Positions 1 through 64,000 of a stretch of 64,000 nt of DNA are shown here, piece by piece. The stretch comes from a virus (Duplodnaviria; Caudoviricetes), in IMG/VR virus record IMGVR_UViG_3300033463_000080, positions 15,253-79,252 of that record; one strand, written 5' to 3'. Position 1 is the stretch's first letter. The number at the start of each line of letters is the position of its first letter. The notes under the pieces were generated by a model. The model was not told where the DNA came from and did not search any database. It saw only the letters and a list, made by a program, of their open reading frames with translations. Made by a program: the position numbers and the translations under genes.

Positions 1-12
1 CTTCCACAGCGA

Positions 13-513
13 TTGAACTCATCAGGCTATTACCGTGTTGATCTTCAGGACGGAAATAAAAAACGTTCCGTATTTGTTCATCGGATTGTTGCAAAAGCAT
101 TTATAGTGAGGAAACCTGGACGGGATTATATCAACCATAAAGATGGAAATAAACTCAACAATCATGTTGACAATCTTGAATGGTGTACCAGGTCAGAAAA
201 CATAGTCCATGCATATAAAAATGGATTGATGCATGAATTTCATCCAAGTGGAGAAAAACACACAAACAGTAAGCTGACAGATAAAGAAGCAATTGAAATT
301 TATCGTCTGCACTGTGCTGGGGAAAGTGGCATTCAGATTGGCAAAAGATTTAATGTTGGTAAAAATGTTGTGTATTTTATTATTCATGGAAAAAGAAAAT
401 TAAGCAATGGAATGACAGTTAAGCAATACATTGAAACAAACAAACCCGATCCGGAACAAGGTGCGCTGAGTTATTCGGATGTAAGTGTTGGCTGGGACAA
501 TATTAATGAGTGA
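13..513 (+). CDS. HNH homing endonuclease (5' end probably lies before the window)
   Basis: VHRIVAKAF...INHKDGNKLNNHVDNLEWCT HNH motif; reading frame is open to base 1. Confidence 0.85.
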   Translation: MNSSGYYRVDLQDGNKKRSVFVHRIVAKAFIVRKPGRDYINHKDGNKLNNHVDNLEWCTRSENIVHAYKNGLMHEFHPSGEKHTNSKLTDKEAIEIYRLHCAGESGIQIGKRFNVGKNVVYFIIHGKRKLSNGMTVKQYIETNKPDPEQGALSYSDVSVGWDNINE

Positions 514-522
514 GGTGAGACA

Positions 523-999
523 ATGGATATCGTTCAGGATGCAAAAGGCATACGGCTAAAATATGAAAAGGATGTATATGCGCCTGCATGTAATGGGATG
601 AAAGTTGTGCTGGAAAACAAAGAAACGCGGATTATAGGAACAGCTTTCAGAACGGAAGCAACATGTACTATGAATGGAATCGGAGAAATGTCCGTTGATT
701 TTTATGTGGACAAAGTGGAAGACCTGACGAAGAGAGACATTTGTCCGAAAAACCGAAACTTCTTTCAGGAATATTGTGAATACCGATATAAAATTGGTAC
801 GCAGAATGCGCTACAAGCGAAGCATGTGATCTTCAACCCGCCGGCCACGGTTGTGCTGTGGGAAGACGGTACGAAGACCGTTGTGAAGTGCGATCCGAAA
901 GACCCGTTCGACGAGATGAAAGGACTTGCGCTGTGCTACATGAAGAAGGCCCTGGGCAATACCAGCCGGGAACTGAATAAAGCGTTGAGGAACAGATGA
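523..999 (+). CDS. Hypothetical phage protein
   Basis: GAGGTG RBS; C-terminal VIFNPPATVVLWEDGTKTVVKC...FDEMKGLALC motif familiar from phage hypotheticals. Confidence 0.7.
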   Translation: MDIVQDAKGIRLKYEKDVYAPACNGMKVVLENKETRIIGTAFRTEATCTMNGIGEMSVDFYVDKVEDLTKRDICPKNRNFFQEYCEYRYKIGTQNALQAKHVIFNPPATVVLWEDGTKTVVKCDPKDPFDEMKGLALCYMKKALGNTSRELNKALRNR

Positions 1000-1000
1000 T

Positions 1001-1441
1001 ATGAGTAGAAGAGGATACTTTGGTATCGGGATATTCCACGGGAAAAATGAGCAGAACATAGGTACGCTGTGGCGGAGTGCCAACATATTCGGCGCGGACT
1101 TTATATTCACTATCGGGCGGCGGTATGCCAAGCAGAGTTCGGACACCATGAAAACGCCCAGACATATTCCGCTGTTCAACTTTGCGGACTGGGACGATTT
1201 TATGGCGCATATACCGTATGACTGCCCGGTGATTGCGGTGGAACTGGATGACGACAGCGTTCCGATCAAGCATTTTGTTCATCCGCAACGCTGCATTTAC
1301 CTGCTCGGTGCGGAGGACAGCGGCATCCCAAAAAGCGTGCTGAATCATTGCCAGGATATTATTCAGCTTCCCGGGGATGTGTGCATGAACGTGTCTGTGG
1401 CCGGCAGCATTGTGATGTATGACAGAGTGAATAAGGAGTGA
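1001..1441 (+). CDS. SpoU/TrmH-family RNA 2'-O-methyltransferase
   Basis: NIGTLWRSA (motif 1), LLGAEDSGI (motif 2), IQLPG..CMNVSVAGSIVMY (motif 3) SPOUT signatures. Confidence 0.85.
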   Translation: MSRRGYFGIGIFHGKNEQNIGTLWRSANIFGADFIFTIGRRYAKQSSDTMKTPRHIPLFNFADWDDFMAHIPYDCPVIAVELDDDSVPIKHFVHPQRCIYLLGAEDSGIPKSVLNHCQDIIQLPGDVCMNVSVAGSIVMYDRVNKE

Positions 1442-1448
1442 CAGGACA

Positions 1449-1652
1449 ATGAATGATCTGAAAATTCTGCCTACCGGAGGAATGGGATACGATATTGTAC
1501 TGAATGGGTCCAGTCTGCAAGGCGTTACGGAACTGCACATTGATATGAAAGTGAACGAGATTCCGCACGTTCATATGACATTTTTGGCCGGAGTGCTGGA
1601 TATTGAACTGCCTGAAACAAACGTGGAGGTATGCAGCGATGGTTCAGATTGA
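1449..1652 (+). CDS. Hypothetical protein
   Basis: RBS, translationally coupled within operon. Confidence 0.6.
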   Translation: MNDLKILPTGGMGYDIVLNGSSLQGVTELHIDMKVNEIPHVHMTFLAGVLDIELPETNVEVCSDGSD

Positions 1653-1836
1653 TATGAATATGCCGAAAAACTGCTCCGGATGTCCGTTTGCAGAAGCCGA
1701 TCTGATCGCTGGAGTGATTACATTAAGATGCGTATTACTGAACGGAAAGCGGATGTATGCGCCGGGACTGATTGACAGGAAAGACCGTCCGGACTGGTGT
1801 CCGCTGATTGAGGTGAAAGAAAATGCCGCCACATGA
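1639..1836 (+). CDS. Small Cys-rich protein (paralog of 19670..19987)
   Basis: IDMNMPKNCSGCPF...RPDWCPL matches IDMEMPLECHECPF...RPEWCPL at 19670. Confidence 0.65.
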   Translation: MVQIDMNMPKNCSGCPFAEADLIAGVITLRCVLLNGKRMYAPGLIDRKDRPDWCPLIEVKENAAT

Positions 1837-2173
1837 AACGGACTGTTCCGGAACGGTAATGTACATCCGGGATGACAGCGGAAGGTATGTCCGGCTGGAC
1901 CAGCTTTCGGAACTGCGGGAAGCGGATGGCGATATGTATGACGGCACCGTGCTGCACCGGTTTTCCGAATCGGCAATGCTGACCGCGACGCTGACGCACA
2001 GGTCCGCCAGGCGGATCCGGAAGATGGTGATGAAGGCAAAGAACCGGCGGTACCGGGATCGGAGAAGGTATTTCCGGATGAAAGAAAAACACAGAAGAAT
2101 ACTGTTGAAAGCATCAGGCAAACCGCAGACGGTATTCTGGAAAGGAAATGCAAATGAAGATTATCGAACCTGA
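1823..2173 (+). CDS. Hypothetical basic protein
   Basis: Overlapping operon ORF. Confidence 0.5.
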   Translation: MPPHETDCSGTVMYIRDDSGRYVRLDQLSELREADGDMYDGTVLHRFSESAMLTATLTHRSARRIRKMVMKAKNRRYRDRRRYFRMKEKHRRILLKASGKPQTVFWKGNANEDYRT

Positions 2174-2810
2174 GTTCCATGTGTATGAAGATCTGACGGA
2201 TCCAGCCGTTGTGGAAGGTATCCTGAAAAAGATTGAGGTTGTCGGGCGGAGTTGCTATGTCAGCGAGTCCGGCATATGTCCCGGATCTGCATCCGGATTC
2301 GTCCGCCGCTTGATCGAAAGAGGACATGAAGCAATGCTGGAACATGCCAGCCTTACTGTCAAGTTTATCGTGGATCGTGGCGTGAGTCATGAAATTGTCC
2401 GGCACCGGATGGCATCGTTCGCGCAGGAAAGCACTCGGTACTGCAATTATACGCAGGATAAATTTGGTAACGAGATCACCGTAATCCATCCGTTCTATCT
2501 GAAACCAGGCACGGATGAATGGCTTGAATGGTTCGACAGCTGCAACAAGGCGGAACTTGCATACATCAATATGCTGCATAACGGATGCACCCCGCAGGAA
2601 GCCAGGGCCGTCCTTCCGAACAGCCTGAAAACAACGCTGTGGGTGACGGCGAACCTTCGGGAGTGGCGGCACATCATGAACCTTAGGGCGGCCGGCATAA
2701 CAGGGAAACCGCATCCGCAGATGGCTGAGATCATGGTGCCGTTGCTGAAGTATTTCAGGGAATATCTGCCGGAAGTATTCGATGATATTGAGGTGCCAAG
2801 TAATGATTGA
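2148..2810 (+). CDS. thyX: Flavin-dependent thymidylate synthase
   Basis: GHEAMLEH; SHEIVRHRMASFAQESTRY (RHRxxSxxxxSxR motif); QEARAVLPNSLKT. Confidence 0.95.
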   Translation: MQMKIIEPEFHVYEDLTDPAVVEGILKKIEVVGRSCYVSESGICPGSASGFVRRLIERGHEAMLEHASLTVKFIVDRGVSHEIVRHRMASFAQESTRYCNYTQDKFGNEITVIHPFYLKPGTDEWLEWFDSCNKAELAYINMLHNGCTPQEARAVLPNSLKTTLWVTANLREWRHIMNLRAAGITGKPHPQMAEIMVPLLKYFREYLPEVFDDIEVPSND

Positions 2811-3465
2811 GATTACATCATTAAGCGATGACAGGAGAACATATATCATGGAACAATGCGATACATGCGAGAATAACGGCAAGGGTGCCGATTGTTGTAA
2901 GATTACTGCAAAAGGAAAGTGTAACTACATGCCAAATAGAAGGGCAGATAAGGATGGATATACCATGATGGATTCAAACGACTACGGCGTACTCCTCAGC
3001 ATCCACCCGGAGTGGGTGGAAAAGATTTTCAGTGGCCGGAAAACGTACGAGGTGCGCAAGAACAAACCAAAGATGGAACCGCCGTTCACGGTATACGTTT
3101 ACTGCACACTAAGTGGGAAAGAACTGTGGAAGGGCGGGATCCACGGGAATGATAAACTCAACGGGAAAATCTGCGCCGAGTTTACATGCGATAGGATCGA
3201 CAAGATCGTTGTTCGGCGTGGGATGGGCATGGTGTTGCGACGGGGAGATGAATATATCAGGTTTGGAAAAGACAATGGGATGTGCCTGACAAAACCGGAA
3301 CTGTATGAATATATTGGAAGTGGACACGGTTACGCATGGCACATATCTGACCTGATCGTGTACGACAAGCCGCTGGCGTTGGCTGACTTCACATTTGCTG
3401 GATGCGTTAATCACCTGAGGTACGCTCCGCAGGGGATTGTATATGTCAATAAAATAAATCGTTGA
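2803..3465 (+). CDS. ASCH/PUA-domain protein
   Basis: LLSIHPEWVEKIFSGRKTYEVRK ASCH GxKxxExR motif. Confidence 0.8.
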   Translation: MIEITSLSDDRRTYIMEQCDTCENNGKGADCCKITAKGKCNYMPNRRADKDGYTMMDSNDYGVLLSIHPEWVEKIFSGRKTYEVRKNKPKMEPPFTVYVYCTLSGKELWKGGIHGNDKLNGKICAEFTCDRIDKIVVRRGMGMVLRRGDEYIRFGKDNGMCLTKPELYEYIGSGHGYAWHISDLIVYDKPLALADFTFAGCVNHLRYAPQGIVYVNKINR

Positions 3466-3479
3466 AGGGAGAAACGACC

Positions 3480-3728
3480 ATGGCAAAGTATCGTAAAAGA
3501 CCCGTAGAGGTGGAAGCAGTACAGTGGACGGGCAACAATATTCGTGAAATCGAGTCTTTCTGTTCCGGCCCGCTGACGTTTAATCACGAGACGAAGAGCA
3601 TTATCATCCATACCCTGGAAGGGAACATGACCGCATCTGACGGCGATTTCATTATTCGTGGCGTGCATGGCGAGTACTACCCGTGCAAACCGGATATATT
3701 TGAAAAAACCTACGAGCCTGTTTTTTGA
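3480..3728 (+). CDS. Conserved phage hypothetical protein
   Basis: KYRKRPVEVEAVQW...TLEGNMTASDGDFIIRGVHGEYYPCKPDIFEKTY, a widespread phage family. Confidence 0.8.
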   Translation: MAKYRKRPVEVEAVQWTGNNIREIESFCSGPLTFNHETKSIIIHTLEGNMTASDGDFIIRGVHGEYYPCKPDIFEKTYEPVF

Positions 3729-3730
3729 TG

Positions 3731-3759
3731 TTGAATGATACGACGAAACGTGGTACTAT
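3731..3759 (+). promoter_or_regulatory. Sigma-A-type promoter
   Basis: TTGAAT-17 bp-TACTAT with upstream TG. Confidence 0.6.
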
Positions 3760-3801
3760 TAATGCAAATACGATTAGACCTTGATTAAGGGGAGGATGTC
3801 C

Positions 3802-4071
3802 ATGAAAAGTCTGCAAATCTCAAAAAAATTATTTGTTGAAACAAGCGGATTGCATGATTCACGAAATAAAAAGAGCGAAGTAGACGAAGCAATAAGCAGT
3901 TGGTTTGATGCAAACGGATATATTTTTTACCATCGTTCATTCACGCTGATTGACGAACTGTACAAAAGCGGAAGATTTTGGATGTGGAGCGCAGAGTCCT
4001 ATCCGAAACGGTTGCTTGATCATATTGATGACTGGATCGAAACTGACCTGATTACTTTTGATTACAAGTAA
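3802..4071 (+). CDS. AT-rich hypothetical protein with its own promoter (moron-like)
   Basis: GGAGG RBS at 3791; lower GC than neighbours. Confidence 0.55.
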   Translation: MKSLQISKKLFVETSGLHDSRNKKSEVDEAISSWFDANGYIFYHRSFTLIDELYKSGRFWMWSAESYPKRLLDHIDDWIETDLITFDYK

Positions 4072-4102
4072 TAAATCAATTCAGGAAGGAGGTGATTCGC
4101 TG

Positions 4103-6028
4103 ATGGATGAAAACCAAAGTACTGAATTGATTATACCTGAATGGACGCTTCAACAGTTTGAGGATACCGATGAACCGTGGCAATGGCTCGTCCAGAAAAA
4201 GAAGGAAAACCCACGGAGATTCAAACAGATACTGAATAAAGTTAAACGCATTGCAGAAAAAGTTAAGTACAAAACATTCCTGTCCACATGGAGAGACTGG
4301 GACAAGTATGACGAAAGCGGCAACAGGGTAGATAATGCCACGAATGTTCTTTCCTTTAACGGACAGGATACAAAACTCCGTTGCGGAGAATATCTGTGCG
4401 ATATATACGGTGGAATCTACCGCCAGTCAGAAGTATACGGACGGGTCGATGTATGCGCTCATCCGATCATTCCGGTTAAGCGCGTTGTCAGCGTGGACAA
4501 CGGCAAGGCAAAAATGGAACTGGCATTCTGCCGTGGCAAGGATGGATGGCGGTCAATGATCGTACCGAAAACGGTTGTTGCCAGTTCGCAGAGGATTATT
4601 GAACTCGCTGATCAGAACATAGCGGTTACATCTGAAAATGCAAGGGAACTCGTTAAGTATCTGTCTACAATTGAGAGTTTGAACTACGATGATCTTCCAA
4701 CACAGTTGTCAACATCGCATCTCGGCTGGCTTCCGAACGGTGAGTTCGCACCATATGCCGAAGATGTGGTTTACGATGGCAACAGTGAGGAATATCAGAG
4801 AATATTTAATAACTTTGTTTCATTCGGAAGCGAAGATAAATGGATGGAGATCGCCAAGGCTGTACGTTCGGAAGGAAGCCTGGCCGCCAGGATCGCACTG
4901 GCAACCAGTTTTGCCGCTCCGCTCGTCAAGTTCTGCGGTGACCTTCCTTTTATTATTCATTTGTGGGGTGATACCGGATGCGGTAAGACGGTCGCATTGA
5001 TCCTCGCCGCCAGCGTATGGTGCAAACCGGATCGCGGCAGCGGATACATCAAAACGCTCGGCGATACAAAAAACGCCCAGGAGATATTCGCTGCGTTCTG
5101 CCAGAACACGCCAGTATTCTTTGACGAACTTCAGCTGGTAGCCGAGTACAAAACATACGATGACATGATCTACAAGCTGTGCCAGGGAACAAGTAAGGGA
5201 CGCGCCACACGCGATGGAAGTCTTCGGCGGCAGAATATGTGGAGCAACTGTTTTCTGACCACAGGCGAAACTCCCATACTGCAATCGTCATCCGGTGGCG
5301 GTGCGTACAACCGATGCATTGAACTTAAGTACGGCGGTGAGCAGTTGTTCAAAAACCCTGAGTATGCTTCGTATGTGGCAGAAACCGTGAAGGAGAACTA
5401 TGGGTTTGCAGGACGGAAGTTTATTGAAGCTGTCCGTAAACCGAACATGATCGAAGCAATCAAGGCGAACTTTGAGAAGTACAAAAACCAGTTGCTGTCC
5501 GACCAGACCAAGGAACCAAAGCAGGCGATGGCCGCCGCTACCATCCTGATCGCTGACAAGATCGCCGAGGCAGTACTGTTCCATGACGGAAAGTGCATTA
5601 CAGTTGAAGAGATTAAAAACTTTTTAGTCAACTCATCAGAGATCGACGCAAACCAGCGGTGCTATCAGTACCTTATGAACTGGATTACGGAAAATCAGCA
5701 GCACTTTGAGGATGATGCGGAGGACCGTGGCGGTATCTGGGGCAAGTTTGAAGGAGACTACGTATGCATCAGTAAGAACAAGTTTGACGAAGCATTGCTT
5801 TCCGGCGGATTCAGATCCAGGGCATTCCTTGAATGGTGCAGGCAGAAAAACATGAGCATGTGTGAGTATCACGGACCGAACAGCAGTAACAATCGCCTTA
5901 CCATCAGGACAACGCTTGGGCATGGCGTTGTAACTTGTGCAAAGATCCGTTTGCCAGGGGCAAAGACAGCAGAACAGGATGAGTATCAAGGGTATGTTGC
6001 AGTATCAGATCCGGATATGCCGTTCTGA
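4103..6028 (+). CDS. DUF927-family replication helicase/ATPase
   Basis: Walker A GDTGCGKT, Walker B FFDEL, FLTTGE; AAGGAGGTG RBS. Confidence 0.85.
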   Translation: MDENQSTELIIPEWTLQQFEDTDEPWQWLVQKKKENPRRFKQILNKVKRIAEKVKYKTFLSTWRDWDKYDESGNRVDNATNVLSFNGQDTKLRCGEYLCDIYGGIYRQSEVYGRVDVCAHPIIPVKRVVSVDNGKAKMELAFCRGKDGWRSMIVPKTVVASSQRIIELADQNIAVTSENARELVKYLSTIESLNYDDLPTQLSTSHLGWLPNGEFAPYAEDVVYDGNSEEYQRIFNNFVSFGSEDKWMEIAKAVRSEGSLAARIALATSFAAPLVKFCGDLPFIIHLWGDTGCGKTVALILAASVWCKPDRGSGYIKTLGDTKNAQEIFAAFCQNTPVFFDELQLVAEYKTYDDMIYKLCQGTSKGRATRDGSLRRQNMWSNCFLTTGETPILQSSSGGGAYNRCIELKYGGEQLFKNPEYASYVAETVKENYGFAGRKFIEAVRKPNMIEAIKANFEKYKNQLLSDQTKEPKQAMAAATILIADKIAEAVLFHDGKCITVEEIKNFLVNSSEIDANQRCYQYLMNWITENQQHFEDDAEDRGGIWGKFEGDYVCISKNKFDEALLSGGFRSRAFLEWCRQKNMSMCEYHGPNSSNNRLTIRTTLGHGVVTCAKIRLPGAKTAEQDEYQGYVAVSDPDMPF

Positions 6029-6031
6029 GTT

Positions 6032-6372
6032 ATGTACGGAAACGTACAGCCGTTGTACGTTTTGGGGAAATGAATTTTCAAAACGTACAGTAAACTCAGT
6101 GGCTGGAAGCATTGATTTATAAGGGGTTGAGAGTTTTGTTGTACGTTTGTACGTTTTGTACGTTCAAAATATTAAAGACTATAAGGGATATTTTTTATCA
6201 TGTATGTTGTGGATTAATAAAAAAATCCTCGCGCGTAGAGTGAAAACAGAACGTACAAAACGTACAAAACGTACAAAATGTAGGAAAATCAAGGCTTAGA
6301 CCATGTACGTTTATGTAAAAACGGAAACCCAAAACGTACAGTAACAAAAACAAAACGTACAAAAACGTACAG
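6032..6372. repeat. Iteron cluster, probable replication origin
   Basis: About 14 copies of ACGTACA/TGTACGT in both orientations, including tandem runs at 6140-6165 and 6250-6278, around an AT-rich core directly after the helicase. Confidence 0.75.
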
Positions 6373-6388
6373 AAAGAGGTGAATTTTA

Positions 6389-7030
6389 GTGAAAACACTC
6401 ATTGCGATCCCATGCATGGACACCGTGCCAGTCGGATTTGCACAGTCATTGCTCTGGCTGGAGAAGGGCGAGAACGTATCCGTACTGTTCAAGCCTAACA
6501 GCCTGGTATATGACTCACGTAACCTGATCAGCCTGACGGCAATCGAACAGGGGTTTGACCGGGTGATGTGGTTTGACTCTGACATGATGTTCACGCCGAA
6601 GACTATGAAGATCCTGCAGAACGACATGGATTTGCTGAAGTGTGACATGATTACCGGACTGTACTTCAAGCGAAACGGAGAACACCTGCCTGTGATATAC
6701 GATCAGCTGGAAATGCCCACGACAGATGAGAACGGTGTCCCGGTAAAACGGATACACGAGTATGTGAACTATCCGGAAGACCAGCGGTTTCCGATACGCG
6801 GATGCGGATTCGGATGTGTACTCACCACGACACAACTGCTGAAGGAAGTATGGGATACCTACGGGCCGGCATTTGCTCCATTCCCCTGGGCAGGTGAAGA
6901 CATCGCATTCTGCTACCGGGTAAATCAGCTGGAGCGTGACATCTGGTGCGACAGCCGGGTGAGTTGCGGACATATCGGAACGTTCGTATACACAGAGGAC
7001 AATGTAAAGCGAGGTGAACGGAATGGGTAA
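6389..7030 (+). CDS. GT-A fold glycosyltransferase (GT2-like)
   Basis: LIAIP start, SRN, WFDSDM (DxD), GCGFGCVL, GEDIAFC, CGHIG; paralog of 26889..27539. Confidence 0.8.
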   Translation: MKTLIAIPCMDTVPVGFAQSLLWLEKGENVSVLFKPNSLVYDSRNLISLTAIEQGFDRVMWFDSDMMFTPKTMKILQNDMDLLKCDMITGLYFKRNGEHLPVIYDQLEMPTTDENGVPVKRIHEYVNYPEDQRFPIRGCGFGCVLTTTQLLKEVWDTYGPAFAPFPWAGEDIAFCYRVNQLERDIWCDSRVSCGHIGTFVYTEDNVKRGERNG

Positions 7031-7226
7031 TGGAATCGGTACGCCTACGCCAACGGTGACATTGATTCGCCGTCTGCGCCTGATGGCGGACTCCGGCGGA
7101 ATGCTCTCACGGGACAGGCTGCGTACCATTATTGAAGCGGCAGACAGGCTGGAAGACCTGGACGAGCGTGTGGCAATCATGGCGGAAGGCAACAACACAT
7201 CCCTGACTCCCGAGATGTTCCCATAA
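7014..7226 (+). CDS. Hypothetical protein
   Basis: Coupled ORF. Confidence 0.5.
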   Translation: MNGMGNGIGTPTPTVTLIRRLRLMADSGGMLSRDRLRTIIEAADRLEDLDERVAIMAEGNNTSLTPEMFP

Positions 7227-7233
7227 GGAGGTG

Positions 7234-7593
7234 ATGCCAGTGGTAAGAACGATTGAATGGTGGCGCGGAACGGCAACGCATATGTGGCGTACATACTTTG
7301 CCCTTCAGCGCGACGGGTTTAACTGGGAGAAACTCTCCCTTCCGGATCAGCGTATCTACGCTGTCTGTCACCATGTGTTCCTCAGCAAGTTTATCAAGAC
7401 AGACCAGGATATTCTCCAGTACTACTTCACATCACGCTGGGGCGACGACATCTATGCCGTGGAAGACTATTCCCTGAAGCATGGTATCCCAATCAAGGTC
7501 ATCTGGATGGTGATCCGACGTGCAAACCGCGCTGTGATGGAAGAAGTCGGGTTCCTGGAACGAAAGGAGGATGATGATAATGAATCGGTATGA
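7234..7593 (+). CDS. Hypothetical protein (possible late regulator)
   Basis: AAGGAGGTG RBS; helical C-terminus. Confidence 0.5.
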   Translation: MPVVRTIEWWRGTATHMWRTYFALQRDGFNWEKLSLPDQRIYAVCHHVFLSKFIKTDQDILQYYFTSRWGDDIYAVEDYSLKHGIPIKVIWMVIRRANRAVMEEVGFLERKEDDDNESV

Positions 7594-8917
7594 TGTAATC
7601 AATCACTTCGCAACCATTCGCGGGTACAAGTCATTCCTGGAGATCGGTACGCTGAACGGCGAAACATTCCGCGCAGTAAAATGCCCGCATAAAGTCTCCG
7701 TGGATCCTGTGCCACGCACAAACCCTACCTACTGCATGACATCCGATGAGTTCTTTAAAACGAACAAAGAAACTTTCGATATCGTGTTCATTGACGGCCT
7801 TCACGAGTGTAACCAGGTGTGGCGCGACATCACTAACGCCCTGAAATCACTCAACCCTGGCGGAGTCATCGTCATGCACGATTGCCACCCCACATCGGAA
7901 CGGATGCAGGAACATCACACAGAGTCCCAGTACGGGTACGACTGGACCGGCGATGTCTGGAAAGCATTCGTCAAGGCACGCGCTGAACTCCCATATGAAC
8001 TGTACGTCCTCGACCATGACATGGGATGCGGTATTATTGATACCACTAAACCAAAGACTACCGACACTTCATCTTACCCGACAGACATGGATCACCTGAA
8101 CTACGGTCACTTCCTCGCTCATCCGGACTGGTTTAACTTCCGCCGTACATTCCTTCCGGAACGGATCGCAGTCTACTGCGCCACACGCAATCTCTACCAC
8201 CAGATGGCAACCGTTTCTAAATCTCTCATCGCAAACAACGGAGCAGATCGCGTCATCTTCATCACAGAGGACGATGAGTTCCCTGAAAAACTTCCGCCCT
8301 GTATCTCTACGCTAAACCTCTCCGGTCAAACATTTTTCCCACCGTCCGGACCAAACTATAAGTCCGCATGGACATGGATGGTCATGATCCGCGTCGCATT
8401 CACCAAGCTTTTCCCATACCTCGACCGTGTACTGTCCCTTGACTGCGATATGATCGTCAATCATCCGCTCGATGAGATCTGGAATACCCAATTCGGTAAC
8501 GCTTACTTCGCACTCGTCCGTGAACCGGACTGGTTCTGGAAAACTGCACCGTTTGAATACCATAAGGTTCCGTACTTCAATTTCGGTTTGTCTTTCCAGA
8601 ACCTCAACAAACTACGCAAGGATAAGATGGATGACTGGATCATCTATGCCTTAAACAACCGCAAGACGCGCTTCCCTGAACAGGATATCGTTAACCAGCT
8701 ATGCAACGGACAAATCAAAGAACTCCCTGAACACCTCAATACCATGCTTCAGTTCCACAAGGACATCAATCCGACTGAACCAACGATCCTTCACTACGCA
8801 GCGATGCAATGGAAAATGCTCCAGTCAGACGAGTATAAGAAGTACGAGAAGATGTCATGGGATGAAGCGCTGAAACGGCGCGATACTATCCAGAACGGAG
8901 GCGAGAATAATGGATGA
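7580..8917 (+). CDS. Class I SAM methyltransferase fused to GT8-family glycosyltransferase
   Basis: N-terminal FLEIG, FDIVFIDGLH, PGGVIVMHD; C-terminal SLDCDMIV (DxD), YFNFG, FPEQDIVN, ILHYA. Confidence 0.8.
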   Translation: MNRYDVINHFATIRGYKSFLEIGTLNGETFRAVKCPHKVSVDPVPRTNPTYCMTSDEFFKTNKETFDIVFIDGLHECNQVWRDITNALKSLNPGGVIVMHDCHPTSERMQEHHTESQYGYDWTGDVWKAFVKARAELPYELYVLDHDMGCGIIDTTKPKTTDTSSYPTDMDHLNYGHFLAHPDWFNFRRTFLPERIAVYCATRNLYHQMATVSKSLIANNGADRVIFITEDDEFPEKLPPCISTLNLSGQTFFPPSGPNYKSAWTWMVMIRVAFTKLFPYLDRVLSLDCDMIVNHPLDEIWNTQFGNAYFALVREPDWFWKTAPFEYHKVPYFNFGLSFQNLNKLRKDKMDDWIIYALNNRKTRFPEQDIVNQLCNGQIKELPEHLNTMLQFHKDINPTEPTILHYAAMQWKMLQSDEYKKYEKMSWDEALKRRDTIQNGGENNG

Positions 8918-9482
8918 TAAGACCGGAACGGATCTGACAGAGGAACAGGTTACTCAGGTCGTGAAGAAAAAGAAAAACCGTGGCTCGGATTGGATGAAGG
9001 AACTGTCCGCTGACGGCGGCAATTTTGAACCGGGCGAAAATGCACGGTATATCCGGAATGCACTAGCATCATGGGATCTTCCGCCGATTGATATCTCCGA
9101 TCCGGAACAGGTGAAGGAACGACTTGCAGCTTACTTCAGACATTGCGCGGAAAACGACAGAAGACCTCAGATTGTAAGCATGTGTAACTGGCTGGGAATA
9201 CATCGGGATACGCTGAATCAGTGGAAAAATGGGGATGTGCGGGCCGGTACACATACCGACATCATTAAAAAAGCTTACGAATTAATGGAGGAAATGTGGA
9301 CGGATTACATGACGAACGGAAAGATCTCGCCACCGACCGCTATATTTTTGGCGAAGAACTGGTACGGCTACAAGGATGTGGCAGATGTTGTTGTCACGCC
9401 GAACAACCCGATGCAGGGACTCGATGCGGAATCAGCGCGGAAACGGCTGGTCGATAGCATACCGGATGACGATGACGAGTAA
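8910..9482 (+). CDS. terS: Terminase small subunit
   Basis: HTH-like MCNWLGIHRDTLNQW and AIFLAKNWYGYKD motif typical of P22 gp3-like small terminases. Confidence 0.75.
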   Translation: MDDKTGTDLTEEQVTQVVKKKKNRGSDWMKELSADGGNFEPGENARYIRNALASWDLPPIDISDPEQVKERLAAYFRHCAENDRRPQIVSMCNWLGIHRDTLNQWKNGDVRAGTHTDIIKKAYELMEEMWTDYMTNGKISPPTAIFLAKNWYGYKDVADVVVTPNNPMQGLDAESARKRLVDSIPDDDDE

Positions 9483-9489
9483 CTGAACG

Positions 9490-9524
9490 AACAGGGACGG
9501 AGCGGATTCCGTTCCTGTTTTTTA
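9490..9524 (+). terminator. Intrinsic terminator after terS
   Basis: AACAGGGACGGA-GCGGAT-TCCGTTCCTGTT followed by a T run. Confidence 0.75.
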
Positions 9525-9732
9525 GCAAGAGCAATGTGTCACGTAATAGGACTAGGATTATATGATAAATGTACATTATGTACACTCATATCTATATTTA
9601 TATATCCCCAACGTAGCAGGTTGCTTTTGCTATCCGGAGAGAATCAGCGTTCGGAGTGTGCAGCTGACGGCGATCCGGAATGGATGACCTCGGATCGTGG
9701 CAACAGAATTGCGGAACGGAACGACTGCGAAG

Positions 9733-9898
9733 CAACTATTCGTAAAAGCATAGTTTCACGAATAGTTGATATACCATATATTGTATGCTTCATCAGGCGA
9801 TGCACGAGATGATCCGAAATGAATAAATATGCAATGGCATGCACATGAATATGCAAAAATTGCATTCATGAACGGAGCGAATATCGGCTGAATATGCA
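9733..9898. repeat. Inverted repeat plus ATGAATATGCA-type repeats downstream of terS
   Basis: CAACTATTCGT..ACGAATAGTTG (9733-9768); (A)TGAATA(AATA)TGCA at 9819, 9845, 9889 and inverted at 9861. Confidence 0.55.
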
Positions 9899-9904
9899 AA
9901 AAAA

Positions 9905-9952
9905 AGGCACAAAAAAAGACCCGCCCAGGCCGAAGCCTGAGCGGGCGGGTAG
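9905..9952 (-). terminator. Intrinsic terminator ending the minus-strand accessory operon
   Basis: Minus strand GCCCGCTCAGGC-TTCG-GCCTGGGCGGGT followed by CTTTTTTT. Confidence 0.8.
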
Positions 9953-9967
9953 GGTAACGGAGCGGAA

Positions 9968-10360
9968 TCAAAAGTCGGTGATCTCTTCCAGACAGAACGG
10001 ATCGTTCGGGTTGGTGGTGTTGTCGATGACGGCGATCAGCGTATCAGGGTAGGCATTGCGCTGCTTCCTGGCCATGGTTTTTGCTTCTTCCAGGCTATAG
10101 CTGCCGGTTCCCCAGTCGTCTTCGCGGTTTGTTTGGACGGCGTACCAGAGGCGCGGAGCGGGATCGTCGTCCAGGGTGATGTCCTCGACGACGTCTTCCG
10201 GGGCGTAGATGACGTGCAGTTCGCCATCCAGGTCGTTGGCCTTGTTCTGCATGGCGAATTCGAAGTCTTCGTATTCGCCGGTCGGGTCAGAGATGTTCTT
10301 CCGGATCAGGTGGATGCCGTCGTTGGCCTCGATGACTGCGGTGTACAGGGTCTTTTCCAT
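9968..10360 (-). CDS. Acidic small protein (anti-defence candidate)
   Basis: GGAGG RBS; very D/E-rich; WYAVQ..DDWGTGSYSLEEA motif. Confidence 0.7.
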   Translation of the reverse strand: MEKTLYTAVIEANDGIHLIRKNISDPTGEYEDFEFAMQNKANDLDGELHVIYAPEDVVEDITLDDDPAPRLWYAVQTNREDDWGTGSYSLEEAKTMARKQRNAYPDTLIAVIDNTTNPNDPFCLEEITDF

Positions 10361-10363
10361 GGG

Positions 10364-10576
10364 TTAGTCCTCCTTCTTGTTGTCGATGATAAGAATCTTT
10401 TTAAACTCCGTGGATAGGTCTGCCCGGATCAGCTGTCGGATGTAGTCCTGCTTTGACGGAACGGATGAAAGCTTTTCGATCACGTCGGCGTCGGTCCGGT
10501 TATTGAACTTGAACGTGTAAAATGTGCAGTTTGCGCTGTCGTACTTTCGCTGCGCTATGGTGTGGTTGTTCGGCAT
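10364..10576 (-). CDS. Small ribbon-helix-helix-like DNA-binding protein
   Basis: YTFKFNNRTDADVIEKLSSVPSKQDYIRQLIRAD strand-helix-helix pattern; first gene after a promoter. Confidence 0.6.
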   Translation of the reverse strand: MPNNHTIAQRKYDSANCTFYTFKFNNRTDADVIEKLSSVPSKQDYIRQLIRADLSTEFKKILIIDNKKED

Positions 10577-10606
10577 GGTCAGTCCTCCTTGAATAGGTAT
10601 GGACTT

Positions 10607-10635
10607 ATCATACCACCGGAACGATCCGGAATCAA
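10607..10635 (-). promoter_or_regulatory. Internal sigma-A promoter P3
   Basis: TTGATT-17 bp-TATGAT with extended TG; spacer contains CCGGA/TCCGG inverted repeat. Confidence 0.7.
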
Positions 10636-10907
10636 GATGTCACCTCCTTCGCTGCCCGGACTTCATCCGGGTAGTTTTCCTTCATGAAGTCGATGTAGTT
10701 GTCGGCGTCGTTGTCGATCTGGGATTCAAACATGTCCCAGTCGAAGCATCCGTCTTCGTCGGTGGCATCGATGACGGCGTTGTCGTGGCATTCATCCATC
10801 CAGTCTTCCGGACGGATGCCTGTTTCATGTTCGATGCGGTCAAGCGCCTTGCGGACGATGCCTGTTGTGGATCCGTATCCGATGCGGATGATAGCTTTTT
10901 TGTCCAT
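10632..10907 (-). CDS. Acidic hypothetical protein
   Basis: AAGGAGG RBS; D/E-rich. Confidence 0.7.
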   Translation of the reverse strand: MDKKAIIRIGYGSTTGIVRKALDRIEHETGIRPEDWMDECHDNAVIDATDEDGCFDWDMFESQIDNDADNYIDFMKENYPDEVRAAKEVTS

Positions 10908-10921
10908 GAGGGACCTCCTTC

Positions 10922-10977
10922 TCCAGCTGGTGCTGGCTACGAGAGGCGGAGGTCCGTCTCCCGGGTGCCAGGATCAG
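10922..10977 (-). repeat. Junction element, family 1, copy 1
   Basis: mRNA strand CTGATCCTGGC-inner hairpin-TAGCCAGCACCAG-CTGG; TGA is the stop of 10974..11297. Confidence 0.85.
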
Positions 10978-11297
10978 GTGGCAATTGCTTCCTTGTGACG
11001 TGTCTTCAGAACGGACGTGTCGTTTCCCGGACGTTCGTAGTGGAACGGATAGTCGACTGTGACGAACCATTCGTCATCTTTCAGCTGGATCTCGTGGATG
11101 TAACTGTTCTGGATGATGTACATTGTGTGTCCATCCACTTCGTCGTCCGATGTGCAGGTGAGATATGCCCATCCTTTTCCGATGGAAAACCAGTTGATTG
11201 TGTAGTTGATTTTTCTGGTGTCGTTGATGTCCGCCCTGCACCAGTAGCGGAACGTGCGGCCTTTCCACCAGGCCAGCGGCCGGTCCTTCAGCTTCAT
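10974..11297 (-). CDS. Hypothetical protein
   Basis: AGGAGAGG RBS; stop inside junction element. Confidence 0.7.
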   Translation of the reverse strand: MKLKDRPLAWWKGRTFRYWCRADINDTRKINYTINWFSIGKGWAYLTCTSDDEVDGHTMYIIQNSYIHEIQLKDDEWFVTVDYPFHYERPGNDTSVLKTRHKEAIAT

Positions 11298-11299
11298 GC

Positions 11300-11794
11300 T
11301 CAATCCTCTCCTTTCGTCACCCAGCCGATGCGGGCCAGGTCTTTGTCGGACGGTTCCCAGTACTCGTCGTACTCGTCCGTGTCTGGATTGTACTTCGCAA
11401 CGTATGCGCTGCAGTTGTAGATCATGTAGTCCCAATCAATGATCTGATCTTCGGTCGGTCCTTCCGGATCCCACTCTTCAGATTGCTGCCACATCCAATT
11501 AAGCAGCAGGTCAAGCGTATCCTGCTTCGCCTGGGCAAAGGATACGGAATGGAAACCGTCGCAGCAATCATCGCTGCTCCAGATGACACTCCATGTATCG
11601 CGCTTGATCGGCTTGCGCTTGCTGATCGCGATGATCGCGTTCGCAACGTCGATGTACGGAAACTGCATGCCGTCAGGGTATCCATGTTTCAAATCGGATA
11701 TGATCTGTTCTCCGTCGGTTGTGCCATAGGTGTACTCATCGCATCCGTGTTCCGCCAGGACGGAACGTGCATAATCTTTGACTTCCTTGCGCAT
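11300..11794 (-). CDS. Acidic hypothetical protein
   Basis: GGAGG RBS downstream of junction element. Confidence 0.7.
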   Translation of the reverse strand: MRKEVKDYARSVLAEHGCDEYTYGTTDGEQIISDLKHGYPDGMQFPYIDVANAIIAISKRKPIKRDTWSVIWSSDDCCDGFHSVSFAQAKQDTLDLLLNWMWQQSEEWDPEGPTEDQIIDWDYMIYNCSAYVAKYNPDTDEYDEYWEPSDKDLARIGWVTKGED

Positions 11795-11812
11795 GTTATG
11801 TCCTCCGTTTCT

Positions 11813-11868
11813 CCGGTACTGGTACCGGCTACGAGGTCTCCGGCGGAGGCCCCGTGTGCCGAGATCAG
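11813..11868 (-). repeat. Junction element, family 1, copy 2
   Basis: CTGATCTCGGC-inner hairpin-TAGCCGGTACCAG-TACCGG; TGA is the stop of 11865..12014. Confidence 0.85.
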
Positions 11869-12014
11869 GCAGGAACGATTGCGATGATGTCTGCCAGCGC
11901 GATTACTCTGCATTCATCCAGGATGATGTATCCTGGTTTCAGCGTGGCCGGTTCGATCTTGTTTGCGTAGAGGATGCGAGGCAGGTCGTTGCCTCCGACG
12001 GTGATGATCTTCAT
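11865..12014 (-). CDS. 49-aa hypothetical protein (MKIITVGGNDLPRIL...), absent from the ORF track
   Basis: TAATG overlap with upstream stop; AAGGGAG RBS. Confidence 0.6.
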   Translation of the reverse strand: MKIITVGGNDLPRILYANKIEPATLKPGYIILDECRVIALADIIAIVPA

Positions 12015-12556
12015 TACTCATCTCTCCCTTCAAAATCCAGTCCGTACTCACGGACGTTGTCGCAGTAGTCCCGGTATTCCTGCTCCATCCAACGCTTGTT
12101 CTCCAGGATCGGGCCTACGAGTTCCGCCAGGTCGATCTTCACCGGATCGGAGCGGATGTCCCATACTTCCATGTTGTCCATATATCCGCATTCCCGGTCG
12201 GTTTCGTACAACTCCGCGATCTTTCTCCCGGTCTCGATACTGGCGGAGGTTTCACCGTCGATGGTAACCTTCAGCAGGTATTCCCGGTTCGGTCGTTCGC
12301 GTTCTTCCTTTTCGCGTTTTGCCCGGGCCTTGTCCTCTGTTACGCAGTAGTTCCACACAAGCAGCATGGTTGCCGGATCGTTCAGTCCGCCGATCAGCGG
12401 TTCATCAGGATCCTGGAATTCCTGCATGCCTTCGATCTGGGTCTTTGCGTCGTCCAGATTGGTCATCAGTTCCAGTTCGTCGAGATCGGCGTATGCGTTG
12501 TACTGGAAAATTACCTCGATCTCTTCGGCCAAAGCGGCCTTCATCTTCTCTGTCAT
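12014..12556 (-). CDS. Acidic hypothetical protein
   Basis: GGAGG RBS; ATGA overlap. Confidence 0.7.
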   Translation of the reverse strand: MTEKMKAALAEEIEVIFQYNAYADLDELELMTNLDDAKTQIEGMQEFQDPDEPLIGGLNDPATMLLVWNYCVTEDKARAKREKEERERPNREYLLKVTIDGETSASIETGRKIAELYETDRECGYMDNMEVWDIRSDPVKIDLAELVGPILENKRWMEQEYRDYCDNVREYGLDFEGRDE

Positions 12557-12876
12557 TGTTGATCTCCTCCATCTCTTGTCCATATAATTTCCGTGCCATC
12601 GGAGAACATGTCCAGTACCGAACGGGGGCGTCCTACTTCCATTATGTCGAACATTGAATCGTATTTTGTGTCTAAGTCTTCAAATGTCTGTGTCCTAACA
12701 AATTCCATTGCCTCGTTGTATTCGGACAAGTCCACCCAGTTTGTTATTTTCCTGTTTTTGTTGATAAGAATGGCGATGTCCTTGTACCCGTCAATGCTCG
12801 TATTCTTCATGACGGCGTATTGCCGACCGGTTCTAAGCTTTATGACCATTCCAGTCTTCAGATCTGATATGTTCAT
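12553..12876 (-). CDS. Hypothetical protein
   Basis: MNISDLKTGMVIKLRTG N-terminus common in phage proteins; RBS. Confidence 0.7.
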   Translation of the reverse strand: MNISDLKTGMVIKLRTGRQYAVMKNTSIDGYKDIAILINKNRKITNWVDLSEYNEAMEFVRTQTFEDLDTKYDSMFDIMEVGRPRSVLDMFSDGTEIIWTRDGGDQQ

Positions 12877-13151
12877 GCTTTTCCTCCTTTCCATTCGTCG
12901 CACAGCTTTTTCCATTCCCCGTTTGCAATGTAGTTGCTGATAAAGTCGAGCGCATCTACGAGCGACGTGACTTTTCCGATGCACTTCCTGCAGTTCGTGG
13001 GCCAGAGATCGTCTCCGATCCATTTGTGTCCTTTCTGGTAGATTAAAATCGTTCCGCCATTTTCAGAACTAATTCTCAGGATGCCTTCGATCTTGACGCT
13101 TCCGCAGTCAATGTTCAGGACCTTCGTGGTCTTCTGCCTGTTCGCTTCCAT
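12873..13151 (-). CDS. Hypothetical protein
   Basis: AAGGAGG RBS after junction element. Confidence 0.7.
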   Translation of the reverse strand: MEANRQKTTKVLNIDCGSVKIEGILRISSENGGTILIYQKGHKWIGDDLWPTNCRKCIGKVTSLVDALDFISNYIANGEWKKLCDEWKGGKA

Positions 13152-13166
13152 ACTCTTCCTCCTTCT

Positions 13167-13223
13167 TCAGCGTCTGGCGCTGACTACGGGATCCCCGGTG
13201 GAGGTCCCGTGTGTCAATGTCAG
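13167..13223 (-). repeat. Junction element, family 1, copy 3
   Basis: CTGACATTGAC-inner hairpin-TAGTCAGCGCCAG-ACGCTGA; TGA is the stop of 13220..13381. Confidence 0.85.
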
Positions 13224-13381
13224 ATGTTCCCGCAGTCGAAGTCGTTCTGGATGTCGCACAGTTCACAGTAGAGACGTTCGCCGGCGTCGCCGGCGTCTCC
13301 GGAACCGTCGTCCTCTTCGTAGTGCGTAAGCGCAGCGCACAACCGGTCGTAGAGGTTATCGAGTCTTGTCTTATCGTCCAT
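13220..13381 (-). CDS. Small acidic hypothetical protein
   Basis: AAGGAGG RBS; MDDKTRLDNL... Confidence 0.6.
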   Translation of the reverse strand: MDDKTRLDNLYDRLCAALTHYEEDDGSGDAGDAGERLYCELCDIQNDFDCGNI

Positions 13382-13394
13382 GCTGATCCTCCTT

Positions 13395-13664
13395 TCAGTA
13401 CCAGTATTCGTCTGGCATGTATTCCAGTTCGTATGCTCCGTCGTTGTCCGGGCCGGTCTCTTCCCAGTTGTTGATGATGTCCATGAGCAGCAGGTCCGGG
13501 GACAGGTCTCCTTCGCCGGTCGTACTGTCGAAGATGACCGTGCTGGTGCCTTCTCCGCCGCAGGACAGGTTCCCGTGTTCGTCGAGAATGTCCGGAGCGG
13601 GTACGTATCGGATAATCCGCAGATGGTCATCCGGGTGGGCGTCGATCCAGTCGTAGATTTTCAT
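13395..13664 (-). CDS. Acidic hypothetical protein
   Basis: AAGGAGG RBS; MKIYDWIDAHPDD... Confidence 0.7.
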   Translation of the reverse strand: MKIYDWIDAHPDDHLRIIRYVPAPDILDEHGNLSCGGEGTSTVIFDSTTGEGDLSPDLLLMDIINNWEETGPDNDGAYELEYMPDEYWY

Positions 13665-13678
13665 GTTGTGTTTCCTCC

Positions 13679-14434
13679 TTACATTGCCGCCACACAGGCG
13701 GAGGTTGTCCACCAGTTCAGCAGGTAGTCTACCGTTTCATCCGGGTACTTGTAGATGAACAGCTTGCTCAGATCTGCGCCGTCCCGGAGGTACCCGTAGC
13801 CTTTGCCCTCCCGTTTTGGATCTGGGAGCATCTCGCAGCCGGGAGCGTCGATCAGATACCGGGACTGCTGTTTCGTTGCTGTCCGGAGTCCAAGGACTGT
13901 GCTGAAGTTGCACTTCAGAACGGTCGGGATGGTGATCGCAAGCACGTTTTGTGTGCATGCGATGACGTGGACCCGGGCCGCGCGGCCAACCTGAGCCAGA
14001 CGCTGCAGCAGCGGCAGGGCCGCTTTCTTCTGCGTCGTCATCAAGTCTGCCAGTTCGTCGATGATGACGTACATGTGCGATCCGTCGTACTCTTTCGCTC
14101 CGAACGACTGCATGGCGGAAAACCGCCGGTCTGTTTCGTCGCATGCCCATTGCAGCGCGCGGATCATGTCTGCCGGTTCGGACGCATACTTCGCTACGTG
14201 CGGAAGGCGGCTGTATTCCACCAGTTCGACCTTTTTCGGATCGATCAGAACGAACTCGCACCGGAACGGGGACTGCGTATACAATAGGGAAGTGATGATC
14301 CCGTTCACGGCAACGGACTTTCCGGAGCCGGTCGCACCCGCGATCAGCAGATGCGGCCGGTCGGCAAGGTCGAGGAACGGCCGGTAAACGGAACCGGCAG
14401 GTGTCCTGTACGTGCGAGGGATGGCGTGCAGCAT
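13679..14434 (-). CDS. Stand-alone FtsK/SpoIIIE-family ATPase domain
   Basis: PHLLIAGATGSGKS Walker A, LIDPKKVEL, YVIIDELADLM Walker B, GRAARVHVIACTQ. Confidence 0.9.
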   Translation of the reverse strand: MLHAIPRTYRTPAGSVYRPFLDLADRPHLLIAGATGSGKSVAVNGIITSLLYTQSPFRCEFVLIDPKKVELVEYSRLPHVAKYASEPADMIRALQWACDETDRRFSAMQSFGAKEYDGSHMYVIIDELADLMTTQKKAALPLLQRLAQVGRAARVHVIACTQNVLAITIPTVLKCNFSTVLGLRTATKQQSRYLIDAPGCEMLPDPKREGKGYGYLRDGADLSKLFIYKYPDETVDYLLNWWTTSACVAAM

Positions 14435-14613
14435 TAGCACTCCTCCTTTCCGATCCAGACGATGTTCTTGGTTTCAATACGGTAGTCATTGCCTTCCGGA
14501 TCGTTGAAGTAGGCGTACTGCCCGTCGAATCCGACACCGGTTGTGTTGCACAGGTCAACTTCGACTTCGACCAGTCCGATCTCGTCGCGGTAGCAAATCT
14601 TCATCGTGTACAT
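14434..14613 (-). CDS. 59-aa hypothetical protein (MYTMKICYRDEIG...), absent from the ORF track
   Basis: GAGGAG RBS after promoter P2; TAATG coupling to the FtsK gene. Confidence 0.6.
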   Translation of the reverse strand: MYTMKICYRDEIGLVEVEVDLCNTTGVGFDGQYAYFNDPEGNDYRIETKNIVWIGKEEC

Positions 14614-14647
14614 GCTTTTCCTCCTCTCGTAGGTATTTACCTATTCT

Positions 14648-14676
14648 ATTGTAACATGGATTTTGAAATAGGTCAA
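14648..14676 (-). promoter_or_regulatory. Internal sigma-A promoter P2
   Basis: TTGACC-17 bp-TACAAT with extended TG. Confidence 0.75.
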
Positions 14677-14693
14677 TACCTGTTTTGAATTTC

Positions 14694-14750
14694 CCGATGA
14701 CTGGCATCGGCTACGAGCGACGGTGTGCGTCGCCCGGGTGTCGGTGTCAG
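14694..14750 (-). repeat. Junction element, family 1, copy 4
   Basis: CTGACACCGAC-inner hairpin-TAGCCGATGCCAG-TCATCGG; TGA is the stop of 14747..14998. Confidence 0.85.
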
Positions 14751-14998
14751 CTGTCCTTCTTTGCAGGGTTCCGGAGCGTCACGCCGCGCAGCACTTTGAT
14801 AACGGCAGCGGCGTGTCCGTTCAGCGTCAGTCCGAAGACGATGTCCTTCGCGAACTCTTCGGACATGCTCATGGCCGGTTCGCCGGCCTTCCATTCGGCC
14901 TGGTTGTGCGACGGGATCCCGGTCACGTAGCGGGCGTAGATCTCCCCGTCTTCATAAAAGAAGACACACACATGCGTTTCGAATCTCGGATTGCCCAT
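14747..14998 (-). CDS. Hypothetical protein
   Basis: GAGG RBS after junction element. Confidence 0.7.
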   Translation of the reverse strand: MGNPRFETHVCVFFYEDGEIYARYVTGIPSHNQAEWKAGEPAMSMSEEFAKDIVFGLTLNGHAAAVIKVLRGVTLRNPAKKDS

Positions 14999-15016
14999 AG
15001 ATTTTCCTCACTTTCT

Positions 15017-15073
15017 TCGCTGTCTGGCAGCGACCACGAGCGGCCAACGTGGGCCGCCCGGTGTCGGTGTCAG
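15017..15073 (-). repeat. Junction element, family 1, copy 5
   Basis: CTGACACCGAC-inner hairpin-TGGTCGCTGCCAG-ACAGCGA; TGA is the stop of 15070..15252. Confidence 0.85.
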
Positions 15074-15252
15074 AGTTCCTGATAGTACTGCACACTGGTG
15101 ATGGTGACCGGACACCATGTCGCCGGGTCAATCCCGGTGACGGAGCCGTCTTCCCAGCGGGCGTCCCACAGCATTGTGCTGACGGTCTCGCCGTCTTCAT
15201 CGATGTAGGTCACAACGGCGCGACGTGTGGTTGTGAAGTCTTTCAGTTTCAT
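15070..15252 (-). CDS. 60-aa hypothetical protein (MKLKDFTTTRR...)
   Basis: GGAGGTG RBS; ATGA overlap. Confidence 0.6.
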   Translation of the reverse strand: MKLKDFTTTRRAVVTYIDEDGETVSTMLWDARWEDGSVTGIDPATWCPVTITSVQYYQEL

Positions 15253-15641
15253 GCTTTCACCTCCGTGTTGTATTCCATCCACACCCGTCCGTGACGGATG
15301 CCTTCCGGTACCCTGAACGGTTCGATTCTCTGGATGTCGTACAGCGGGTACATGTATTTGACCTTCGTTTCGTCCTGCCAGTCGTATGGACTGCCGTCGT
15401 CGATGCCTGTCCACTTCTTGCATGCGTTCCATGCGTCCCGTGAGCGGGCGACGAGCGGGTCACCGATGGTGACCATGCAGCGTGCCAGGGGCGCGCCGTG
15501 ACCCGTCTCTGCCAGAATGACGCGCTGTCCGATCAGGCTGCGCAGCATGTTGCGCGTCCGGGTCTCGTACAGTTTTGTCAGGCGGAGGATCATGTCAACG
15601 AACGGGAACAGACGGCAGTTGATAAAGACTACCGGGATCAT
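15249..15641 (-). CDS. ASCH/PUA-like domain protein
   Basis: FVDMILRLTKLYETR resembles the ASCH I..G.K..E.R motif; GGAGGTG RBS. Confidence 0.6.
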   Translation of the reverse strand: MIPVVFINCRLFPFVDMILRLTKLYETRTRNMLRSLIGQRVILAETGHGAPLARCMVTIGDPLVARSRDAWNACKKWTGIDDGSPYDWQDETKVKYMYPLYDIQRIEPFRVPEGIRHGRVWMEYNTEVKA

Positions 15642-15910
15642 TCGTCCACCTCCCATGTCGGCCAGATCGGCCGGCTGAATTGATACGGAGCCGGGGCCGC
15701 AGCCGTCACGACGAGCGGAGCGGACTTGCTTGCTGTCCGGTATACCCGGAGCGTCCCGGCGCGGTACGGTATCCGGATGTGTGTGAAACCGCCTTCGGTG
15801 CTGAAGCTGTAGCGGATTCTGTGCGCGCGCAATGCTGCGGCGGCATCCTTCTCCGTCCGTATGCCCTTCAGAATGGAGCGGATACGGTTTGCTGTTACCA
15901 GAATGTTCAT
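15638..15910 (-). CDS. Basic hypothetical protein
   Basis: ORF downstream of junction element. Confidence 0.65.
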   Translation of the reverse strand: MNILVTANRIRSILKGIRTEKDAAAALRAHRIRYSFSTEGGFTHIRIPYRAGTLRVYRTASKSAPLVVTAAAPAPYQFSRPIWPTWEVDE

Positions 15911-15930
15911 ATTGCTTTCCCTGCCTTTCT

Positions 15931-15987
15931 CCGGTATCTGGTACCGGCTACGCTGTCCGGAGTCCGGGCAGCGGGTGCCGATGTCAG
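15931..15987 (-). repeat. Junction element, family 1, copy 6
   Basis: CTGACATCGGC-inner hairpin-TAGCCGGTACCAG-ATACCGG; TGA is the stop of 15984..16484. Confidence 0.85.
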
Positions 15988-16484
15988 CGGACGACGATCA
16001 TTCCGGACTGGATTCGTGCGCCCGGGAAATACTTCAGATACTCCCGGAGCGGCGCGTTCCTCTGGTACTGGTCCGGGCCTGTCTTGCGCCCGGTCCCGGA
16101 GCGGTCGCCTTCGTATACCGTGATGTATCCGATGCCGCCGGTCTGAGTCACGATGTGCTGAATCCATGCGGCGATACTTCCCACTTCAAGGTCGTTGTCG
16201 ATCACGTTCAGCACGTTGCTGCAGATGACCGTCATCGGTGTGTGGGTGTGCAGCGCGATCCGGACGAGTGCCAGAGTGTCCCGGTTCACCTGTTCTGGTT
16301 GATTGAACGGGTCGTATGGCAGGTATGCCAGATGCCCGGGAAGTGCTGCCCGGATGTGATCCGTATACCGTCCGCATCCCCAGTCCAGAACGACCTTCCC
16401 GGTGAAGTACGGTACCCGGCTGTATATCGCCGGGAGTCGACGGCTGTTGATTGAAGTCGCCGCGCTTGTGCATGTTTGCGCCAT
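15984..16484 (-). CDS. Small class I SAM-dependent methyltransferase
   Basis: VLDWGCG motif I, YDPF, CSNVLNVI motif-IV-like segment. Confidence 0.75.
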   Translation of the reverse strand: MAQTCTSAATSINSRRLPAIYSRVPYFTGKVVLDWGCGRYTDHIRAALPGHLAYLPYDPFNQPEQVNRDTLALVRIALHTHTPMTVICSNVLNVIDNDLEVGSIAAWIQHIVTQTGGIGYITVYEGDRSGTGRKTGPDQYQRNAPLREYLKYFPGARIQSGMIVVR

Positions 16485-16501
16485 GTTTCTTTCCTCCTTC
16501 T

Positions 16502-16560
16502 TCAGTGCGTCTGGCACTGACTACCGGCTCCGGTGTCCGGGGCCGGTCTGTCAATGTCAA
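16502..16560 (-). repeat. Junction element, family 1, copy 7
   Basis: TTGACATTGAC-inner hairpin-TAGTCAGTGCCAG-ACGCACTGA; TGA is the stop of 16557..16754. Confidence 0.85.
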
Positions 16561-16754
16561 GCTGTGCGTGCTGTCCGGTGTACGTTGCGCCATGCGGAAT
16601 GCATGTCGTATGTATCCGGAAGAATGAACGGTTCGGGCCTCCGCTGTCTGGCCTGTGCGGATTCTATCCGCTGCCTGATTCGTCTGGCATCCAGTTCCTC
16701 GACGGTCTCGGATTCGGTCAGCGACCGAATGGCCTGATTGATCATGTCCATCAT
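16557..16754 (-). CDS. Hypothetical protein
   Basis: AGGAGG RBS. Confidence 0.6.
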   Translation of the reverse strand: MMDMINQAIRSLTESETVEELDARRIRQRIESAQARQRRPEPFILPDTYDMHSAWRNVHRTARTA

Positions 16755-16780
16755 GTTTCTTTCCTCCTGCTTTTTGTTGG

Positions 16781-16853
16781 GGGACTATCGCCCCGGGACT
16801 GCCTCCGTCGGAGCGGGGACAGTACCGGGGCGGCCGCCGGAGCGGCCGCCCTT
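16781..16853 (-). repeat. Junction element, family 2, copy 1
   Basis: AAGGGCGGCCGCTCCGGCGGCCG...CGATAGTCCC, a few nt after the stop of 16859..17134. Confidence 0.8.
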
Positions 16854-16858
16854 CGTGA

Positions 16859-17134
16859 TTAGCTGATCCGGAGCGGACGAGTTACCGTCTGCGTCATGTA
16901 CGGGGCCAGGACTTCCGCCGGGAAGGCGGCCTTGACTTTCGTCGTGTCCAGGCGGTTACTCGTGACCGTCTTATATGTGACCTTGTACGGCCCGACGGTC
17001 GCGGTTTCGGTCTCGCCCATGGCGGCCTTGATTTTGTCCTGTGCGGCCTCGATGGCGGCGTCAAGTTCCTCGCGCATCCGCTTCAGTTCCTGAAGTTCCT
17101 GAATGTCCCGGATCATCATCGCATCGTTACCCAT
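16859..17134 (-). CDS. Small coiled-coil protein typical of mobile-element accessory regions
   Basis: ELKRMREELDAAIEAAQDKIKAAM...VTYKTVTSNRLDTT pattern; GGAGG RBS. Confidence 0.7.
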   Translation of the reverse strand: MGNDAMMIRDIQELQELKRMREELDAAIEAAQDKIKAAMGETETATVGPYKVTYKTVTSNRLDTTKVKAAFPAEVLAPYMTQTVTRPLRIS

Positions 17135-17158
17135 TGTTTTTTCCTCCTCTTTTTTTGT

Positions 17159-17233
17159 GGGACTATCGTCCCTGACCATCGTCCGGAGCGGACCGGGCGA
17201 CGGTCAGGGACGGCCGCCGGAGCGGCCGCCCTT
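17159..17233 (-). repeat. Junction element, family 2, copy 2
   Basis: 23 nt identical to copy 1 at the 5' end and 10 nt at the 3' end; immediately after the stop of 17235..17921. Confidence 0.8.
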
Positions 17234-17234
17234 G

Positions 17235-17921
17235 TCAATGCAGGTCGACTTCAGATGTCTCACCGAACGGGCAACCCCGGCCGGCCTTCAGACACGCTTC
17301 GCAGTTTCCGGGACATTTCCATGCGTCCGGATCGTGTTCGGTTCCGGGCATGACGCATCGGAATGTCGGCATGTTGTACGGGTTCGGGCATTCCATGCCT
17401 TCCCATATGGAAAACATGACGGACAGGTTAGCGGGCAGGTTTTCTTTTCCGTTGTCCTTCAACCACTGGTTAACCGCATAGTAGTTTTTTGTGTATGTCC
17501 AGAATATCCAGTCCGGATGATTCCGGGCGATTTTAACCATACGGTCGAAGTAGTCAGTATCCAGAATGTCCCCGGATACATGCCATCTGAAGTACTTGTG
17601 CGCCCTGCATTTTGAGATGTACCTGTCAATCTGGGCGAATGTCGCCGCCCTGTTTAGGTACATCATAGCAGTATTCTCAGCGCGCGCTATTCGTACGTTT
17701 AAGTACTGCCAACATGCTTTAATGTCGTAGCAGTACCGGACACATCCGGAGCAGTTTGCGCATGTATGGCCCGGGGCCATGCTGAAGTTATGTGTGCGGC
17801 CTATCTTCGAATTTCCTTTACTTATGTGTAACTTCAATTCGTCATAGGGTCGCGCCATAAAGCTGTCAATCAAGGCGCGCAGGGTCGCGAGGATGCGCTG
17901 TAAGGTTTCAAACATGTACAT
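17235..17921 (-). CDS. GP88-like Cys-rich phage protein
   Basis: KGNSKIG, CANCSGCVRYCY, YFRWHVSGDI, WTYTK motifs. Confidence 0.7.
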   Translation of the reverse strand: MYMFETLQRILATLRALIDSFMARPYDELKLHISKGNSKIGRTHNFSMAPGHTCANCSGCVRYCYDIKACWQYLNVRIARAENTAMMYLNRAATFAQIDRYISKCRAHKYFRWHVSGDILDTDYFDRMVKIARNHPDWIFWTYTKNYYAVNQWLKDNGKENLPANLSVMFSIWEGMECPNPYNMPTFRCVMPGTEHDPDAWKCPGNCEACLKAGRGCPFGETSEVDLH

Positions 17922-18403
17922 TTTTCATTCCACCTTTCATTTTTTGTTCGCCTTGACAGGCGTCCGGAACCTATGCATTTTTCATGGACTCCGGACGCCT
18001 GTCATGTTTTTACATGACAGGCGGAGGAAAAAAGCAGGTTTTTCTTTACGGCGTTGTTCAGCGGAATCAGCGAGACCCGTTACGTCAATCTCACAAGTTG
18101 TGAGACCGTCCCTGCTAGGGACTATGCTTTGCTTTGTCAAGGCGCTTAGCGTTGGGACTGCTCCAACGTTGCCCGCGTCGTTGTCTCCGACGCGGCCCGT
18201 CGTCGTTGCCTCCGACGGCCTTCCGCTTGTTCGTACCGTTTCCGCAACTTCTCCCGGTTAACGTTTACAGGGTTATCAGTGGCCTTCTGGCTGAGCAGCG
18301 TTTCCGCTGTCCGTTGACTCTGTCCGGCCCTGTGTCGCCTTCCGTTGTCCGTTGCGGTTAAGTTGTCAAGGTTCGTTGTCGGTCGTTCGGTTCCTTTTGA
18401 CAG
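17922..18403 (-). ncRNA. Putative ~490-nt structured non-coding leader RNA
   Basis: Lies between promoter P1 and the first RBS-led gene; multiple hairpins; 13 GGA and about 8 CAACG motifs in the 5' 300 nt. Confidence 0.5.
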
Positions 18404-18407
18404 TGTT

Positions 18408-18436
18408 ATCATAACACTAATTCGTTATCTTTTCAA
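18408..18436 (-). promoter_or_regulatory. Main promoter P1 of the accessory operon
   Basis: TTGAAA-17 bp-TATGAT with extended TG and an AT-rich upstream region. Confidence 0.8.
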
Positions 18437-18482
18437 TATATTTTGTTTTTCATGTGTAGGTTTGTCTTTTTCTTTTCTGATG

Positions 18483-18518
18483 CGTATAACCCCATGGGAC
18501 TACCCATGGGGTTATACG
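18483..18518. repeat. Perfect 16-bp inverted repeat
   Basis: CGTATAACCCCATGGG-ACTA-CCCATGGGGTTATACG. Confidence 0.9.
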
Positions 18519-18572
18519 TGACTAACTAATACAGGCTTGTTACCCCCTCAACCACCCAAAAGTCAAAAAAGG

Positions 18573-18601
18573 TTGACACGAACACGAAATCGTGATACTA
18601 T
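18573..18601 (+). promoter_or_regulatory. Sigma-A promoter with operator-like palindrome
   Basis: TTGACA-17 bp-TACTAT; CACGA-AA-TCGTG in the spacer. Confidence 0.75.
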
Positions 18602-18630
18602 ATTTATGATCAATTTTCGGAGGTGGATTT

Positions 18631-18903
18631 ATGAACGAGAAGGAAATTCTACGGGAAGCGATGGCTCTGTCCGGGACCAGCCAAAGTGAACTGGCAGATA
18701 GGCTTGGTTATTCTCATCAGAGTGCGATTGGCAACCTGTTTAATACGAAGGTCAGAAACAGTATGCGCGTTGATATTCTTGTGAAAATGATCAACGCGAT
18801 GGGTTACGATCTGATTGTTCGCGGCCGCGAAGAGGTGCATGCTCCAGGCGGCGCATCGTACATCCCGGAATGGAAGGTCAGCTGCAATGGAAGCAAAGAG
18901 TAA
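18631..18903 (+). CDS. XRE-family HTH transcriptional regulator
   Basis: SQSELADRLGYSHQSAIGNL helix-turn-helix. Confidence 0.8.
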   Translation: MNEKEILREAMALSGTSQSELADRLGYSHQSAIGNLFNTKVRNSMRVDILVKMINAMGYDLIVRGREEVHAPGGASYIPEWKVSCNGSKE

Positions 18904-18907
18904 TAGC

Positions 18908-19081
18908 ATGACGCGGGAAGAAAAGGAGTACCTGGTATCGAAGGTGACAGATTTGCTGATGCGTGACGTGCTGAGTCGGGAAGACTCAGTAATCATCCTC
19001 CGGATATGTTCGAACGCATGCGACCGCAGGATCCGTGAACTGGAGCGGAGCGAACCCACCCGGGTCGAAAACGTGCAATAG
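18908..19081 (+). CDS. Hypothetical protein
   Basis: MTREEKEYLVSKV... following the HTH gene. Confidence 0.5.
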   Translation: MTREEKEYLVSKVTDLLMRDVLSREDSVIILRICSNACDRRIRELERSEPTRVENVQ

Positions 19082-19116
19082 GTTCTAAGAAAGTTGGTTT
19101 TGAAAAATCCCGAAAA

Positions 19117-19596
19117 ATGCAAAAAGGGGGCATGTGGTTGATCACGATTTTCATCGGATTACTGGGCGGGATACTGCTGGTGGGAATGGCGTTGGAGGGC
19201 AACTGGGGCGCGTTCGGGTTATGTGCGTTTATCCTTTTGTTTTTGTGGTTGTGCGCGTCTGATGAGCGGAAGGACTGGAAAGCGTACCAGAACCGGCGCG
19301 ACTACTGGGCAATGAACGGCGCGGACCGTGCCAGAGCGAGGAAGCGATGGCAGGACGAAGCGAAGATGCAGGACATGCGCATGCGTGCCGCGGCGGAGGA
19401 ACGCAGGGCGGCCAGGATGAGGAAAGAGATGAGCGAGAGCCAGCGGGATGAATCGGAAAGCACGGTCCGATGCTTTGTATGCGACAACTGCCACAAGGCG
19501 GTATGGAACGCAGGACATTTTTGTTTAGTGGGCGGAAAGCCTGCGATGGTGTATTACTGTCCGGAGTGCGGAAAGTGCGTAATGATCGTCAGGTAA
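19117..19596 (+). CDS. Membrane protein with C-terminal zinc ribbon
   Basis: Two hydrophobic segments; CDNC...CPECGKC. Confidence 0.65.
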   Translation: MQKGGMWLITIFIGLLGGILLVGMALEGNWGAFGLCAFILLFLWLCASDERKDWKAYQNRRDYWAMNGADRARARKRWQDEAKMQDMRMRAAAEERRAARMRKEMSESQRDESESTVRCFVCDNCHKAVWNAGHFCLVGGKPAMVYYCPECGKCVMIVR

Positions 19597-19618
19597 GATA
19601 AGTAAGACGCAGAATTGC

Positions 19619-19657
19619 GGGAATGAGCGGTGAAGAGCCGCTTGTTCCCGTTTTTTT
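19619..19657 (+). terminator. Intrinsic terminator
   Basis: GGGAATGAGCGG-TGAAGAG-CCGCTTGTTCCC followed by a T run. Confidence 0.7.
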
Positions 19658-19669
19658 ATTAAGGGAGAA

Positions 19670-19987
19670 ATGAGAATGGTAAAGATTGATATGGAAATGC
19701 CGCTGGAGTGCCACGAATGCCCGTTCCAGCTGAAGTTTAAGGATGGCGAAGCGGATGCGTTTTACATGCGCAGGTGCGTTATTGAAAACAGGCGCATTGA
19801 GTATCCGCGGCCCGAGTGGTGTCCGCTGCGGGAATGTGAGGACACAAATGGCCTGATTCATAAGATTGGTTCAATTATTACGGTTCACGGGCAGAGCGAC
19901 AGGCGGTTTCATCTTGGAGAGATCATCAGGTACGCTCCGAGCGAAGTGGAGAAGATTCTGCTTGAGCATGTGGACGAACTGAAGTAA
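19670..19987 (+). CDS. Cys-rich hypothetical protein (paralog of 1639..1836)
   Basis: Shared CxxCPF and RPxWCPL motifs. Confidence 0.65.
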   Translation: MRMVKIDMEMPLECHECPFQLKFKDGEADAFYMRRCVIENRRIEYPRPEWCPLRECEDTNGLIHKIGSIITVHGQSDRRFHLGEIIRYAPSEVEKILLEHVDELK

Positions 19988-20000
19988 AGGCGGTGTCGGC

Positions 20001-21647
20001 ATGAACGAACTGGAACTGATCCGGAAGAGCATTGACCGGCATCCGGACGACGCGCCGGTGTATCGGGACGCACTGGCCGTGCTGTACGAAGGGATTGAGC
20101 GCGGGGAAGCGTGGCACGGGGAGAACCGTGAACTGCGAAAGAAGATCAGCGGAGCGATCAAGCGTGCCGGTGATCAGCGAAGTGCGGAGATCCTGAATGA
20201 CACGTACTATAAGAGTTTGTTGATTGACGCGCCTTATGATTATGACAGTTTTCTGTTGTATCTTGAGAAAAACAGGAAACCGGAGGACAGGTTTTATCTT
20301 CCGAGAAGGAAGGTGCTGCGTCCGATTGTGGAAGCGTTTCAGGAGGTTGCGGACGGCAAACTGGATCTACTGACGGTTAGTCAACCGAAAAGGACCGGCA
20401 AGACAACTCTTGGAACGTGGTTTGTGCTGTTCCGCGCGGGACAGCATCCAAAGGGAAGCAGCGTATGTTCGGGCGCTGGGGATATGTTGGTAAAAAGTTT
20501 CTATACGGGGATGCTGGAGGTACTTCAGCAGACGGATAAGTATGCATACTATGATATTTTCCCTGAGGCGAAGCTTGTAAGTACGAACGCTGATGAGAAA
20601 ACGTTCAACCTGATGGAAAAGAAGCGGTTTGCAACTGTAACGTGCCGTCCGATTGACGGACAGATTACAGGATCAACGGAAGCTACACCGGATGGGTTGA
20701 TCTACCTGGACGATGCCGTAAAGAATGAGGAAGAGGCCGTAAACAGGGATCGTCTGGACTTCTTGTGGGACAAGGTACGCGGCGATATTCTGGGCCGCCG
20801 GCTGGAAGGATGCCCGATTGTTGCCCAGGGAACGCGGTACAGCCTGTATGATCCGCTGGGAAGGCTGCAGGAAGTGGCACCGGAGATGAACTGGCGAACA
20901 AAGATTCTGGAGATCCCTGCGCTGAATGAACAGGATGAAAGTAATTTTGAGATTACGTTACACGGGAAAAAGATGTTCACGAGCGCATACTACCAACACG
21001 AACGCGAACTGGTGACAGAGATGCAGTGGATGAGCCAGTTTCAGCAACAGCCGTTTGAGGCGAAGGGACGGTTGTTCCCCGAAGATCAGTTGAACCGGTT
21101 CTTCAAACTGCCGGACCGTGATCCGGATGCGATTGTTGCAGCGTGCGATACTGCCGAGAAGGGCAGCGACAGCGTTTGTCTTCCTGTGGCGTATATTTAC
21201 GGGGACGACGTCATGATTGCGGACTGCGTGTTCAGTAACGCAACGCCGGAGCATACAAAACCGGCCTGTGCGAACGTGCTTGTACGGAACAAGGTTGCGG
21301 TGGCACAGTTTGAAAGCAACAGCGCGGGTGAGTATTTTGCCAGGGACGTAGAAAAGCTTGTGCAGAAACAGGGGGGTAAGACAAGTATCCGTCTGAAGCG
21401 AAATCAAACAAAAAAGACTACCCGGATTGAGGTGGAAAGTGATTATATCCTGAAACATTTCTATTTCCTGGACCAGTCGATGTATAAGCGAAACAGTGAT
21501 TATGGGATGATGATGCGGGAGTTTACGACATACACGCGCAACGGAGCCGTGAAGCACGACGATGCACCGGACGGACTAAGCCAACTTTCGGATTTGATCA
21601 GGAATACGGTAAGTCCGAAGGCAAAGGTGTTTGCGCGACCGTTTTAA
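20001..21647 (+). CDS. terL: Terminase large subunit
   Basis: SQPKRTGKTT Walker A, LIYLDD Walker B, CDTAEKGSD nuclease motif, KHDDAPDG. Confidence 0.92.
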   Translation: MNELELIRKSIDRHPDDAPVYRDALAVLYEGIERGEAWHGENRELRKKISGAIKRAGDQRSAEILNDTYYKSLLIDAPYDYDSFLLYLEKNRKPEDRFYLPRRKVLRPIVEAFQEVADGKLDLLTVSQPKRTGKTTLGTWFVLFRAGQHPKGSSVCSGAGDMLVKSFYTGMLEVLQQTDKYAYYDIFPEAKLVSTNADEKTFNLMEKKRFATVTCRPIDGQITGSTEATPDGLIYLDDAVKNEEEAVNRDRLDFLWDKVRGDILGRRLEGCPIVAQGTRYSLYDPLGRLQEVAPEMNWRTKILEIPALNEQDESNFEITLHGKKMFTSAYYQHERELVTEMQWMSQFQQQPFEAKGRLFPEDQLNRFFKLPDRDPDAIVAACDTAEKGSDSVCLPVAYIYGDDVMIADCVFSNATPEHTKPACANVLVRNKVAVAQFESNSAGEYFARDVEKLVQKQGGKTSIRLKRNQTKKTTRIEVESDYILKHFYFLDQSMYKRNSDYGMMMREFTTYTRNGAVKHDDAPDGLSQLSDLIRNTVSPKAKVFARPF

Positions 21648-21659
21648 GGAGAGACATGA

Positions 21660-22391
21660 ATGTATAATAAAGGCAAGCCAGCACCGAATGCTAAATACAA
21701 CAACCCGGAATTCATTGGCAAAAAATTTGGACGATTGACCGTGCTTGAGATCAATCACGCCATGCAGGGAAAGTACAATAAGTGGATGTGGAAGTGCAGA
21801 TGCGACTGCGGAAACATTGGAGAATATCGCAGCGAATATGTTTGCAGTGGCCATACGACGTCATGCGGATGCGCATTGCTCGATAATAAATCAAACCTAC
21901 AACACGGAGAATGCAAAAGCAGATTACATACAATCTGGTGCGTAATGCGTGAGCGTTGCAGGCCGGGTCACATGGCTTCCCATTGGCATGGAGATCGTGG
22001 GATCTCGGTATGCCAAGAATGGAATGACTACAAAACGTTCGCGAAATGGGCGAAAGAGAGTGGATACAATGACACGATGAGCATTGAAAGAATAGATAAT
22101 GACGGAAACTATTGCCCGGAAAACTGCAAATGGATTCAGCGCCCACTGCAGGCAAGAAACAGAAGGACAACTATGTATGTTGATTATAACGGAGAAAGAA
22201 TGTCGTTGGCTGAAGCATGCGAACTTGCAAACGTTCCGTACAAACAAACATGGGAAAGAATTAAACGCCTTGGTTGGCCTGCTGAGAAGGCATTATCAAT
22301 ACCGATTAACGAAACCAGAAAATGGAAGAGAAGCGAAAGATTCTGCAAGCAGGCTTTTAATTTACCATCTGATACCGCGAAATGTGATTAA
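21660..22391 (+). CDS. Free-standing HNH homing endonuclease
   Basis: GKKFGRLTV, WKCRCDCGN, RGISVCQEW, SIERIDNDGNYCPENCKW; AT-rich. Confidence 0.85.
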   Translation: MYNKGKPAPNAKYNNPEFIGKKFGRLTVLEINHAMQGKYNKWMWKCRCDCGNIGEYRSEYVCSGHTTSCGCALLDNKSNLQHGECKSRLHTIWCVMRERCRPGHMASHWHGDRGISVCQEWNDYKTFAKWAKESGYNDTMSIERIDNDGNYCPENCKWIQRPLQARNRRTTMYVDYNGERMSLAEACELANVPYKQTWERIKRLGWPAEKALSIPINETRKWKRSERFCKQAFNLPSDTAKCD

Positions 22392-22406
22392 AATATTACG
22401 AAACGC

Positions 22407-22436
22407 TTGACAACATACAATATCTTGTGTAATAAT
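22407..22436 (+). promoter_or_regulatory. Promoter upstream of portal gene
   Basis: TTGACA-17/18 bp-TAATAAT. Confidence 0.65.
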
Positions 22437-22493
22437 GCATGCGAGGAATACTGTTCTGTTTTCTTCGTGACCCTGTGAAGAGACGGAGTACTG

Positions 22494-22535
22494 AGACGCT
22501 GAATGGCGAGAGATCGTTGGTTCAGCGTCTTTTTC
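22494..22535 (+). terminator. Terminator-like leader hairpin (copy 1, homologous to 56276..56316)
   Basis: AGACGCTGAATGGCG-AGAGAT-CGTTGGTTCAGCGTCT-TTTT. Confidence 0.65.
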
Positions 22536-22561
22536 TATATCTGCGGACGGAGGTGAGCGGG

Positions 22562-24280
22562 TTGGGCCTGGAAGTCTACGACGTCAGTACGACGGCAGGG
22601 GTGAACTTTGACACCGAAATCGCAAAGAGGCTCCGTGGCCGCAAACAAATATTCTCATCGGTGGAGGAAGTCACGGACGAGAACGTGATCGACGTGCTGA
22701 CAAAGGCGCTTCCGATTCATGAACTGAACCGGGCGGAAGAAATCTTCCTGAAAAACTACGAGCGCGGCCAGCAGCCGATTCTGTACCGCCATAAGCAGTA
22801 CAACGCGGAGATTAATAACACGATTGTGGTAAATATCGCCAATGAAATCGTGACGTTCAAAACGAGCGAGTTCGCGGGCGAACCCATCATGTATATCTCG
22901 CGCGGAAGCGGTCAGCGGGAAAAGGCCGGCGAGATCTCCGACGTTCCGGATAAGATCGCGCAGATCAACAGCATGATGGTCAGCGAGGACAAGCAGAGCG
23001 AAGACTACAAGCTGGCATACGAGATGTTTACCTGCGGTGTTGGGTACCGGCTGGTGCTGCGGGACGACAAAGGGAAGTCTCCGGACTACCTGGATGAAGC
23101 GCCGTTTGAGATTCATGTGCCGAACACGGAAAACACGTTTGTGGTTCGCCGGAGCGACGTGACCAAGCGTGTGCTGATGGGCGTCACGTATGTGTATCGC
23201 GGGGAAAACAGCACGGATCCGGAGTACGCGGTGTACACGCCGAACGTGAAATACACGATTGCGGCGGCGGACGGCGAGTCCATGAAGATCATTAAGCGTG
23301 AACAACACAACTTCGGCATGGTCACGCTGATCGAGTATCCGTGTAATCCGAACTACATGGGATCATTTGAGCCGGTCGTGCCGCTGATGGATGCGATCAA
23401 CCTGACGCAGAGCAACCGTCTGGACGGTATCGAGCAGTTCATTCAGGCGCTGATGGTATTCGACGGTGTGGATATTTCCCGGGAAGACTTCCTGGAACTG
23501 AAGGATCTCGGCGCGATCAAGCTTCCGGCGACACAGAATGCCAGCGGCGGCAAGAAACTGTACTATCTGAACGAGCAGCTGGACCAAAGCCAGACGCAGA
23601 CGCTCGTAAACGATATGTACAAGACGATCCTGCAGATCGTTGGCATGCCAAGCCAGGGCGACGGGAACAGCAGCGACAGCAGCAATAACGGCGCGATGAT
23701 CCTGAAGAACGGCTGGTGGCACGCGGAAGCGCGGATGCTTGAAACGCAGAGCATGTGGCGCAAGGCGGAAACGGATTTCCTGAAGGTTGTGCTGAAGATC
23801 TGCGCGGACGGGAACCTCATCAGCGGCCTGAAGATTAGCGACATGGAGCCGAAGTTCTGGCGGCAGAGTTACGAGGATCTGCTGGTGAAAACCCAGAGTT
23901 TCAGCACGCTGAGGACGAGCGGAATGCCCGCGATTCAGGCGTTTACATTCAGCCATCTGAGCCGCGATCCGGAAAGCGACGCGCTGGTGTACGAAGAGTA
24001 CCAGGCGCGGCTGGCTGCCGAACTGGACCGGCTGAACGGCGTTGCGGAAGGGTTGCCGCTGGACGAGAACGACACAGTAAACCCGACAACGACGGAAGGC
24101 GTGCAGGCCGAAGCGGAAACGCAGGAAAACGAGGACGGATCCGGAAAGAGCGAGGGCCAGTGGGCCATCTGCCCGGTATGCGGCAAGCGGTTCCTGAAGA
24201 AGGAAAGCAACCAGGTGTACGACTCCATTGCGTGCGCGAACAAGGCGCGGCGTGACAGCGGGGTCGGGTTCAGGCGGTGA
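22562..24280 (+). CDS. Portal protein (SPP1 gp6-like)
   Basis: GGAGGTG RBS with TTG start; NNTIVVNIANEIV, GEPIMY, GSFEPVVPLMDAINLTQSNRLD. Confidence 0.88.
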   Translation: MGLEVYDVSTTAGVNFDTEIAKRLRGRKQIFSSVEEVTDENVIDVLTKALPIHELNRAEEIFLKNYERGQQPILYRHKQYNAEINNTIVVNIANEIVTFKTSEFAGEPIMYISRGSGQREKAGEISDVPDKIAQINSMMVSEDKQSEDYKLAYEMFTCGVGYRLVLRDDKGKSPDYLDEAPFEIHVPNTENTFVVRRSDVTKRVLMGVTYVYRGENSTDPEYAVYTPNVKYTIAAADGESMKIIKREQHNFGMVTLIEYPCNPNYMGSFEPVVPLMDAINLTQSNRLDGIEQFIQALMVFDGVDISREDFLELKDLGAIKLPATQNASGGKKLYYLNEQLDQSQTQTLVNDMYKTILQIVGMPSQGDGNSSDSSNNGAMILKNGWWHAEARMLETQSMWRKAETDFLKVVLKICADGNLISGLKISDMEPKFWRQSYEDLLVKTQSFSTLRTSGMPAIQAFTFSHLSRDPESDALVYEEYQARLAAELDRLNGVAEGLPLDENDTVNPTTTEGVQAEAETQENEDGSGKSEGQWAICPVCGKRFLKKESNQVYDSIACANKARRDSGVGFRR

Positions 24281-24927
24281 CGCCGGTGAACGTAGAGAAG
24301 GTCGGGTATTACGAGGCCTGCGACGAAGCCATCAAAGCGATGAACCGGGAGAACCTGGAAGCGTTCGGTAAGCTGAAGATGGCAAGGTGGGATGAGGTAA
24401 ACGTCATCCGGACGGTCACGTCAGTTTACCGGAAGAGCGCGAAGAAGGCGCGGCAGCGGTACTACGAGGTGGCATTTGAAGCATACCTGCTGATGATGGC
24501 GATGTGCGACGTAGATCCGAAGAAAGCACATCGGATGGCGGAAAAGGCGATCACGGAAGTCTGGGTGGACCGGATCCTGTCAGAAACGGACTTCGTTACG
24601 CTGTACCGGTTTGACGCGGAAACGGAGCGCAAGGCGTACCGTCTGGCGGAAACGCTGGAAGTTGCAAGCGACCGGGACGCGGAAATCAACAAGGCGCTCC
24701 GGTACTGGAGCCAGCAACTGGGGCAGTACGCGATCAACTTCACGGACTATGCGATGATCCAGGCAATGGAAGACGCGGGCGTGGAGGAAACCGAGTGGGT
24801 GACGATGAAGGACGAGAAGGTTTGTCATTCATGTGGCCCGCTTGATGGCAAAGTTTTCCGGTTGGATGAGATCCCCACAAAGCCTCATCCCGGATGCAGA
24901 TGCAGGCTTCAACCAAGAGTCAAGTGA
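24277..24927 (+). CDS. Head morphogenesis/minor capsid protein (SPP1 gp7/Mu F-like)
   Basis: WVTMKDEKVCHSCGPLDGK...PHPGCRC. Confidence 0.85.
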   Translation: MTPVNVEKVGYYEACDEAIKAMNRENLEAFGKLKMARWDEVNVIRTVTSVYRKSAKKARQRYYEVAFEAYLLMMAMCDVDPKKAHRMAEKAITEVWVDRILSETDFVTLYRFDAETERKAYRLAETLEVASDRDAEINKALRYWSQQLGQYAINFTDYAMIQAMEDAGVEETEWVTMKDEKVCHSCGPLDGKVFRLDEIPTKPHPGCRCRLQPRVK

Positions 24928-24981
24928 TGTAAACGCAATTTGCGATTACATAAATGCGAACCTTATCAATTGAAGATGGAA

Positions 24982-25066
24982 ACTTGGCGGATAGGCCGAC
25001 GGGCCGAAGAGTGGAGACGCCTTACCACCTGCCGCCAAGTAACCATAAAGGCGAACTACGGAGGCG
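24982..25066 (+). ncRNA. Putative structured cis-regulatory RNA upstream of HNH gene
   Basis: ACTTGGCGG/CCGCCAAGT outer stem, two inner hairpins, loop CGCCTT complementary to downstream AAGGCG and GAGGCG (SD). Confidence 0.5.
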
Positions 25067-25072
25067 ATAGTT

Positions 25073-25627
25073 ATGGAAGAAATTTGGAAAGACATCGAAG
25101 GGTATGAGGGATTTTATCAGGTGAGTAATTTGGGGAATGTAAAAAGCTTGAATTATGCGCATCGTGGATATCAAAAAAACCTTGTCCCAAAGTGTAATAA
25201 CAGTGGCAGGCTTTGGGTTGAATTAATTAAATACGGTGCAAGAAAGCCAATGCTCATTCACAGACTTGTTGCGATGGCGTTTATTCCAAACCCATGCAAC
25301 CTTCCACAAATTAATCACAAAGATGAAAACCCCAAAAACAATGCGGTTGATAATCTGGAATGGTGTACGAATAAATATAATGTTCAGTACACGGTCGATA
25401 GGCATCCTGAATGGTTTAGACGGGGAGGCAATCCCGGAAGAGAAAGAAATAGCAAGTATCACAGAATGCCGATTAATCAGTTTGATAAAAATGGGAATTT
25501 GATAAAACAATGGGCAAATGCAAGAACGATATTTGTTCAAACTGGGATGAGTGATTGGAGCATTGCTGAGTGTTGCAGAGGAAAAAGACACACGGCATAT
25601 GGTTTCAAATGGCAATATGCCATATGA
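25073..25627 (+). CDS. NUMOD4-HNH homing endonuclease
   Basis: EIWKDIEGYEGFYQVSNLGNVKS (NUMOD4); IHRLVAMAF..INHKDENPKNNAVDNLEWC; NUMOD1-like C-terminus. Confidence 0.9.
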   Translation: MEEIWKDIEGYEGFYQVSNLGNVKSLNYAHRGYQKNLVPKCNNSGRLWVELIKYGARKPMLIHRLVAMAFIPNPCNLPQINHKDENPKNNAVDNLEWCTNKYNVQYTVDRHPEWFRRGGNPGRERNSKYHRMPINQFDKNGNLIKQWANARTIFVQTGMSDWSIAECCRGKRHTAYGFKWQYAI

Positions 25628-25633
25628 AATAAA

Positions 25634-25719
25634 CATCGGAGAGAACCGATGCAAAACAAACGCAGGCTCTGAGAGAACAGAGGATAATCAAACGCAAATC
25701 ATTACGGAGCGGAGATGCT
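25634..25719 (+). promoter_or_regulatory. Tandem hairpins with AGAGAA/GGAGAT loops upstream of scaffold gene
   Basis: CATCGG-AGAGAA-CCGATG, CTCTG-AGAGAA-CAGAG, AGC-GGAGAT-GCT. Confidence 0.55.
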
Positions 25720-25746
25720 ACCTAAAAAGCGCAAGGGGGACTGAGC

Positions 25747-26448
25747 ATGTTGAAGAATCAGAACGGTTATTGGATGAGTCCGGGTTTCTGGGCAATGTTC
25801 GCGCCGGATGGCGGAGACGGTGCTGGCGGAGATGGAACTCCCGCCGGTGACGCAGCACCCGCAGGCGGAGAAGCATCCGGAGACGGCGAAAACGGGGCCG
25901 GCAAGGGCGGTGAAGACGGAAAGTCGGGCGAGAATTCAGCTGAAGCGCTGAGCGCCGAGATTGCCCGTTTAAAAGCCGAAATGGCGAAGCAGAAAGCGGC
26001 GATGGACAAGGCGACCAAGGAAGCCGGAGACGCCAAGAAGGCCCTGAAGCAGAAGATGACCCAGGAAGAGATTGACGCGGCTGCCAAGCAGGAAGCCGAG
26101 GAAAAAGCCGCCAAGGAACTGGACGAACTGCGCAGGGAGGTTGCCAAGGGCAAGACCGTGAAGACGGTGATGGGCAAACTCGGACTGGACGAGGATGCCG
26201 CCGGCAACCTGGCGGATCATCTGTACGGCGCGGCGGACATTGACAACGCGCTGCTGGAGATCCAGAAAGCGTGGCAGGCGAAGGAAGCTGCGCTGCGCAA
26301 GGAGTTCGGGAAGATCACCGGCCCGGGCGCGGGTGCGGACAGCAACAGTCCGGAAGCACAGGCTGTCCGGCGGGCCGCTGACATCGGCAAGGCCCGGAAC
26401 GCACAGAACGAACAGGCTCAGAAAGCCATGAACGCCTATCTACGGTGA
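25747..26448 (+). CDS. Capsid scaffolding protein
   Basis: Acidic Gly-rich N-terminus and coiled coil; position between gp7-like gene and capsid genes. Confidence 0.75.
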   Translation: MLKNQNGYWMSPGFWAMFAPDGGDGAGGDGTPAGDAAPAGGEASGDGENGAGKGGEDGKSGENSAEALSAEIARLKAEMAKQKAAMDKATKEAGDAKKALKQKMTQEEIDAAAKQEAEEKAAKELDELRREVAKGKTVKTVMGKLGLDEDAAGNLADHLYGAADIDNALLEIQKAWQAKEAALRKEFGKITGPGAGADSNSPEAQAVRRAADIGKARNAQNEQAQKAMNAYLR

Positions 26449-26511
26449 GACTGAAATCGGTCAGTCTGACCGATAGGAAATATAAACCACTTTACGAAAG
26501 GAGAAACAGGT

Positions 26512-26874
26512 ATGAATTACTCCAAGACCAGCTATGGCGGAACGATTGAAATTCTGGCCAGCAAAGACTTCCAGGCGATTCCTGTGACGGTCGCTGAACC
26601 CGGAGCCGGCACTGTCGTGAAGGCCGGAACCCCGCTGAACGCGAGTGGCGAGTCCACCACCGGCAGCGGTGCCGTCGGCATCCTGCTGTACGACGTGGAT
26701 ACCGCGAAGAACCCGAACGGCGCGGCGGTTGTGCAGGGCATCATCGACGCCACCAAGGCCCAGAGCCACAGCGGCGTATCCTATGTTGACGCGCTGTACA
26801 GTGCGCTGCCCGGAGTTGTGTTCCGGACCAACATCGGCGCACAGGGCGAAACCGGCGAGACCGGGGAAACCTGA
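26512..26874 (+). CDS. Head decoration/capsid-stabilising protein
   Basis: VVKAGTPL..AVGILLYDVD..GAAVVQGIID pattern; precedes major capsid gene. Confidence 0.75.
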   Translation: MNYSKTSYGGTIEILASKDFQAIPVTVAEPGAGTVVKAGTPLNASGESTTGSGAVGILLYDVDTAKNPNGAAVVQGIIDATKAQSHSGVSYVDALYSALPGVVFRTNIGAQGETGETGET

Positions 26875-26888
26875 TCGGAGGATAGCCG

Positions 26889-27539
26889 ATGAAAATACTC
26901 GTTGCCGTACCGACGTTTGAAACGATTTATCCGGACACCTACAAATCGCTGTGGGATCTGGACAAGTGCGGGCATGAGGTGCTGTTTGACAGCGTGCGCG
27001 GATACGATGTCGCGACGGCGCGGAACAGGATTGCCCAGCGCGCGCTTGAACTGGAAACGGACTGGCTGCTTTCGGTGGACAACGACGTGGTGCTTCCGAA
27101 GGATGCATTGAAACTGCTCATGGAGGACGCGCGCGACGTGAACCTCGGATACTACGCGCACAGGGACCCGAAGAACAACTACACAGGCCGGATGTGCGTG
27201 TGCAGGCTGAAGGACGCGGAAGGGAACGAGTATTACCACTATCCCAAGGAATCGCAGTACACGGCGAACGAACTGCACGCACTGGCGGCTGCCGGGGAGA
27301 AGAAGATTGAGATCCACGGCGGCGGCATGGGATGCGCGCTGATCCGGACGGAAGTCTTCCGGAAGACCTCGTACCCATGGTACGACTGGGTGAATTACGG
27401 GGACAGAAACCGGGGAATGCTGAGTGAAGACCTGTACTTCTGCTCAGTATGCAGGGCAAGCGGGATTGCGATTCATGCGGACGTCAGGGTAGGATGCGGA
27501 CATATGTTCCGGTATATCCAGTACCCTGAAGATCTGTAG
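26889..27539 (+). CDS. GT-A fold glycosyltransferase within the capsid operon
   Basis: ILVAVPT, ARN, VDNDV (DxD), GGGMGCALI, SEDLYFC, CGH; paralog of 6389..7030. Confidence 0.8.
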   Translation: MKILVAVPTFETIYPDTYKSLWDLDKCGHEVLFDSVRGYDVATARNRIAQRALELETDWLLSVDNDVVLPKDALKLLMEDARDVNLGYYAHRDPKNNYTGRMCVCRLKDAEGNEYYHYPKESQYTANELHALAAAGEKKIEIHGGGMGCALIRTEVFRKTSYPWYDWVNYGDRNRGMLSEDLYFCSVCRASGIAIHADVRVGCGHMFRYIQYPEDL

Positions 27540-27612
27540 TTTTTTTAGCCTGTGGTTATTACGAAAAGAGGTACAGGTACCACAAAGAAAGTTATGAAAG
27601 GAGAAAAACACT

Positions 27613-28680
27613 ATGCTGTTTGATGGACTGTTTAGTCCGGCCGCCATCGGCGCAAACTGGACTGAGAATGTCAGCAACCGGATCCCCTATCTGGGCGAAG
27701 GACTGTTTCCCGCCCGCAAGCAGGCTGGCCTGGATCTGAAATGGATCAAGGGAAGCAAAGGTATTCCGGTATCCCTGATGCCCACCGCGTTTGACGCGAA
27801 AGCGACCTTCCGCGACAGGATCGGCGTGGAAAAGGTTGAAACCGAAATGCCCTTCTTCCGGGAGGGTTTCAAAATCAAGGAACGGGATCGTCAGGATATC
27901 CTGCGCGCGCAGAGCGCCAACGATCCCTATGTGAACGCCGCCATCGCGCGGGTGTTCGACGACGCCAACGAACTGATTGAAGGCGCGCTGGTTGTCGGTG
28001 AGCGTGAACGGATGCAGCTGCTGTTCCCGGTGAACGGCAACGTCGGCATCACCATTCAGGCGAACGGTGTGGATTACACCTACAACTACGACCCGGATGG
28101 CGCGTGGAAAGCCAGCAACTACTTTGAACTGGAAGGCGATGACAAGTGGTCTGCTCCCACGACCTCTGATCCTTTCGGCGACATTCAGGATGCGAAGGAT
28201 GCCATCGCCGCGAAGACCGGTTCCGATCTGCGGATCATGGTCATGAACAAGGCGACCTTTAAATACCTGCGGAACAACACGAACATCAAGAACCGCTTCC
28301 TGACCAAGAGCGGTGCGGCGTTCGGCTACCTGACGGATGCGGAGATCATCCAGATCCTGAAGGATACCAACGACCTGGATGGCATCGTGCTGTATGACAA
28401 GCAGTTCCGGAACGAGAACAAGGTTGCGGCCAAGTTCGTTCCCGATGGCTATGTCGCGCTGATTCCGGCCGGCTCTCTGGGCGAAACCTGCTACGGCACC
28501 ACGCCCGAAGAAGCCGACCTGATGGGTAAGGGCATTGCGCAGGTTCAGATCGTGGAAACCGGCATCGCCGTGACCCAGATCGTGGATCCGCATCCCGTGA
28601 ACCTGAACACCTTTGCTTCCGAAATCGTCCTGCCCAGCTATGAACGGATGGACGAGGTTGCCGTGCTGAAGGTTTATTGA
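27613..28680 (+). CDS. Major capsid protein (lambda gpE-like family)
   Basis: LGEGLFPARK, LKWIKG, MPFFREG, EIVLPSYER; size and position. Confidence 0.88.
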   Translation: MLFDGLFSPAAIGANWTENVSNRIPYLGEGLFPARKQAGLDLKWIKGSKGIPVSLMPTAFDAKATFRDRIGVEKVETEMPFFREGFKIKERDRQDILRAQSANDPYVNAAIARVFDDANELIEGALVVGERERMQLLFPVNGNVGITIQANGVDYTYNYDPDGAWKASNYFELEGDDKWSAPTTSDPFGDIQDAKDAIAAKTGSDLRIMVMNKATFKYLRNNTNIKNRFLTKSGAAFGYLTDAEIIQILKDTNDLDGIVLYDKQFRNENKVAAKFVPDGYVALIPAGSLGETCYGTTPEEADLMGKGIAQVQIVETGIAVTQIVDPHPVNLNTFASEIVLPSYERMDEVAVLKVY

Positions 28681-28750
28681 TGACATTTCAACCTGAGCGT
28701 TCGTGAGTGGCGGGCGCTCAGGGCAGATTTCATATGAAAGGGGATTCACC

Positions 28751-28936
28751 ATGATTGCGACGCACAATATCAAGGTGAACGGCATGTGGATTCGCGCCGG
28801 GGAGCAGTATGGCGAACCGGAAGCGAAGCAGAAAGCAGAAAAGGTGGCTGAACCCGTAGCGGCGGAAGAACCGAATGCGGAAGAACCGAAGGCTGAAAAG
28901 CCGAAGACGGCGTCTCGCCGGAAGACCACCAAGTAA
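28751..28936 (+). CDS. Small head-associated protein
   Basis: IKVNGMWIRAGE followed by an E/K/P-rich tail. Confidence 0.6.
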   Translation: MIATHNIKVNGMWIRAGEQYGEPEAKQKAEKVAEPVAAEEPNAEEPKAEKPKTASRRKTTK

Positions 28937-28950
28937 AGGAGGCGGACAGG

Positions 28951-29277
28951 ATGACCGATGAAAAGAAACTCAGTATGCTGCGCAGTATGCTGGGAGACGA
29001 CGAAATGGATGACGGCATCCTGGAAGTCTATCTTGAAATTGCCGGACAGGCGATCCTGAACCGGATGTATCCGTACAAGACGAACTATGACGGACTGACG
29101 GTTCCGGACAGGTATGTGGCGATCCAGCTGAAGGTCAGTTGCTACCTCATCAACAAAATTGGCGCGGAAGGCGAAATCCAGCACATCGAAAACGGAATCC
29201 ATCGCAATTACGGTGCGTCGGACATTCCGGACGGGATGCTGAAGGACGTCGTACCGTTCTGTCAGGCGATCCGGTAA
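28951..29277 (+). CDS. Head-tail connector (adaptor)
   Basis: Position; YLINKIGAEGEIQHIENGIHRNY. Confidence 0.75.
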   Translation: MTDEKKLSMLRSMLGDDEMDDGILEVYLEIAGQAILNRMYPYKTNYDGLTVPDRYVAIQLKVSCYLINKIGAEGEIQHIENGIHRNYGASDIPDGMLKDVVPFCQAIR

Positions 29278-29289
29278 GGCGGTGGTGAC

Positions 29290-29694
29290 ATGCGGCTGCT
29301 GAGACGGAACACGACAGTATTTGAGTACCTGCCCTATGACGGCACGGAAACCGATCTGAACGATGACGGTGAACATACCGGGGAGTTTCACCCGGACTAC
29401 GGCACAGCGGTGACGTACAGGGGCAATATCTCCACGCCGAGCGGCCAGACCGCGCACACGTTCTACGGCGAGGACATCCGCTACACGCACATGCTGGTCA
29501 TGGATAAACCGGATGCGGCAATCAACGAACACGGCGTTGTGCTGTGGAAGGGCCACCAGTACGAGGTGACGGCGGTGCGGCCGAGCCTGAACGTTCTGAA
29601 CATTGCGCTTCGGCGCATGACGGAAGACAACGGCGAACCGTATGTGCCGGACGAAGAACCCGTGACCGGAGAGACCGGCGGTGATGAACCGTGA
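29290..29694 (+). CDS. Head closure/stopper protein
   Basis: Position; DDGEHTGE, YEVTAVRPSLN. Confidence 0.7.
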   Translation: MRLLRRNTTVFEYLPYDGTETDLNDDGEHTGEFHPDYGTAVTYRGNISTPSGQTAHTFYGEDIRYTHMLVMDKPDAAINEHGVVLWKGHQYEVTAVRPSLNVLNIALRRMTEDNGEPYVPDEEPVTGETGGDEP

Positions 29695-30251
29695 GTTATA
29701 CCCTGAAGAACATTGACATGACTCTGGACGAGAGTTCAATCGAGAAGGCGATCAGGGAAGTCAATCGTTTTGCGGAACAGCTTCAGGATGCACTGGACGG
29801 TCTGTGTGAACGGCTTCTGGACGAAGGCGTTGAAGTCGTGAAGATGCAGATCCTGGCCATGCCGGCCGTGGACACCGGCGCGCTGATGGCGAGTATTGGC
29901 CACGGCGCATTCGACCGGACAAGCGGTACCGGAGTGATCTATGCCGGAGCGTACTATGCGATGTTTGTCGAGTTCGGAACGGGAATCGTAGGCAAGGCCA
30001 ATCCGCATCCGATGGCCGGCAAGGTGGACTCCGCTGTGCTTGGCATGAACGGATCCGTGTACGACCGTTACGATACAAACAAGCACGGGAACGATGGCTG
30101 GTTTTACAGGGCGGTGGGCGAGAACGGATACAGCTGGACGAAAGGTATGCCGGCCAGACCGTTTATGTATAACGCCGGGATCACGCTGGAAGGATACGCC
30201 AGGGAACACGGGGCGGAAATCATTGCGGAATACATCAGGAGCGGGGGTTGA
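29691..30251 (+). CDS. HK97 gp10-like tail completion protein
   Basis: VDTGALMASI, YAMFVEFGTG, TKGMPARPFM. Confidence 0.8.
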   Translation: MSYTLKNIDMTLDESSIEKAIREVNRFAEQLQDALDGLCERLLDEGVEVVKMQILAMPAVDTGALMASIGHGAFDRTSGTGVIYAGAYYAMFVEFGTGIVGKANPHPMAGKVDSAVLGMNGSVYDRYDTNKHGNDGWFYRAVGENGYSWTKGMPARPFMYNAGITLEGYAREHGAEIIAEYIRSGG

Positions 30252-30257
30252 CGAAGC

Positions 30258-30656
30258 ATGATCGACTATGAAGTGAAAATCTTCAACAGGGTTCACGCAA
30301 AAGTCGCTCCGCTGTGTGCCAAAGGCAAGTTTGTCAGCACGATCATTACGGAGGAGCCGACCGGATTTCCGGCGGCCAGCCTAATCGAGATCGATAATCG
30401 AACCGTGAGCGCGCGTCAGGGCAGTACTCCGAAGGAAAATTTCGCTCTGATTACATACCAGCTGGACGTGTATGCCACCACGAAGTCCAAGTGCCGCGAA
30501 GTGTTCGCCACCGCAGACGAATCCATGATTGCCATGAACTTCAACCGCGTAAGCGGACAGTACATGGACAATGCTGGAAACACGAAAGTGTTCCGGTACG
30601 TGGCGCGTTACAATGCGGAAATTGATCCGGACGGAAACATCTACCGCAGAAAGTAA
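30258..30656 (+). CDS. Tail terminator protein
   Basis: Position before major tail protein; TYQLDVYA, FRYVARY. Confidence 0.65.
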   Translation: MIDYEVKIFNRVHAKVAPLCAKGKFVSTIITEEPTGFPAASLIEIDNRTVSARQGSTPKENFALITYQLDVYATTKSKCREVFATADESMIAMNFNRVSGQYMDNAGNTKVFRYVARYNAEIDPDGNIYRRK

Positions 30657-30762
30657 CGGCCGCGAAACTGAATACATGAGAGACGCATGATTTGCGGGTA
30701 TGGATTCTATCCACGCTTTCATGCGTTTTTGCTATCCATCACAACGAAAGGAGACAAAGACT

Positions 30763-31480
30763 ATGCCCAGTGTAAAAGGTATTTCGACCTATCAGACTTA
30801 CCTGATGTACAGGACGACCACGAACGGCGACTATGCCAAGCTGATCGACATCACGTCCTTCCCGGATCTGATTCCTCCGAAGGAGAGAATCGACATCACC
30901 TCGCTGAGTGACTACATGCGTAGACTGTAATGCGCCTTTGCCCGGTAACGGGCATAGCAAACCTGTTTAATTGCCGGAAACTCTCCGCATTGATACCGGG
31001 TGCGGAGACAATCGGCAGCCAAGGCTGGAAACGGCAAGGTTCAACGACTATCCCGAAAGGGAGTACGCCGCAAGCGATTGGCGGCGGAAATGGCAGGGAT
31101 CCGGAAACGGATCGTGAGATAGTCTGATCTCCATGGCGACATGGAGCAGTCCGAAAGGACGGTTGCGGAGCAGCGACCCGCAGCGAACACAAGTGGTTTA
31201 CATCAGCGGTATCGGCGATACCTCCGAGTTCCAGTTCGGTGCGAACTACACGCCCGAGAACTATGCGAAGGTGAAGGCCCTGGAAAACAACGTCTACGGT
31301 TACGCCGTATGGTTCGGCGCGTCCGGTTCCGCAGGTTCGGAAGATCCGGACGGCCACTACGGAAAGTTCAGCTGGACCGGCGACATCTCTGCGGGTATTT
31401 CCGGCGGTGGCGTGAACGAAGCGGTTGGTATGACCATTAACTGCACGCCCAGCACGGTTGTTGTGTACAGTTCCACCTGA
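30763..31480 (+). CDS. Major tail protein, spliced: join(30763..30921,31196..31480), 147 aa
   Basis: Exon 1 ...IDITSLSDYMR joins in frame to VYISGIGDTSEFQFGANY, restoring the usual phage tail-tube motif. Confidence 0.85.
30922..31195 (+). ncRNA. Group I self-splicing intron, 274 nt, no internal ORF (IA-like, with P7.1/P7.2)
   Basis: Exon ends in U, intron ends in G; P AATTGCCGG, Q AATCGGCAGC (P4 UGCCGG/UCGGCA), R TCAACGACTA, S GAGATAGTC (P7 GACUA/UAGUC), P3, P8, P9 hairpins, P10 UGUAA/UUACA. Confidence 0.9.
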
Positions 31481-31602
31481 TGAGCAATGCCATGGGGGAG
31501 GGTATCCTCCCCCGTGGCAACGGTCATAAACACACATGAGGAGGCATTGATATGCCGAGAAAGACTGTGCCGATTGATTCGGCGAGAAAGGAAGGCAAGC
31601 CA

Positions 31603-31950
31603 ATGGCTGCGGAAAAAAAGGATTTCACCAAGGTTATTATCGGAGACAAGGAAGGGAACAAATACACGCTGGAGTTCAATGCCCGCGTGGTGAAGAACAT
31701 GGAGCGGAGAGGGTTCAAGATTGACACCGACTATCCGCACTCGATGATCGACGATCTGTTCCTGGGCGCATTCCAGATGCACCACAAAAACATTATGCCG
31801 GAGCGCGTGCGCGAGATCTGGAAACAGCAGACCCACAAGGATGATCTGCTTGGCATTCTGACCAAGCTGTACATGAAACCGCTGGAGGATCTGATGGCAG
31901 AACCTGAAGGCGACGAGGAAAACGAAACCCCTACGTGGGAGACCGTCTGA
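31603..31950 (+). CDS. Tail assembly chaperone (gpG-like)
   Basis: Position between major tail protein and tape measure; YTLEFNAR. Confidence 0.7.
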   Translation: MAAEKKDFTKVIIGDKEGNKYTLEFNARVVKNMERRGFKIDTDYPHSMIDDLFLGAFQMHHKNIMPERVREIWKQQTHKDDLLGILTKLYMKPLEDLMAEPEGDEENETPTWETV

Positions 31951-32417
31951 CAGACGATCAGAAGCAGACGGAGTCCCGTTCGTATGGAGATATCTTTGAC
32001 GAACTGTTTCCACACTACCTGCTGATGGGCATGACCCCGGAGCAGTACTGGGACGGCGAGAGCGGACTCAAGAAGGCATACCGGAAAGCATACGAAATGA
32101 GCGTGGAAATGGAGCAGCGGAATGCGGACCGGAACAACTGGTACATGGGGCAGTACATGATGGCGGTGCTGCAGAGCGTGCCGTTGCTTGTGGGCGGACT
32201 GAACGTGAAGCGTGGAACGCAGCTGCCTGAGTATCCGAAAGAACCGTTCCTGGAGAAGGCAATTGCCGAGAAGAAACAGGAAGTCAAAAAGAAACGCGAA
32301 GAAGACCAGATGAAACTTGCCATGGCGATGTTCCAGGCGAGTATCGCCAAGTTCAACAAGAACGTTGAAAAGCGACTCGCAACGGAAAAGAGCAGGCAAA
32401 CTAATACTGGGCAGTAA
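31935..32417 (+). CDS. Tail assembly chaperone extension (gpT-like)
   Basis: Overlaps upstream ORF in the -1 frame; GMTPEQYWDG motif. Confidence 0.65.
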   Translation: MGDRLTDDQKQTESRSYGDIFDELFPHYLLMGMTPEQYWDGESGLKKAYRKAYEMSVEMEQRNADRNNWYMGQYMMAVLQSVPLLVGGLNVKRGTQLPEYPKEPFLEKAIAEKKQEVKKKREEDQMKLAMAMFQASIAKFNKNVEKRLATEKSRQTNTGQ

Positions 32418-32452
32418 GAATATGGGGCGCGTCAGCGAGGAGGAATCAGGCT

Positions 32453-35400
32453 ATGGCCGAAGTTGGAGTATTGAATTTAACAATTCATGACAATTCTGAA
32501 GAAGCAGGCCAGGGCCTTAAAAACCTCTCTGACGCGCTTTCTGCTGTCAAAATGGCTGTTGCTGGATTTTCACTCGCCGGTGTAAACAGATCCATTAAAT
32601 CAATTGTGGACGGCGTGAAAGACAACACAAAGGTTGTCAGCGAACTGGGGAAACTTTTTAGTGCATTGGCTCAGTTCGGAAAGGTGAAAAATTTCAACAT
32701 CCCGACAGACCAGTTTACGGAACTGAAGAATGCAATCAACGGAATGAGCATCGGATCGACCGGTGTGCAGATGAAAGCGCTTCGTGAAGCGATTGCCGGA
32801 GAATGGAATACTGAGAATCTTTCTGCCGTAACGACCACGATGGGGAGCCTGCAAATGGCGGCCGCCGGATGGGCGCAAAGCGGAACGGCAAAAAGCATCA
32901 TGGACGTTACCAAAGCCATTGAGAAGTACAACGGGGCAGTATCCAAGATGCCGGCCGACAATCCGTTCAAGTTTGTCGTAAGCACATTCCAGACGGATCT
33001 GTCCAGAATGAGCGGCGGTATTGATAAATTAAAACAGGCTTCCGGCGACTGGCGTAGTGCGATGGGTGACGCGACAAAGGAGATCGCCGCAAGCAGCAAA
33101 ATGAAGGGCGAATTTATCGGCGACAACATGGTTGCCGGTGTGGACGACGGCATGAAGCGCAGTATCACCATTACGACAAATACTGCGGTTCAGCTGGCCA
33201 TGGCGATTTACAACGCAATCGCAAACACGCTGGGCATTTCGTCTCCCGCAAAGGAAGGTATCAAGATCGGCGAATACTTTGTGGAAGGCGTTATTATCGG
33301 CTTGCAGACGAAGAAAGGTGAACTGGCATCCGCAGCAAAAGAAATAGCGGAAGTCATGGGTTCCCTGAAAGAAATCAACAAGCTTTCCAAGGTCGGCGAG
33401 AACCTGAGATCATACGGAGACGGACTGAGAGCAATCGGTTCGGCTGTCAAGGCGCACGAAGGATCATACCACAGCATTACATATCTCGCGACCGCGATGG
33501 GGAAGCTGAAGGATTCCTTCACCGGACTCAAGATCCCGAATTTCCAGAACCTGGTTTCTCTTGCGGAAGCACTGCAGGAGAACTACAATGCTTCGACAGA
33601 ACTGAAGAAGTTCGCGGACGGCCTGGAAGCGCTGAAAGCGGCGGGCAAGGAATTCTCCATGCCGAGTTTCCGGGGACTGATCAGCGCGATGCAGGCGATC
33701 AGCGGAACGAACAGCACGCCGATGACCATGATGGCACAGGCAGCGGACGCTGCAAAGACAATGACTTCTTCTGTCACCGAATCCGTGAAAGCGGTTCAGG
33801 CAGAGGATGTGGCTCTCACCAAAGTTGAAGAAACAGGGCAAAGCGTCACTTCAACCATGGAAACGATGAACGGATCCATGCGTGAAATGTCGAAAACGAG
33901 CCAGGTCATGATTGACTTCTCCAGGTTCGATCCGGCCAAGCTTCCGCTGGGTGCGCTCGGCATGAGGATGGACGAAACAAGCAAGCAGATTATTCAGTTC
34001 GGCGCGGCGGCGAAGGATTCATTTGAAACGGTTCAGCGGATGGCGTCCCAGCAGTCGTTCGGGCAACTCAATATCGAGGAAGAAGCAAAGGCAAGCACAC
34101 AGCAGGTTGACGAACTGAAAGAGCATGTGCTTGAACTGTTCAGCCAGTGGAAGGAAGCGCTTGCCGCCGGACGCGAGGTTGAAAAGGAATGGCGTACAAC
34201 GCTGAATAATCCGGAGGCCTCTGATACTGCCAAGCTTGATATTATGGACAAATATCATGCTGCGATGGATACCGTCAGAAATCTTCGGAATGAAATGCTT
34301 GATATTGATAAGCGCGCATCCGACATGGCGGCGTCTGTCGGAGGTGCATATGAGAGTATTGCAAAGGCGGTTGACGAACACACAAGGGCCATTTATGGCG
34401 AAGTTCAGGCTGAAGGGGTTGCGTATAAGAATCGCCAGCTGATGATTACGCAGATGAGACAGCTGGAGTACTATACGAAAAACTGGTCTCAGATGACCGA
34501 TAAGGATCGCGCCAATTTCAAGAGCATGCATGCCGAAAACGAAATCATGACGCAGTCGATCCAGCTGATTGATGAACGGATGGCAAAGCAGCAGGAACTG
34601 AATGCCTCTATTGAACAGACAAATACTGAAAGCATCGGTGGCGGTATCAACACAAGATCGTATGACGATATTGAGTCCAAGCTGGAACTTCTGATTGAGA
34701 AATACTATATCATTAAGGATAAACTGGAAGAAGGAATCCGGACAGGAAAGATTGACGACGAAGCAATTAACAGTTACAAACTGAGTCTCAGATCGCTTGA
34801 GGAACAGATTAACCGTCTGCAAATGAAGCAGAACGAATTGACCGACAGAAGCGGGACGGTTATCAGCGAGGACGAAGCGATCAGGGCAGCGGAGAACTAT
34901 ATGCAGGTTACAACCTCTGTCGATCTGCTGAAGCAAAAACTGGACGAACTGGAAGTCAAACTTGGTCGCGGCATTACGCTCGGAACAATGGATACGAGCG
35001 AAGTCATAACAACCACAAATCAGATTGAAAAACTGCGGGAGCAAATTGCGGAACTGGAAGGGCAGACGGAGTCCATGACTTCCTCGTGGGCAAGCATGCG
35101 GTCGGACATCGGCGCATTGTTTGCTCCGCTCAAAAACCTTGCTCACCAGTTCTGGAATATCGGCCGTCGCATGATGATCCGCTCGATCATCCGGACGTTT
35201 ATTTCCGGTATCAAGGAAGGGATTGAAAACACATACTATTATAGCAAGCAGATGAAGACGGACTTCGCTCCGGCAATGGATCAGGCGGCAACATCGATTA
35301 CGTATCTGAAAAACAGCCTGGGCGCTGCGCTTACCCCCGCTCTTCAGGCGCTGATTCCGCTTCTGCAAACGGTGGTTGGCTGGATTGTGCAACTGGCAAA

Positions 35401-37918
35401 CGAGGTCAACCAGATCTTGGCGCTTACAAACGGTGCAGATTCCTGGACGAGATGGAAAGAATACAGTGTTGAAGCGTTCGATGATACAACGAAAGCAGCC
35501 AAGGGAACCGGTAAGGCAATCAAGGATCTGCTGGCGGACTGGGATGAACTGAACATCATCCAGAGTGATTCCAGCGGAAGCGGCGGCGGAAGCACGAGCA
35601 AAAGCGACATCGACTGGTCTGAACGCGCAGAACAGGTGAAAACGTTCAGCGGACTCTCAAAATTGGTTTCAAAGGGCATCGATTTCCTTGGCGGGATTGA
35701 CGGCACGCTTGCAACGATTGCTGGATTCATAATCGGCAAAAAGATCTGGGCGAAATTCTACGAGAACGAAGGTTTCTATAAAAAGATTATTGACATCTTT
35801 AAAGGCGATAAAGGCGGCACTACAGGCACAAATCCGAACGCTCCGGACGGCAAAGGCCCCGGCGGAAGTACGGAAAATATCGTAAAGAAGACCGTTGAGG
35901 ATGCGAAACTTGCTGTTGAAAAGGAGACGGACAAACTCAAGACGTCCATTGAAGCGAACAAAACGGTTGTAAAGAAACTGGACGCGGCAACGGATGCGGT
36001 AAACAAAAACAACTCCCTGCTGACTACGGGCAGCAACGTGTTCCCGAACGGCGGAATGTCTGCTGTATTTGGAAAGATCAACAGTACGCCAACAATCAAT
36101 GGATTGCCTGTCGGCACAAAATTGAGCAGCATTAACGCTGCGAACCGCGCGCTGCTTCCCGAAAGCACAAGACCGTTCTCCGCGTTCAATATTCCGACAT
36201 TCCAGCCGGAGAAGGTAACGATTGAAGCAAAGGCTATCGAAGTTCCGAAAGAAACAGTTAATCCGTTCGCAAATGTAGCAGAAACTGTTGCGAAGATGTC
36301 TTCAGAAACAATGACAAAACTTCGCGCATCCGGATACACGGGCGGCATGAAAGCACTGGAACCGAAGACGGAAAAGGCGCTTGACAAGATTGCGGAATCG
36401 ACAATTGAGAATGCCGCAGGCAATATTGCCGGGAAGACGCTCGGATTGCCTTCCGGAAACGCAAGTGTTATTAATGCGATTGCTGAAGCGACAACAAAAG
36501 AGTTGCTTGGGACCGGAACATCAAATAACACATTGACCGGATTCCTGGCCAATGCGGTTGAAGACATTACTGCCATTGCAAACAGCACAGTAACGGGCGG
36601 TTTCATCGGAAACGGCATTACGACATCTGTTGCCGGGTTGCTTCCGGAAACAACTGTTATTTCAGAACAGGTTGCGGTTGCAACGGAAAATATGGCGGCG
36701 GTTACAGAAACGGCTGAAACGGTTGCGCATGAAATGGGAAATGCTGCAAGTCAGGCAACTGCTGTTGCGACCGACATGCAGATCATTGTTGCAGACAATA
36801 ATGCGTACAAGGATTTCTGGCAGAACGAATTTTCTGAAAACGGAGAATTCCGTGGCGCGTTCCTTGAACTGGAAAACGGTGAGATCCAGTACCTGTCTCC
36901 GGAACAGCTTGCGGCGATTGATAAATACGGACTGCACACAGGACGGATCTTTGGACGCGTGGATGAACCCGTGACGAATATGTCCAAGGGCGAACAGATG
37001 TGGTGGAACCTGAACAAGTATGATCTTGCAGGACTTGCAAGCAAGGGCATTATGGCCTACATGGCGGCAAGCGTACTCACCGGACTGTACGAAGAAGACC
37101 AGGCATACGCACAGCATTATGGGGAAGCATATACCGGAAAATCTACTGCCGAAAAACGGCAGATCCGGCGTGGTTCTTCTCCTGAAACGGCGTCAGAAGA
37201 TCTTGAAAATCTGAAAAATCAAATAAAGGGATATCTGCCTTATTGGGTTGTTGACGCTGCTTCTTCCGTGCTGGACGCGGCAAATGAGACAGGCGTTTTC
37301 GCAGGCGAACTCGCAAAGCCTGTTGTGGACATTGGAGAAAAGGTTCTTCAGGTGGTGGATGACGTCGGAGGAGCGGTTCTCGGATGGATCCCGGGTGCGT
37401 TGTATGCCACAACGGATCAGGAAAAATCAAATGAGATCTTTGAGGAGTGGCATCAGAACCCGATTATTCATTTCCTTGACGAAGCATTTGATGCGGCAGA
37501 AAGTGCCGCTGAAGATGTGGCCGAAGGAGTCAGTGAATTTGTCAAGAGGATCCTTCCTTCCAACTGGCCGGCGGGCGGCGGCGGCGGTGCGAACCTTGTC
37601 TATGACATGGAGCAGATTACCAATCCGATGAGATCGCCGCTTGGCGGAAGCATTTTCCGCATCAACACGAACGGCACTACTCCCGCTTACTACGGCGGAG
37701 TATCCGGATTCAACGGTGCCGGTGAAGGCGATGTGTCCGGCGACGTGCAGAAGGGAATGCAGGACACGAACGAAACGATCAGGAACGGCAACGACGAAAC
37801 GAACCGGCTGCTTCGGCTGATCCTGGCAAAGAACTTCCAGTTGAACCTGAACCCGACATCCAGCTGGGGATTCTTCGGGCAGAGAAGCGACCAGATGGCG
37901 CAGGAAGTAACCGGCTAA
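32453..37918 (+). CDS. Tail tape measure protein
   Basis: 1821 aa, helical, Ala-rich; GISSPAK motif; position. Confidence 0.9.
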   Translation: MAEVGVLNLTIHDNSEEAGQGLKNLSDALSAVKMAVAGFSLAGVNRSIKSIVDGVKDNTKVVSELGKLFSALAQFGKVKNFNIPTDQFTELKNAINGMSIGSTGVQMKALREAIAGEWNTENLSAVTTTMGSLQMAAAGWAQSGTAKSIMDVTKAIEKYNGAVSKMPADNPFKFVVSTFQTDLSRMSGGIDKLKQASGDWRSAMGDATKEIAASSKMKGEFIGDNMVAGVDDGMKRSITITTNTAVQLAMAIYNAIANTLGISSPAKEGIKIGEYFVEGVIIGLQTKKGELASAAKEIAEVMGSLKEINKLSKVGENLRSYGDGLRAIGSAVKAHEGSYHSITYLATAMGKLKDSFTGLKIPNFQNLVSLAEALQENYNASTELKKFADGLEALKAAGKEFSMPSFRGLISAMQAISGTNSTPMTMMAQAADAAKTMTSSVTESVKAVQAEDVALTKVEETGQSVTSTMETMNGSMREMSKTSQVMIDFSRFDPAKLPLGALGMRMDETSKQIIQFGAAAKDSFETVQRMASQQSFGQLNIEEEAKASTQQVDELKEHVLELFSQWKEALAAGREVEKEWRTTLNNPEASDTAKLDIMDKYHAAMDTVRNLRNEMLDIDKRASDMAASVGGAYESIAKAVDEHTRAIYGEVQAEGVAYKNRQLMITQMRQLEYYTKNWSQMTDKDRANFKSMHAENEIMTQSIQLIDERMAKQQELNASIEQTNTESIGGGINTRSYDDIESKLELLIEKYYIIKDKLEEGIRTGKIDDEAINSYKLSLRSLEEQINRLQMKQNELTDRSGTVISEDEAIRAAENYMQVTTSVDLLKQKLDELEVKLGRGITLGTMDTSEVITTTNQIEKLREQIAELEGQTESMTSSWASMRSDIGALFAPLKNLAHQFWNIGRRMMIRSIIRTFISGIKEGIENTYYYSKQMKTDFAPAMDQAATSITYLKNSLGAALTPALQALIPLLQTVVGWIVQLANEVNQILALTNGADSWTRWKEYSVEAFDDTTKAAKGTGKAIKDLLADWDELNIIQSDSSGSGGGSTSKSDIDWSERAEQVKTFSGLSKLVSKGIDFLGGIDGTLATIAGFIIGKKIWAKFYENEGFYKKIIDIFKGDKGGTTGTNPNAPDGKGPGGSTENIVKKTVEDAKLAVEKETDKLKTSIEANKTVVKKLDAATDAVNKNNSLLTTGSNVFPNGGMSAVFGKINSTPTINGLPVGTKLSSINAANRALLPESTRPFSAFNIPTFQPEKVTIEAKAIEVPKETVNPFANVAETVAKMSSETMTKLRASGYTGGMKALEPKTEKALDKIAESTIENAAGNIAGKTLGLPSGNASVINAIAEATTKELLGTGTSNNTLTGFLANAVEDITAIANSTVTGGFIGNGITTSVAGLLPETTVISEQVAVATENMAAVTETAETVAHEMGNAASQATAVATDMQIIVADNNAYKDFWQNEFSENGEFRGAFLELENGEIQYLSPEQLAAIDKYGLHTGRIFGRVDEPVTNMSKGEQMWWNLNKYDLAGLASKGIMAYMAASVLTGLYEEDQAYAQHYGEAYTGKSTAEKRQIRRGSSPETASEDLENLKNQIKGYLPYWVVDAASSVLDAANETGVFAGELAKPVVDIGEKVLQVVDDVGGAVLGWIPGALYATTDQEKSNEIFEEWHQNPIIHFLDEAFDAAESAAEDVAEGVSEFVKRILPSNWPAGGGGGANLVYDMEQITNPMRSPLGGSIFRINTNGTTPAYYGGVSGFNGAGEGDVSGDVQKGMQDTNETIRNGNDETNRLLRLILAKNFQLNLNPTSSWGFFGQRSDQMAQEVTG

Positions 37919-37930
37919 TGAGGTGAGCGC

Positions 37931-38317
37931 ATGGCAACAAGAGCATACAAGTACACCATGGGAATCGTCGCGAATAACGTGGCGATTCCCGACCCGTCCG
38001 AATGGAACTACCAGGTGGGAGATCTGGATACGAGCGGCAAGCGGGACGCGACCGGACTGCTTCACAGGGCATACGTGGCCACGAAGATTAACTACGAGTT
38101 CAACTGGAAGAGCCTGGACTGGGAGATGCTGCAGATAATTGTGGCGGCGGTGCAGAACCAGAAGTTCACGCTGACCGCGCCGGATCCGCGCACGTTTAAC
38201 ACGATGTACACCGGCGACTACTATGTGGGCGACCGGACGGGGAAGTGCCTGTACTACCTGCCGGAGAAACCGGACGTGGCGCAGTTTGATCTGAAGCTGA
38301 AGTTTATTGAGTACTGA
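37931..38317 (+). CDS. Distal tail protein
   Basis: Follows tape measure; DPSEW, SGKRDATGLLHR, YVGDRT. Confidence 0.65.
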   Translation: MATRAYKYTMGIVANNVAIPDPSEWNYQVGDLDTSGKRDATGLLHRAYVATKINYEFNWKSLDWEMLQIIVAAVQNQKFTLTAPDPRTFNTMYTGDYYVGDRTGKCLYYLPEKPDVAQFDLKLKFIEY

Positions 38318-38318
38318 C

Positions 38319-38360
38319 ACCTCATCCGGCCTTCGGCCACCTTCCCCTCAAGGGGAAGGC
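38319..38360. repeat. REP/RPE-like intergenic palindrome
   Basis: ACCTCATCCGGCCTTCGGCCACCTTCCCCTCAAGGGGAAGGC, two-hairpin form like bacterial intergenic repeats. Confidence 0.6.
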
Positions 38361-38464
38361 GATTTACAGGTGACAAAAACTACGATATGTAGTATTATTA
38401 TTACGATTCAGGCACAAGGCGAAGTGGCACGAGAACCGTCCCCGGCGTGCCAAGGGAGGTAAAA

Positions 38465-39616
38465 ATGTACACGGCAAGCAATGAGTTCCACGAAGCGGTA
38501 GCGAACGGCGCGCCGCAGATTGCGATGCTCGTGTTTTCCGACGCGATTTTTACTAACTCGGACATCGACGTGGAAGCCGGGATCGAACTGGACGAGTACT
38601 TTGGCACGGAAGAGGACATCACCATCGGGCAGGCGTTAAGCAACGAACTGCGGTTCACGCTGTTCAACGACAGCCGGTTGCTGAACGACTACGCGTTCGG
38701 CGAGTTCAACGCATACATCGGCGCGCGGGTGGACCGGAGCGCCACGTCCACAAGCGATCTGCACGCGTCGCTCGGATCCACATGGAAATGGAAGAACGGG
38801 AAACTGTATCGCGGGAACTCGCAGGTTTCATCCCAGCCGTCGTTCACCGTGACGAGCATCGTGATCGTCCGGGAAAAGGACGGCACGCAGAAGGTGCATG
38901 TGTTTGGCGGTGGACAATGCAAATCGTACACGTCGGCCGGGGCGGCGATAACGTATCTGCCCAATGCCGCGATGATCGCGAAGGGAAACAGCCTTGCCGG
39001 ACGCGGGTACACGGTGTACTTCGACAGTTCGTTCAACGCAACGGTGACGGTGTTCGGTCCGGTTTACGACGAGGAATACGAGTTTGTTCCCCTGGGACGG
39101 TTCATCGCGAAGCGGCCGAACGTGCCGGACGTGAACCAGATCAATTTCACATGCCACGACCAGATGACGAAGTTTGACACGGACATGCCGACGGCGGAAG
39201 AACTGAGCATGACCTACCCGGCGACGTTCGGAACGCTGTTCGTGCGGATGTGTACGAAGATGAACGTGCCGTATTCCACGGCGGCATTCATCAACAACGG
39301 CGCGACGATTACGGCGGAACCGGAGGAGTTCCGGAACGCAACCATGCGCCAGGTACTGCAATGGCTGGCGGAAGCGGCCGGGAGCGTGCTGAGGTTCGAC
39401 CGGGACGGTGTGCTGCGGTTCGACTGGATCCACACGAACACCGGGATCTCGCTGACGGAGACGGACTACAGCGAGTACAACCCGTACTGGTATGAGACGC
39501 CGCAGGTGGACAAGCTGTACAACCGGAACTCCCAGAGCGGAGTGGACAACACGGTCGGAAGCGGCAGCGTCGGATACCTGATCCAGGACAATCCATTGCT
39601 GAAGGGGGTGAGTTGA
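38465..39616 (+). CDS. Baseplate/tail-associated protein
   Basis: GGAGGT RBS; LGRFIAKRP, CHDQMTKFD, REVLQW-like segment, RFDRDG. Confidence 0.65.
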   Translation: MYTASNEFHEAVANGAPQIAMLVFSDAIFTNSDIDVEAGIELDEYFGTEEDITIGQALSNELRFTLFNDSRLLNDYAFGEFNAYIGARVDRSATSTSDLHASLGSTWKWKNGKLYRGNSQVSSQPSFTVTSIVIVREKDGTQKVHVFGGGQCKSYTSAGAAITYLPNAAMIAKGNSLAGRGYTVYFDSSFNATVTVFGPVYDEEYEFVPLGRFIAKRPNVPDVNQINFTCHDQMTKFDTDMPTAEELSMTYPATFGTLFVRMCTKMNVPYSTAAFINNGATITAEPEEFRNATMRQVLQWLAEAAGSVLRFDRDGVLRFDWIHTNTGISLTETDYSEYNPYWYETPQVDKLYNRNSQSGVDNTVGSGSVGYLIQDNPLLKGVS

Positions 39617-39617
39617 G

Positions 39618-42600
39618 ATGGCGATACAGAACGCATCCCTGACGCAAATCTACGACCGGCTGCACGGCGTGAGCGGATACCACCCGATGAGCGCGGAAAC
39701 GTTCTACGACTGGAGCGTTGAAGCGGGGGACGCGGTTACGGTCAGCAGGGACAACGTGGCATACACCAGTCCGGTGAGCAGCATGAAACTGGTGTGGCGC
39801 GGAAGTCCGCAGGTGACGCTGAACGCGGCCGGAAAGCAGGAACGGGACTCGGTCACGAAGACGAGCCAGCGGAAGTACGGACGCGGCGGCACGGCCATGC
39901 AGATGAACCAGGGCGTGTACAAGGATCTGTACAGCGACGACGGCCGGCTGCACAGCCAGTTGATGTTTACGGAGTCGAAACTTGAGATCGAGTTTCAGGC
40001 GGGGATTGAAAGCACCCGGGTGGACTTCGCCAGCGCGCTGGAATACACGGCAAGCCATCTGGAAGTGGAGTTCGCCGCCGGGATCGAGAGTACGCGGGTT
40101 GATTTCACCAGCCAACTGGAACTGACGGCCAGCCATCTGGAAACGGAGTTCGCTGCGGGGATTGAAAGCACGCGGACGGACTTTGCCAGCCAACTGGAAA
40201 TGACGGCCAGCGCGCTGACGGTGGCGTTCACCGCCGGGATCGAAAGCACGCGGACGGATTTCCAGAGCGAACTGGAAATGACAGCCAGCAGCCTGAATGT
40301 TGCGATTGCAGATAGTGCCAGTCAGTTGCAGAGCAACATTGACGTTCAGGCCGGACGGATCAGCCTGGTTGTGACGGACGGATCCAACCCGACGATCAGG
40401 GCGGCACAGATTGCTGTTGCGATCAACAGGGACGGAAGTAACGCGTACATCAATGCGGACCACATTCATCTGACAGGCGAAACTACGCTGGACGGGCAAC
40501 TGACGGTCCAGGACGGATCGCTGCTCGTGAAAACCGCGCTGCTTGTGAGCGGAACCACCGGCGGAAACGTATCGATCAACAACGGCAAGATTACCGCAAA
40601 GAGCCATCAGGTAAACAGTGGCGGCGATATTATCTTCGTCGGCACGGGAACAGGCGAACATTATGATATCGACGTGAACGTCCTGAAGGGAATGATCAAG
40701 AGTTTTTCCGTCAATACGCAGACGAATACGCTGACGCTTGTTCCGTTTTACGGAGATCCGGTAAATTTTAGCAAAGCTATTTCAACGACACTGACTGGCA
40801 GTTGGAGTAGCGCGCATCTGGACGTCCTTGCCAGTCCGCAGAATCAGCATTATCACCAGTACATTATTGACAGCGCGACAAAGGAAGATATTGACGGGAA
40901 CCCCGCCGCAACCGGAGCAAAGTCATGGTATGTTCCGGTTAATTACAAGAACAATCCGAGCGAAACCGGCATGGGCAATCCGACCGGACTCCGGATTGCC
41001 GTCAACGCGACATCCCTGTACAACGCCGGGTGGAACAACGCTTACGGCCAGTGCGTAATTCCGACAGCGCAGAGCCTGACCAGTGAAACGCTGAACTGCG
41101 CATGGCCGAGCAGTTCCGTGGACGGAAGCGCGCTGCCGATCAACTACACGATCAACGTAACCCAGACGAGTGCTCAGATCCGCTACGGCACAACGGTCGT
41201 CGCCATGAAAGCGCACACGCAGTACGCGGACGGACAGGCATCGGTCACGCTGAACGATCCCACATGGACAACGGCACCGAGCGCCAGCATTACCGGCAAC
41301 AGCAACACGGCAACGGTCACAACGAACGGACGGCCCACGCAGCTGAGTAAGACCGTGCCGATCTACATGACCCAGGGCAACTGGAGCAGCAACAAGAAGT
41401 ATGTGTACGCCCATGTGACGAACTCGTCGGACTCCAACCGGATCGCGCGGCTTGAAGTGGACGCCAGTACGCTGGTGACGAATGCCGGATATTCCGGACG
41501 GGCATCAGTTACGCTGCTGGATCCCACATGGACAGCCGCGCCGAATGCGAACATCACGGTCAGCAACAATACGGCGACGGTCAGCACAACGGGGCGGACG
41601 GATACAAGCGGAGCCACGGCGAACCTGAGTAAGACGGTTCCGATTTACATGTCCCAGGGCGACTGGAGCAGCAACAAGAAGTACGTTTACGCGCACGTTA
41701 CGAACACGAATGCCGGGAACAGGATTACACGGATTCAGGTGGATGCCAGCACGCTTGTAACCAATGCAGGATATGCAGGACGCGCGGCGGTCACGCTGAA
41801 CAACCCGACATGGTCCACCACGCCTGGGTCGAGCGTTTCGGTCGGAAACAACACGGTTTCCGTTAAGACAAGCGGACGGACGAACACGGCAGGCACCGCA
41901 GACGAACAGACAAAGAGCGTTGTGCTGTACCTGAATCAGGATTCCTCATTCGACAGCAGCTACAAGAAGTACGTGTACATCACGCACACGGATACTTCCG
42001 CATCCCACCGCGTCGCCCGGATCCAGATTGACGCCAGCAATATTGCGAACGACCGCTGGAACAGCGGATATGACACGGCCAAAGGATACGTCAGTTGTCC
42101 TTCGTCCGCAGCCAGCGGCGGATCCATCACCATCAAAGGCCCGAACGCAGCGAGAACCGCGTCCGAAAATTACAGGACGTACACGCTGAACAACAACGGA
42201 AACAATGAAGTCATCCTGTACACGGTCGTCAACAGTTCCAATGTGACGGTCGCAAAGATTACGCACAACAAATGGAACAGCGGATACGACACGGCCAAAG
42301 GTTATGTTTCTTGCCCGACAGCCGCAGGAACCGGATCCTCGATTACGATTAAAGGGCCGAATGCCGCGAGAACCGCGTCTGAAAACTACAGGACATACGC
42401 CCTTGCGAACAACGGCAACAACGAGGTTGTGTTGTATACGAGCGTAAACGGATCGAATGTTAATGTGGCGAAGTTTACGCACAACAAGTACAACGCAGGC
42501 TGGGGAGCGGCTGTTGACAAGACCACCATTCCTTTAAGCGCAAACTGGACAACTAGCATGGTTGTAAAGTATCCAACCAGTACGGTAGGAACCGGAAACC

Positions 42601-43232
42601 AGGTGACATATGTGATGACGCCAAGCGCGTGGAATGGAAACGTTATTACAATGATGGTAAAGGCCGGTGATATATCTGGTACTACCGTTATGGCTCACGA
42701 TATCAACATCACCGACAAGGTTGCCGCGAGTATCGATATGGCCGGCGGGTACAACGCGCAGGACTACAATTACTGGTGGTCACCTGAGGAATCCGGCTGG
42801 TATATGAATCCCAACATGGTTGCGAAAAATTCAAATGGAACAGCTGTATTAACGTATAGAGTTCCGGCGATGAGAGTTCAAAACTTTGCAAATGCTATTG
42901 TAGCACAGGGATGGGATGGGTACCGAGCAGATGTAAACTGGGGATTTTTAGAAGATACGGGAGAAGTATATCGGCCTGCTGCGTGGGGTGTTGGCGGAGC
43001 AGAAACCTGGTTCAACGTGACGGACTACGGGTATACAAAGAGCAGTTATAGTCACAGCATGACGATTACCCGCGTACCGGCCGGATATACGGATAACAAG
43101 GAGTACGTGTACTACGGGAAACTTTATTATTGGGACGAGTTCAACGCGCGGTACGTGGCAGCATACAGTTCCAACCAGTACTGGTACAGAAGCGGAACCA
43201 ACAAGAGTGGTTCAACCACTGTTCATTATTAA
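39618..43232 (+). CDS. Large tail spike/central fibre protein with internal repeats
   Basis: Four 26-aa coiled repeats, three ~90-aa repeats, two ~72-aa repeats. Confidence 0.7.
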   Translation: MAIQNASLTQIYDRLHGVSGYHPMSAETFYDWSVEAGDAVTVSRDNVAYTSPVSSMKLVWRGSPQVTLNAAGKQERDSVTKTSQRKYGRGGTAMQMNQGVYKDLYSDDGRLHSQLMFTESKLEIEFQAGIESTRVDFASALEYTASHLEVEFAAGIESTRVDFTSQLELTASHLETEFAAGIESTRTDFASQLEMTASALTVAFTAGIESTRTDFQSELEMTASSLNVAIADSASQLQSNIDVQAGRISLVVTDGSNPTIRAAQIAVAINRDGSNAYINADHIHLTGETTLDGQLTVQDGSLLVKTALLVSGTTGGNVSINNGKITAKSHQVNSGGDIIFVGTGTGEHYDIDVNVLKGMIKSFSVNTQTNTLTLVPFYGDPVNFSKAISTTLTGSWSSAHLDVLASPQNQHYHQYIIDSATKEDIDGNPAATGAKSWYVPVNYKNNPSETGMGNPTGLRIAVNATSLYNAGWNNAYGQCVIPTAQSLTSETLNCAWPSSSVDGSALPINYTINVTQTSAQIRYGTTVVAMKAHTQYADGQASVTLNDPTWTTAPSASITGNSNTATVTTNGRPTQLSKTVPIYMTQGNWSSNKKYVYAHVTNSSDSNRIARLEVDASTLVTNAGYSGRASVTLLDPTWTAAPNANITVSNNTATVSTTGRTDTSGATANLSKTVPIYMSQGDWSSNKKYVYAHVTNTNAGNRITRIQVDASTLVTNAGYAGRAAVTLNNPTWSTTPGSSVSVGNNTVSVKTSGRTNTAGTADEQTKSVVLYLNQDSSFDSSYKKYVYITHTDTSASHRVARIQIDASNIANDRWNSGYDTAKGYVSCPSSAASGGSITIKGPNAARTASENYRTYTLNNNGNNEVILYTVVNSSNVTVAKITHNKWNSGYDTAKGYVSCPTAAGTGSSITIKGPNAARTASENYRTYALANNGNNEVVLYTSVNGSNVNVAKFTHNKYNAGWGAAVDKTTIPLSANWTTSMVVKYPTSTVGTGNQVTYVMTPSAWNGNVITMMVKAGDISGTTVMAHDINITDKVAASIDMAGGYNAQDYNYWWSPEESGWYMNPNMVAKNSNGTAVLTYRVPAMRVQNFANAIVAQGWDGYRADVNWGFLEDTGEVYRPAAWGVGGAETWFNVTDYGYTKSSYSHSMTITRVPAGYTDNKEYVYYGKLYYWDEFNARYVAAYSSNQYWYRSGTNKSGSTTVHY
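39975..40295 (+). repeat. 78-bp coding tandem repeat, 4 units
   Basis: EF.AGIESTR.DF.S.LE.TAS units; CCATCT at 40055 and 40133. Confidence 0.8.
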
Positions 43233-43246
43233 GGAGGGACAACAAA

Positions 43247-43516
43247 ATGGAGAATCAGATTACGGTAGAACAGGCGCTGGAGATCACGATCAACATGCTG
43301 AAGGATATTAATGTTCCCGTCAGTATGCTGGAGCAGATCGGGTTTCCGATCAGCAGGGCAATCGGCAACCTGGCGCAATGCGTTGAAGCGATCCGGCGCG
43401 ACCAGGCGAAGGCGCAGGATCCGGTGGAACAGGAAAAACCGGAGTTCGTTGACGCAGGTTTTGAGGAGAACAAGGAAAACCTGCCCAAGGCAGACAAAAC
43501 GATTGAGGTTTCATAA
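43247..43516 (+). CDS. Small tail-associated protein
   Basis: AAGGAGG RBS. Confidence 0.6.
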   Translation: MENQITVEQALEITINMLKDINVPVSMLEQIGFPISRAIGNLAQCVEAIRRDQAKAQDPVEQEKPEFVDAGFEENKENLPKADKTIEVS

Positions 43517-43545
43517 TCAATCCACGGAAAAGGGGGAATCTACTC

Positions 43546-45984
43546 ATGATTGTTGACGCGAAGAAAGGCGCACCGTCCGCTGAGATCGGCCGGATCGGCG
43601 AGAACAACGCGCGGCAGATGCGGTTCTATGTCGGCGACGTGCTGGAAGAGCATCCGGACGCGATATTCAACCTGCTGAACAAGCGCCCGAAGGACACCGT
43701 TGCATACCCAGTCGCCAGCGCGAACATCCGGATTGAGGAAGGGTATCTGTACTGGACGCTCCAGAGCGCGGACATGGCGCAGAAGGGGAACGGCAAGTGC
43801 CAGCTGATCGTGCTGGACGGCGAGACAATTGTCAAAAGCACGATCTATAACACGTTTATCGGCGACGCGCTCGACGGCAGCGGTACTCCCCCTGAACCGT
43901 GGGTCAGCTGGGTGGAGGAAGTACTGGAAGCGGCAGAGGAAGCGAAGGACGCGGCGGCGATGCTGGAGAACTGCTCCGCCGAAGCGGAAACGCTGCCGCC
44001 GGGGACTCCGGCAACGGCCAGTTACGAGGACGGGGTGTTCCATTTCGGGATTCCGAACGGAGATCCTTCCGCGATCATCAACGACGAAGCGGGAGAAGGC
44101 GTTACCGGGCAGACTTGGAGTGCGAACAAGCTGATCGGGCAGTTCGGCGGGAAAGCGGACAAGGCGGACACCGTACTGGACACCACGCTCAGTGGTGGAA
44201 GAAAAAGCGGTACGACTGTTGGAAGCGGGAGTGTTGCATTCGGTCAGAATGTGGAAGCAAGCGGATCGTATTCACAAGCGTTTGGTGTTGATTCTAAGGC
44301 AACCAATTTGGCGTGTCATGCCGATGGTTTTAATACGACCGCGTCAGGATATCAAGGCGATCACGCTGAGGGTTTCGGTACGACCGCATCTGGCGGACAA
44401 GGCGCACACGCGGAAGGGTATATGACGATTGCGTCCGGTATGCGCGGATCTCATGCGGAAGGAAATCAAACGCAAGCATTGGGCGGTGGGAGTCACGCGG
44501 AAGGACTTAAAACAATCGCATATGGTTCTTATAGCCATGCGGAAGGACGTGAAACAAAAGCAGTCAGCGTTGGATGTCATGCGGGCGGATATTTTAATGT
44601 AGAAGAAAAAACGATTGAAGAGTGGGATGAGTTTTCAAGAGCAAATAGCTATAATGTCGGTGAAAGAGTTAAAGTCACTTCTGGTACGGCCCCCTCAGAA
44701 ACAGTAAAAGGCTACGAATGTATAACGCCTGTGACACCCGGATATTCATTTAATCCGTCAAAGTGGAAAGTTATCAGTAGCATTGCTGATTTTCTTGAAA
44801 TTATCGGCAACGGAACGAGTAACAGCAAATCGAATGCAAGACAATTAGATAAGTATGGCAATGAACGCCTTATGGGCGATGTATATGTCGGATGCAACGC
44901 GGATTCTTCCGGTGGCAGCAAGCTGGCGAAGGTCAGCGAAATCATTCCGGCAACCGAAAAGGGATCTGCAAACGGTGTTGCATCGCTTGATGCGGGCGGC
45001 AAGGTTCCTGCATCCCAGCTTCCGTCCTACGTGGACGACATCGTGAACGGCTACTACGACGACGGCCACTTCTACGAGGACAGCCAGCACACCACGGAGA
45101 TTACGGGCGAGGATGGAAAAATCTATGTAGACCTTCCGACCAACACCACCTGGCGGTGGAGCGGGGAAGCGTTCGTGCAGATCAAGGGCGACCTGGCGCT
45201 CGGCGAAACAAGCGATACAGCATATCGCGGCGACCGTGGCAAGATGGCATACGACCACGCGTCGGACGCGAACCGAATCACCACGGCGCAGATGAGTGGC
45301 CTGTACAAGATTGCTGTTACAGGCGAAGGGCATGTGCAGAGCGTTACGCCGGTTGAAAAGAACGATATTACGGCACTGGGAATTCCGGGGCAGGACTCGC
45401 TTTCAGCAGGGTATTATTCAAGCTATACCCGGAATGCTATGGGGAATCAAGTGAATTATGTCCTGACGATAAAGTTTACGGATTATCGCCTGCGGGAGAA
45501 TAACGCGTTCATGGTCGTATTTCCGCAAAATTTCGCAACGAGCGGGGATACAAGCAGTAATTATGTAACCATTAGCCTAAATATCAACAGCACCGGGGCA
45601 AAAACAACATATATCAACGGTGTTTCCGGAGGACTCGGATACGCAGTATCCATCTCCGCTGGCGTATACTGGGTATATTATGACGGGACATATTATTACC
45701 TGCGGAAAGACGGTCTTTCCACGCCGAAAATCAATGGCAAAGCTGTCGGAAACGCTATTGCGAAGGACGTTGATACCAGCGTTTCGGAAGGCTCCACCAG
45801 TACAAACCTCCCGACTTCTCAGGCTGTGGCAACACTTGTAAGCACGAAAGCGAGTAAGGATACTGCCACGCAGAGCGCTGACGGTCTGATGAGTTCCACG
45901 GACAAGACGAAACTGGACGGAATTGATATTGCCACAACCGCCGAGACACAGGCGATCATTGATGAATATGGGGTGAGCGCATGA
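43546..45984 (+). CDS. Tail fibre/receptor-binding protein with BppU-like N-terminus and YadA-like repeats
   Basis: IGRIGENNAR N-terminus; 14-aa AEG..T.ASG..SH repeats; ANGVASLDAGGKVPASQL. Confidence 0.75.
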   Translation: MIVDAKKGAPSAEIGRIGENNARQMRFYVGDVLEEHPDAIFNLLNKRPKDTVAYPVASANIRIEEGYLYWTLQSADMAQKGNGKCQLIVLDGETIVKSTIYNTFIGDALDGSGTPPEPWVSWVEEVLEAAEEAKDAAAMLENCSAEAETLPPGTPATASYEDGVFHFGIPNGDPSAIINDEAGEGVTGQTWSANKLIGQFGGKADKADTVLDTTLSGGRKSGTTVGSGSVAFGQNVEASGSYSQAFGVDSKATNLACHADGFNTTASGYQGDHAEGFGTTASGGQGAHAEGYMTIASGMRGSHAEGNQTQALGGGSHAEGLKTIAYGSYSHAEGRETKAVSVGCHAGGYFNVEEKTIEEWDEFSRANSYNVGERVKVTSGTAPSETVKGYECITPVTPGYSFNPSKWKVISSIADFLEIIGNGTSNSKSNARQLDKYGNERLMGDVYVGCNADSSGGSKLAKVSEIIPATEKGSANGVASLDAGGKVPASQLPSYVDDIVNGYYDDGHFYEDSQHTTEITGEDGKIYVDLPTNTTWRWSGEAFVQIKGDLALGETSDTAYRGDRGKMAYDHASDANRITTAQMSGLYKIAVTGEGHVQSVTPVEKNDITALGIPGQDSLSAGYYSSYTRNAMGNQVNYVLTIKFTDYRLRENNAFMVVFPQNFATSGDTSSNYVTISLNINSTGAKTTYINGVSGGLGYAVSISAGVYWVYYDGTYYYLRKDGLSTPKINGKAVGNAIAKDVDTSVSEGSTSTNLPTSQAVATLVSTKASKDTATQSADGLMSSTDKTKLDGIDIATTAETQAIIDEYGVSA

Positions 45985-47843
45985 GTATCGAAACAAATAA
46001 ACTGGTAAACCTTGGGGATGCGCAGGTATTGTACAATGATCTGCGTGGACGGGTAGACGGCAAGGCGAACGCTATTGCCGTTGCAGATAATACTTCCGAA
46101 GCGGTCAAGACGATCACGGATGGGTCAGACGGTATGCCGATGGAAGTGAGCGTAGGGATCGAACCCGTGCAGGATCTGCACGGGTATGAGTATCCGTGGC
46201 CTGCGGGGGGTGGGAAGAACCTGTTTGGCAATGGTGATCAGACTATAACTACTGCAAAATACCAAAGGTGCGATTTAGTAAAACCGTTGCCTGTTGGAGA
46301 CTATGTTGTCTCTGCCGTTGTTGTAAGCGATGATATAGATGCTTCAACTTGCAGAATTGGATTCTATAACAGTAATGAAGAAGTAGCGGGAACAGCAATA
46401 CTGTTAAACAGGAATGTACGTTCTTCTGCAACGGTTACATTGGAATCCGAGTGTACTTTTATATACTTATATACATCGGACACTGCTGTGCATGGCGCAG
46501 GAGACAGCGCAACATACACGGACATCCAGATCGAATCCGGTTCTACTGCCACTACCTATGCCCCCTACTCCAACATCTGCCCGATCAGCGGATGGGATCA
46601 GGCGAAGGTGACGAGGACGGGGAAGAATCTGTATGATGGAATTATAATTAGTGGATATATCTCTGATGATGGGACAGAAGGAATAGACAATGCGAATATG
46701 CACTCTAATCCAATCAAAGTTAATCCCGGCGATAATTATGTCTATTCTCTTACATCAAATACTTCACAGTCCGTAAACAGACGGATTCACGCTTATGACA
46801 AGAACGGGAATTGGTTGCAAATGATTAGCAAAAACGTAACAAGCGGTACCGGACACAAGGAGTTCCCGTTTACTGTTCCTAATAATGCACAATATGTAAA
46901 GGTGCAATTTAGGGGTGGAAGTATAGCTGATACAAATATTCAGATTGAATCTGGTGCATCTTTTACATCATATGAAGAACCATTTGCCACCACCTACTCT
47001 ATCACCTTCCCGACACCTCCCGGCACAGTATACGGCGGTACGCTGACGGTGTATAAGGACGGGACGGGGAAACTGGTGGTGGCCCATGTTGATGCCGATT
47101 TGGGGATGCTTTCTGGAACGTGGTCAACAGATGGACTTCCGTTATCATCGAATGATGGCATTAGCACGGTTGTTAAAAAGCCTACAAATGCAACAAAAAT
47201 AGACGCTATATGTTCACAGTATTCTGTTTTCTCCCGAAATGGCATTGATTCTGAAAACATCGGTATCTGTGTAAACTATACAGGGAAAGTTATTGTAAAA
47301 GATTCTGCGCTTGTTGGGAAAACGGCACAAGAGATTGCAACATATCTTACAGGAGCGCATTTTGTCTATCCGCTTGATACCCCCGTAGAGTACACCCTCA
47401 CCGCACAGCAGATCACATCCCTGTTGGGGACGAACAACATCTGGGCAGACACGGGTAACGTACTCAGCCTGTCCTATGACAAACCTAATACCTCAGGCAT
47501 GGCATCGTCCCTGTCCTATGGTAACCGCATCCTCCCTGTGGACGGGAAAGGGAATATCATTGTTGACGAAATCGCAGTAATCACCGAAACCGTCAGCGGT
47601 ACTACCCCGACCATCACAGGCGTAGCAAACCATCGGTACATCTGCGGTGAGTGCAGTACGCTGAGTATCACTCCCCCGTCCTCTGGCGTGATTGATGTCA
47701 TCTTTGAGTCCGGTTCTACCGCTACGGTGCTGACACTCCCGAACACGGTTAAAATGCCCGAATGGTTTGAGGTGGAAGCAGACAAGACATACGAGATCAA
47801 CATCATGGACGGGGTATACGGGAGCGTGATGGCATGGGCATGA
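45981..47843 (+). CDS. Putative receptor-binding protein with carbohydrate-binding-like modules
   Basis: GKNL-initiated modules ending IQIE.G..AT.Y..Y; mosaic GC content. Confidence 0.65.
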   Translation: MSIETNKLVNLGDAQVLYNDLRGRVDGKANAIAVADNTSEAVKTITDGSDGMPMEVSVGIEPVQDLHGYEYPWPAGGGKNLFGNGDQTITTAKYQRCDLVKPLPVGDYVVSAVVVSDDIDASTCRIGFYNSNEEVAGTAILLNRNVRSSATVTLESECTFIYLYTSDTAVHGAGDSATYTDIQIESGSTATTYAPYSNICPISGWDQAKVTRTGKNLYDGIIISGYISDDGTEGIDNANMHSNPIKVNPGDNYVYSLTSNTSQSVNRRIHAYDKNGNWLQMISKNVTSGTGHKEFPFTVPNNAQYVKVQFRGGSIADTNIQIESGASFTSYEEPFATTYSITFPTPPGTVYGGTLTVYKDGTGKLVVAHVDADLGMLSGTWSTDGLPLSSNDGISTVVKKPTNATKIDAICSQYSVFSRNGIDSENIGICVNYTGKVIVKDSALVGKTAQEIATYLTGAHFVYPLDTPVEYTLTAQQITSLLGTNNIWADTGNVLSLSYDKPNTSGMASSLSYGNRILPVDGKGNIIVDEIAVITETVSGTTPTITGVANHRYICGECSTLSITPPSSGVIDVIFESGSTATVLTLPNTVKMPEWFEVEADKTYEINIMDGVYGSVMAWA

Positions 47844-49312
47844 TGAATATCCGCAGACGGATCATTCTGAGTAATCCGCACATCGAAACGGCAAGCGGTG
47901 ATGTGGCGAGTTTCAGCACGGGACTTACTCTGCCTGTTAAGCAGTTGGTTGTGGGGATTGAGCCTGTGCAGAGTGGCGAAGGTGATCCGTACCCGCCGGG
48001 GGGTGGGAAAAACAAATACAACCTTCCAGAAACAATGTCCGGTGATTATTCTGTGTCCGATGGAGTAGTAACAATTAGTAAAGCATATGCAACAAGTGGC
48101 GTAACGATTGATAATTTTAATATGTCTGGGTTTAATGGGCAGACAGTAACAATATCAGCAGATGTTATGATCACACAAGACGGGGAAGATACCGGTCGGT
48201 ACGTTCGTATTGGAATGAGAGGAACAACAGGAAGTGGTGGATATACGAGTAACAACGTTCGTCCGAGTTCTTTTAATTCATATCAGCGGTTGAGTTCCAC
48301 GATAACGATTGACAGCGACTCCGCATATCTTGCAATTCAACCAAACAGCGTGGATCATACAGTGTATTTTAAGAATGTACAGATTGAACTTGGTTCATCT
48401 GCAACATCCTATGCTCCCTACTCCAACATCCGTCCCATCAGCGGTTGGACGGGGTGCAATGTTGTAAGGACGGGGAAGAATCTGTTAGACAGAAGCACGG
48501 AAGAAATGTACGCCATAAAAGCAGATGGGACGTTTGGAACAAACGAATTATTTCGTCACTCACAATTAATTCCTGTTAAGGTTGGCGAAAAATATACTAT
48601 TTCGCTGAATGCTGTTGTGGCAGATCAATGGCATCGTATTATTCAGTACGATCAAAGCGGGAATTATATTGATCAGCTATTTGGGTTTCTACCTTCTTCC
48701 GGAAGTTATAATGCGACAGTTACAATCCCGCTTGGTACAAGTTATATCAAACTGTCATATCATCTGTTTGATGAAAACATCCAGTTTGAGCATGGTGAAA
48801 CCGCTACGGCATACAAGACCTTTGTCGGAAGCACTACCTATTCCATCACCTTCTCCGTATCCGCAGGCACCGTCTACGGCGGTACGCTGACCATTGACAA
48901 GGATGGGAGCGGAGAGTTGATAGTAAATTCGGCATACGTTGATCTTGGCGATTTACAATGGGATTATGTAACATCTGGTACAACTTATCCGTATTTTGAT
49001 TCTATTATTGTAAATGCAAAAGGGAACGCAGAAGGAGTGTGTTCGATCTATAAGCGAGATACAGTATCAGCATCTAATAGTACCGATAAAGCATGGTGGG
49101 TACTATTAGATGCTTCTCGTATCAGAATAAGAGATAATTCGTATTCTGATGCAAACACATTTTCTGCATTTGTTTCCGGTCAAAAATTGGTATATGAAGT
49201 CAAAACAACACGCAGATACTCTCTCACCGCATCCCAGATCAGGACGCTGATGGGGCAAAATAACATCTTCGCTGATACGGGGAGCGTTAGCTGTTCGTTC
49301 TGGAAGCAGTAA
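47834..49312 (+). CDS. Paralogous receptor-binding-like protein
   Basis: Same linker blocks as the upstream gene with different internal modules. Confidence 0.65.
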   Translation: MGMMNIRRRIILSNPHIETASGDVASFSTGLTLPVKQLVVGIEPVQSGEGDPYPPGGGKNKYNLPETMSGDYSVSDGVVTISKAYATSGVTIDNFNMSGFNGQTVTISADVMITQDGEDTGRYVRIGMRGTTGSGGYTSNNVRPSSFNSYQRLSSTITIDSDSAYLAIQPNSVDHTVYFKNVQIELGSSATSYAPYSNIRPISGWTGCNVVRTGKNLLDRSTEEMYAIKADGTFGTNELFRHSQLIPVKVGEKYTISLNAVVADQWHRIIQYDQSGNYIDQLFGFLPSSGSYNATVTIPLGTSYIKLSYHLFDENIQFEHGETATAYKTFVGSTTYSITFSVSAGTVYGGTLTIDKDGSGELIVNSAYVDLGDLQWDYVTSGTTYPYFDSIIVNAKGNAEGVCSIYKRDTVSASNSTDKAWWVLLDASRIRIRDNSYSDANTFSAFVSGQKLVYEVKTTRRYSLTASQIRTLMGQNNIFADTGSVSCSFWKQ

Positions 49313-49633
49313 GGGAAGGAAACGATGCAAAAGTGAGGTGATGTCATGAAGGGTTATGGAAATCCAGAATATCCTTTACAGTAGCATCGCCCCGTTTGGG
49401 GCGCTAATGGAAAACTTGTATAACTCTGTGTGGAAGCTGAGGTAAAAGAGTTTTTAATTGTTTGAAAGGAATCATGGGGGGTGTGGGTGTTGTGAGAACA
49501 ATTCTTGAATGGTTAAATGAGCCAGTATCCGAAAAAGTATCTTATTTTGTGTTTTGTTTACTGCTTTTGACACCGTTATGGGCTTTTATTGGAATAGCAA
49601 TAGCTTATTAAAAGAATCGTTGCGGAGGTTTTC

Positions 49634-49808
49634 ATGGGTGACATCAAAATCAGTGCAAAAAACTACTTGAATTATTCGCAGAAAAAGACTACCCAATCCG
49701 CTATCAAGACGGAAGTTATGGTAGAGGATTAGGATACGGTGATTTTGAAAAACTTGTCAAAAAGTTGGCAAGCGAAGAAAAGAAAGAGCATAAAAGGAAT
49801 CTTTGATA
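49634..49808 (+). pseudogene. Small ORF apparently frameshifted at an A6 run
   Basis: GGAGG RBS plus ATG; the -1 frame after GCAAAAAAC reads LLELFAEKDYPIRY...KRNL. Confidence 0.3.
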
Positions 49809-50012
49809 TGGATTGGGGTGACTAATTTGGACACTTGGAAATTGTTTGAAGATTATTGGATGCCTTTTTTCCGGAAAAGGAAAGGGCATAGAAAAGCAAG
49901 ATGGAAAAGGTGCTGTTATCGTTCTCTGAAAAGATTTGGTGAACTGTGATAAAGGAATCACTACACGGGTAACGGGCATATACCCGACTTTATAAACGAA
50001 AGGATGATTATC

Positions 50013-50264
50013 ATGACTTGGTACGCTCAACGGAAATCCATCAAAAACGGTTCCACCACCTTTAACAACCGCACAGGCGAACGGGATGCCATGCTTCGCC
50101 AATACTTCCTCTACTGTGCTTCTTCTGCCACTAATGAGCAGGAAAACGAGTTTGACTATGTTGACTTCGGCACGGTCGAACAGGGAGCAATTAAGCATGA
50201 ATCGTTCACTCATCCGGTTCCCGAACCGCCCGTGAATGAACCGGAAGAACCGGAAGCTGAGTAA
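50013..50264 (+). CDS. Hypothetical protein
   Basis: AAAGGA RBS; acidic Pro-rich tail. Confidence 0.6.
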   Translation: MTWYAQRKSIKNGSTTFNNRTGERDAMLRQYFLYCASSATNEQENEFDYVDFGTVEQGAIKHESFTHPVPEPPVNEPEEPEAE

Positions 50265-50283
50265 TCTGTCAGGGGGTGATGCT

Positions 50284-50487
50284 GTGGATAACCGTTGCGT
50301 ATGCTGTGGCAGGATCATCCCCGAAGGAAGAATGGTCTGCCCGATTTGCGAAACGAAACCAGTAAAGGAAGAAAGCAGATGCTTGACATCGTTGTTACCC
50401 ACTACAAAGAACCATGGGAAACGGGACGGAAATTCTTCGATATGCTCGGATGCCAGCGGGGAATCAACTTCGCTGACATCCGGGTAA
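50284..50487 (+). CDS. Small zinc-finger protein
   Basis: CVCCGRIIPEGRMVCPIC. Confidence 0.55.
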   Translation: MDNRCVCCGRIIPEGRMVCPICETKPVKEESRCLTSLLPTTKNHGKRDGNSSICSDASGESTSLTSG

Positions 50488-51332
50488 TCCTGGTTCACGA
50501 CGGGACGATGCCGTTTGAGCATGAAGTGTTCAGCCGGTATCCATACAATGTGACCCAGTACGCCATCCCGCACGGCGGCGTATCGGCCGCCAGGAACTGC
50601 GGACTCGCACACGCCACGGACACATGGATCCAGTTTTGCGACTTTGACGACATGTACACTCATGCCTACGCGCTGAAACAGATCCTCAGCGTGATGGACA
50701 AAGACGTGGACTACATGTGGACGCCATTCCACGCGGAATACATGCTTGACGGCAAACTATGCGTGAAGGACATGGACACGGAGAACGCCGTCTTTATCCA
50801 CGGCAAGTACTTCCGGCGGCAATGGCTGCTCGACAACCGCATCACCTTCCCGGTCGGTATCTCCTACAGCGAGGACAGCGCATTCTGCACCATCGTGAAC
50901 GAACTGGCAAAGCCGGACCGGCGAGGAAAGATTACAACCAAGTCGCCCGTGTACACATGGGTTTACCGGCCGGACAGCGTGAGTTCTGATCCGGAGAATA
51001 TGCAGCGGAACCTGTGCGGGTTCATCGAGCGGAACTTCTATGTCGTGGAAGAATTCAGGCGGAGAGGAATCCCCAACCGGCTGATGATCGGACGGATGTT
51101 CATGGACGCATACCACGCGTTTCATCAGGAGCGGAGGTTCCCGGAAGAGGAACAGGCTTTCGCACGGCGCGCAGGGAAGTATGCCCGGGAACTGGACGAA
51201 ATCGGCACACAGGACATGTGCAAGATATTCAACGCCGCCGGAAAGATATTCCGCAACAAAAACATGGACTACTGCGAGACGGTCGGGGAGTGGATTGCGC
51301 GGATCACCGGAAGGGAAGCTATTGCAATTTAA
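50379..51332 (+). CDS. GT2-family glycosyltransferase
   Basis: ILVHDG, HGGVSAARNCGL, QFCDFDD (DxD), YSEDSAF. Confidence 0.88.
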   Translation: MLDIVVTHYKEPWETGRKFFDMLGCQRGINFADIRVILVHDGTMPFEHEVFSRYPYNVTQYAIPHGGVSAARNCGLAHATDTWIQFCDFDDMYTHAYALKQILSVMDKDVDYMWTPFHAEYMLDGKLCVKDMDTENAVFIHGKYFRRQWLLDNRITFPVGISYSEDSAFCTIVNELAKPDRRGKITTKSPVYTWVYRPDSVSSDPENMQRNLCGFIERNFYVVEEFRRRGIPNRLMIGRMFMDAYHAFHQERRFPEEEQAFARRAGKYARELDEIGTQDMCKIFNAAGKIFRNKNMDYCETVGEWIARITGREAIAI

Positions 51333-51430
51333 ACTTCCATCGTGTACAATGAAAGCGAACAGAAGACGTAAGGCACCGAATGGTGAGTGAAAATCATCAT
51401 TTGGTGTCTTTTCTTATGGAGGTGAACGCG

Positions 51431-52249
51431 ATGATCAAGCCGGAAGCATTGATCGAAAAATTCCAATTCGCACTGGATAACAACTGGGGATACATCCTCA
51501 ATACTGCCGGAGTCATGTGGACGCAGTCCAAACAGGACGCGACGACCAACGAAATGGCCAAGAAGTACGGCAAGAAGTGGATCGGCCATATGGTTGCCGA
51601 CTGTTCCGGCCTGTTCGCATGGGCATTCAGGGAACTTGGATCCTATATGTATCACGGATCCAACACGATGTACCGCAGCTACACGACCGCGCGCGGCGAA
51701 CTGAAGAAGGGCCAGCGGACAGACGGCGGGGAACTGAAACCCGGGACGGCTGTGTTTACGTGGAAGGAAGAAGACCAGAAGTACGGTCATGTGGGCCTGT
51801 ACATCGGCGGCGGCATCGTGATTGAAGCATACGGCACGATCAAGGGCGTGATCACCAGCAAGGTGACCGAGAGCCGCTGGACCAACTGGGGATGGCTGCG
51901 CGACGTGGAAGGAGGGGAAGCGCCGATTGGACGACCGACGCTCCGTAAGGGCGACAAGGGAACCGACGTTAAAGACATGCAGGAACTTCTCCTGCTGCAC
52001 GGGTACAGCCTGGGCAAGTACGGCGCGGACGGAGCATTCGGATCCGCAACCCTGGCGGCTGTGAAGGCTTTCCAGAAGGAGAACGGACTGACCGTTGACG
52101 GCGTGTGCGGACCGAACACATGGGATGCGCTCCTGGGCGGCGACACATCGCTGTACACCGTAACCATCGAACACCTGCCGAAGGGGCAGATGGAACTGCT
52201 GAAATCCCAGTTCCCTGACGCGGTTATCGCGAAGGAAAACGAGGAGTGA
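51431..52249 (+). CDS. Endolysin: NlpC/P60 catalytic domain plus peptidoglycan-binding domain
   Basis: ADCSGL, GHVGLYIG; LRKGDKG..VKDMQ..L..DGAFG..T..AVKAFQ..GLTVDGVCG. Confidence 0.9.
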   Translation: MIKPEALIEKFQFALDNNWGYILNTAGVMWTQSKQDATTNEMAKKYGKKWIGHMVADCSGLFAWAFRELGSYMYHGSNTMYRSYTTARGELKKGQRTDGGELKPGTAVFTWKEEDQKYGHVGLYIGGGIVIEAYGTIKGVITSKVTESRWTNWGWLRDVEGGEAPIGRPTLRKGDKGTDVKDMQELLLLHGYSLGKYGADGAFGSATLAAVKAFQKENGLTVDGVCGPNTWDALLGGDTSLYTVTIEHLPKGQMELLKSQFPDAVIAKENEE

Positions 52250-52731
52250 TGGCAATGGAAGCGCAGGTGCAGAAAATCGAAGGCATCACGCCCTCCATGC
52301 TGTGGACATTCCTGGTGGTGCTGGTGGGCCTGATGGCAATCGTTGTCCTGGGGGACAAGGTGGCGGACGTGTTCCGCAAAGCGAGGAAACGGAAACAGGA
52401 CAATGCGGAACTGGAAGGGGAAGACATCACCGACCGGATTGCGGACAAGGTGATGGAACAACTGACCACAAAACTGGACGAGAAGTTCGCCGAAATTGAC
52501 CGGAAACTGGCGGCGGACAAGGAAACAATCGACTTGCACACAACCCAGCTGAACGCACAGAAGGGCAGAGTGGACCGGCTGGACGATGACAACAAGGCGT
52601 TGCTTCACGGCATGTCCGCCCTGCTGAGTCACGAGATCAACGGCAACAGTACAGACAAACTCAAAAAGACACAGGTTGCGCTGAACAACTACCTGATCGA
52701 CGGAGTGTATAAGGAGGACGATTGGAAATGA
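52246..52731 (+). CDS. Single-TM coiled-coil membrane protein (lysis-associated)
   Basis: One hydrophobic helix followed by coiled coil; ALLSHEINGN. Confidence 0.6.
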   Translation: MMAMEAQVQKIEGITPSMLWTFLVVLVGLMAIVVLGDKVADVFRKARKRKQDNAELEGEDITDRIADKVMEQLTTKLDEKFAEIDRKLAADKETIDLHTTQLNAQKGRVDRLDDDNKALLHGMSALLSHEINGNSTDKLKKTQVALNNYLIDGVYKEDDWK

Positions 52732-52919
52732 TTCGTGTCCTGAATTCCTATGATGTCATTATTGATGAAGTAAAATACTACGAGTATGCGGGACTAAGTA
52801 CTGACACAAAACCGACAAGCAATGGGATTGCTACCGGCAGCGTATTTACAGAAGTGAATACCGGCGATGTGTATCTGTACGACGAAGCAAATCAGACCTG
52901 GCAAAAAGTAGGTGATTAA
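52728..52919 (+). CDS. Small conserved phage protein
   Basis: YAGLSTDTKPT..ATGSVFTEVNTGDVYLYDE. Confidence 0.65.
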   Translation: MIRVLNSYDVIIDEVKYYEYAGLSTDTKPTSNGIATGSVFTEVNTGDVYLYDEANQTWQKVGD

Positions 52920-52920
52920 C

Positions 52921-54942
52921 ATGGCCGACACAGGGAAAATTATTGCCATTGTCAAGGCACTCGGAGTGGACAATGAAAGACTTGTTCACGAGGAGGCGAC
53001 CGAATGGCTGGACGAGCATATCACGAATCCGGACAGTCCGCCGCTGGACCGTTCGCTTTCGTCGTCTTCCAGCGCTGCGCCGGCGGACATGGTTGGCAGT
53101 ATAAAGAGCGCTTTGAACACGAGTGATACATTTGTTGCAAACAGATGGTATACAGGAAATACGATTGGAAGTGCTATTACAGAAACAACCACAGGAAGCA
53201 CTCAATCGTTAAGGAAAAATGTAACAGAAGGAGAAATCTATCGTATAACTTGCGAGGGTGGATCAAACGGAAGGGCATATTATCTGCTTGATAAATCAAT
53301 GAATATTGTGTCAATGGCAGATGCAAATGCAAACCTTAAAGATTATGAAATCATAATTCCGTCTGGTGTTGTTGTGATGGTTGTGCAAACGAATACGGTT
53401 TCCAAATGGACGGTAAAACTTATCGAGTCTGAAACGATAAGAAACATCGTAAATGGATTCGGTTGTAACGGAATAATATGGGAAAGCGGAGGATTTGATG
53501 CATACGGCAGAGAAAGTGCAAATAGCAAAAGAATAAGGTCAAAGACAATTTTAGTCCCGGACGGAGAAATGATTCTTGTTAAAACTGAACAGGGATATGC
53601 TTGGAATGTTGTTTGCTATGATAAATCAATGCAATATATAGATATGTTGTCAAGCTATATAAGCAACGATGTATATTGTTTACAATTATTTCAAGGGACA
53701 GTATATTTCCGTGTTCTTGTAAAGCGGACAGATGATGGAAACATTTCTGCTGCTGAAGGTTCAAATATAACTATATTTGCAAGAGGGTTAGATATTGACT
53801 CTGCAAAGCGGTCTTATGAGTTAAACATGACCGAAAAAACAGATTGGATTTCCGGAAGATTAAGTGATACAGGGAAATATTCAAGCAACAGCAAGCGGAT
53901 CATGTCACCATACTACTTTACAATGATAACAGACAGAGTGAAGTATGCCTGTGACGATGGATATGCTATCAATTATGCTGTTTATGACGAAATAAATACG
54001 GATGGAGATCTGAACGGGTCATGGTTGACCGGTGCTGGTACTATTGCTCCGAACCATAAATATATTCGGTTCATGATAAAGAAAACAGATGAGTCAGATA
54101 TAACAACGTCAGCAGCAGATCATGTTAGCATTGGGTTCATTGATTCAGAAATGATAAATGTAGGGGGAAACGATTTTTACGGAAAGAGAATCAGTTTCCT
54201 TGGAGATAGTATAACAACATTTGCTGGGGACAACCCGGAAACAGCACCTGACGGACATAAAATAGCAGACGGAACATATACCTATCTTGGAAATCATTGC
54301 CGTTATCCGCAGAACAATCTATTGACTAACGTAAATAATTGTTATTGGAAAATATTGATTGATTCTCTTGATATGGTTCTTGGTGTAAATGAATCATGGG
54401 CAGGAAGTAAAGTATCATATGGTGGGCAATATGTTGACGCTGATGATAATGCAGATGTTTGCATTTCAAGCCAAACAAGGATCAATCACTTGGGCGATAA
54501 CGGAACACCGGATGTTATTTTAGTAAATGCAGGAACAAACGATATTATTCAGAGTGCGACAGTTGGAACATTCAACACGGATAGTCCTGCCAGCTATACA
54601 GACGAACAGATTGCGGCATTGTCTGTTGCGACTTTTGCGGATGCATACAGAGCAATGCTGATTAGATTGCTGAAAACATATCCGGGTGCAGAAATCGTAT
54701 GTATGCTTCCGAACTTTACATCTGCATCATACTATTCGCCAAAGAAAGCAGATACATATTTAGAAATCATCAAAGAAGCGTGTGATTACTTTGGTGTAAA
54801 ATGGATTGATGCAAGAGCATTTGGTGTCAGTATTTATAATCTGTCTACTTATCTTGGTGACGGTGTGCATCCAAACGCTGCCGGAATGTCAAAATACGCA
54901 AATGATCTGATCAAGAAGTTCAGGTATGATGTTGCGCTGTAA
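52921..54942 (+). CDS. SGNH/GDSL hydrolase-domain protein (esterase-like)
   Basis: FLGDSIT (block I), GTND (block III), DGVHPN (block V). Confidence 0.85.
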   Translation: MADTGKIIAIVKALGVDNERLVHEEATEWLDEHITNPDSPPLDRSLSSSSSAAPADMVGSIKSALNTSDTFVANRWYTGNTIGSAITETTTGSTQSLRKNVTEGEIYRITCEGGSNGRAYYLLDKSMNIVSMADANANLKDYEIIIPSGVVVMVVQTNTVSKWTVKLIESETIRNIVNGFGCNGIIWESGGFDAYGRESANSKRIRSKTILVPDGEMILVKTEQGYAWNVVCYDKSMQYIDMLSSYISNDVYCLQLFQGTVYFRVLVKRTDDGNISAAEGSNITIFARGLDIDSAKRSYELNMTEKTDWISGRLSDTGKYSSNSKRIMSPYYFTMITDRVKYACDDGYAINYAVYDEINTDGDLNGSWLTGAGTIAPNHKYIRFMIKKTDESDITTSAADHVSIGFIDSEMINVGGNDFYGKRISFLGDSITTFAGDNPETAPDGHKIADGTYTYLGNHCRYPQNNLLTNVNNCYWKILIDSLDMVLGVNESWAGSKVSYGGQYVDADDNADVCISSQTRINHLGDNGTPDVILVNAGTNDIIQSATVGTFNTDSPASYTDEQIAALSVATFADAYRAMLIRLLKTYPGAEIVCMLPNFTSASYYSPKKADTYLEIIKEACDYFGVKWIDARAFGVSIYNLSTYLGDGVHPNAAGMSKYANDLIKKFRYDVAL

Positions 54943-54966
54943 AGTGACCGTTGGAGGACAGAAAAA

Positions 54967-55092
54967 TGTACGCTGTTGTAGCAGAATGGAACGGGACAAC
55001 CGCATGGTGGGGAGCATATCAAGACAAGGAAACTGCTGAAAAGGTTGCTGAACGGGTAAACGGGAAAGTGGTTATCTGGAATCAAATGTGAC
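54967..55092 (+). CDS. 41-aa hypothetical protein
   Basis: GGAGG RBS; MYAVVAEWNG... Confidence 0.45.
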
Positions 55093-55168
55093 CAATTACA
55101 CAATAAAGGAATCTTTACACCCTGAAAAATTTGAGCAAAAAATCGGCGGGCATCGCGCCCGCCTTTTC

Positions 55169-56269
55169 CTATTCCGTGTACATCCTGTACGACAGTTTGA
55201 TCCGGTTCTTGTCCGCATGGAAGTACTTTATGACCGTATCAATCTTGCTATGCCCGGCCACAACGGCCACCTCCTGAATCGGCATTCCGTGGCGCAACAG
55301 GCGCGTAATCATTGTCCGCCTGAATCTGTGCGGATGAACATTTGTCACGCCAGCCCTCTTCGCCAATTGCTTCAGCATGGTTCGGATATCGTCTGCCTGG
55401 AGCCGGTTCCGGAACTTGCTGACAAACAATGCTTCGCAATCGTCGCAACGCATGGCAAAGTATTCTTTCAGCGTAACCGTCGCAATCTCATCCAGAAACA
55501 CGGTCCGCTCTTTGTTGCCCTTGCCAAGCACAATGCATTCGCCCAGTTCCAGGTTCACATCCTTCCGGTTCAGCGCCACTACTTCGCTGACCCGGCAGCC
55601 GGTTGCCAGCATGAACGAGATAAGCGCGTTGTCCCGGAGCGATCCGCAACTGCGTTTCAGCGATTCGATTTCCGAACCTGAGAACGCTTTCCGCTCTTTC
55701 TTCTGATACCGGATCGGTTCGATCTCCAGAAACGGATTGGATCGGATATGCTTCCGATTCAACAGCCAGGTGAAGTAGGCATTGAGCGTTTGCCTGATAC
55801 CTTCCATTGTGCTTTCGCTGACTCCGCGCGCAATCTCCCTTCCGAAGTACGATTTCACATGATCGGCCGTCACTTCCTTCGTATGTACGCCGGCGCTTTT
55901 CAGGAACCGCTCGATAATATACTGATACCGGAACAACGTTTTCTCGGATCTCCCGGCAGCGCGCTTGCCTTCGATGAAGATCCGGATCAGGTCGTCGGTT
56001 CCGGAATCGCCCTCGGATGCAATGTGCGTGATATCGAAATCGTCCATGCTGTCCTGGATCTGCTCCGTCGCTTCCTCCAGCAGGTTCGCAAACATCCTCG
56101 GTTTCAGCGTTTCCTCGATCCTGTGCATCAATAATACCTTGTCCTGTACCGAAATAAAAACCAACTCCTTTTTTATTAAATTACCACGATACGTATTAAA
56201 AATATAGCACAGGAAAATAATTCTTGTAAAGCCGCGAGATATTGTAGTATAATCCAGATGGAAATACAT
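55169..56269 (-). CDS. XerC/D-like tyrosine recombinase (true start likely near 56150)
   Basis: ATGCRVSE, GKGNKER, HPHRFRRT, GHSKIDTVIKY catalytic residues. Confidence 0.92.
   Translation of the reverse strand: MYFHLDYTTISRGFTRIIFLCYIFNTYRGNLIKKELVFISVQDKVLLMHRIEETLKPRMFANLLEEATEQIQDSMDDFDITHIASEGDSGTDDLIRIFIEGKRAAGRSEKTLFRYQYIIERFLKSAGVHTKEVTADHVKSYFGREIARGVSESTMEGIRQTLNAYFTWLLNRKHIRSNPFLEIEPIRYQKKERKAFSGSEIESLKRSCGSLRDNALISFMLATGCRVSEVVALNRKDVNLELGECIVLGKGNKERTVFLDEIATVTLKEYFAMRCDDCEALFVSKFRNRLQADDIRTMLKQLAKRAGVTNVHPHRFRRTMITRLLRHGMPIQEVAVVAGHSKIDTVIKYFHADKNRIKLSYRMYTE
56224..56253 (+). promoter_or_regulatory. Promoter upstream of holin
   Basis: TTGTAA-18 bp-TATAAT. Confidence 0.6.
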
Positions 56270-56275
56270 AGATGT

Positions 56276-56316
56276 AGACGCTGAATGGCGGGAACGTTAT
56301 TCGGCGTCTGTTTTTA
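56276..56316 (+). terminator. Terminator-like leader hairpin (copy 2, homologous to 22494..22535)
   Basis: AGACGCTGAATGGCG-GGAA-CGTTATTCGGCGTCT-GTTTTTT. Confidence 0.65.
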
Positions 56317-56340
56317 TTTGAGAAAGGAAGGTGCAAACAT

Positions 56341-56628
56341 ATGGGTATCGATTGGGTAAGAAAGCTGACGTCCCGTAAGTTCTGGGTGGCGGTCGCCCAG
56401 TTCGTTTCCATGCTGATTATCGCGCTGAAAGGCACACAGGAAACCGCCACACAGGTGACGGCGCTGATCATGGCCGGCGCGGCGGTCGTGGCATACATCA
56501 TCGGCGAAGGCCTCACGGACGCGTCCGCCGCGAAAGCGAGTGTGACGATTGTGCATGAGGGCGACGTTGAGGAATACGAACCTCCCGAAGAAGAGCCGAA
56601 AGAATCCGAAGAAAAGGCGGAAGAATAA
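56341..56628 (+). CDS. Holin
   Basis: DWVRKLTSRKFWVAV, two TM segments, AYIIGEGLTD. Confidence 0.85.
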   Translation: MGIDWVRKLTSRKFWVAVAQFVSMLIIALKGTQETATQVTALIMAGAAVVAYIIGEGLTDASAAKASVTIVHEGDVEEYEPPEEEPKESEEKAEE

Positions 56629-56630
56629 CC

Positions 56631-56915
56631 ATGAGTGAAGAGCATGTTGAAAACATGGAAGAATGCAGCAAGTGCAAAAAGAAGGACACGGCGTGCGTAT
56701 CCTTCCTCAGCCATGAAAACGCCATGATGCACAAAGACATGGACAATGAGCGGATGCACCGGAACAATCTGTTCAATTGTCTGACCATTGTTATTATTAC
56801 GCTGGTCTTTGTGATCGCGTACACGATCCGAATGAACACGTTTGTTGAAACAATCAACAAGCTTACCGCCGAAATCGTGGAGTTGGCCGGTGCCAAGGGC
56901 ATCATCGCGCCCTGA
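56631..56915 (+). CDS. Membrane-anchored hypothetical protein
   Basis: One TM segment; precedes the sigma-like HTH gene. Confidence 0.6.
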   Translation: MSEEHVENMEECSKCKKKDTACVSFLSHENAMMHKDMDNERMHRNNLFNCLTIVIITLVFVIAYTIRMNTFVETINKLTAEIVELAGAKGIIAP

Positions 56916-57111
56916 GTATACCAACGCTCAGATCAAGGCGCTGATCATGGACGTGATCCATGACAAAACCGACCGCAAGATGCTTTATCTCCGGCTGGTG
57001 GACGGCGACACTATCGGGGAGATATCCGGCAAGGTCGGTCTGGACGAAAAAACCGTCTGGAGACGGCTGCATAAAGGTGAACGAGAGTTATTCTCCCACC
57101 TACCCGGCTGA
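56890..57111 (+). CDS. Sigma-70 region-4-like HTH regulator
   Basis: RLVDGDTIGEISGKVGLDEKTVWRRL; start uncertain. Confidence 0.65.
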   Translation: MPRASSRPEYTNAQIKALIMDVIHDKTDRKMLYLRLVDGDTIGEISGKVGLDEKTVWRRLHKGERELFSHLPG

Positions 57112-57134
57112 GGAAGCCGGGTTTTTTGTACCCC

Positions 57135-57163
57135 AAATGCCCGGAAAATGCCGTGAACATACC
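57135..57163 (+). promoter_or_regulatory. Helically phased direct repeats upstream of the six-gene module
   Basis: AAATGCC (57135), AAATGCC (57146), ACATACC (57157): 11-bp period. Confidence 0.5.
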
Positions 57164-57227
57164 GCCATTCTGACCTCAACAGAGGTCCTTTTTTATTGCA
57201 CAATTAAGGCACAGGAGGTGATGCGGA

Positions 57228-57410
57228 ATGTATCCCAGGAAATGCAGGAAGGGCATTCAGATCCTGACGGACACGGTCGGCATGAGTCCGGACATCGCAT
57301 ACGCCATGATGCTGATGACGGCGGCGCTGATGGATCTGCAGCCGGAAGACGACGAGGTGGTCAGGATGATTCTGCAGGACTGCGGCATTGAGGACGGAGA
57401 TGTGGCCTGA
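57228..57410 (+). CDS. Hypothetical protein
   Basis: AGGAGGTG RBS. Confidence 0.55.
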   Translation: MYPRKCRKGIQILTDTVGMSPDIAYAMMLMTAALMDLQPEDDEVVRMILQDCGIEDGDVA

Positions 57411-57778
57411 TGTGGGTATACGCGAATCCGAACCCGTGCAGACGGGAAGAGCCTGACTGCGTGGTGCGGGCCATTGCCATCGCGACGGACAAGTCCTGGC
57501 ACGAAGTTCACAGCGGACTGTGCCGGCTGAGCGCCGAGCGATGCACGATGCCCAGCGTGAACTGGCTGTGGGGACTGTATCTGCGGGGACACGGGTTTGA
57601 GCGGTTCCTGCCGGACTGCCCGGAATGCGTAACGGTCCGGGAGTTCTGCCGAAGATATCCGGAAGGAACGTACATTATCGGCACCGGAACGCATGCGGTA
57701 TGTGTACGGGATGGAAACTACATCGACGCATGGGACAGCGGGGACGAGGTTCCGAGTTATTACTGGAAATTAAAATAA
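57410..57778 (+). CDS. Putative papain-fold (Cys-His-Asp) enzyme
   Basis: DCVVRAI, THAVCV, DAWDSG. Confidence 0.55.
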   Translation: MWVYANPNPCRREEPDCVVRAIAIATDKSWHEVHSGLCRLSAERCTMPSVNWLWGLYLRGHGFERFLPDCPECVTVREFCRRYPEGTYIIGTGTHAVCVRDGNYIDAWDSGDEVPSYYWKLK

Positions 57779-57793
57779 GGAGTGTGAACAGAA

Positions 57794-58255
57794 ATGGCAT
57801 ACAACCCGGCAATGTACTATCCGCAGATGAATTCCTACGGACAGCAGTATCAGGCACCGGTGCAGCCTGCACAGCAGAGTTACGCCGCGCCGGTGAAAGG
57901 AACTATTGAGTGGGTGGACGGCGAGGTTGGCGCACGGGCAATCCAGATTCCCATGGGGATGACGATGCCTGTTGCGCTGTGGGACACCAACGAGCCGGTG
58001 ATCTACGTGCGGAGCATGAACCAGATGGGAATGCCGAACCCGATCAAAAAGATCCGGTACACGGTAGAGGAAGATACACAGAATCGGAACGGGGATCTGG
58101 CGAAACTGACCAGCGGGACAGAACCCTCCCGCGACATGAGTGAGTATGTCCGGAAGGACGAACTGGCCACAATGAAAGACGAACTGCTCAGAAGTATCCG
58201 GGAGATTGGCACGACAGGTCCGGTATCCCGCCACGCGAGGAGTGACGACGAATGA
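57794..58255 (+). CDS. Conserved hypothetical protein, Gln/Tyr/Pro-rich N-terminus
   Basis: AAGGAG RBS; EWVDGE.GA, LWDTNEPVIYVRS. Confidence 0.7.
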   Translation: MAYNPAMYYPQMNSYGQQYQAPVQPAQQSYAAPVKGTIEWVDGEVGARAIQIPMGMTMPVALWDTNEPVIYVRSMNQMGMPNPIKKIRYTVEEDTQNRNGDLAKLTSGTEPSRDMSEYVRKDELATMKDELLRSIREIGTTGPVSRHARSDDE

Positions 58256-58527
58256 ATCCGCTGTTTAACGCGCTGTTTGGACAAAAACAGGGGCAGGGAG
58301 CGTTCCCACAGACTCAGGCGCAGAACAACCCGCCTCAGGACTGGAACGCCTTAATGGGGCAATTACAGGCGAATCCTGCGGAGATGGTTCGGAAGGCCGG
58401 GTATAACGTTCCGGACGAGATCAGTGGGAATCCACAGGCAACGGTGATGCATCTGATTCAGTCCGGTCAGGTGGGCGGACCGATGATGCAACGGATTATG
58501 CCGATGATCCAGCGGATGGGCAGATAA
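58252..58527 (+). CDS. Gln/Met/Asn-rich small protein
   Basis: MNPLFNALFG...NPQATVMHLIQSGQ. Confidence 0.7.
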   Translation: MNPLFNALFGQKQGQGAFPQTQAQNNPPQDWNALMGQLQANPAEMVRKAGYNVPDEISGNPQATVMHLIQSGQVGGPMMQRIMPMIQRMGR

Positions 58528-58697
58528 AAAGAAACCCGGAGACCAGGCGGGATCTCCGGAAAAATCACCGTCACGGAGACAGCGACTTTATATGTAGCAA
58601 TATGAGTTTACTCCTGTTTCCGTGACGTGTCAATAAGAACCAAGACCGCGCAGTGCGCAGGTGCGGTTTGGAAATAAAACGAAAGGAAACAGGAACT

Positions 58698-59528
58698 ATG
58701 ACAGACTCTAATGGCAACATGGTAATGCCTGTCGCCCCGTACTACGGAGGCGGCAACGGTGGCAGCGGATTTTTCGGACAGGACGGCTGGTGGCTGATTC
58801 TGCTGTTCATGATCTGTGGCGGATGGAACGGCGGCTTTGGCGGATTCGGCGGCGGCGGTATGTTCCCGTGGATGATGGCCGGACAGGGCAACACCAACAA
58901 CGACATCCAGCGCGGATTCGACCAGAGCGCGCTGATGACCGGCATCACCGGCGTAAGCAACGCAGTGACGAGCGGATTCGGCGATATCCAGACGGCGCTG
59001 TGCGGCGGGTTCGCCGGAGTCAATGCCGGGATTGCCAACGGTTTTGCTCAGAGCGAGATCGCCGCGAACGCACGGCAGATGGCGAACATGAACCAGGCAT
59101 TTGCGGCTCAGACCGGAATGCTGAACGGGTTCAATACGCTGGGGTCGCAGCTGAGTAACTGCTGCTGCGAGAACCGTCTCGCCACAGCCAATCAGACAGC
59201 GGCCCTGCTTGCGGAGCATTGCTCCGACCGTCAGGCCCTGAGCGACGGCGTGCGGGACATCCTGGCGAACCAGAACAACGGTATCCAGCGGATCCTCGAC
59301 AAGATGTGCGAACAGGAGATCGAAAACCTGAAAGCCGCGAACAGCAGCCTCCAGACCCAGGTGCTGATGCGCGACCTGGCCGCGTCCCAGACGGCGCAGA
59401 CCGCCGCGCTGGTTGCGGACAATACCGCCCAGACCCAGTACATCGTGAACCGGGTCGCTCCCTATCCGATTCCGGCGTACACGGTGCCGAACCCTTTGGG
59501 AACCGGCACCGCGACCCGGGCGGCGTAA
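58698..59528 (+). CDS. Gly-rich membrane-anchored coiled-coil protein
   Basis: GWWLILLF TM segment, GFGGFGGG, NCCCENR, RVAPYPIPAY. Confidence 0.75.
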   Translation: MTDSNGNMVMPVAPYYGGGNGGSGFFGQDGWWLILLFMICGGWNGGFGGFGGGGMFPWMMAGQGNTNNDIQRGFDQSALMTGITGVSNAVTSGFGDIQTALCGGFAGVNAGIANGFAQSEIAANARQMANMNQAFAAQTGMLNGFNTLGSQLSNCCCENRLATANQTAALLAEHCSDRQALSDGVRDILANQNNGIQRILDKMCEQEIENLKAANSSLQTQVLMRDLAASQTAQTAALVADNTAQTQYIVNRVAPYPIPAYTVPNPLGTGTATRAA

Positions 59529-59540
59529 GGGGGAATCCCG

Positions 59541-59849
59541 ATGCGGTACGAGAACCTTCAGGAAGCGATGTGCAGGGAACTGGAGAAACTGGACAAAAAG
59601 TATGCCAGCAATCCGGAAGAACTGAGTGTGCAGGATGCCGAGAAAGTGGATCTGCTGTACCATGCGCTGAAGAGCGCGGCGACCTACCATGCCATGAAGG
59701 ACGCGGAAGGATGGGAAGAAAAGGACGCATCCGGACGGTCCTACCGGCGCGGCAGGGACGCGATGGGACGGTACGTTAGCCGTGACATGGGATATGATGG
59801 CGGATACTCCGGACACTATCCGGAATGGATGCCACCGTATCGGTATTAA
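59541..59849 (+). CDS. Conserved hypothetical protein
   Basis: SYRRGRDAMGRYVSRD. Confidence 0.7.
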   Translation: MRYENLQEAMCRELEKLDKKYASNPEELSVQDAEKVDLLYHALKSAATYHAMKDAEGWEEKDASGRSYRRGRDAMGRYVSRDMGYDGGYSGHYPEWMPPYRY

Positions 59850-59852
59850 TTG

Positions 59853-59886
59853 AAAAGGCCCGCTCCGTAATGGGGCGGGTTTTATT
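59853..59886. terminator. Bidirectional intrinsic terminator
   Basis: AAAAGGCCCGCTCC-GTAAT-GGGGCGGGTTTTT between convergent genes. Confidence 0.75.
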
Positions 59887-60097
59887 AATCCCTGGCATCG
59901 TTGTACTTTTCGCCGTCCGGATCGTATGCCAGTCTGTTTCCGCACTTTGGGCAGAATCGCCAGTTTTGTTGTGCTTCCTCGGCGAACATAACGGAAAGAG
60001 AATAGGAACAGATCGGGCATTTTATCCGGTCAAAGCATTCTCCAATCAACCATGTGTCTACGTCAAGTTTTTGCATCGTTGTTCTCCATGTCTCCAT
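59885..60097 (-). CDS. Small zinc-ribbon protein
   Basis: CPIC...FCPKCG. Confidence 0.6.
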   Translation of the reverse strand: METWRTTMQKLDVDTWLIGECFDRIKCPICSYSLSVMFAEEAQQNWRFCPKCGNRLAYDPDGEKYNDARD

Positions 60098-60099
60098 CT

Positions 60100-60537
60100 T
60101 CACGAAAGCGTCGTAATGCTTGGGTTGGATTTGCAATCAGCAACGCATGCTTTGCTGCGTTCGTGGTTTATGGCCCATTCGCTGACAATCAGTTTCAGGA
60201 GTGACTGGTAATCCATCTTACGATTTGAAGCACATTCCCGCACCGTTTGCAGTGTGCAGTTTTGGATGCTGACCGTCACATCACTGCTTCCCTGGGCCAC
60301 TTCCATCAGTTTTTCCACGCGCTCGTCAACCGATATGCCGGGGGTGTTCAACACGCGATACGTGGCGGATTCCTCCAGGGTTGCTGTGTGTTCGCCGATC
60401 ATAAAGTAGATGGCATCCACCGCGTCTCCGTAGATATCGAAGTATGGCGTGTTGTCGTAACCGAGTGCAGTGTGCAGTTTGTCCAGTTCATTGCATTTCA
60501 TGGCGATCTTGACCATCCGTGTCAGTGCTTCTTTCAT
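60100..60537 (-). CDS. Hypothetical protein, paralog of 63235..63630
   Basis: Shared G..DA....GE....ES.TY..L pattern. Confidence 0.65.
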   Translation of the reverse strand: MKEALTRMVKIAMKCNELDKLHTALGYDNTPYFDIYGDAVDAIYFMIGEHTATLEESATYRVLNTPGISVDERVEKLMEVAQGSSDVTVSIQNCTLQTVRECASNRKMDYQSLLKLIVSEWAINHERSKACVADCKSNPSITTLS

Positions 60538-60553
60538 ACGTTTGTTTCCTTTC

Positions 60554-60653
60554 TCGTAACGTAGTTTCGTAACTCGTAACAAATATATCACAAGAAAAGT
60601 TGCATGGCAAGAAATATTTTATTAAATTTTTGTTACGGTGTTTCCTGTTACGA
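60554..60653. promoter_or_regulatory. Operator-like CGTAAC/GTTACG repeats in a divergent intergenic region
   Basis: TCGTAAC at 60554, 60567, 60574; GTTACG at 60632, 60647; TGnTATAAT at 60661. Confidence 0.55.
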
Positions 60654-60691
60654 AACATCGTGCTATAATCGTGTCACAGGAGGATACAGAT

Positions 60692-61039
60692 ATGAATTTT
60701 GCACAGAGATTGAAGGAACTCAGGAAAGAAAAAAAGATGACATTGGAAGAAGTTGCGGAAAGCATCGGCCTTACGCGCGCAACGATCCAGCGATATGAGT
60801 CCGGAAAGATTACCAACGTTCCGTTGGAAACATACGATAAACTGGCAGCATTGTTCGATGTGTGCCGGCCGTATCTTCTCGGATGGTCGGACGACCGGCA
60901 GAAAACCATGAGCGAGGTCAGCATCCTGTCCGATAACACGATGTTTCTCCAGGCGTACAGCGCGATGACGGAAGAGGAAAGAAAATTTCTGTCTGATATT
61001 CTGATCGCGGCGTATGGAAGATACGTAGAAAAGAATTAA
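60692..61039 (+). CDS. XRE/CI-like repressor
   Basis: RLKELRKEKKMTLEEVAESIGLTRATIQRYESG. Confidence 0.9.
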   Translation: MNFAQRLKELRKEKKMTLEEVAESIGLTRATIQRYESGKITNVPLETYDKLAALFDVCRPYLLGWSDDRQKTMSEVSILSDNTMFLQAYSAMTEEERKFLSDILIAAYGRYVEKN

Positions 61040-61262
61040 AATTTTCGTATAAGTACGGAGTAATGAAATCTATGGTTTTCGTTCAATTATGGAGCAACGA
61101 AATTACCGCCTTTTAATGGCGGTTTTCTTTTTGTAATCAGATGAATTAATGTTTCCCTATTGTAAGCAGTAAATTCGCATACCTTGTAAGCAGTAGTGTA
61201 AGCAGTAGACTCCGATTTTTTGCCATTTATTACTATTCGTGATTGCGTTACCACGGCATACG

Positions 61263-61294
61263 AAAACCCCCGAAGCTTGGTTCTTCGGGGGTTT
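61263..61294 (-). terminator. Terminator downstream of the tRNA 3' end
   Basis: AAACCCCCGAAG-loop-CTTCGGGGGTTT. Confidence 0.75.
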
Positions 61295-61297
61295 GAA

Positions 61298-61358
61298 GCG
61301 GAGAAGCCGGGATTTGAACCCGGGCTGCCATCACTGACACTACTCCCTTAGCAGGGGA
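61298..61358 (-). tRNA. 3' part of tRNA-Ser(GCT) = attP core (not a complete tRNA)
   Basis: Minus strand TCCCCTGCTAAGGGA anticodon arm, long variable arm, GGTTCAAATCC T-arm, acceptor 3' strand; D-arm and 5' end absent. Confidence 0.85.
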
Positions 61359-61422
61359 AACGTACAGCAAGGAAAATCAACGACTCCAGCGTTTGATGTA
61401 AGCAGTACGTAAGCAGTACAGG

Positions 61423-62490
61423 TCAATTGTTTTTCTTTTCATCGTCAACAGTTGGACGCTTGACGGCATTGACCGCATTAAGCGCATCTTCTGTGCTTGG
61501 ATGGCTGTACCGATCCAACATTCGTTCCGTACTCCAACGCATAACCCTCCGGATGGTTTGCGGTGGGATGTTCTTGTCAATAGATAAATTGCTGGCACAA
61601 GTATGTCTGCAACTGTACGGTTGCAATTCCCTGACCCCGGCTGCTTTAAGCGAGGCATAATAGTTTTCATACCATACCTTTTCAAATCGTTTCCACAGAT
61701 ATCCGGACGGTTGTGCATGATCGATGAGGTCCCTTACAACCGGAAGAATGGCGTCAGACAAAACGACCGGAGTGCGCTTCCGGATCTTTGTTTTCAAACC
61801 GGACCGGATGATGATCCGCTTTTCCAGATCAATATTTTCTACCTTCAGAAGTTGCATTTCTCCTGGCATCAGGCCAGTTGCGATCATCAGCAACGGAACT
61901 GCGGCACGGATATCTCCGTTATCGTATGCTTTCCAGAGCGCAACCTGCTCTTCCTTGGTGAATGGAATCCGTTCCTTTTCTACATGCTCCGGAAGAACAA
62001 TATAAGAAGGAAGTTCCCTGATCGCAAACCGATCAATGGACGCGAGTTCAAACAGATGCGAAAGCAATCCTTTGCAATCCTTTGCCGTATCGTAAGTTTT
62101 ACACGTATCGGATACCGTCTTGCGGAGCAATTCCACCGTAATAGCATCCATGCGGACTTCCTGAATGTTTTTCAGCTTGCCCCAGGCGGTACGGTAGGCA
62201 GACTGCTTCCCTTTTGATATCTTCAGCATATCGCCTTCGGAGTACAGTTTCCAGTAATGCGACAGGCGCGGTGCTTCGGACGGTTTCTCATGACCACCGG
62301 CGAGAAGGGTAGGGCAATAGTTCAGCGCGGCGGTACGCGTTGGGAAACCGCCCTTGGTTTTCCGGATTGGTTTCTTTGGTTTGGACGGATCTTCCGGAAA
62401 GACCCAATCCATCGTGACACAGGCAGTCCATGTCCGGCCACGACGGTAGGCTGTGCCGGTTCCGTTGGCCCTGACTTTCGACCTGCCCAT
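61423..62490 (-). CDS. int: Phage integrase (tyrosine recombinase)
   Basis: N-terminal arm-binding segment, ATGLMPGEM, YSCRHTC, RWSTERMLDRY; adjacent attP. Confidence 0.9.
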   Translation of the reverse strand: MGRSKVRANGTGTAYRRGRTWTACVTMDWVFPEDPSKPKKPIRKTKGGFPTRTAALNYCPTLLAGGHEKPSEAPRLSHYWKLYSEGDMLKISKGKQSAYRTAWGKLKNIQEVRMDAITVELLRKTVSDTCKTYDTAKDCKGLLSHLFELASIDRFAIRELPSYIVLPEHVEKERIPFTKEEQVALWKAYDNGDIRAAVPLLMIATGLMPGEMQLLKVENIDLEKRIIIRSGLKTKIRKRTPVVLSDAILPVVRDLIDHAQPSGYLWKRFEKVWYENYYASLKAAGVRELQPYSCRHTCASNLSIDKNIPPQTIRRVMRWSTERMLDRYSHPSTEDALNAVNAVKRPTVDDEKKNN

Positions 62491-62840
62491 TACGGATTCC
62501 CTTTCGACAGCGCGGCGGCGACGGTGAGCAGCGCATCCAAATTGTCGTCGCCCATCATGATCGCTTTGTCAAAAAGCATCCGCAGTTTGACGTTGGAACA
62601 GATCGCATCCGCTACGATAAACGTTTGCTCTTCGTCCGTCGGACGTTCCGAAGGAATCATGGAAGCAAGCGTTACGCCGAAGTAATCCGCGATCCGCTGA
62701 ATCATTGCAAAGTTCGGCTCCCGGATATTCTTCTCGTAGGCTGCGACGGCGGACTGGGAAATGTTGAGCGTGTCCGCCAGTTCCTGCTGGGTCATTTCTC
62801 TTGATAATCTAAGGTTACGTAATCTGTCGCCAAATCTCAT
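62490..62840 (-). CDS. XRE/CI-like repressor
   Basis: RLRNLRLSREMTQQELADTLNISQSAVAAYEKN. Confidence 0.9.
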   Translation of the reverse strand: MRFGDRLRNLRLSREMTQQELADTLNISQSAVAAYEKNIREPNFAMIQRIADYFGVTLASMIPSERPTDEEQTFIVADAICSNVKLRMLFDKAIMMGDDNLDALLTVAAALSKGNP

Positions 62841-62983
62841 TTTTGATCACCTCGATTACAAGTTACCACAATAAGTAATAATTGTCAACGTTTTCGTAAT
62901 AAAAATTTAATATTTATTCGTGGTAAAAATCCTTGACTTAACCGCTTTAAGTGGTAAAATGTTACCCATAAGGAGGTGAACAC

Positions 62984-63229
62984 ATGAGTAAAAACGAGAT
63001 CGGCGAACGGCTCCGGGCGCTCAGAGAAGAAGCGGGGCAGACGAAGCGGTTCCTTGCCAAGGCCGTCGATTGCAGCTATACGAGCATATGCGCATACGAA
63101 TACGGCGACCGGGTGCCGAGCGACAGAATGAAGATTCGTCTTGCGGAACACTTCCACAAGACGGTCGGGGAAATTTTTTTTCCTGACGAAAACCACGAAA
63201 CGCGGACAGATCATGATGAAGTGAGGTAA
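62984..63229 (+). CDS. Cro-like HTH regulator
   Basis: GERLRALREEAGQTKRFLAKAV; divergent from the repressor. Confidence 0.85.
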   Translation: MSKNEIGERLRALREEAGQTKRFLAKAVDCSYTSICAYEYGDRVPSDRMKIRLAEHFHKTVGEIFFPDENHETRTDHDEVR

Positions 63230-63234
63230 AAACG

Positions 63235-63630
63235 ATGAACATTAGCAGAGACGCGTTACTGAAGATTGTAAGAGCGGCACGGGCGGCACAGAAACTGGCA
63301 GACAACATCCGGCATCTGACCGGCAATTCCCCGGTGGAAAATATGGCGGACAGCATTGCCGGTCAGCTGGCAGATGCGCTGAACATGATTGACGGCGAGA
63401 AACTCGGCGTGGCGGACGACTTCCGCGACAGCCGGACATACACATGGCTGTACCGGAGTGCGATGACGGATGAGGAAGTAACAGACGAGTTCGTCCGGAT
63501 GGCGAGAGAGAACGAACCGAAAATGCCGAAACCGAACCTGATCAGCAGAGTGCAGTTTCAGGACATGGTGCGACGGTTCGGCGGATATCCGGATCTGAAC
63601 GGTACGCCGGAAGGAGAGTGGCCGAAGTGA
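63235..63630 (+). CDS. Hypothetical protein, paralog of 60100..60537
   Basis: Shared motif pattern. Confidence 0.65.
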   Translation: MNISRDALLKIVRAARAAQKLADNIRHLTGNSPVENMADSIAGQLADALNMIDGEKLGVADDFRDSRTYTWLYRSAMTDEEVTDEFVRMARENEPKMPKPNLISRVQFQDMVRRFGGYPDLNGTPEGEWPK

Positions 63631-63872
63631 CCCTGTCGGAACTGGAAGCGATGGACTGCAACGTACTGACGGTACGGCAGGTGGCAGACTTCCTCGGCAA
63701 GGATCCGCAGACGATCCGCGACCAGGCCCAGCGGGATCCCAAATGGCTGGGGTTTCCGATTTGTCAGGCGGGCCACAGCTGGTGCATTCCGAGACTCGGA
63801 TTCATTGCATGGGTTAAGGGCATGACACCGATTATTGCCTACGTGACAAGGGGTGATGCGGTTTGTCTGTAG
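63618..63872 (+). CDS. Excisionase-like winged-helix protein
   Basis: LTVRQVADFLGKDPQTIR...WCIPRLGFIAW. Confidence 0.7.
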   Translation: MAEVTLSELEAMDCNVLTVRQVADFLGKDPQTIRDQAQRDPKWLGFPICQAGHSWCIPRLGFIAWVKGMTPIIAYVTRGDAVCL

Positions 63873-63962
63873 CAAAAAAGAACCGCTGACGGGCAAGTGT
63901 CAGACGGTTCCGAAGGTAATGTAGCTTATAAGGATTGTAAATCAATCGGAAGGAGAAGTCAA

Positions 63963-64000
63963 TATGGATTATAAGGTGGAACATATTACACCTGAAACTG
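63963..64000 (+). CDS. N-terminal fragment of a gene running off the window
   Basis: AAGGAG RBS; MDYKVEHITPET. Confidence 0.5.

Follow-up and report, generated by a model that had tools for sequence, protein, structure and literature searches.

The RNase III signals of phage T7 (R0.3, R0.5, R1.1 and others) are hairpins between cistrons, some two helical turns in length, that carry an internal loop and a conserved stem sequence. In the Bacillus phage SP82, the sequence around the ribosome-binding site (RBS) is reportedly a polypurine tract that serves as a 5′ stabiliser. Early SP82 mRNA is cut by the RNase III of B. subtilis, as referred to in PMC4838370 (its references 19–20), and the half-life of the phage mRNA is shortened by RBS mutations (Hue et al. 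1995, as cited in PMC7509114). Another kind of repeated module is known from T4-type phages, where the promoter-early stem-loop (PeSL) cassettes consist of a strong sigma-70 promoter and a terminating stem-loop (Arbiol et al. 2010, PMC2839356). The SAS/ESAS elements of Cluster K mycobacteriophages have little support for hairpin formation and their function is unknown (Pope et al. 2011, PMC3203893).

The locus considered here lies in the genome of an uncultured gut or rumen phage, within a window of 64,000 nucleotides (the whole stretch of DNA that was analysed), and comprises elements of about 65 bases, in modules of 65–80 nt, that separate small accessory genes. A first-pass annotation had described seven such elements, and a degenerate pattern, CTGGNNNNGRCYAC-N18-34-TGYCNNNRTCA, finds seven matches, against 0.01 expected from shuffled sequences, in a single orientation and at exactly the coordinates it had given; a record-wide search places no eighth copy anywhere in the 79,252-bp virus record. 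All are on the minus strand, where the most upstream, e7 (16498..16562), holds the stop of a 65-aa gene (16557-16754), scores 69.4 bits with the covariance model (CM R1) and folds at -30.6 kcal/mol (z -4.4); it reads arm A, upper hairpin, arm B, CCAG and A′, followed by AAGGAGG and an ATG at 16484. The others, each with its upstream gene, model score and, for two of them, fold z-score, are e6 (15926..15989; 166 aa, 15984-16484; 78.6 bits; z -3.3), e5 (15012..15075; 60 aa, 15070-15252; 62.6 bits; z -2.9), e4 (14689..14752; 83 aa, 14747-14998; 72.7 bits), e3 (13162..13225; 53 aa, 13220-13381; 78.9 bits), e2 (11807..11870; 49 aa, 11865-12014; 73.2 bits) and e1 (10915..10979; 107 aa, 10974-11297; 68.9 bits), the last with a loop longer by one base. 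The lower coordinate of each of these genes is the end of its reading frame, and the TGA at element positions 2–4 is that frame's stop in all seven; the proposed subfamilies 2/6, 3/7 and 4/5 are also discernible in an alignment of the window copies. Anchoring to the stop codon, complete in the window, is nevertheless not universal in the wider family, where the TGA is a true stop in 50 of 63 copies. Among the remaining 13, the gene ends 5–18 nt earlier in 12 (with the TGA retained in 11 of these) and one has no called upstream gene.

Each window copy spans the interval from a stop codon to the next RBS, and all are located between either the operon promoter P1 (18408..18436, minus strand, TTGAAA-17-TG-TATGAT) or the internal promoter P2 (14648..14676, minus strand, TTGACC-17-TG-TACAAT) and an intrinsic terminator (9909..9946, minus strand), a canonical one with a 12-bp GC stem and a T7 run (seven T residues) that closes this leftward operon. 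Inside cassettes the genes overlap (ATGA), and the elements stand between cassettes. Six copies are followed by an RBS and an ATG 19–27 nt past the CCAG, whereas e4, as had been noted, is followed by P2, just past it, and by no RBS; the layout of an element and then P2 recurs in two relatives (L036 and L189). Across the family, 115 of 125 copies have an RBS and ATG after the CCAG, the median distance being 26 nt (10th–90th percentile 22–28), and a polypurine GAGAAAG lies downstream of A′.

Two folds are available to the element. In state 1, arm A, which holds the upstream UGA, pairs with arm B beneath an upper hairpin of 9–10 bp, giving a helix of about 22 bp whose breaks are a conserved A-S-A/U-A internal loop, flanked by 9 lower and 9–10 upper pairs, and an invariant A.C mismatch. 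Covariation supports this helix: for A:B and the upper stem together, 47 copies give 95.3% paired cells and compensatory changes at 15 of 18 pairs, and an independent set of 71 further distinct copies, outside model building, gives 96.1% and 17 of 18, against 21–54% of cells paired in slid controls. The A:B pairing seen earlier in the seven copies, with its compensatory changes and the A.C beside the stop, is thus confirmed. Arms of the types TGATC..GGC/GCC (e1, e2) and TGACA..GAC/GTC (e3, e7) coexist in this one genome, which favours base pairing over a palindromic protein operator. In state 2, B pairs instead with A′, and this second claim of the annotation also holds, in 7/7 window copies and 125/125 family members; the mean energy is -8.85 kcal/mol, against -4.56 ± 0.19 for permuted partners (z = -22; 35 distinct B sequences), and it is A′, not A, that is the better complement of B. 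The two folds are near-equal in energy (-26.2 vs -24.8 kcal/mol), differing by less than 3 kcal/mol in 40 of 63 copies, and state 2 is already preferred in 15 of the 63; within the window it is preferred in e4 (-22.3 vs -18.4). The downstream RBS is open in both states (unpaired fraction 0.72 vs 0.76), which fits an insulator, not a repressor.

A covariance model derived from the window elements found about 128 unique copies (at least 125) in about 75 uncultured viral contigs and in contigs of phages that had been binned with rumen Clostridiales, with no match in cultured phages. The three-segment, two-state anatomy is therefore shared by a large family beyond this phage. Rfam 15 places no family on the elements, either across the whole window at the gathering threshold or in a permissive scan of positions 10000-18000 (E ≤ 10), in keeping with the earlier remark that no named family of this design was known. 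Elsewhere in the window, the Rfam matches at the gathering threshold are a group I intron and int-alpA RNA only. The upper hairpin of e2 is of the family's commonest type, and e2 shows 84–94% identity to many copies on other contigs. One relative, G001, holds 9–10 copies; most complete relatives hold just one or two, so an array is not required. In a 4.3-Mb MAG (150 of 945 candidates scored), all seven matches are confined to a phage contig, and not spread over the host chromosome as the GTAG-headed palindromes of REP/RAYT systems would be.

The likeness to the T7 and SP82 signals is one of anatomy, with no known similarity of sequence: repeated hairpins with an internal loop and a conserved stem in polycistronic phage mRNA. 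The elements here are intercistronic within a polycistronic transcript and their helix of about 20–22 bp is broken by an internal loop; in SP82, according to PMC7509114 and PMC4838370, the downstream product relies on the RBS sequence for its stability. The present elements differ in that the stop codon is built into the foot of the stem, a third segment (A′) provides a second fold of near-equal energy, variable gene cassettes are marked by the elements, and cleavage is a prediction.

On this comparison the geometry of state 1 is that of phage RNase III processing signals, and we infer that the structure acts in RNA. Our preferred reading, to which we would tentatively give a probability of about 0.45, is an intercistronic element of the T7/SP82 RNase III kind that processes and stabilises mRNA and doubles as a homology patch for gene swapping. 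Among the mechanisms first put forward for these junctions, processing followed by refolding into a 5′-protective hairpin matches the anatomy best, with both cleavage and protection presumed. The element would act in the polycistronic message of the operon that carries the accessory genes, parting cassettes that are translationally independent. An endonuclease specific for double strands, with host RNase III as the simplest candidate, would cut in or near the internal loop, leaving the upstream message ending in the upper hairpin and so with a protected 3′ end, and the released arm B would snap onto A′, forming at the new 5′ end, before the polypurine tract and a strong RBS, a hairpin that would protect the downstream message. 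Every cassette could in this way become an independently stable and independently translated unit, and the conserved module of 65–80 nt would also provide a homology patch, possibly a selected one, for the gain, loss and exchange of accessory genes. A phage-encoded RNase III was not found in the phage, so the host enzyme would be needed. Against the processing reading, the opposite strand folds more stably than the mRNA strand and the mismatch spectrum favours neither, near-equal energies would be needless for a simple cut-and-refold, the preference of 15 of 63 copies for state 2 would lower the amount of RNase III substrate, and ribosomes that terminate at the UGA would open the lower stem on which RNase III depends.

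The elements also bear on how the accessory genes are exchanged. Gene content between elements varies in related phages, a point that the original observation had proposed to check: 70% of the genes that have an element at each side are singletons, against 38% (p = 9e-4), one upstream gene family meets different downstream genes at an element, indels among relatives fit gene-plus-element units, and identical upper hairpins stand beside unrelated genes in 67 of 70 similar pairs. High-identity mosaic breakpoints fall within elements in 6 of 64 cases, against 1.3% expected (p = 2e-4; an approximately 7-fold enrichment between close relatives), an excess that is in part what any intergenic site would give. 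These six events lie at -5 to 0, +36, +56 and +67, and homology over the element blurs the true crossover. That the elements mark spots where related phages swap accessory genes is supported, and the proposal of a recombination site therefore stands for homologous exchange at the elements, but not for an attC-like site-specific system.

In this respect they resemble the PeSL cassettes, also short repeated regulatory modules among small non-essential ORFs of variable regions, where recombination between copies shuffles genes; modular shuffling among small ORFs is indicated here by the singleton enrichment, the context swaps and the breakpoints. Unlike PeSLs, a promoter follows only one of the seven window copies (e4), a terminator tail is found on none of the seven (no T run), and the phages are temperate siphophages of Gram-positive-type hosts. 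With SAS/ESAS the elements have in common conserved imperfect inverted repeats with a variable spacer, a position just 5′ of the RBSs of many genes, one orientation and neighbours from different gene families. The consensus and spacing differ, however, since SAS/ESAS have a 13-bp GGGATAGGAGCCC box and 17-bp inverted-repeat arms with a spacer of 4–13 bp, whereas here arms of 11 nt enclose a hairpin of 36–40 nt; covariation is strong here, and stop-codon anchoring and a third segment are absent from SAS/ESAS.

A terminating ribosome occupies and unwinds about 11 nt, and would leave the upper hairpin intact. Arm A has a length of 11 nt, its first unit being the UGA in 50 of 63 copies, as in all seven of the window, and the junction might be a switch actuated by the ribosome: at the UGA it would cover A and allow B:A′ to form, and with no upstream translation the long A:B hairpin would form, the state then determining whether the junction is left to decay, processed or used for re-initiation, and tying each cassette to translation of the preceding one. 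Near-equal energies of the two states would be expected of such a device, as would an A′ tuned to B in every one of 125 copies. Yet blocking A barely shifts accessibility (RBS 0.72 to 0.76, AUG 0.66 to 0.72), leaving no obvious output, 13 of 63 copies are not translated as far as the UGA, and B:A′ has no following U tract and is thus not a trp-type attenuator. The geometry of the ribosome-triggered switch proposed at the outset is therefore plausible, the extent of arm A being close to the ribosome's cover, but classical coupling by unmasking is not supported, because the RBS is open in both states; we regard the switch as unlikely. Also unlikely is a wider version in which termination on the UGA would flip the long hairpin into B:A′, log upstream translation and decide cutting and protection, with the element serving besides as a standard ‘plug’ by which foreign genes, arriving through homologous exchange, would gain a correct stop, insulation and start; were it true, phages would possess a natural, portable standard for the expression cassettes of their accessory genes.

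The exchange data could also be read more simply, with the module kept solely as a linker for homologous accessory-gene exchange between co-infecting phages (Botstein-type linkers, PeSL-like) and the RNA folds without function. The variable gene content, the breakpoints at or in elements and the identical hairpins by unrelated genes are all in its favour, as is the identity between elements, which reaches 97% (e3 and the positionally matching copy in L165, by blastn) where backbone genes are only about 70% identical. Base pairing would be needless for such a linker, yet 15–17 of 18 pairs are compensatory, the upper stem is free in sequence but always paired, and A′ follows B over 35 B sequences, making this a distinctly improbable account. 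The attC sites of integrons and CALIN-like arrays are likewise imperfect hairpins with a conserved base and a variable centre, each placed 3′ in a promoterless cassette of an array of variable small genes. The present elements have fixed mismatches besides, and a hairpin of their non-coding strand might be a folded single-stranded DNA site at which a tyrosine recombinase moves ORF-plus-hairpin cassettes. The indels of gene-plus-element units fit this, the genome has two tyrosine recombinases, one of them Xer-like, and the opposite strand is about 5 kcal/mol more stable (-30.5 vs -25.2 kcal/mol; the sense strand folds better in 11 of 63 copies only) because the invariant A.C becomes G.U there (G.T in DNA). 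Nor does the mismatch spectrum point to the mRNA strand as the acting one, with 28 sense-only and 28 antisense-only G.U cells in a tally that leaves out three fixed positions (pairs 6:62, 19:50 and 22:47). Nevertheless, the integron-integrase model TIGR02249 gives 53.8 bits for the Xer-like protein, well short of its cut-off of 265, the sole tyrosine-recombinase match of G001 reaches 53.6 bits where the window's Xer-like protein gives 126, so that G001 presumably lacks a counterpart of it, and a tyrosine recombinase is absent from two complete element-bearing genomes. The AAC/GTT core and RYYYAAC/GTTRRRY boxes are missing, the conserved ends being YUGAY ... CCAG, mismatches are 1×1 and not extrahelical bulges, breakpoints appear scattered and not at one crossover point, as far as homology over the element lets them be placed, and A′ and the fixed 22–28-nt spacing to the ATG would have no role. 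This reading is disfavoured, as very unlikely, and so is that of partial terminators or attenuators grading expression along the operon, which we hold to be highly improbable: the hairpins are stable, GC-rich and at gene ends, but no T run follows any copy, the tail being purine-rich, although the operon's own terminator has one, and the conserved lower-stem sequence, internal loop and A′ would be left unexplained.

If the processing and stabilising role is correct, the elements would represent a large, covariation-backed family of structured elements (at least 125 copies, about 75 phage contigs) missing from Rfam, with an unusual design: the upstream stop lies in the stem, an alternative fold of equal energy is made possible by a third segment, and the start codon follows at a fixed distance. 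They would give a testable model both for the insulation and stabilisation of accessory genes that share a transcript in temperate phages of gut and rumen Clostridia and for the exchange of those genes, and would serve operon engineers working with Gram-positive bacteria as a small, naturally occurring insulator. Two smaller features of the family may be recorded here: GUAG stands before B:A′, and pair 3 of the upper stem is preferentially a G.U wobble (58 of 71 copies).

Reading of the minus strand from 10500 to 17200 bore out the seven junction elements reported by the first-pass annotation (e1–e7), hairpins of about 65 nt that separate accessory-gene cassettes at approximately 10915-16562. 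A degenerate pattern derived from them has exactly seven matches, all in a single orientation, against 0.01 expected from shuffles, and neither this pattern nor a covariance model (CM) seeded with the seven copies finds a further one elsewhere in the 79,252-bp IMG/VR record, which carries direct terminal repeats and of which the window covers bases 15253-79252. The phage is siphovirus-like, with an SPP1-type portal, a capsid protein E, a 1,821-aa ORF of tape-measure size and an endolysin combining NlpC/P60 and PG_binding_1 domains. All of the elements fall within one leftward operon, which starts at promoter P1 (18436-18408, minus strand), contains the internal promoter P2 and ends at a canonical terminator with a T7 run (9946-9919, minus strand); genes inside one cassette abut or overlap, and the elements are placed between cassettes. 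Pfam recognises just two of the 21 operon proteins, one of the GP88 family and the other an ATPase of FtsK/SpoIIIE type, and this search revealed no nuclease, RNA-binding protein or recombinase among them. In all seven elements the TGA at positions 2-4 ends the upstream ORF, and in six a strong ribosome-binding site and then an ATG come 19-27 nt past the conserved CCAG. In e4 it is P2 (TTGACC-17-TG-TACAAT) that comes next, an element-then-promoter order also found in the related phage loci L036 and L189.

RNAalifold folds the seven copies into a single long imperfect hairpin, in which a 5' arm that includes the upstream TGA (arm A) pairs with a 3' arm (arm B) beneath an upper hairpin. Compensatory change, claimed from the seven copies, is evident across 47, with 95.3% of cells paired, double changes at 15 of 18 pairs and covariation of 0.558 against 0.226 when shuffled, while slid partners pair at 21-54%. 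The 71 distinct copies outside model building behave in the same way (96.1% paired, 17/18 pairs, covariation 0.546 against 0.193). Outside the pairs, conservation extends to the A of the UGA, which faces the first C of CCAG in 47/47 copies, to an A-S-A / U-A internal loop and to a GUAG; the third upper-stem pair prefers G.U (31/47 and 58/71 copies). Too few flanks are similar for the variable hairpin to be linked with either the gene before it or the gene after it. The alternative hairpin proposed earlier, in which B pairs with a segment just 3' of CCAG (A'), is present in 125/125 copies, where B pairs with the 4-7 nt directly downstream. This pairing spans 35 distinct B sequences and has a mean energy of -8.85 kcal/mol, compared with -4.56 +/- 0.19 for reassigned partners (z = -22.5; 0/300 permutations). 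Rather than copying A, A' is Watson-Crick where A faces B with a wobble or a mismatch. Over 63 copies the mean fold energy is -26.2 kcal/mol with A' blocked and -24.8 with A blocked, and the gap between the two folds is at most 3 kcal/mol in 40 of them. Since B:A' occurs in all copies and the folds are nearly equal in energy, the three-segment, two-state description, with A and A' competing for B, holds across the family.

The placement of the element relative to coding sequence is equally regular. The TGA is the true stop in 50/63 copies; among the other 13, one has no upstream gene called, and in 12 the gene ends 5-18 nt earlier, and the stem still includes the TGA in 11 of these 12. One copy has GGA, and its 3' arm carries the compensating change. 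The stop context is UGA-C or UGA-U (e.g. 15938-15987, minus strand). In 75/110 copies the UAG of the conserved GUAG is exactly 12 codons past the UGA and in its frame; it could serve as a back-up stop on UGA readthrough, or its register may simply, and mainly, reflect the modal 36-nt spacing. In 115/125 copies a ribosome-binding site and ATG follow CCAG, the median distance being 26 nt (22-28), and a polypurine GAGAAAG comes after A'.

These structured elements constitute a real, well-supported and new family, new also in its built-in stop, its third segment and its folds of equal energy. Rfam holds no match to the element at gathering threshold or at E<=10. With the 8-kb operon as blastn query, 50,697 records of cultured phages likewise gave no match, and it was in uncultured relatives that the CM recovered many copies. 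A first, loose-pattern scan of IMG/VR returned mostly chance matches, so that filtering with the CM was needed; the model recovered 40 further copies in the contigs of that scan, 17 in contigs that were binned with Clostridiales/Eubacteriales MAGs of rumen or gut origin and 74 in the loci of a second, stricter scan. A genome-collection scan gave 93 loci, of which 80 were put through the model, and true copies were present in four (L165, L189, L174, L179). De-duplication left 128 unique copies. These counts are lower bounds, because the CM missed a diverged copy at the H/O family junction of L036 (CTGAC ... GGTCAGAACCAG ... GGTTCTGAAGAAGGAGG). Across 21 complete or near-complete relatives, most 40-51-kb phages carry 1-2 copies, a 79.5-kb relative carries 4 and a 65-kb relative 9-10; in the single MAG searched, every match lay on the phage contig (150 of 945 candidates scored).

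In many relatives of 45-50 kb (genomes G007, G010, G013, G017 and G018) the sole element lies about 1-4 kb from the integrase gene, in the small-ORF region past the lysis genes, which is a typical site of accessory (moron-type) genes. A small 70-aa protein encoded at 10364-10576 (minus strand), here with a promoter-like site at 10635-10607 (minus strand), is without a Pfam match and by eye resembles a ribbon-helix-helix (RHH) protein. Its gene belongs to the family that occurs most widely around the elements, with 33 members spread over 32 loci, which often lie one gene beyond the last element.

Gene content between the same elements differs among relatives, as predicted, with different unique ORFs interposed in a shared backbone (families C, A, K, D, B, E, F and N), and indels between related operons are consistent with gene-plus-element units. 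Genes with elements on both sides are singletons in 70% of cases, compared with 38% of genes not adjoining an element (Fisher p = 9e-4), and the upstream family F34 is joined at an element to five different downstream genes. In pairs at least 88% identical, 6/64 internal breakpoints fall in the element window (positions -5 to 0, +36, +56 and +67) against 1.3% expected (p = 2e-4), although some enrichment would be expected of any intergenic site. Elements can be as much as 97% identical in phages that share about 70% identity in their backbone genes, and identical upper hairpins adjoin unrelated genes. This pattern fits homologous exchange or gene conversion at the elements, so that the earlier proposal of a recombination site stands in this form; an integron-type (attC-like) system does not fit, in view of the comparison with the IntI model, the distribution of recombinases and the absence of AAC/GTT boxes from the elements. 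The Xer-like tyrosine recombinase of the window (55169-56269, minus strand; XerA-type model 202 bits, just under cut-off) fails the IntI model (53.8 bits, cut-off 265) and is apparently missing from the closest relatives. A counterpart is probably absent from the relative with 9-10 copies, since the only tyrosine-recombinase match there scores 53.6 bits against 126 for the Xer-like protein; two complete genomes that contain elements lack tyrosine recombinases altogether. No phage-encoded serine recombinase is present, and an attP site is excluded by the 7-10 copies per genome. A second tyrosine recombinase (61423-62490, minus strand) resembles the sole recombinase of relatives G001 and G003, and a Cro/C1-type HTH gene lies at 60692-61039 (plus strand).

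The closest known systems are the T7/SP82 RNase III signals, PeSL cassettes (PMC2839356), Cluster K ESAS/SAS repeats (PMC3203893) and attC sites. The element lacks the defining features of the last three but shares the positional and structural features of the first, its cleavage being predicted. By anatomy it best matches phage RNase III processing signals, because it has a helix of about 22 bp, a conserved internal loop and a position between cistrons. In the function we infer, after a cut near the internal loop the upstream RNA would finish in the upper hairpin, and B, once released, would fold with A' into a hairpin at the 5' end thus created, adjoining the polypurine/ribosome-binding-site tract. 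The ribosome-binding-site sequence of phage SP82 mRNA is reportedly a polypurine 5' stabiliser. SP82 offers a published precedent for RNase III sites (PMC4838370), and mutations of the ribosome-binding site are described as shortening the half-life of its mRNA (Hue et al. 1995, as cited in PMC7509114). The duplexes cut by B. subtilis RNase III are stereotyped and have wobble pairs in their distal box (PMC11780869); the phage itself encodes no RNase III.

The main rival, a switch set by the terminating ribosome, would account for the near-equal energies of the two folds and for an 11-nt arm A that exactly fits such a ribosome. It would not act by unmasking the ribosome-binding site, which is largely unpaired both with A free and with A blocked (0.72 vs 0.76), and we consider it unlikely. 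A weak case can be made for a terminator, but the elements are followed by no T run, whereas the operon's own terminator has one. A double-stranded DNA operator for the neighbouring small RHH-like protein is rejected, since one genome holds the two compensatory arm types side by side. As to the acting strand, the complementary strand unexpectedly folds better (-30.5 vs -25.2 kcal/mol), since the invariant A.C becomes G.U there. Sense-only and antisense-only pairing cells are equal at 28 each (a tally from per-pair counts with three fixed positions left out), and wobble counts are symmetric apart from the A.C, so base-pair chemistry does not decide between RNA and single-stranded DNA. The fixed stop/start phase, the preferred upper-stem G.U and the polypurine/ribosome-binding-site tail make mRNA seem the more economical reading.

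The operon's first two junctions, after its first two genes (16755-16861 and 17135-17237, minus strand), carry a different and likewise conserved multi-hairpin element, in which two GC-rich hairpins are followed by a small hairpin (GGGAC-GATA-GTCCC), an A-rich run and a ribosome-binding site. The small hairpin varies with compensation in relatives, and the element is kept at the same junctions (C-to-A and A-to-H) in L036 and L189. Both junction-element families contain the hairpin motif CCGCUCCGG.

Elsewhere in the window, a group I intron (Rfam RF00028, 85 bits) lies in the tail-gene region at 30912-31146 (plus strand). An int-alpA RNA motif (RF02996, 45 bits; 24984-25051, plus strand) precedes not an integrase but, directly 3' of it, a gene for a NUMOD4 and HNH endonuclease (25073-25627, plus strand). 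A methyltransferase-GT8 fusion (7574-8917), a GT2 glycosyltransferase (50379-51332) and a large protein with a GDSL lipase/esterase domain (52966-54942), all on the plus strand, may have a role in virion or cell-wall modification.
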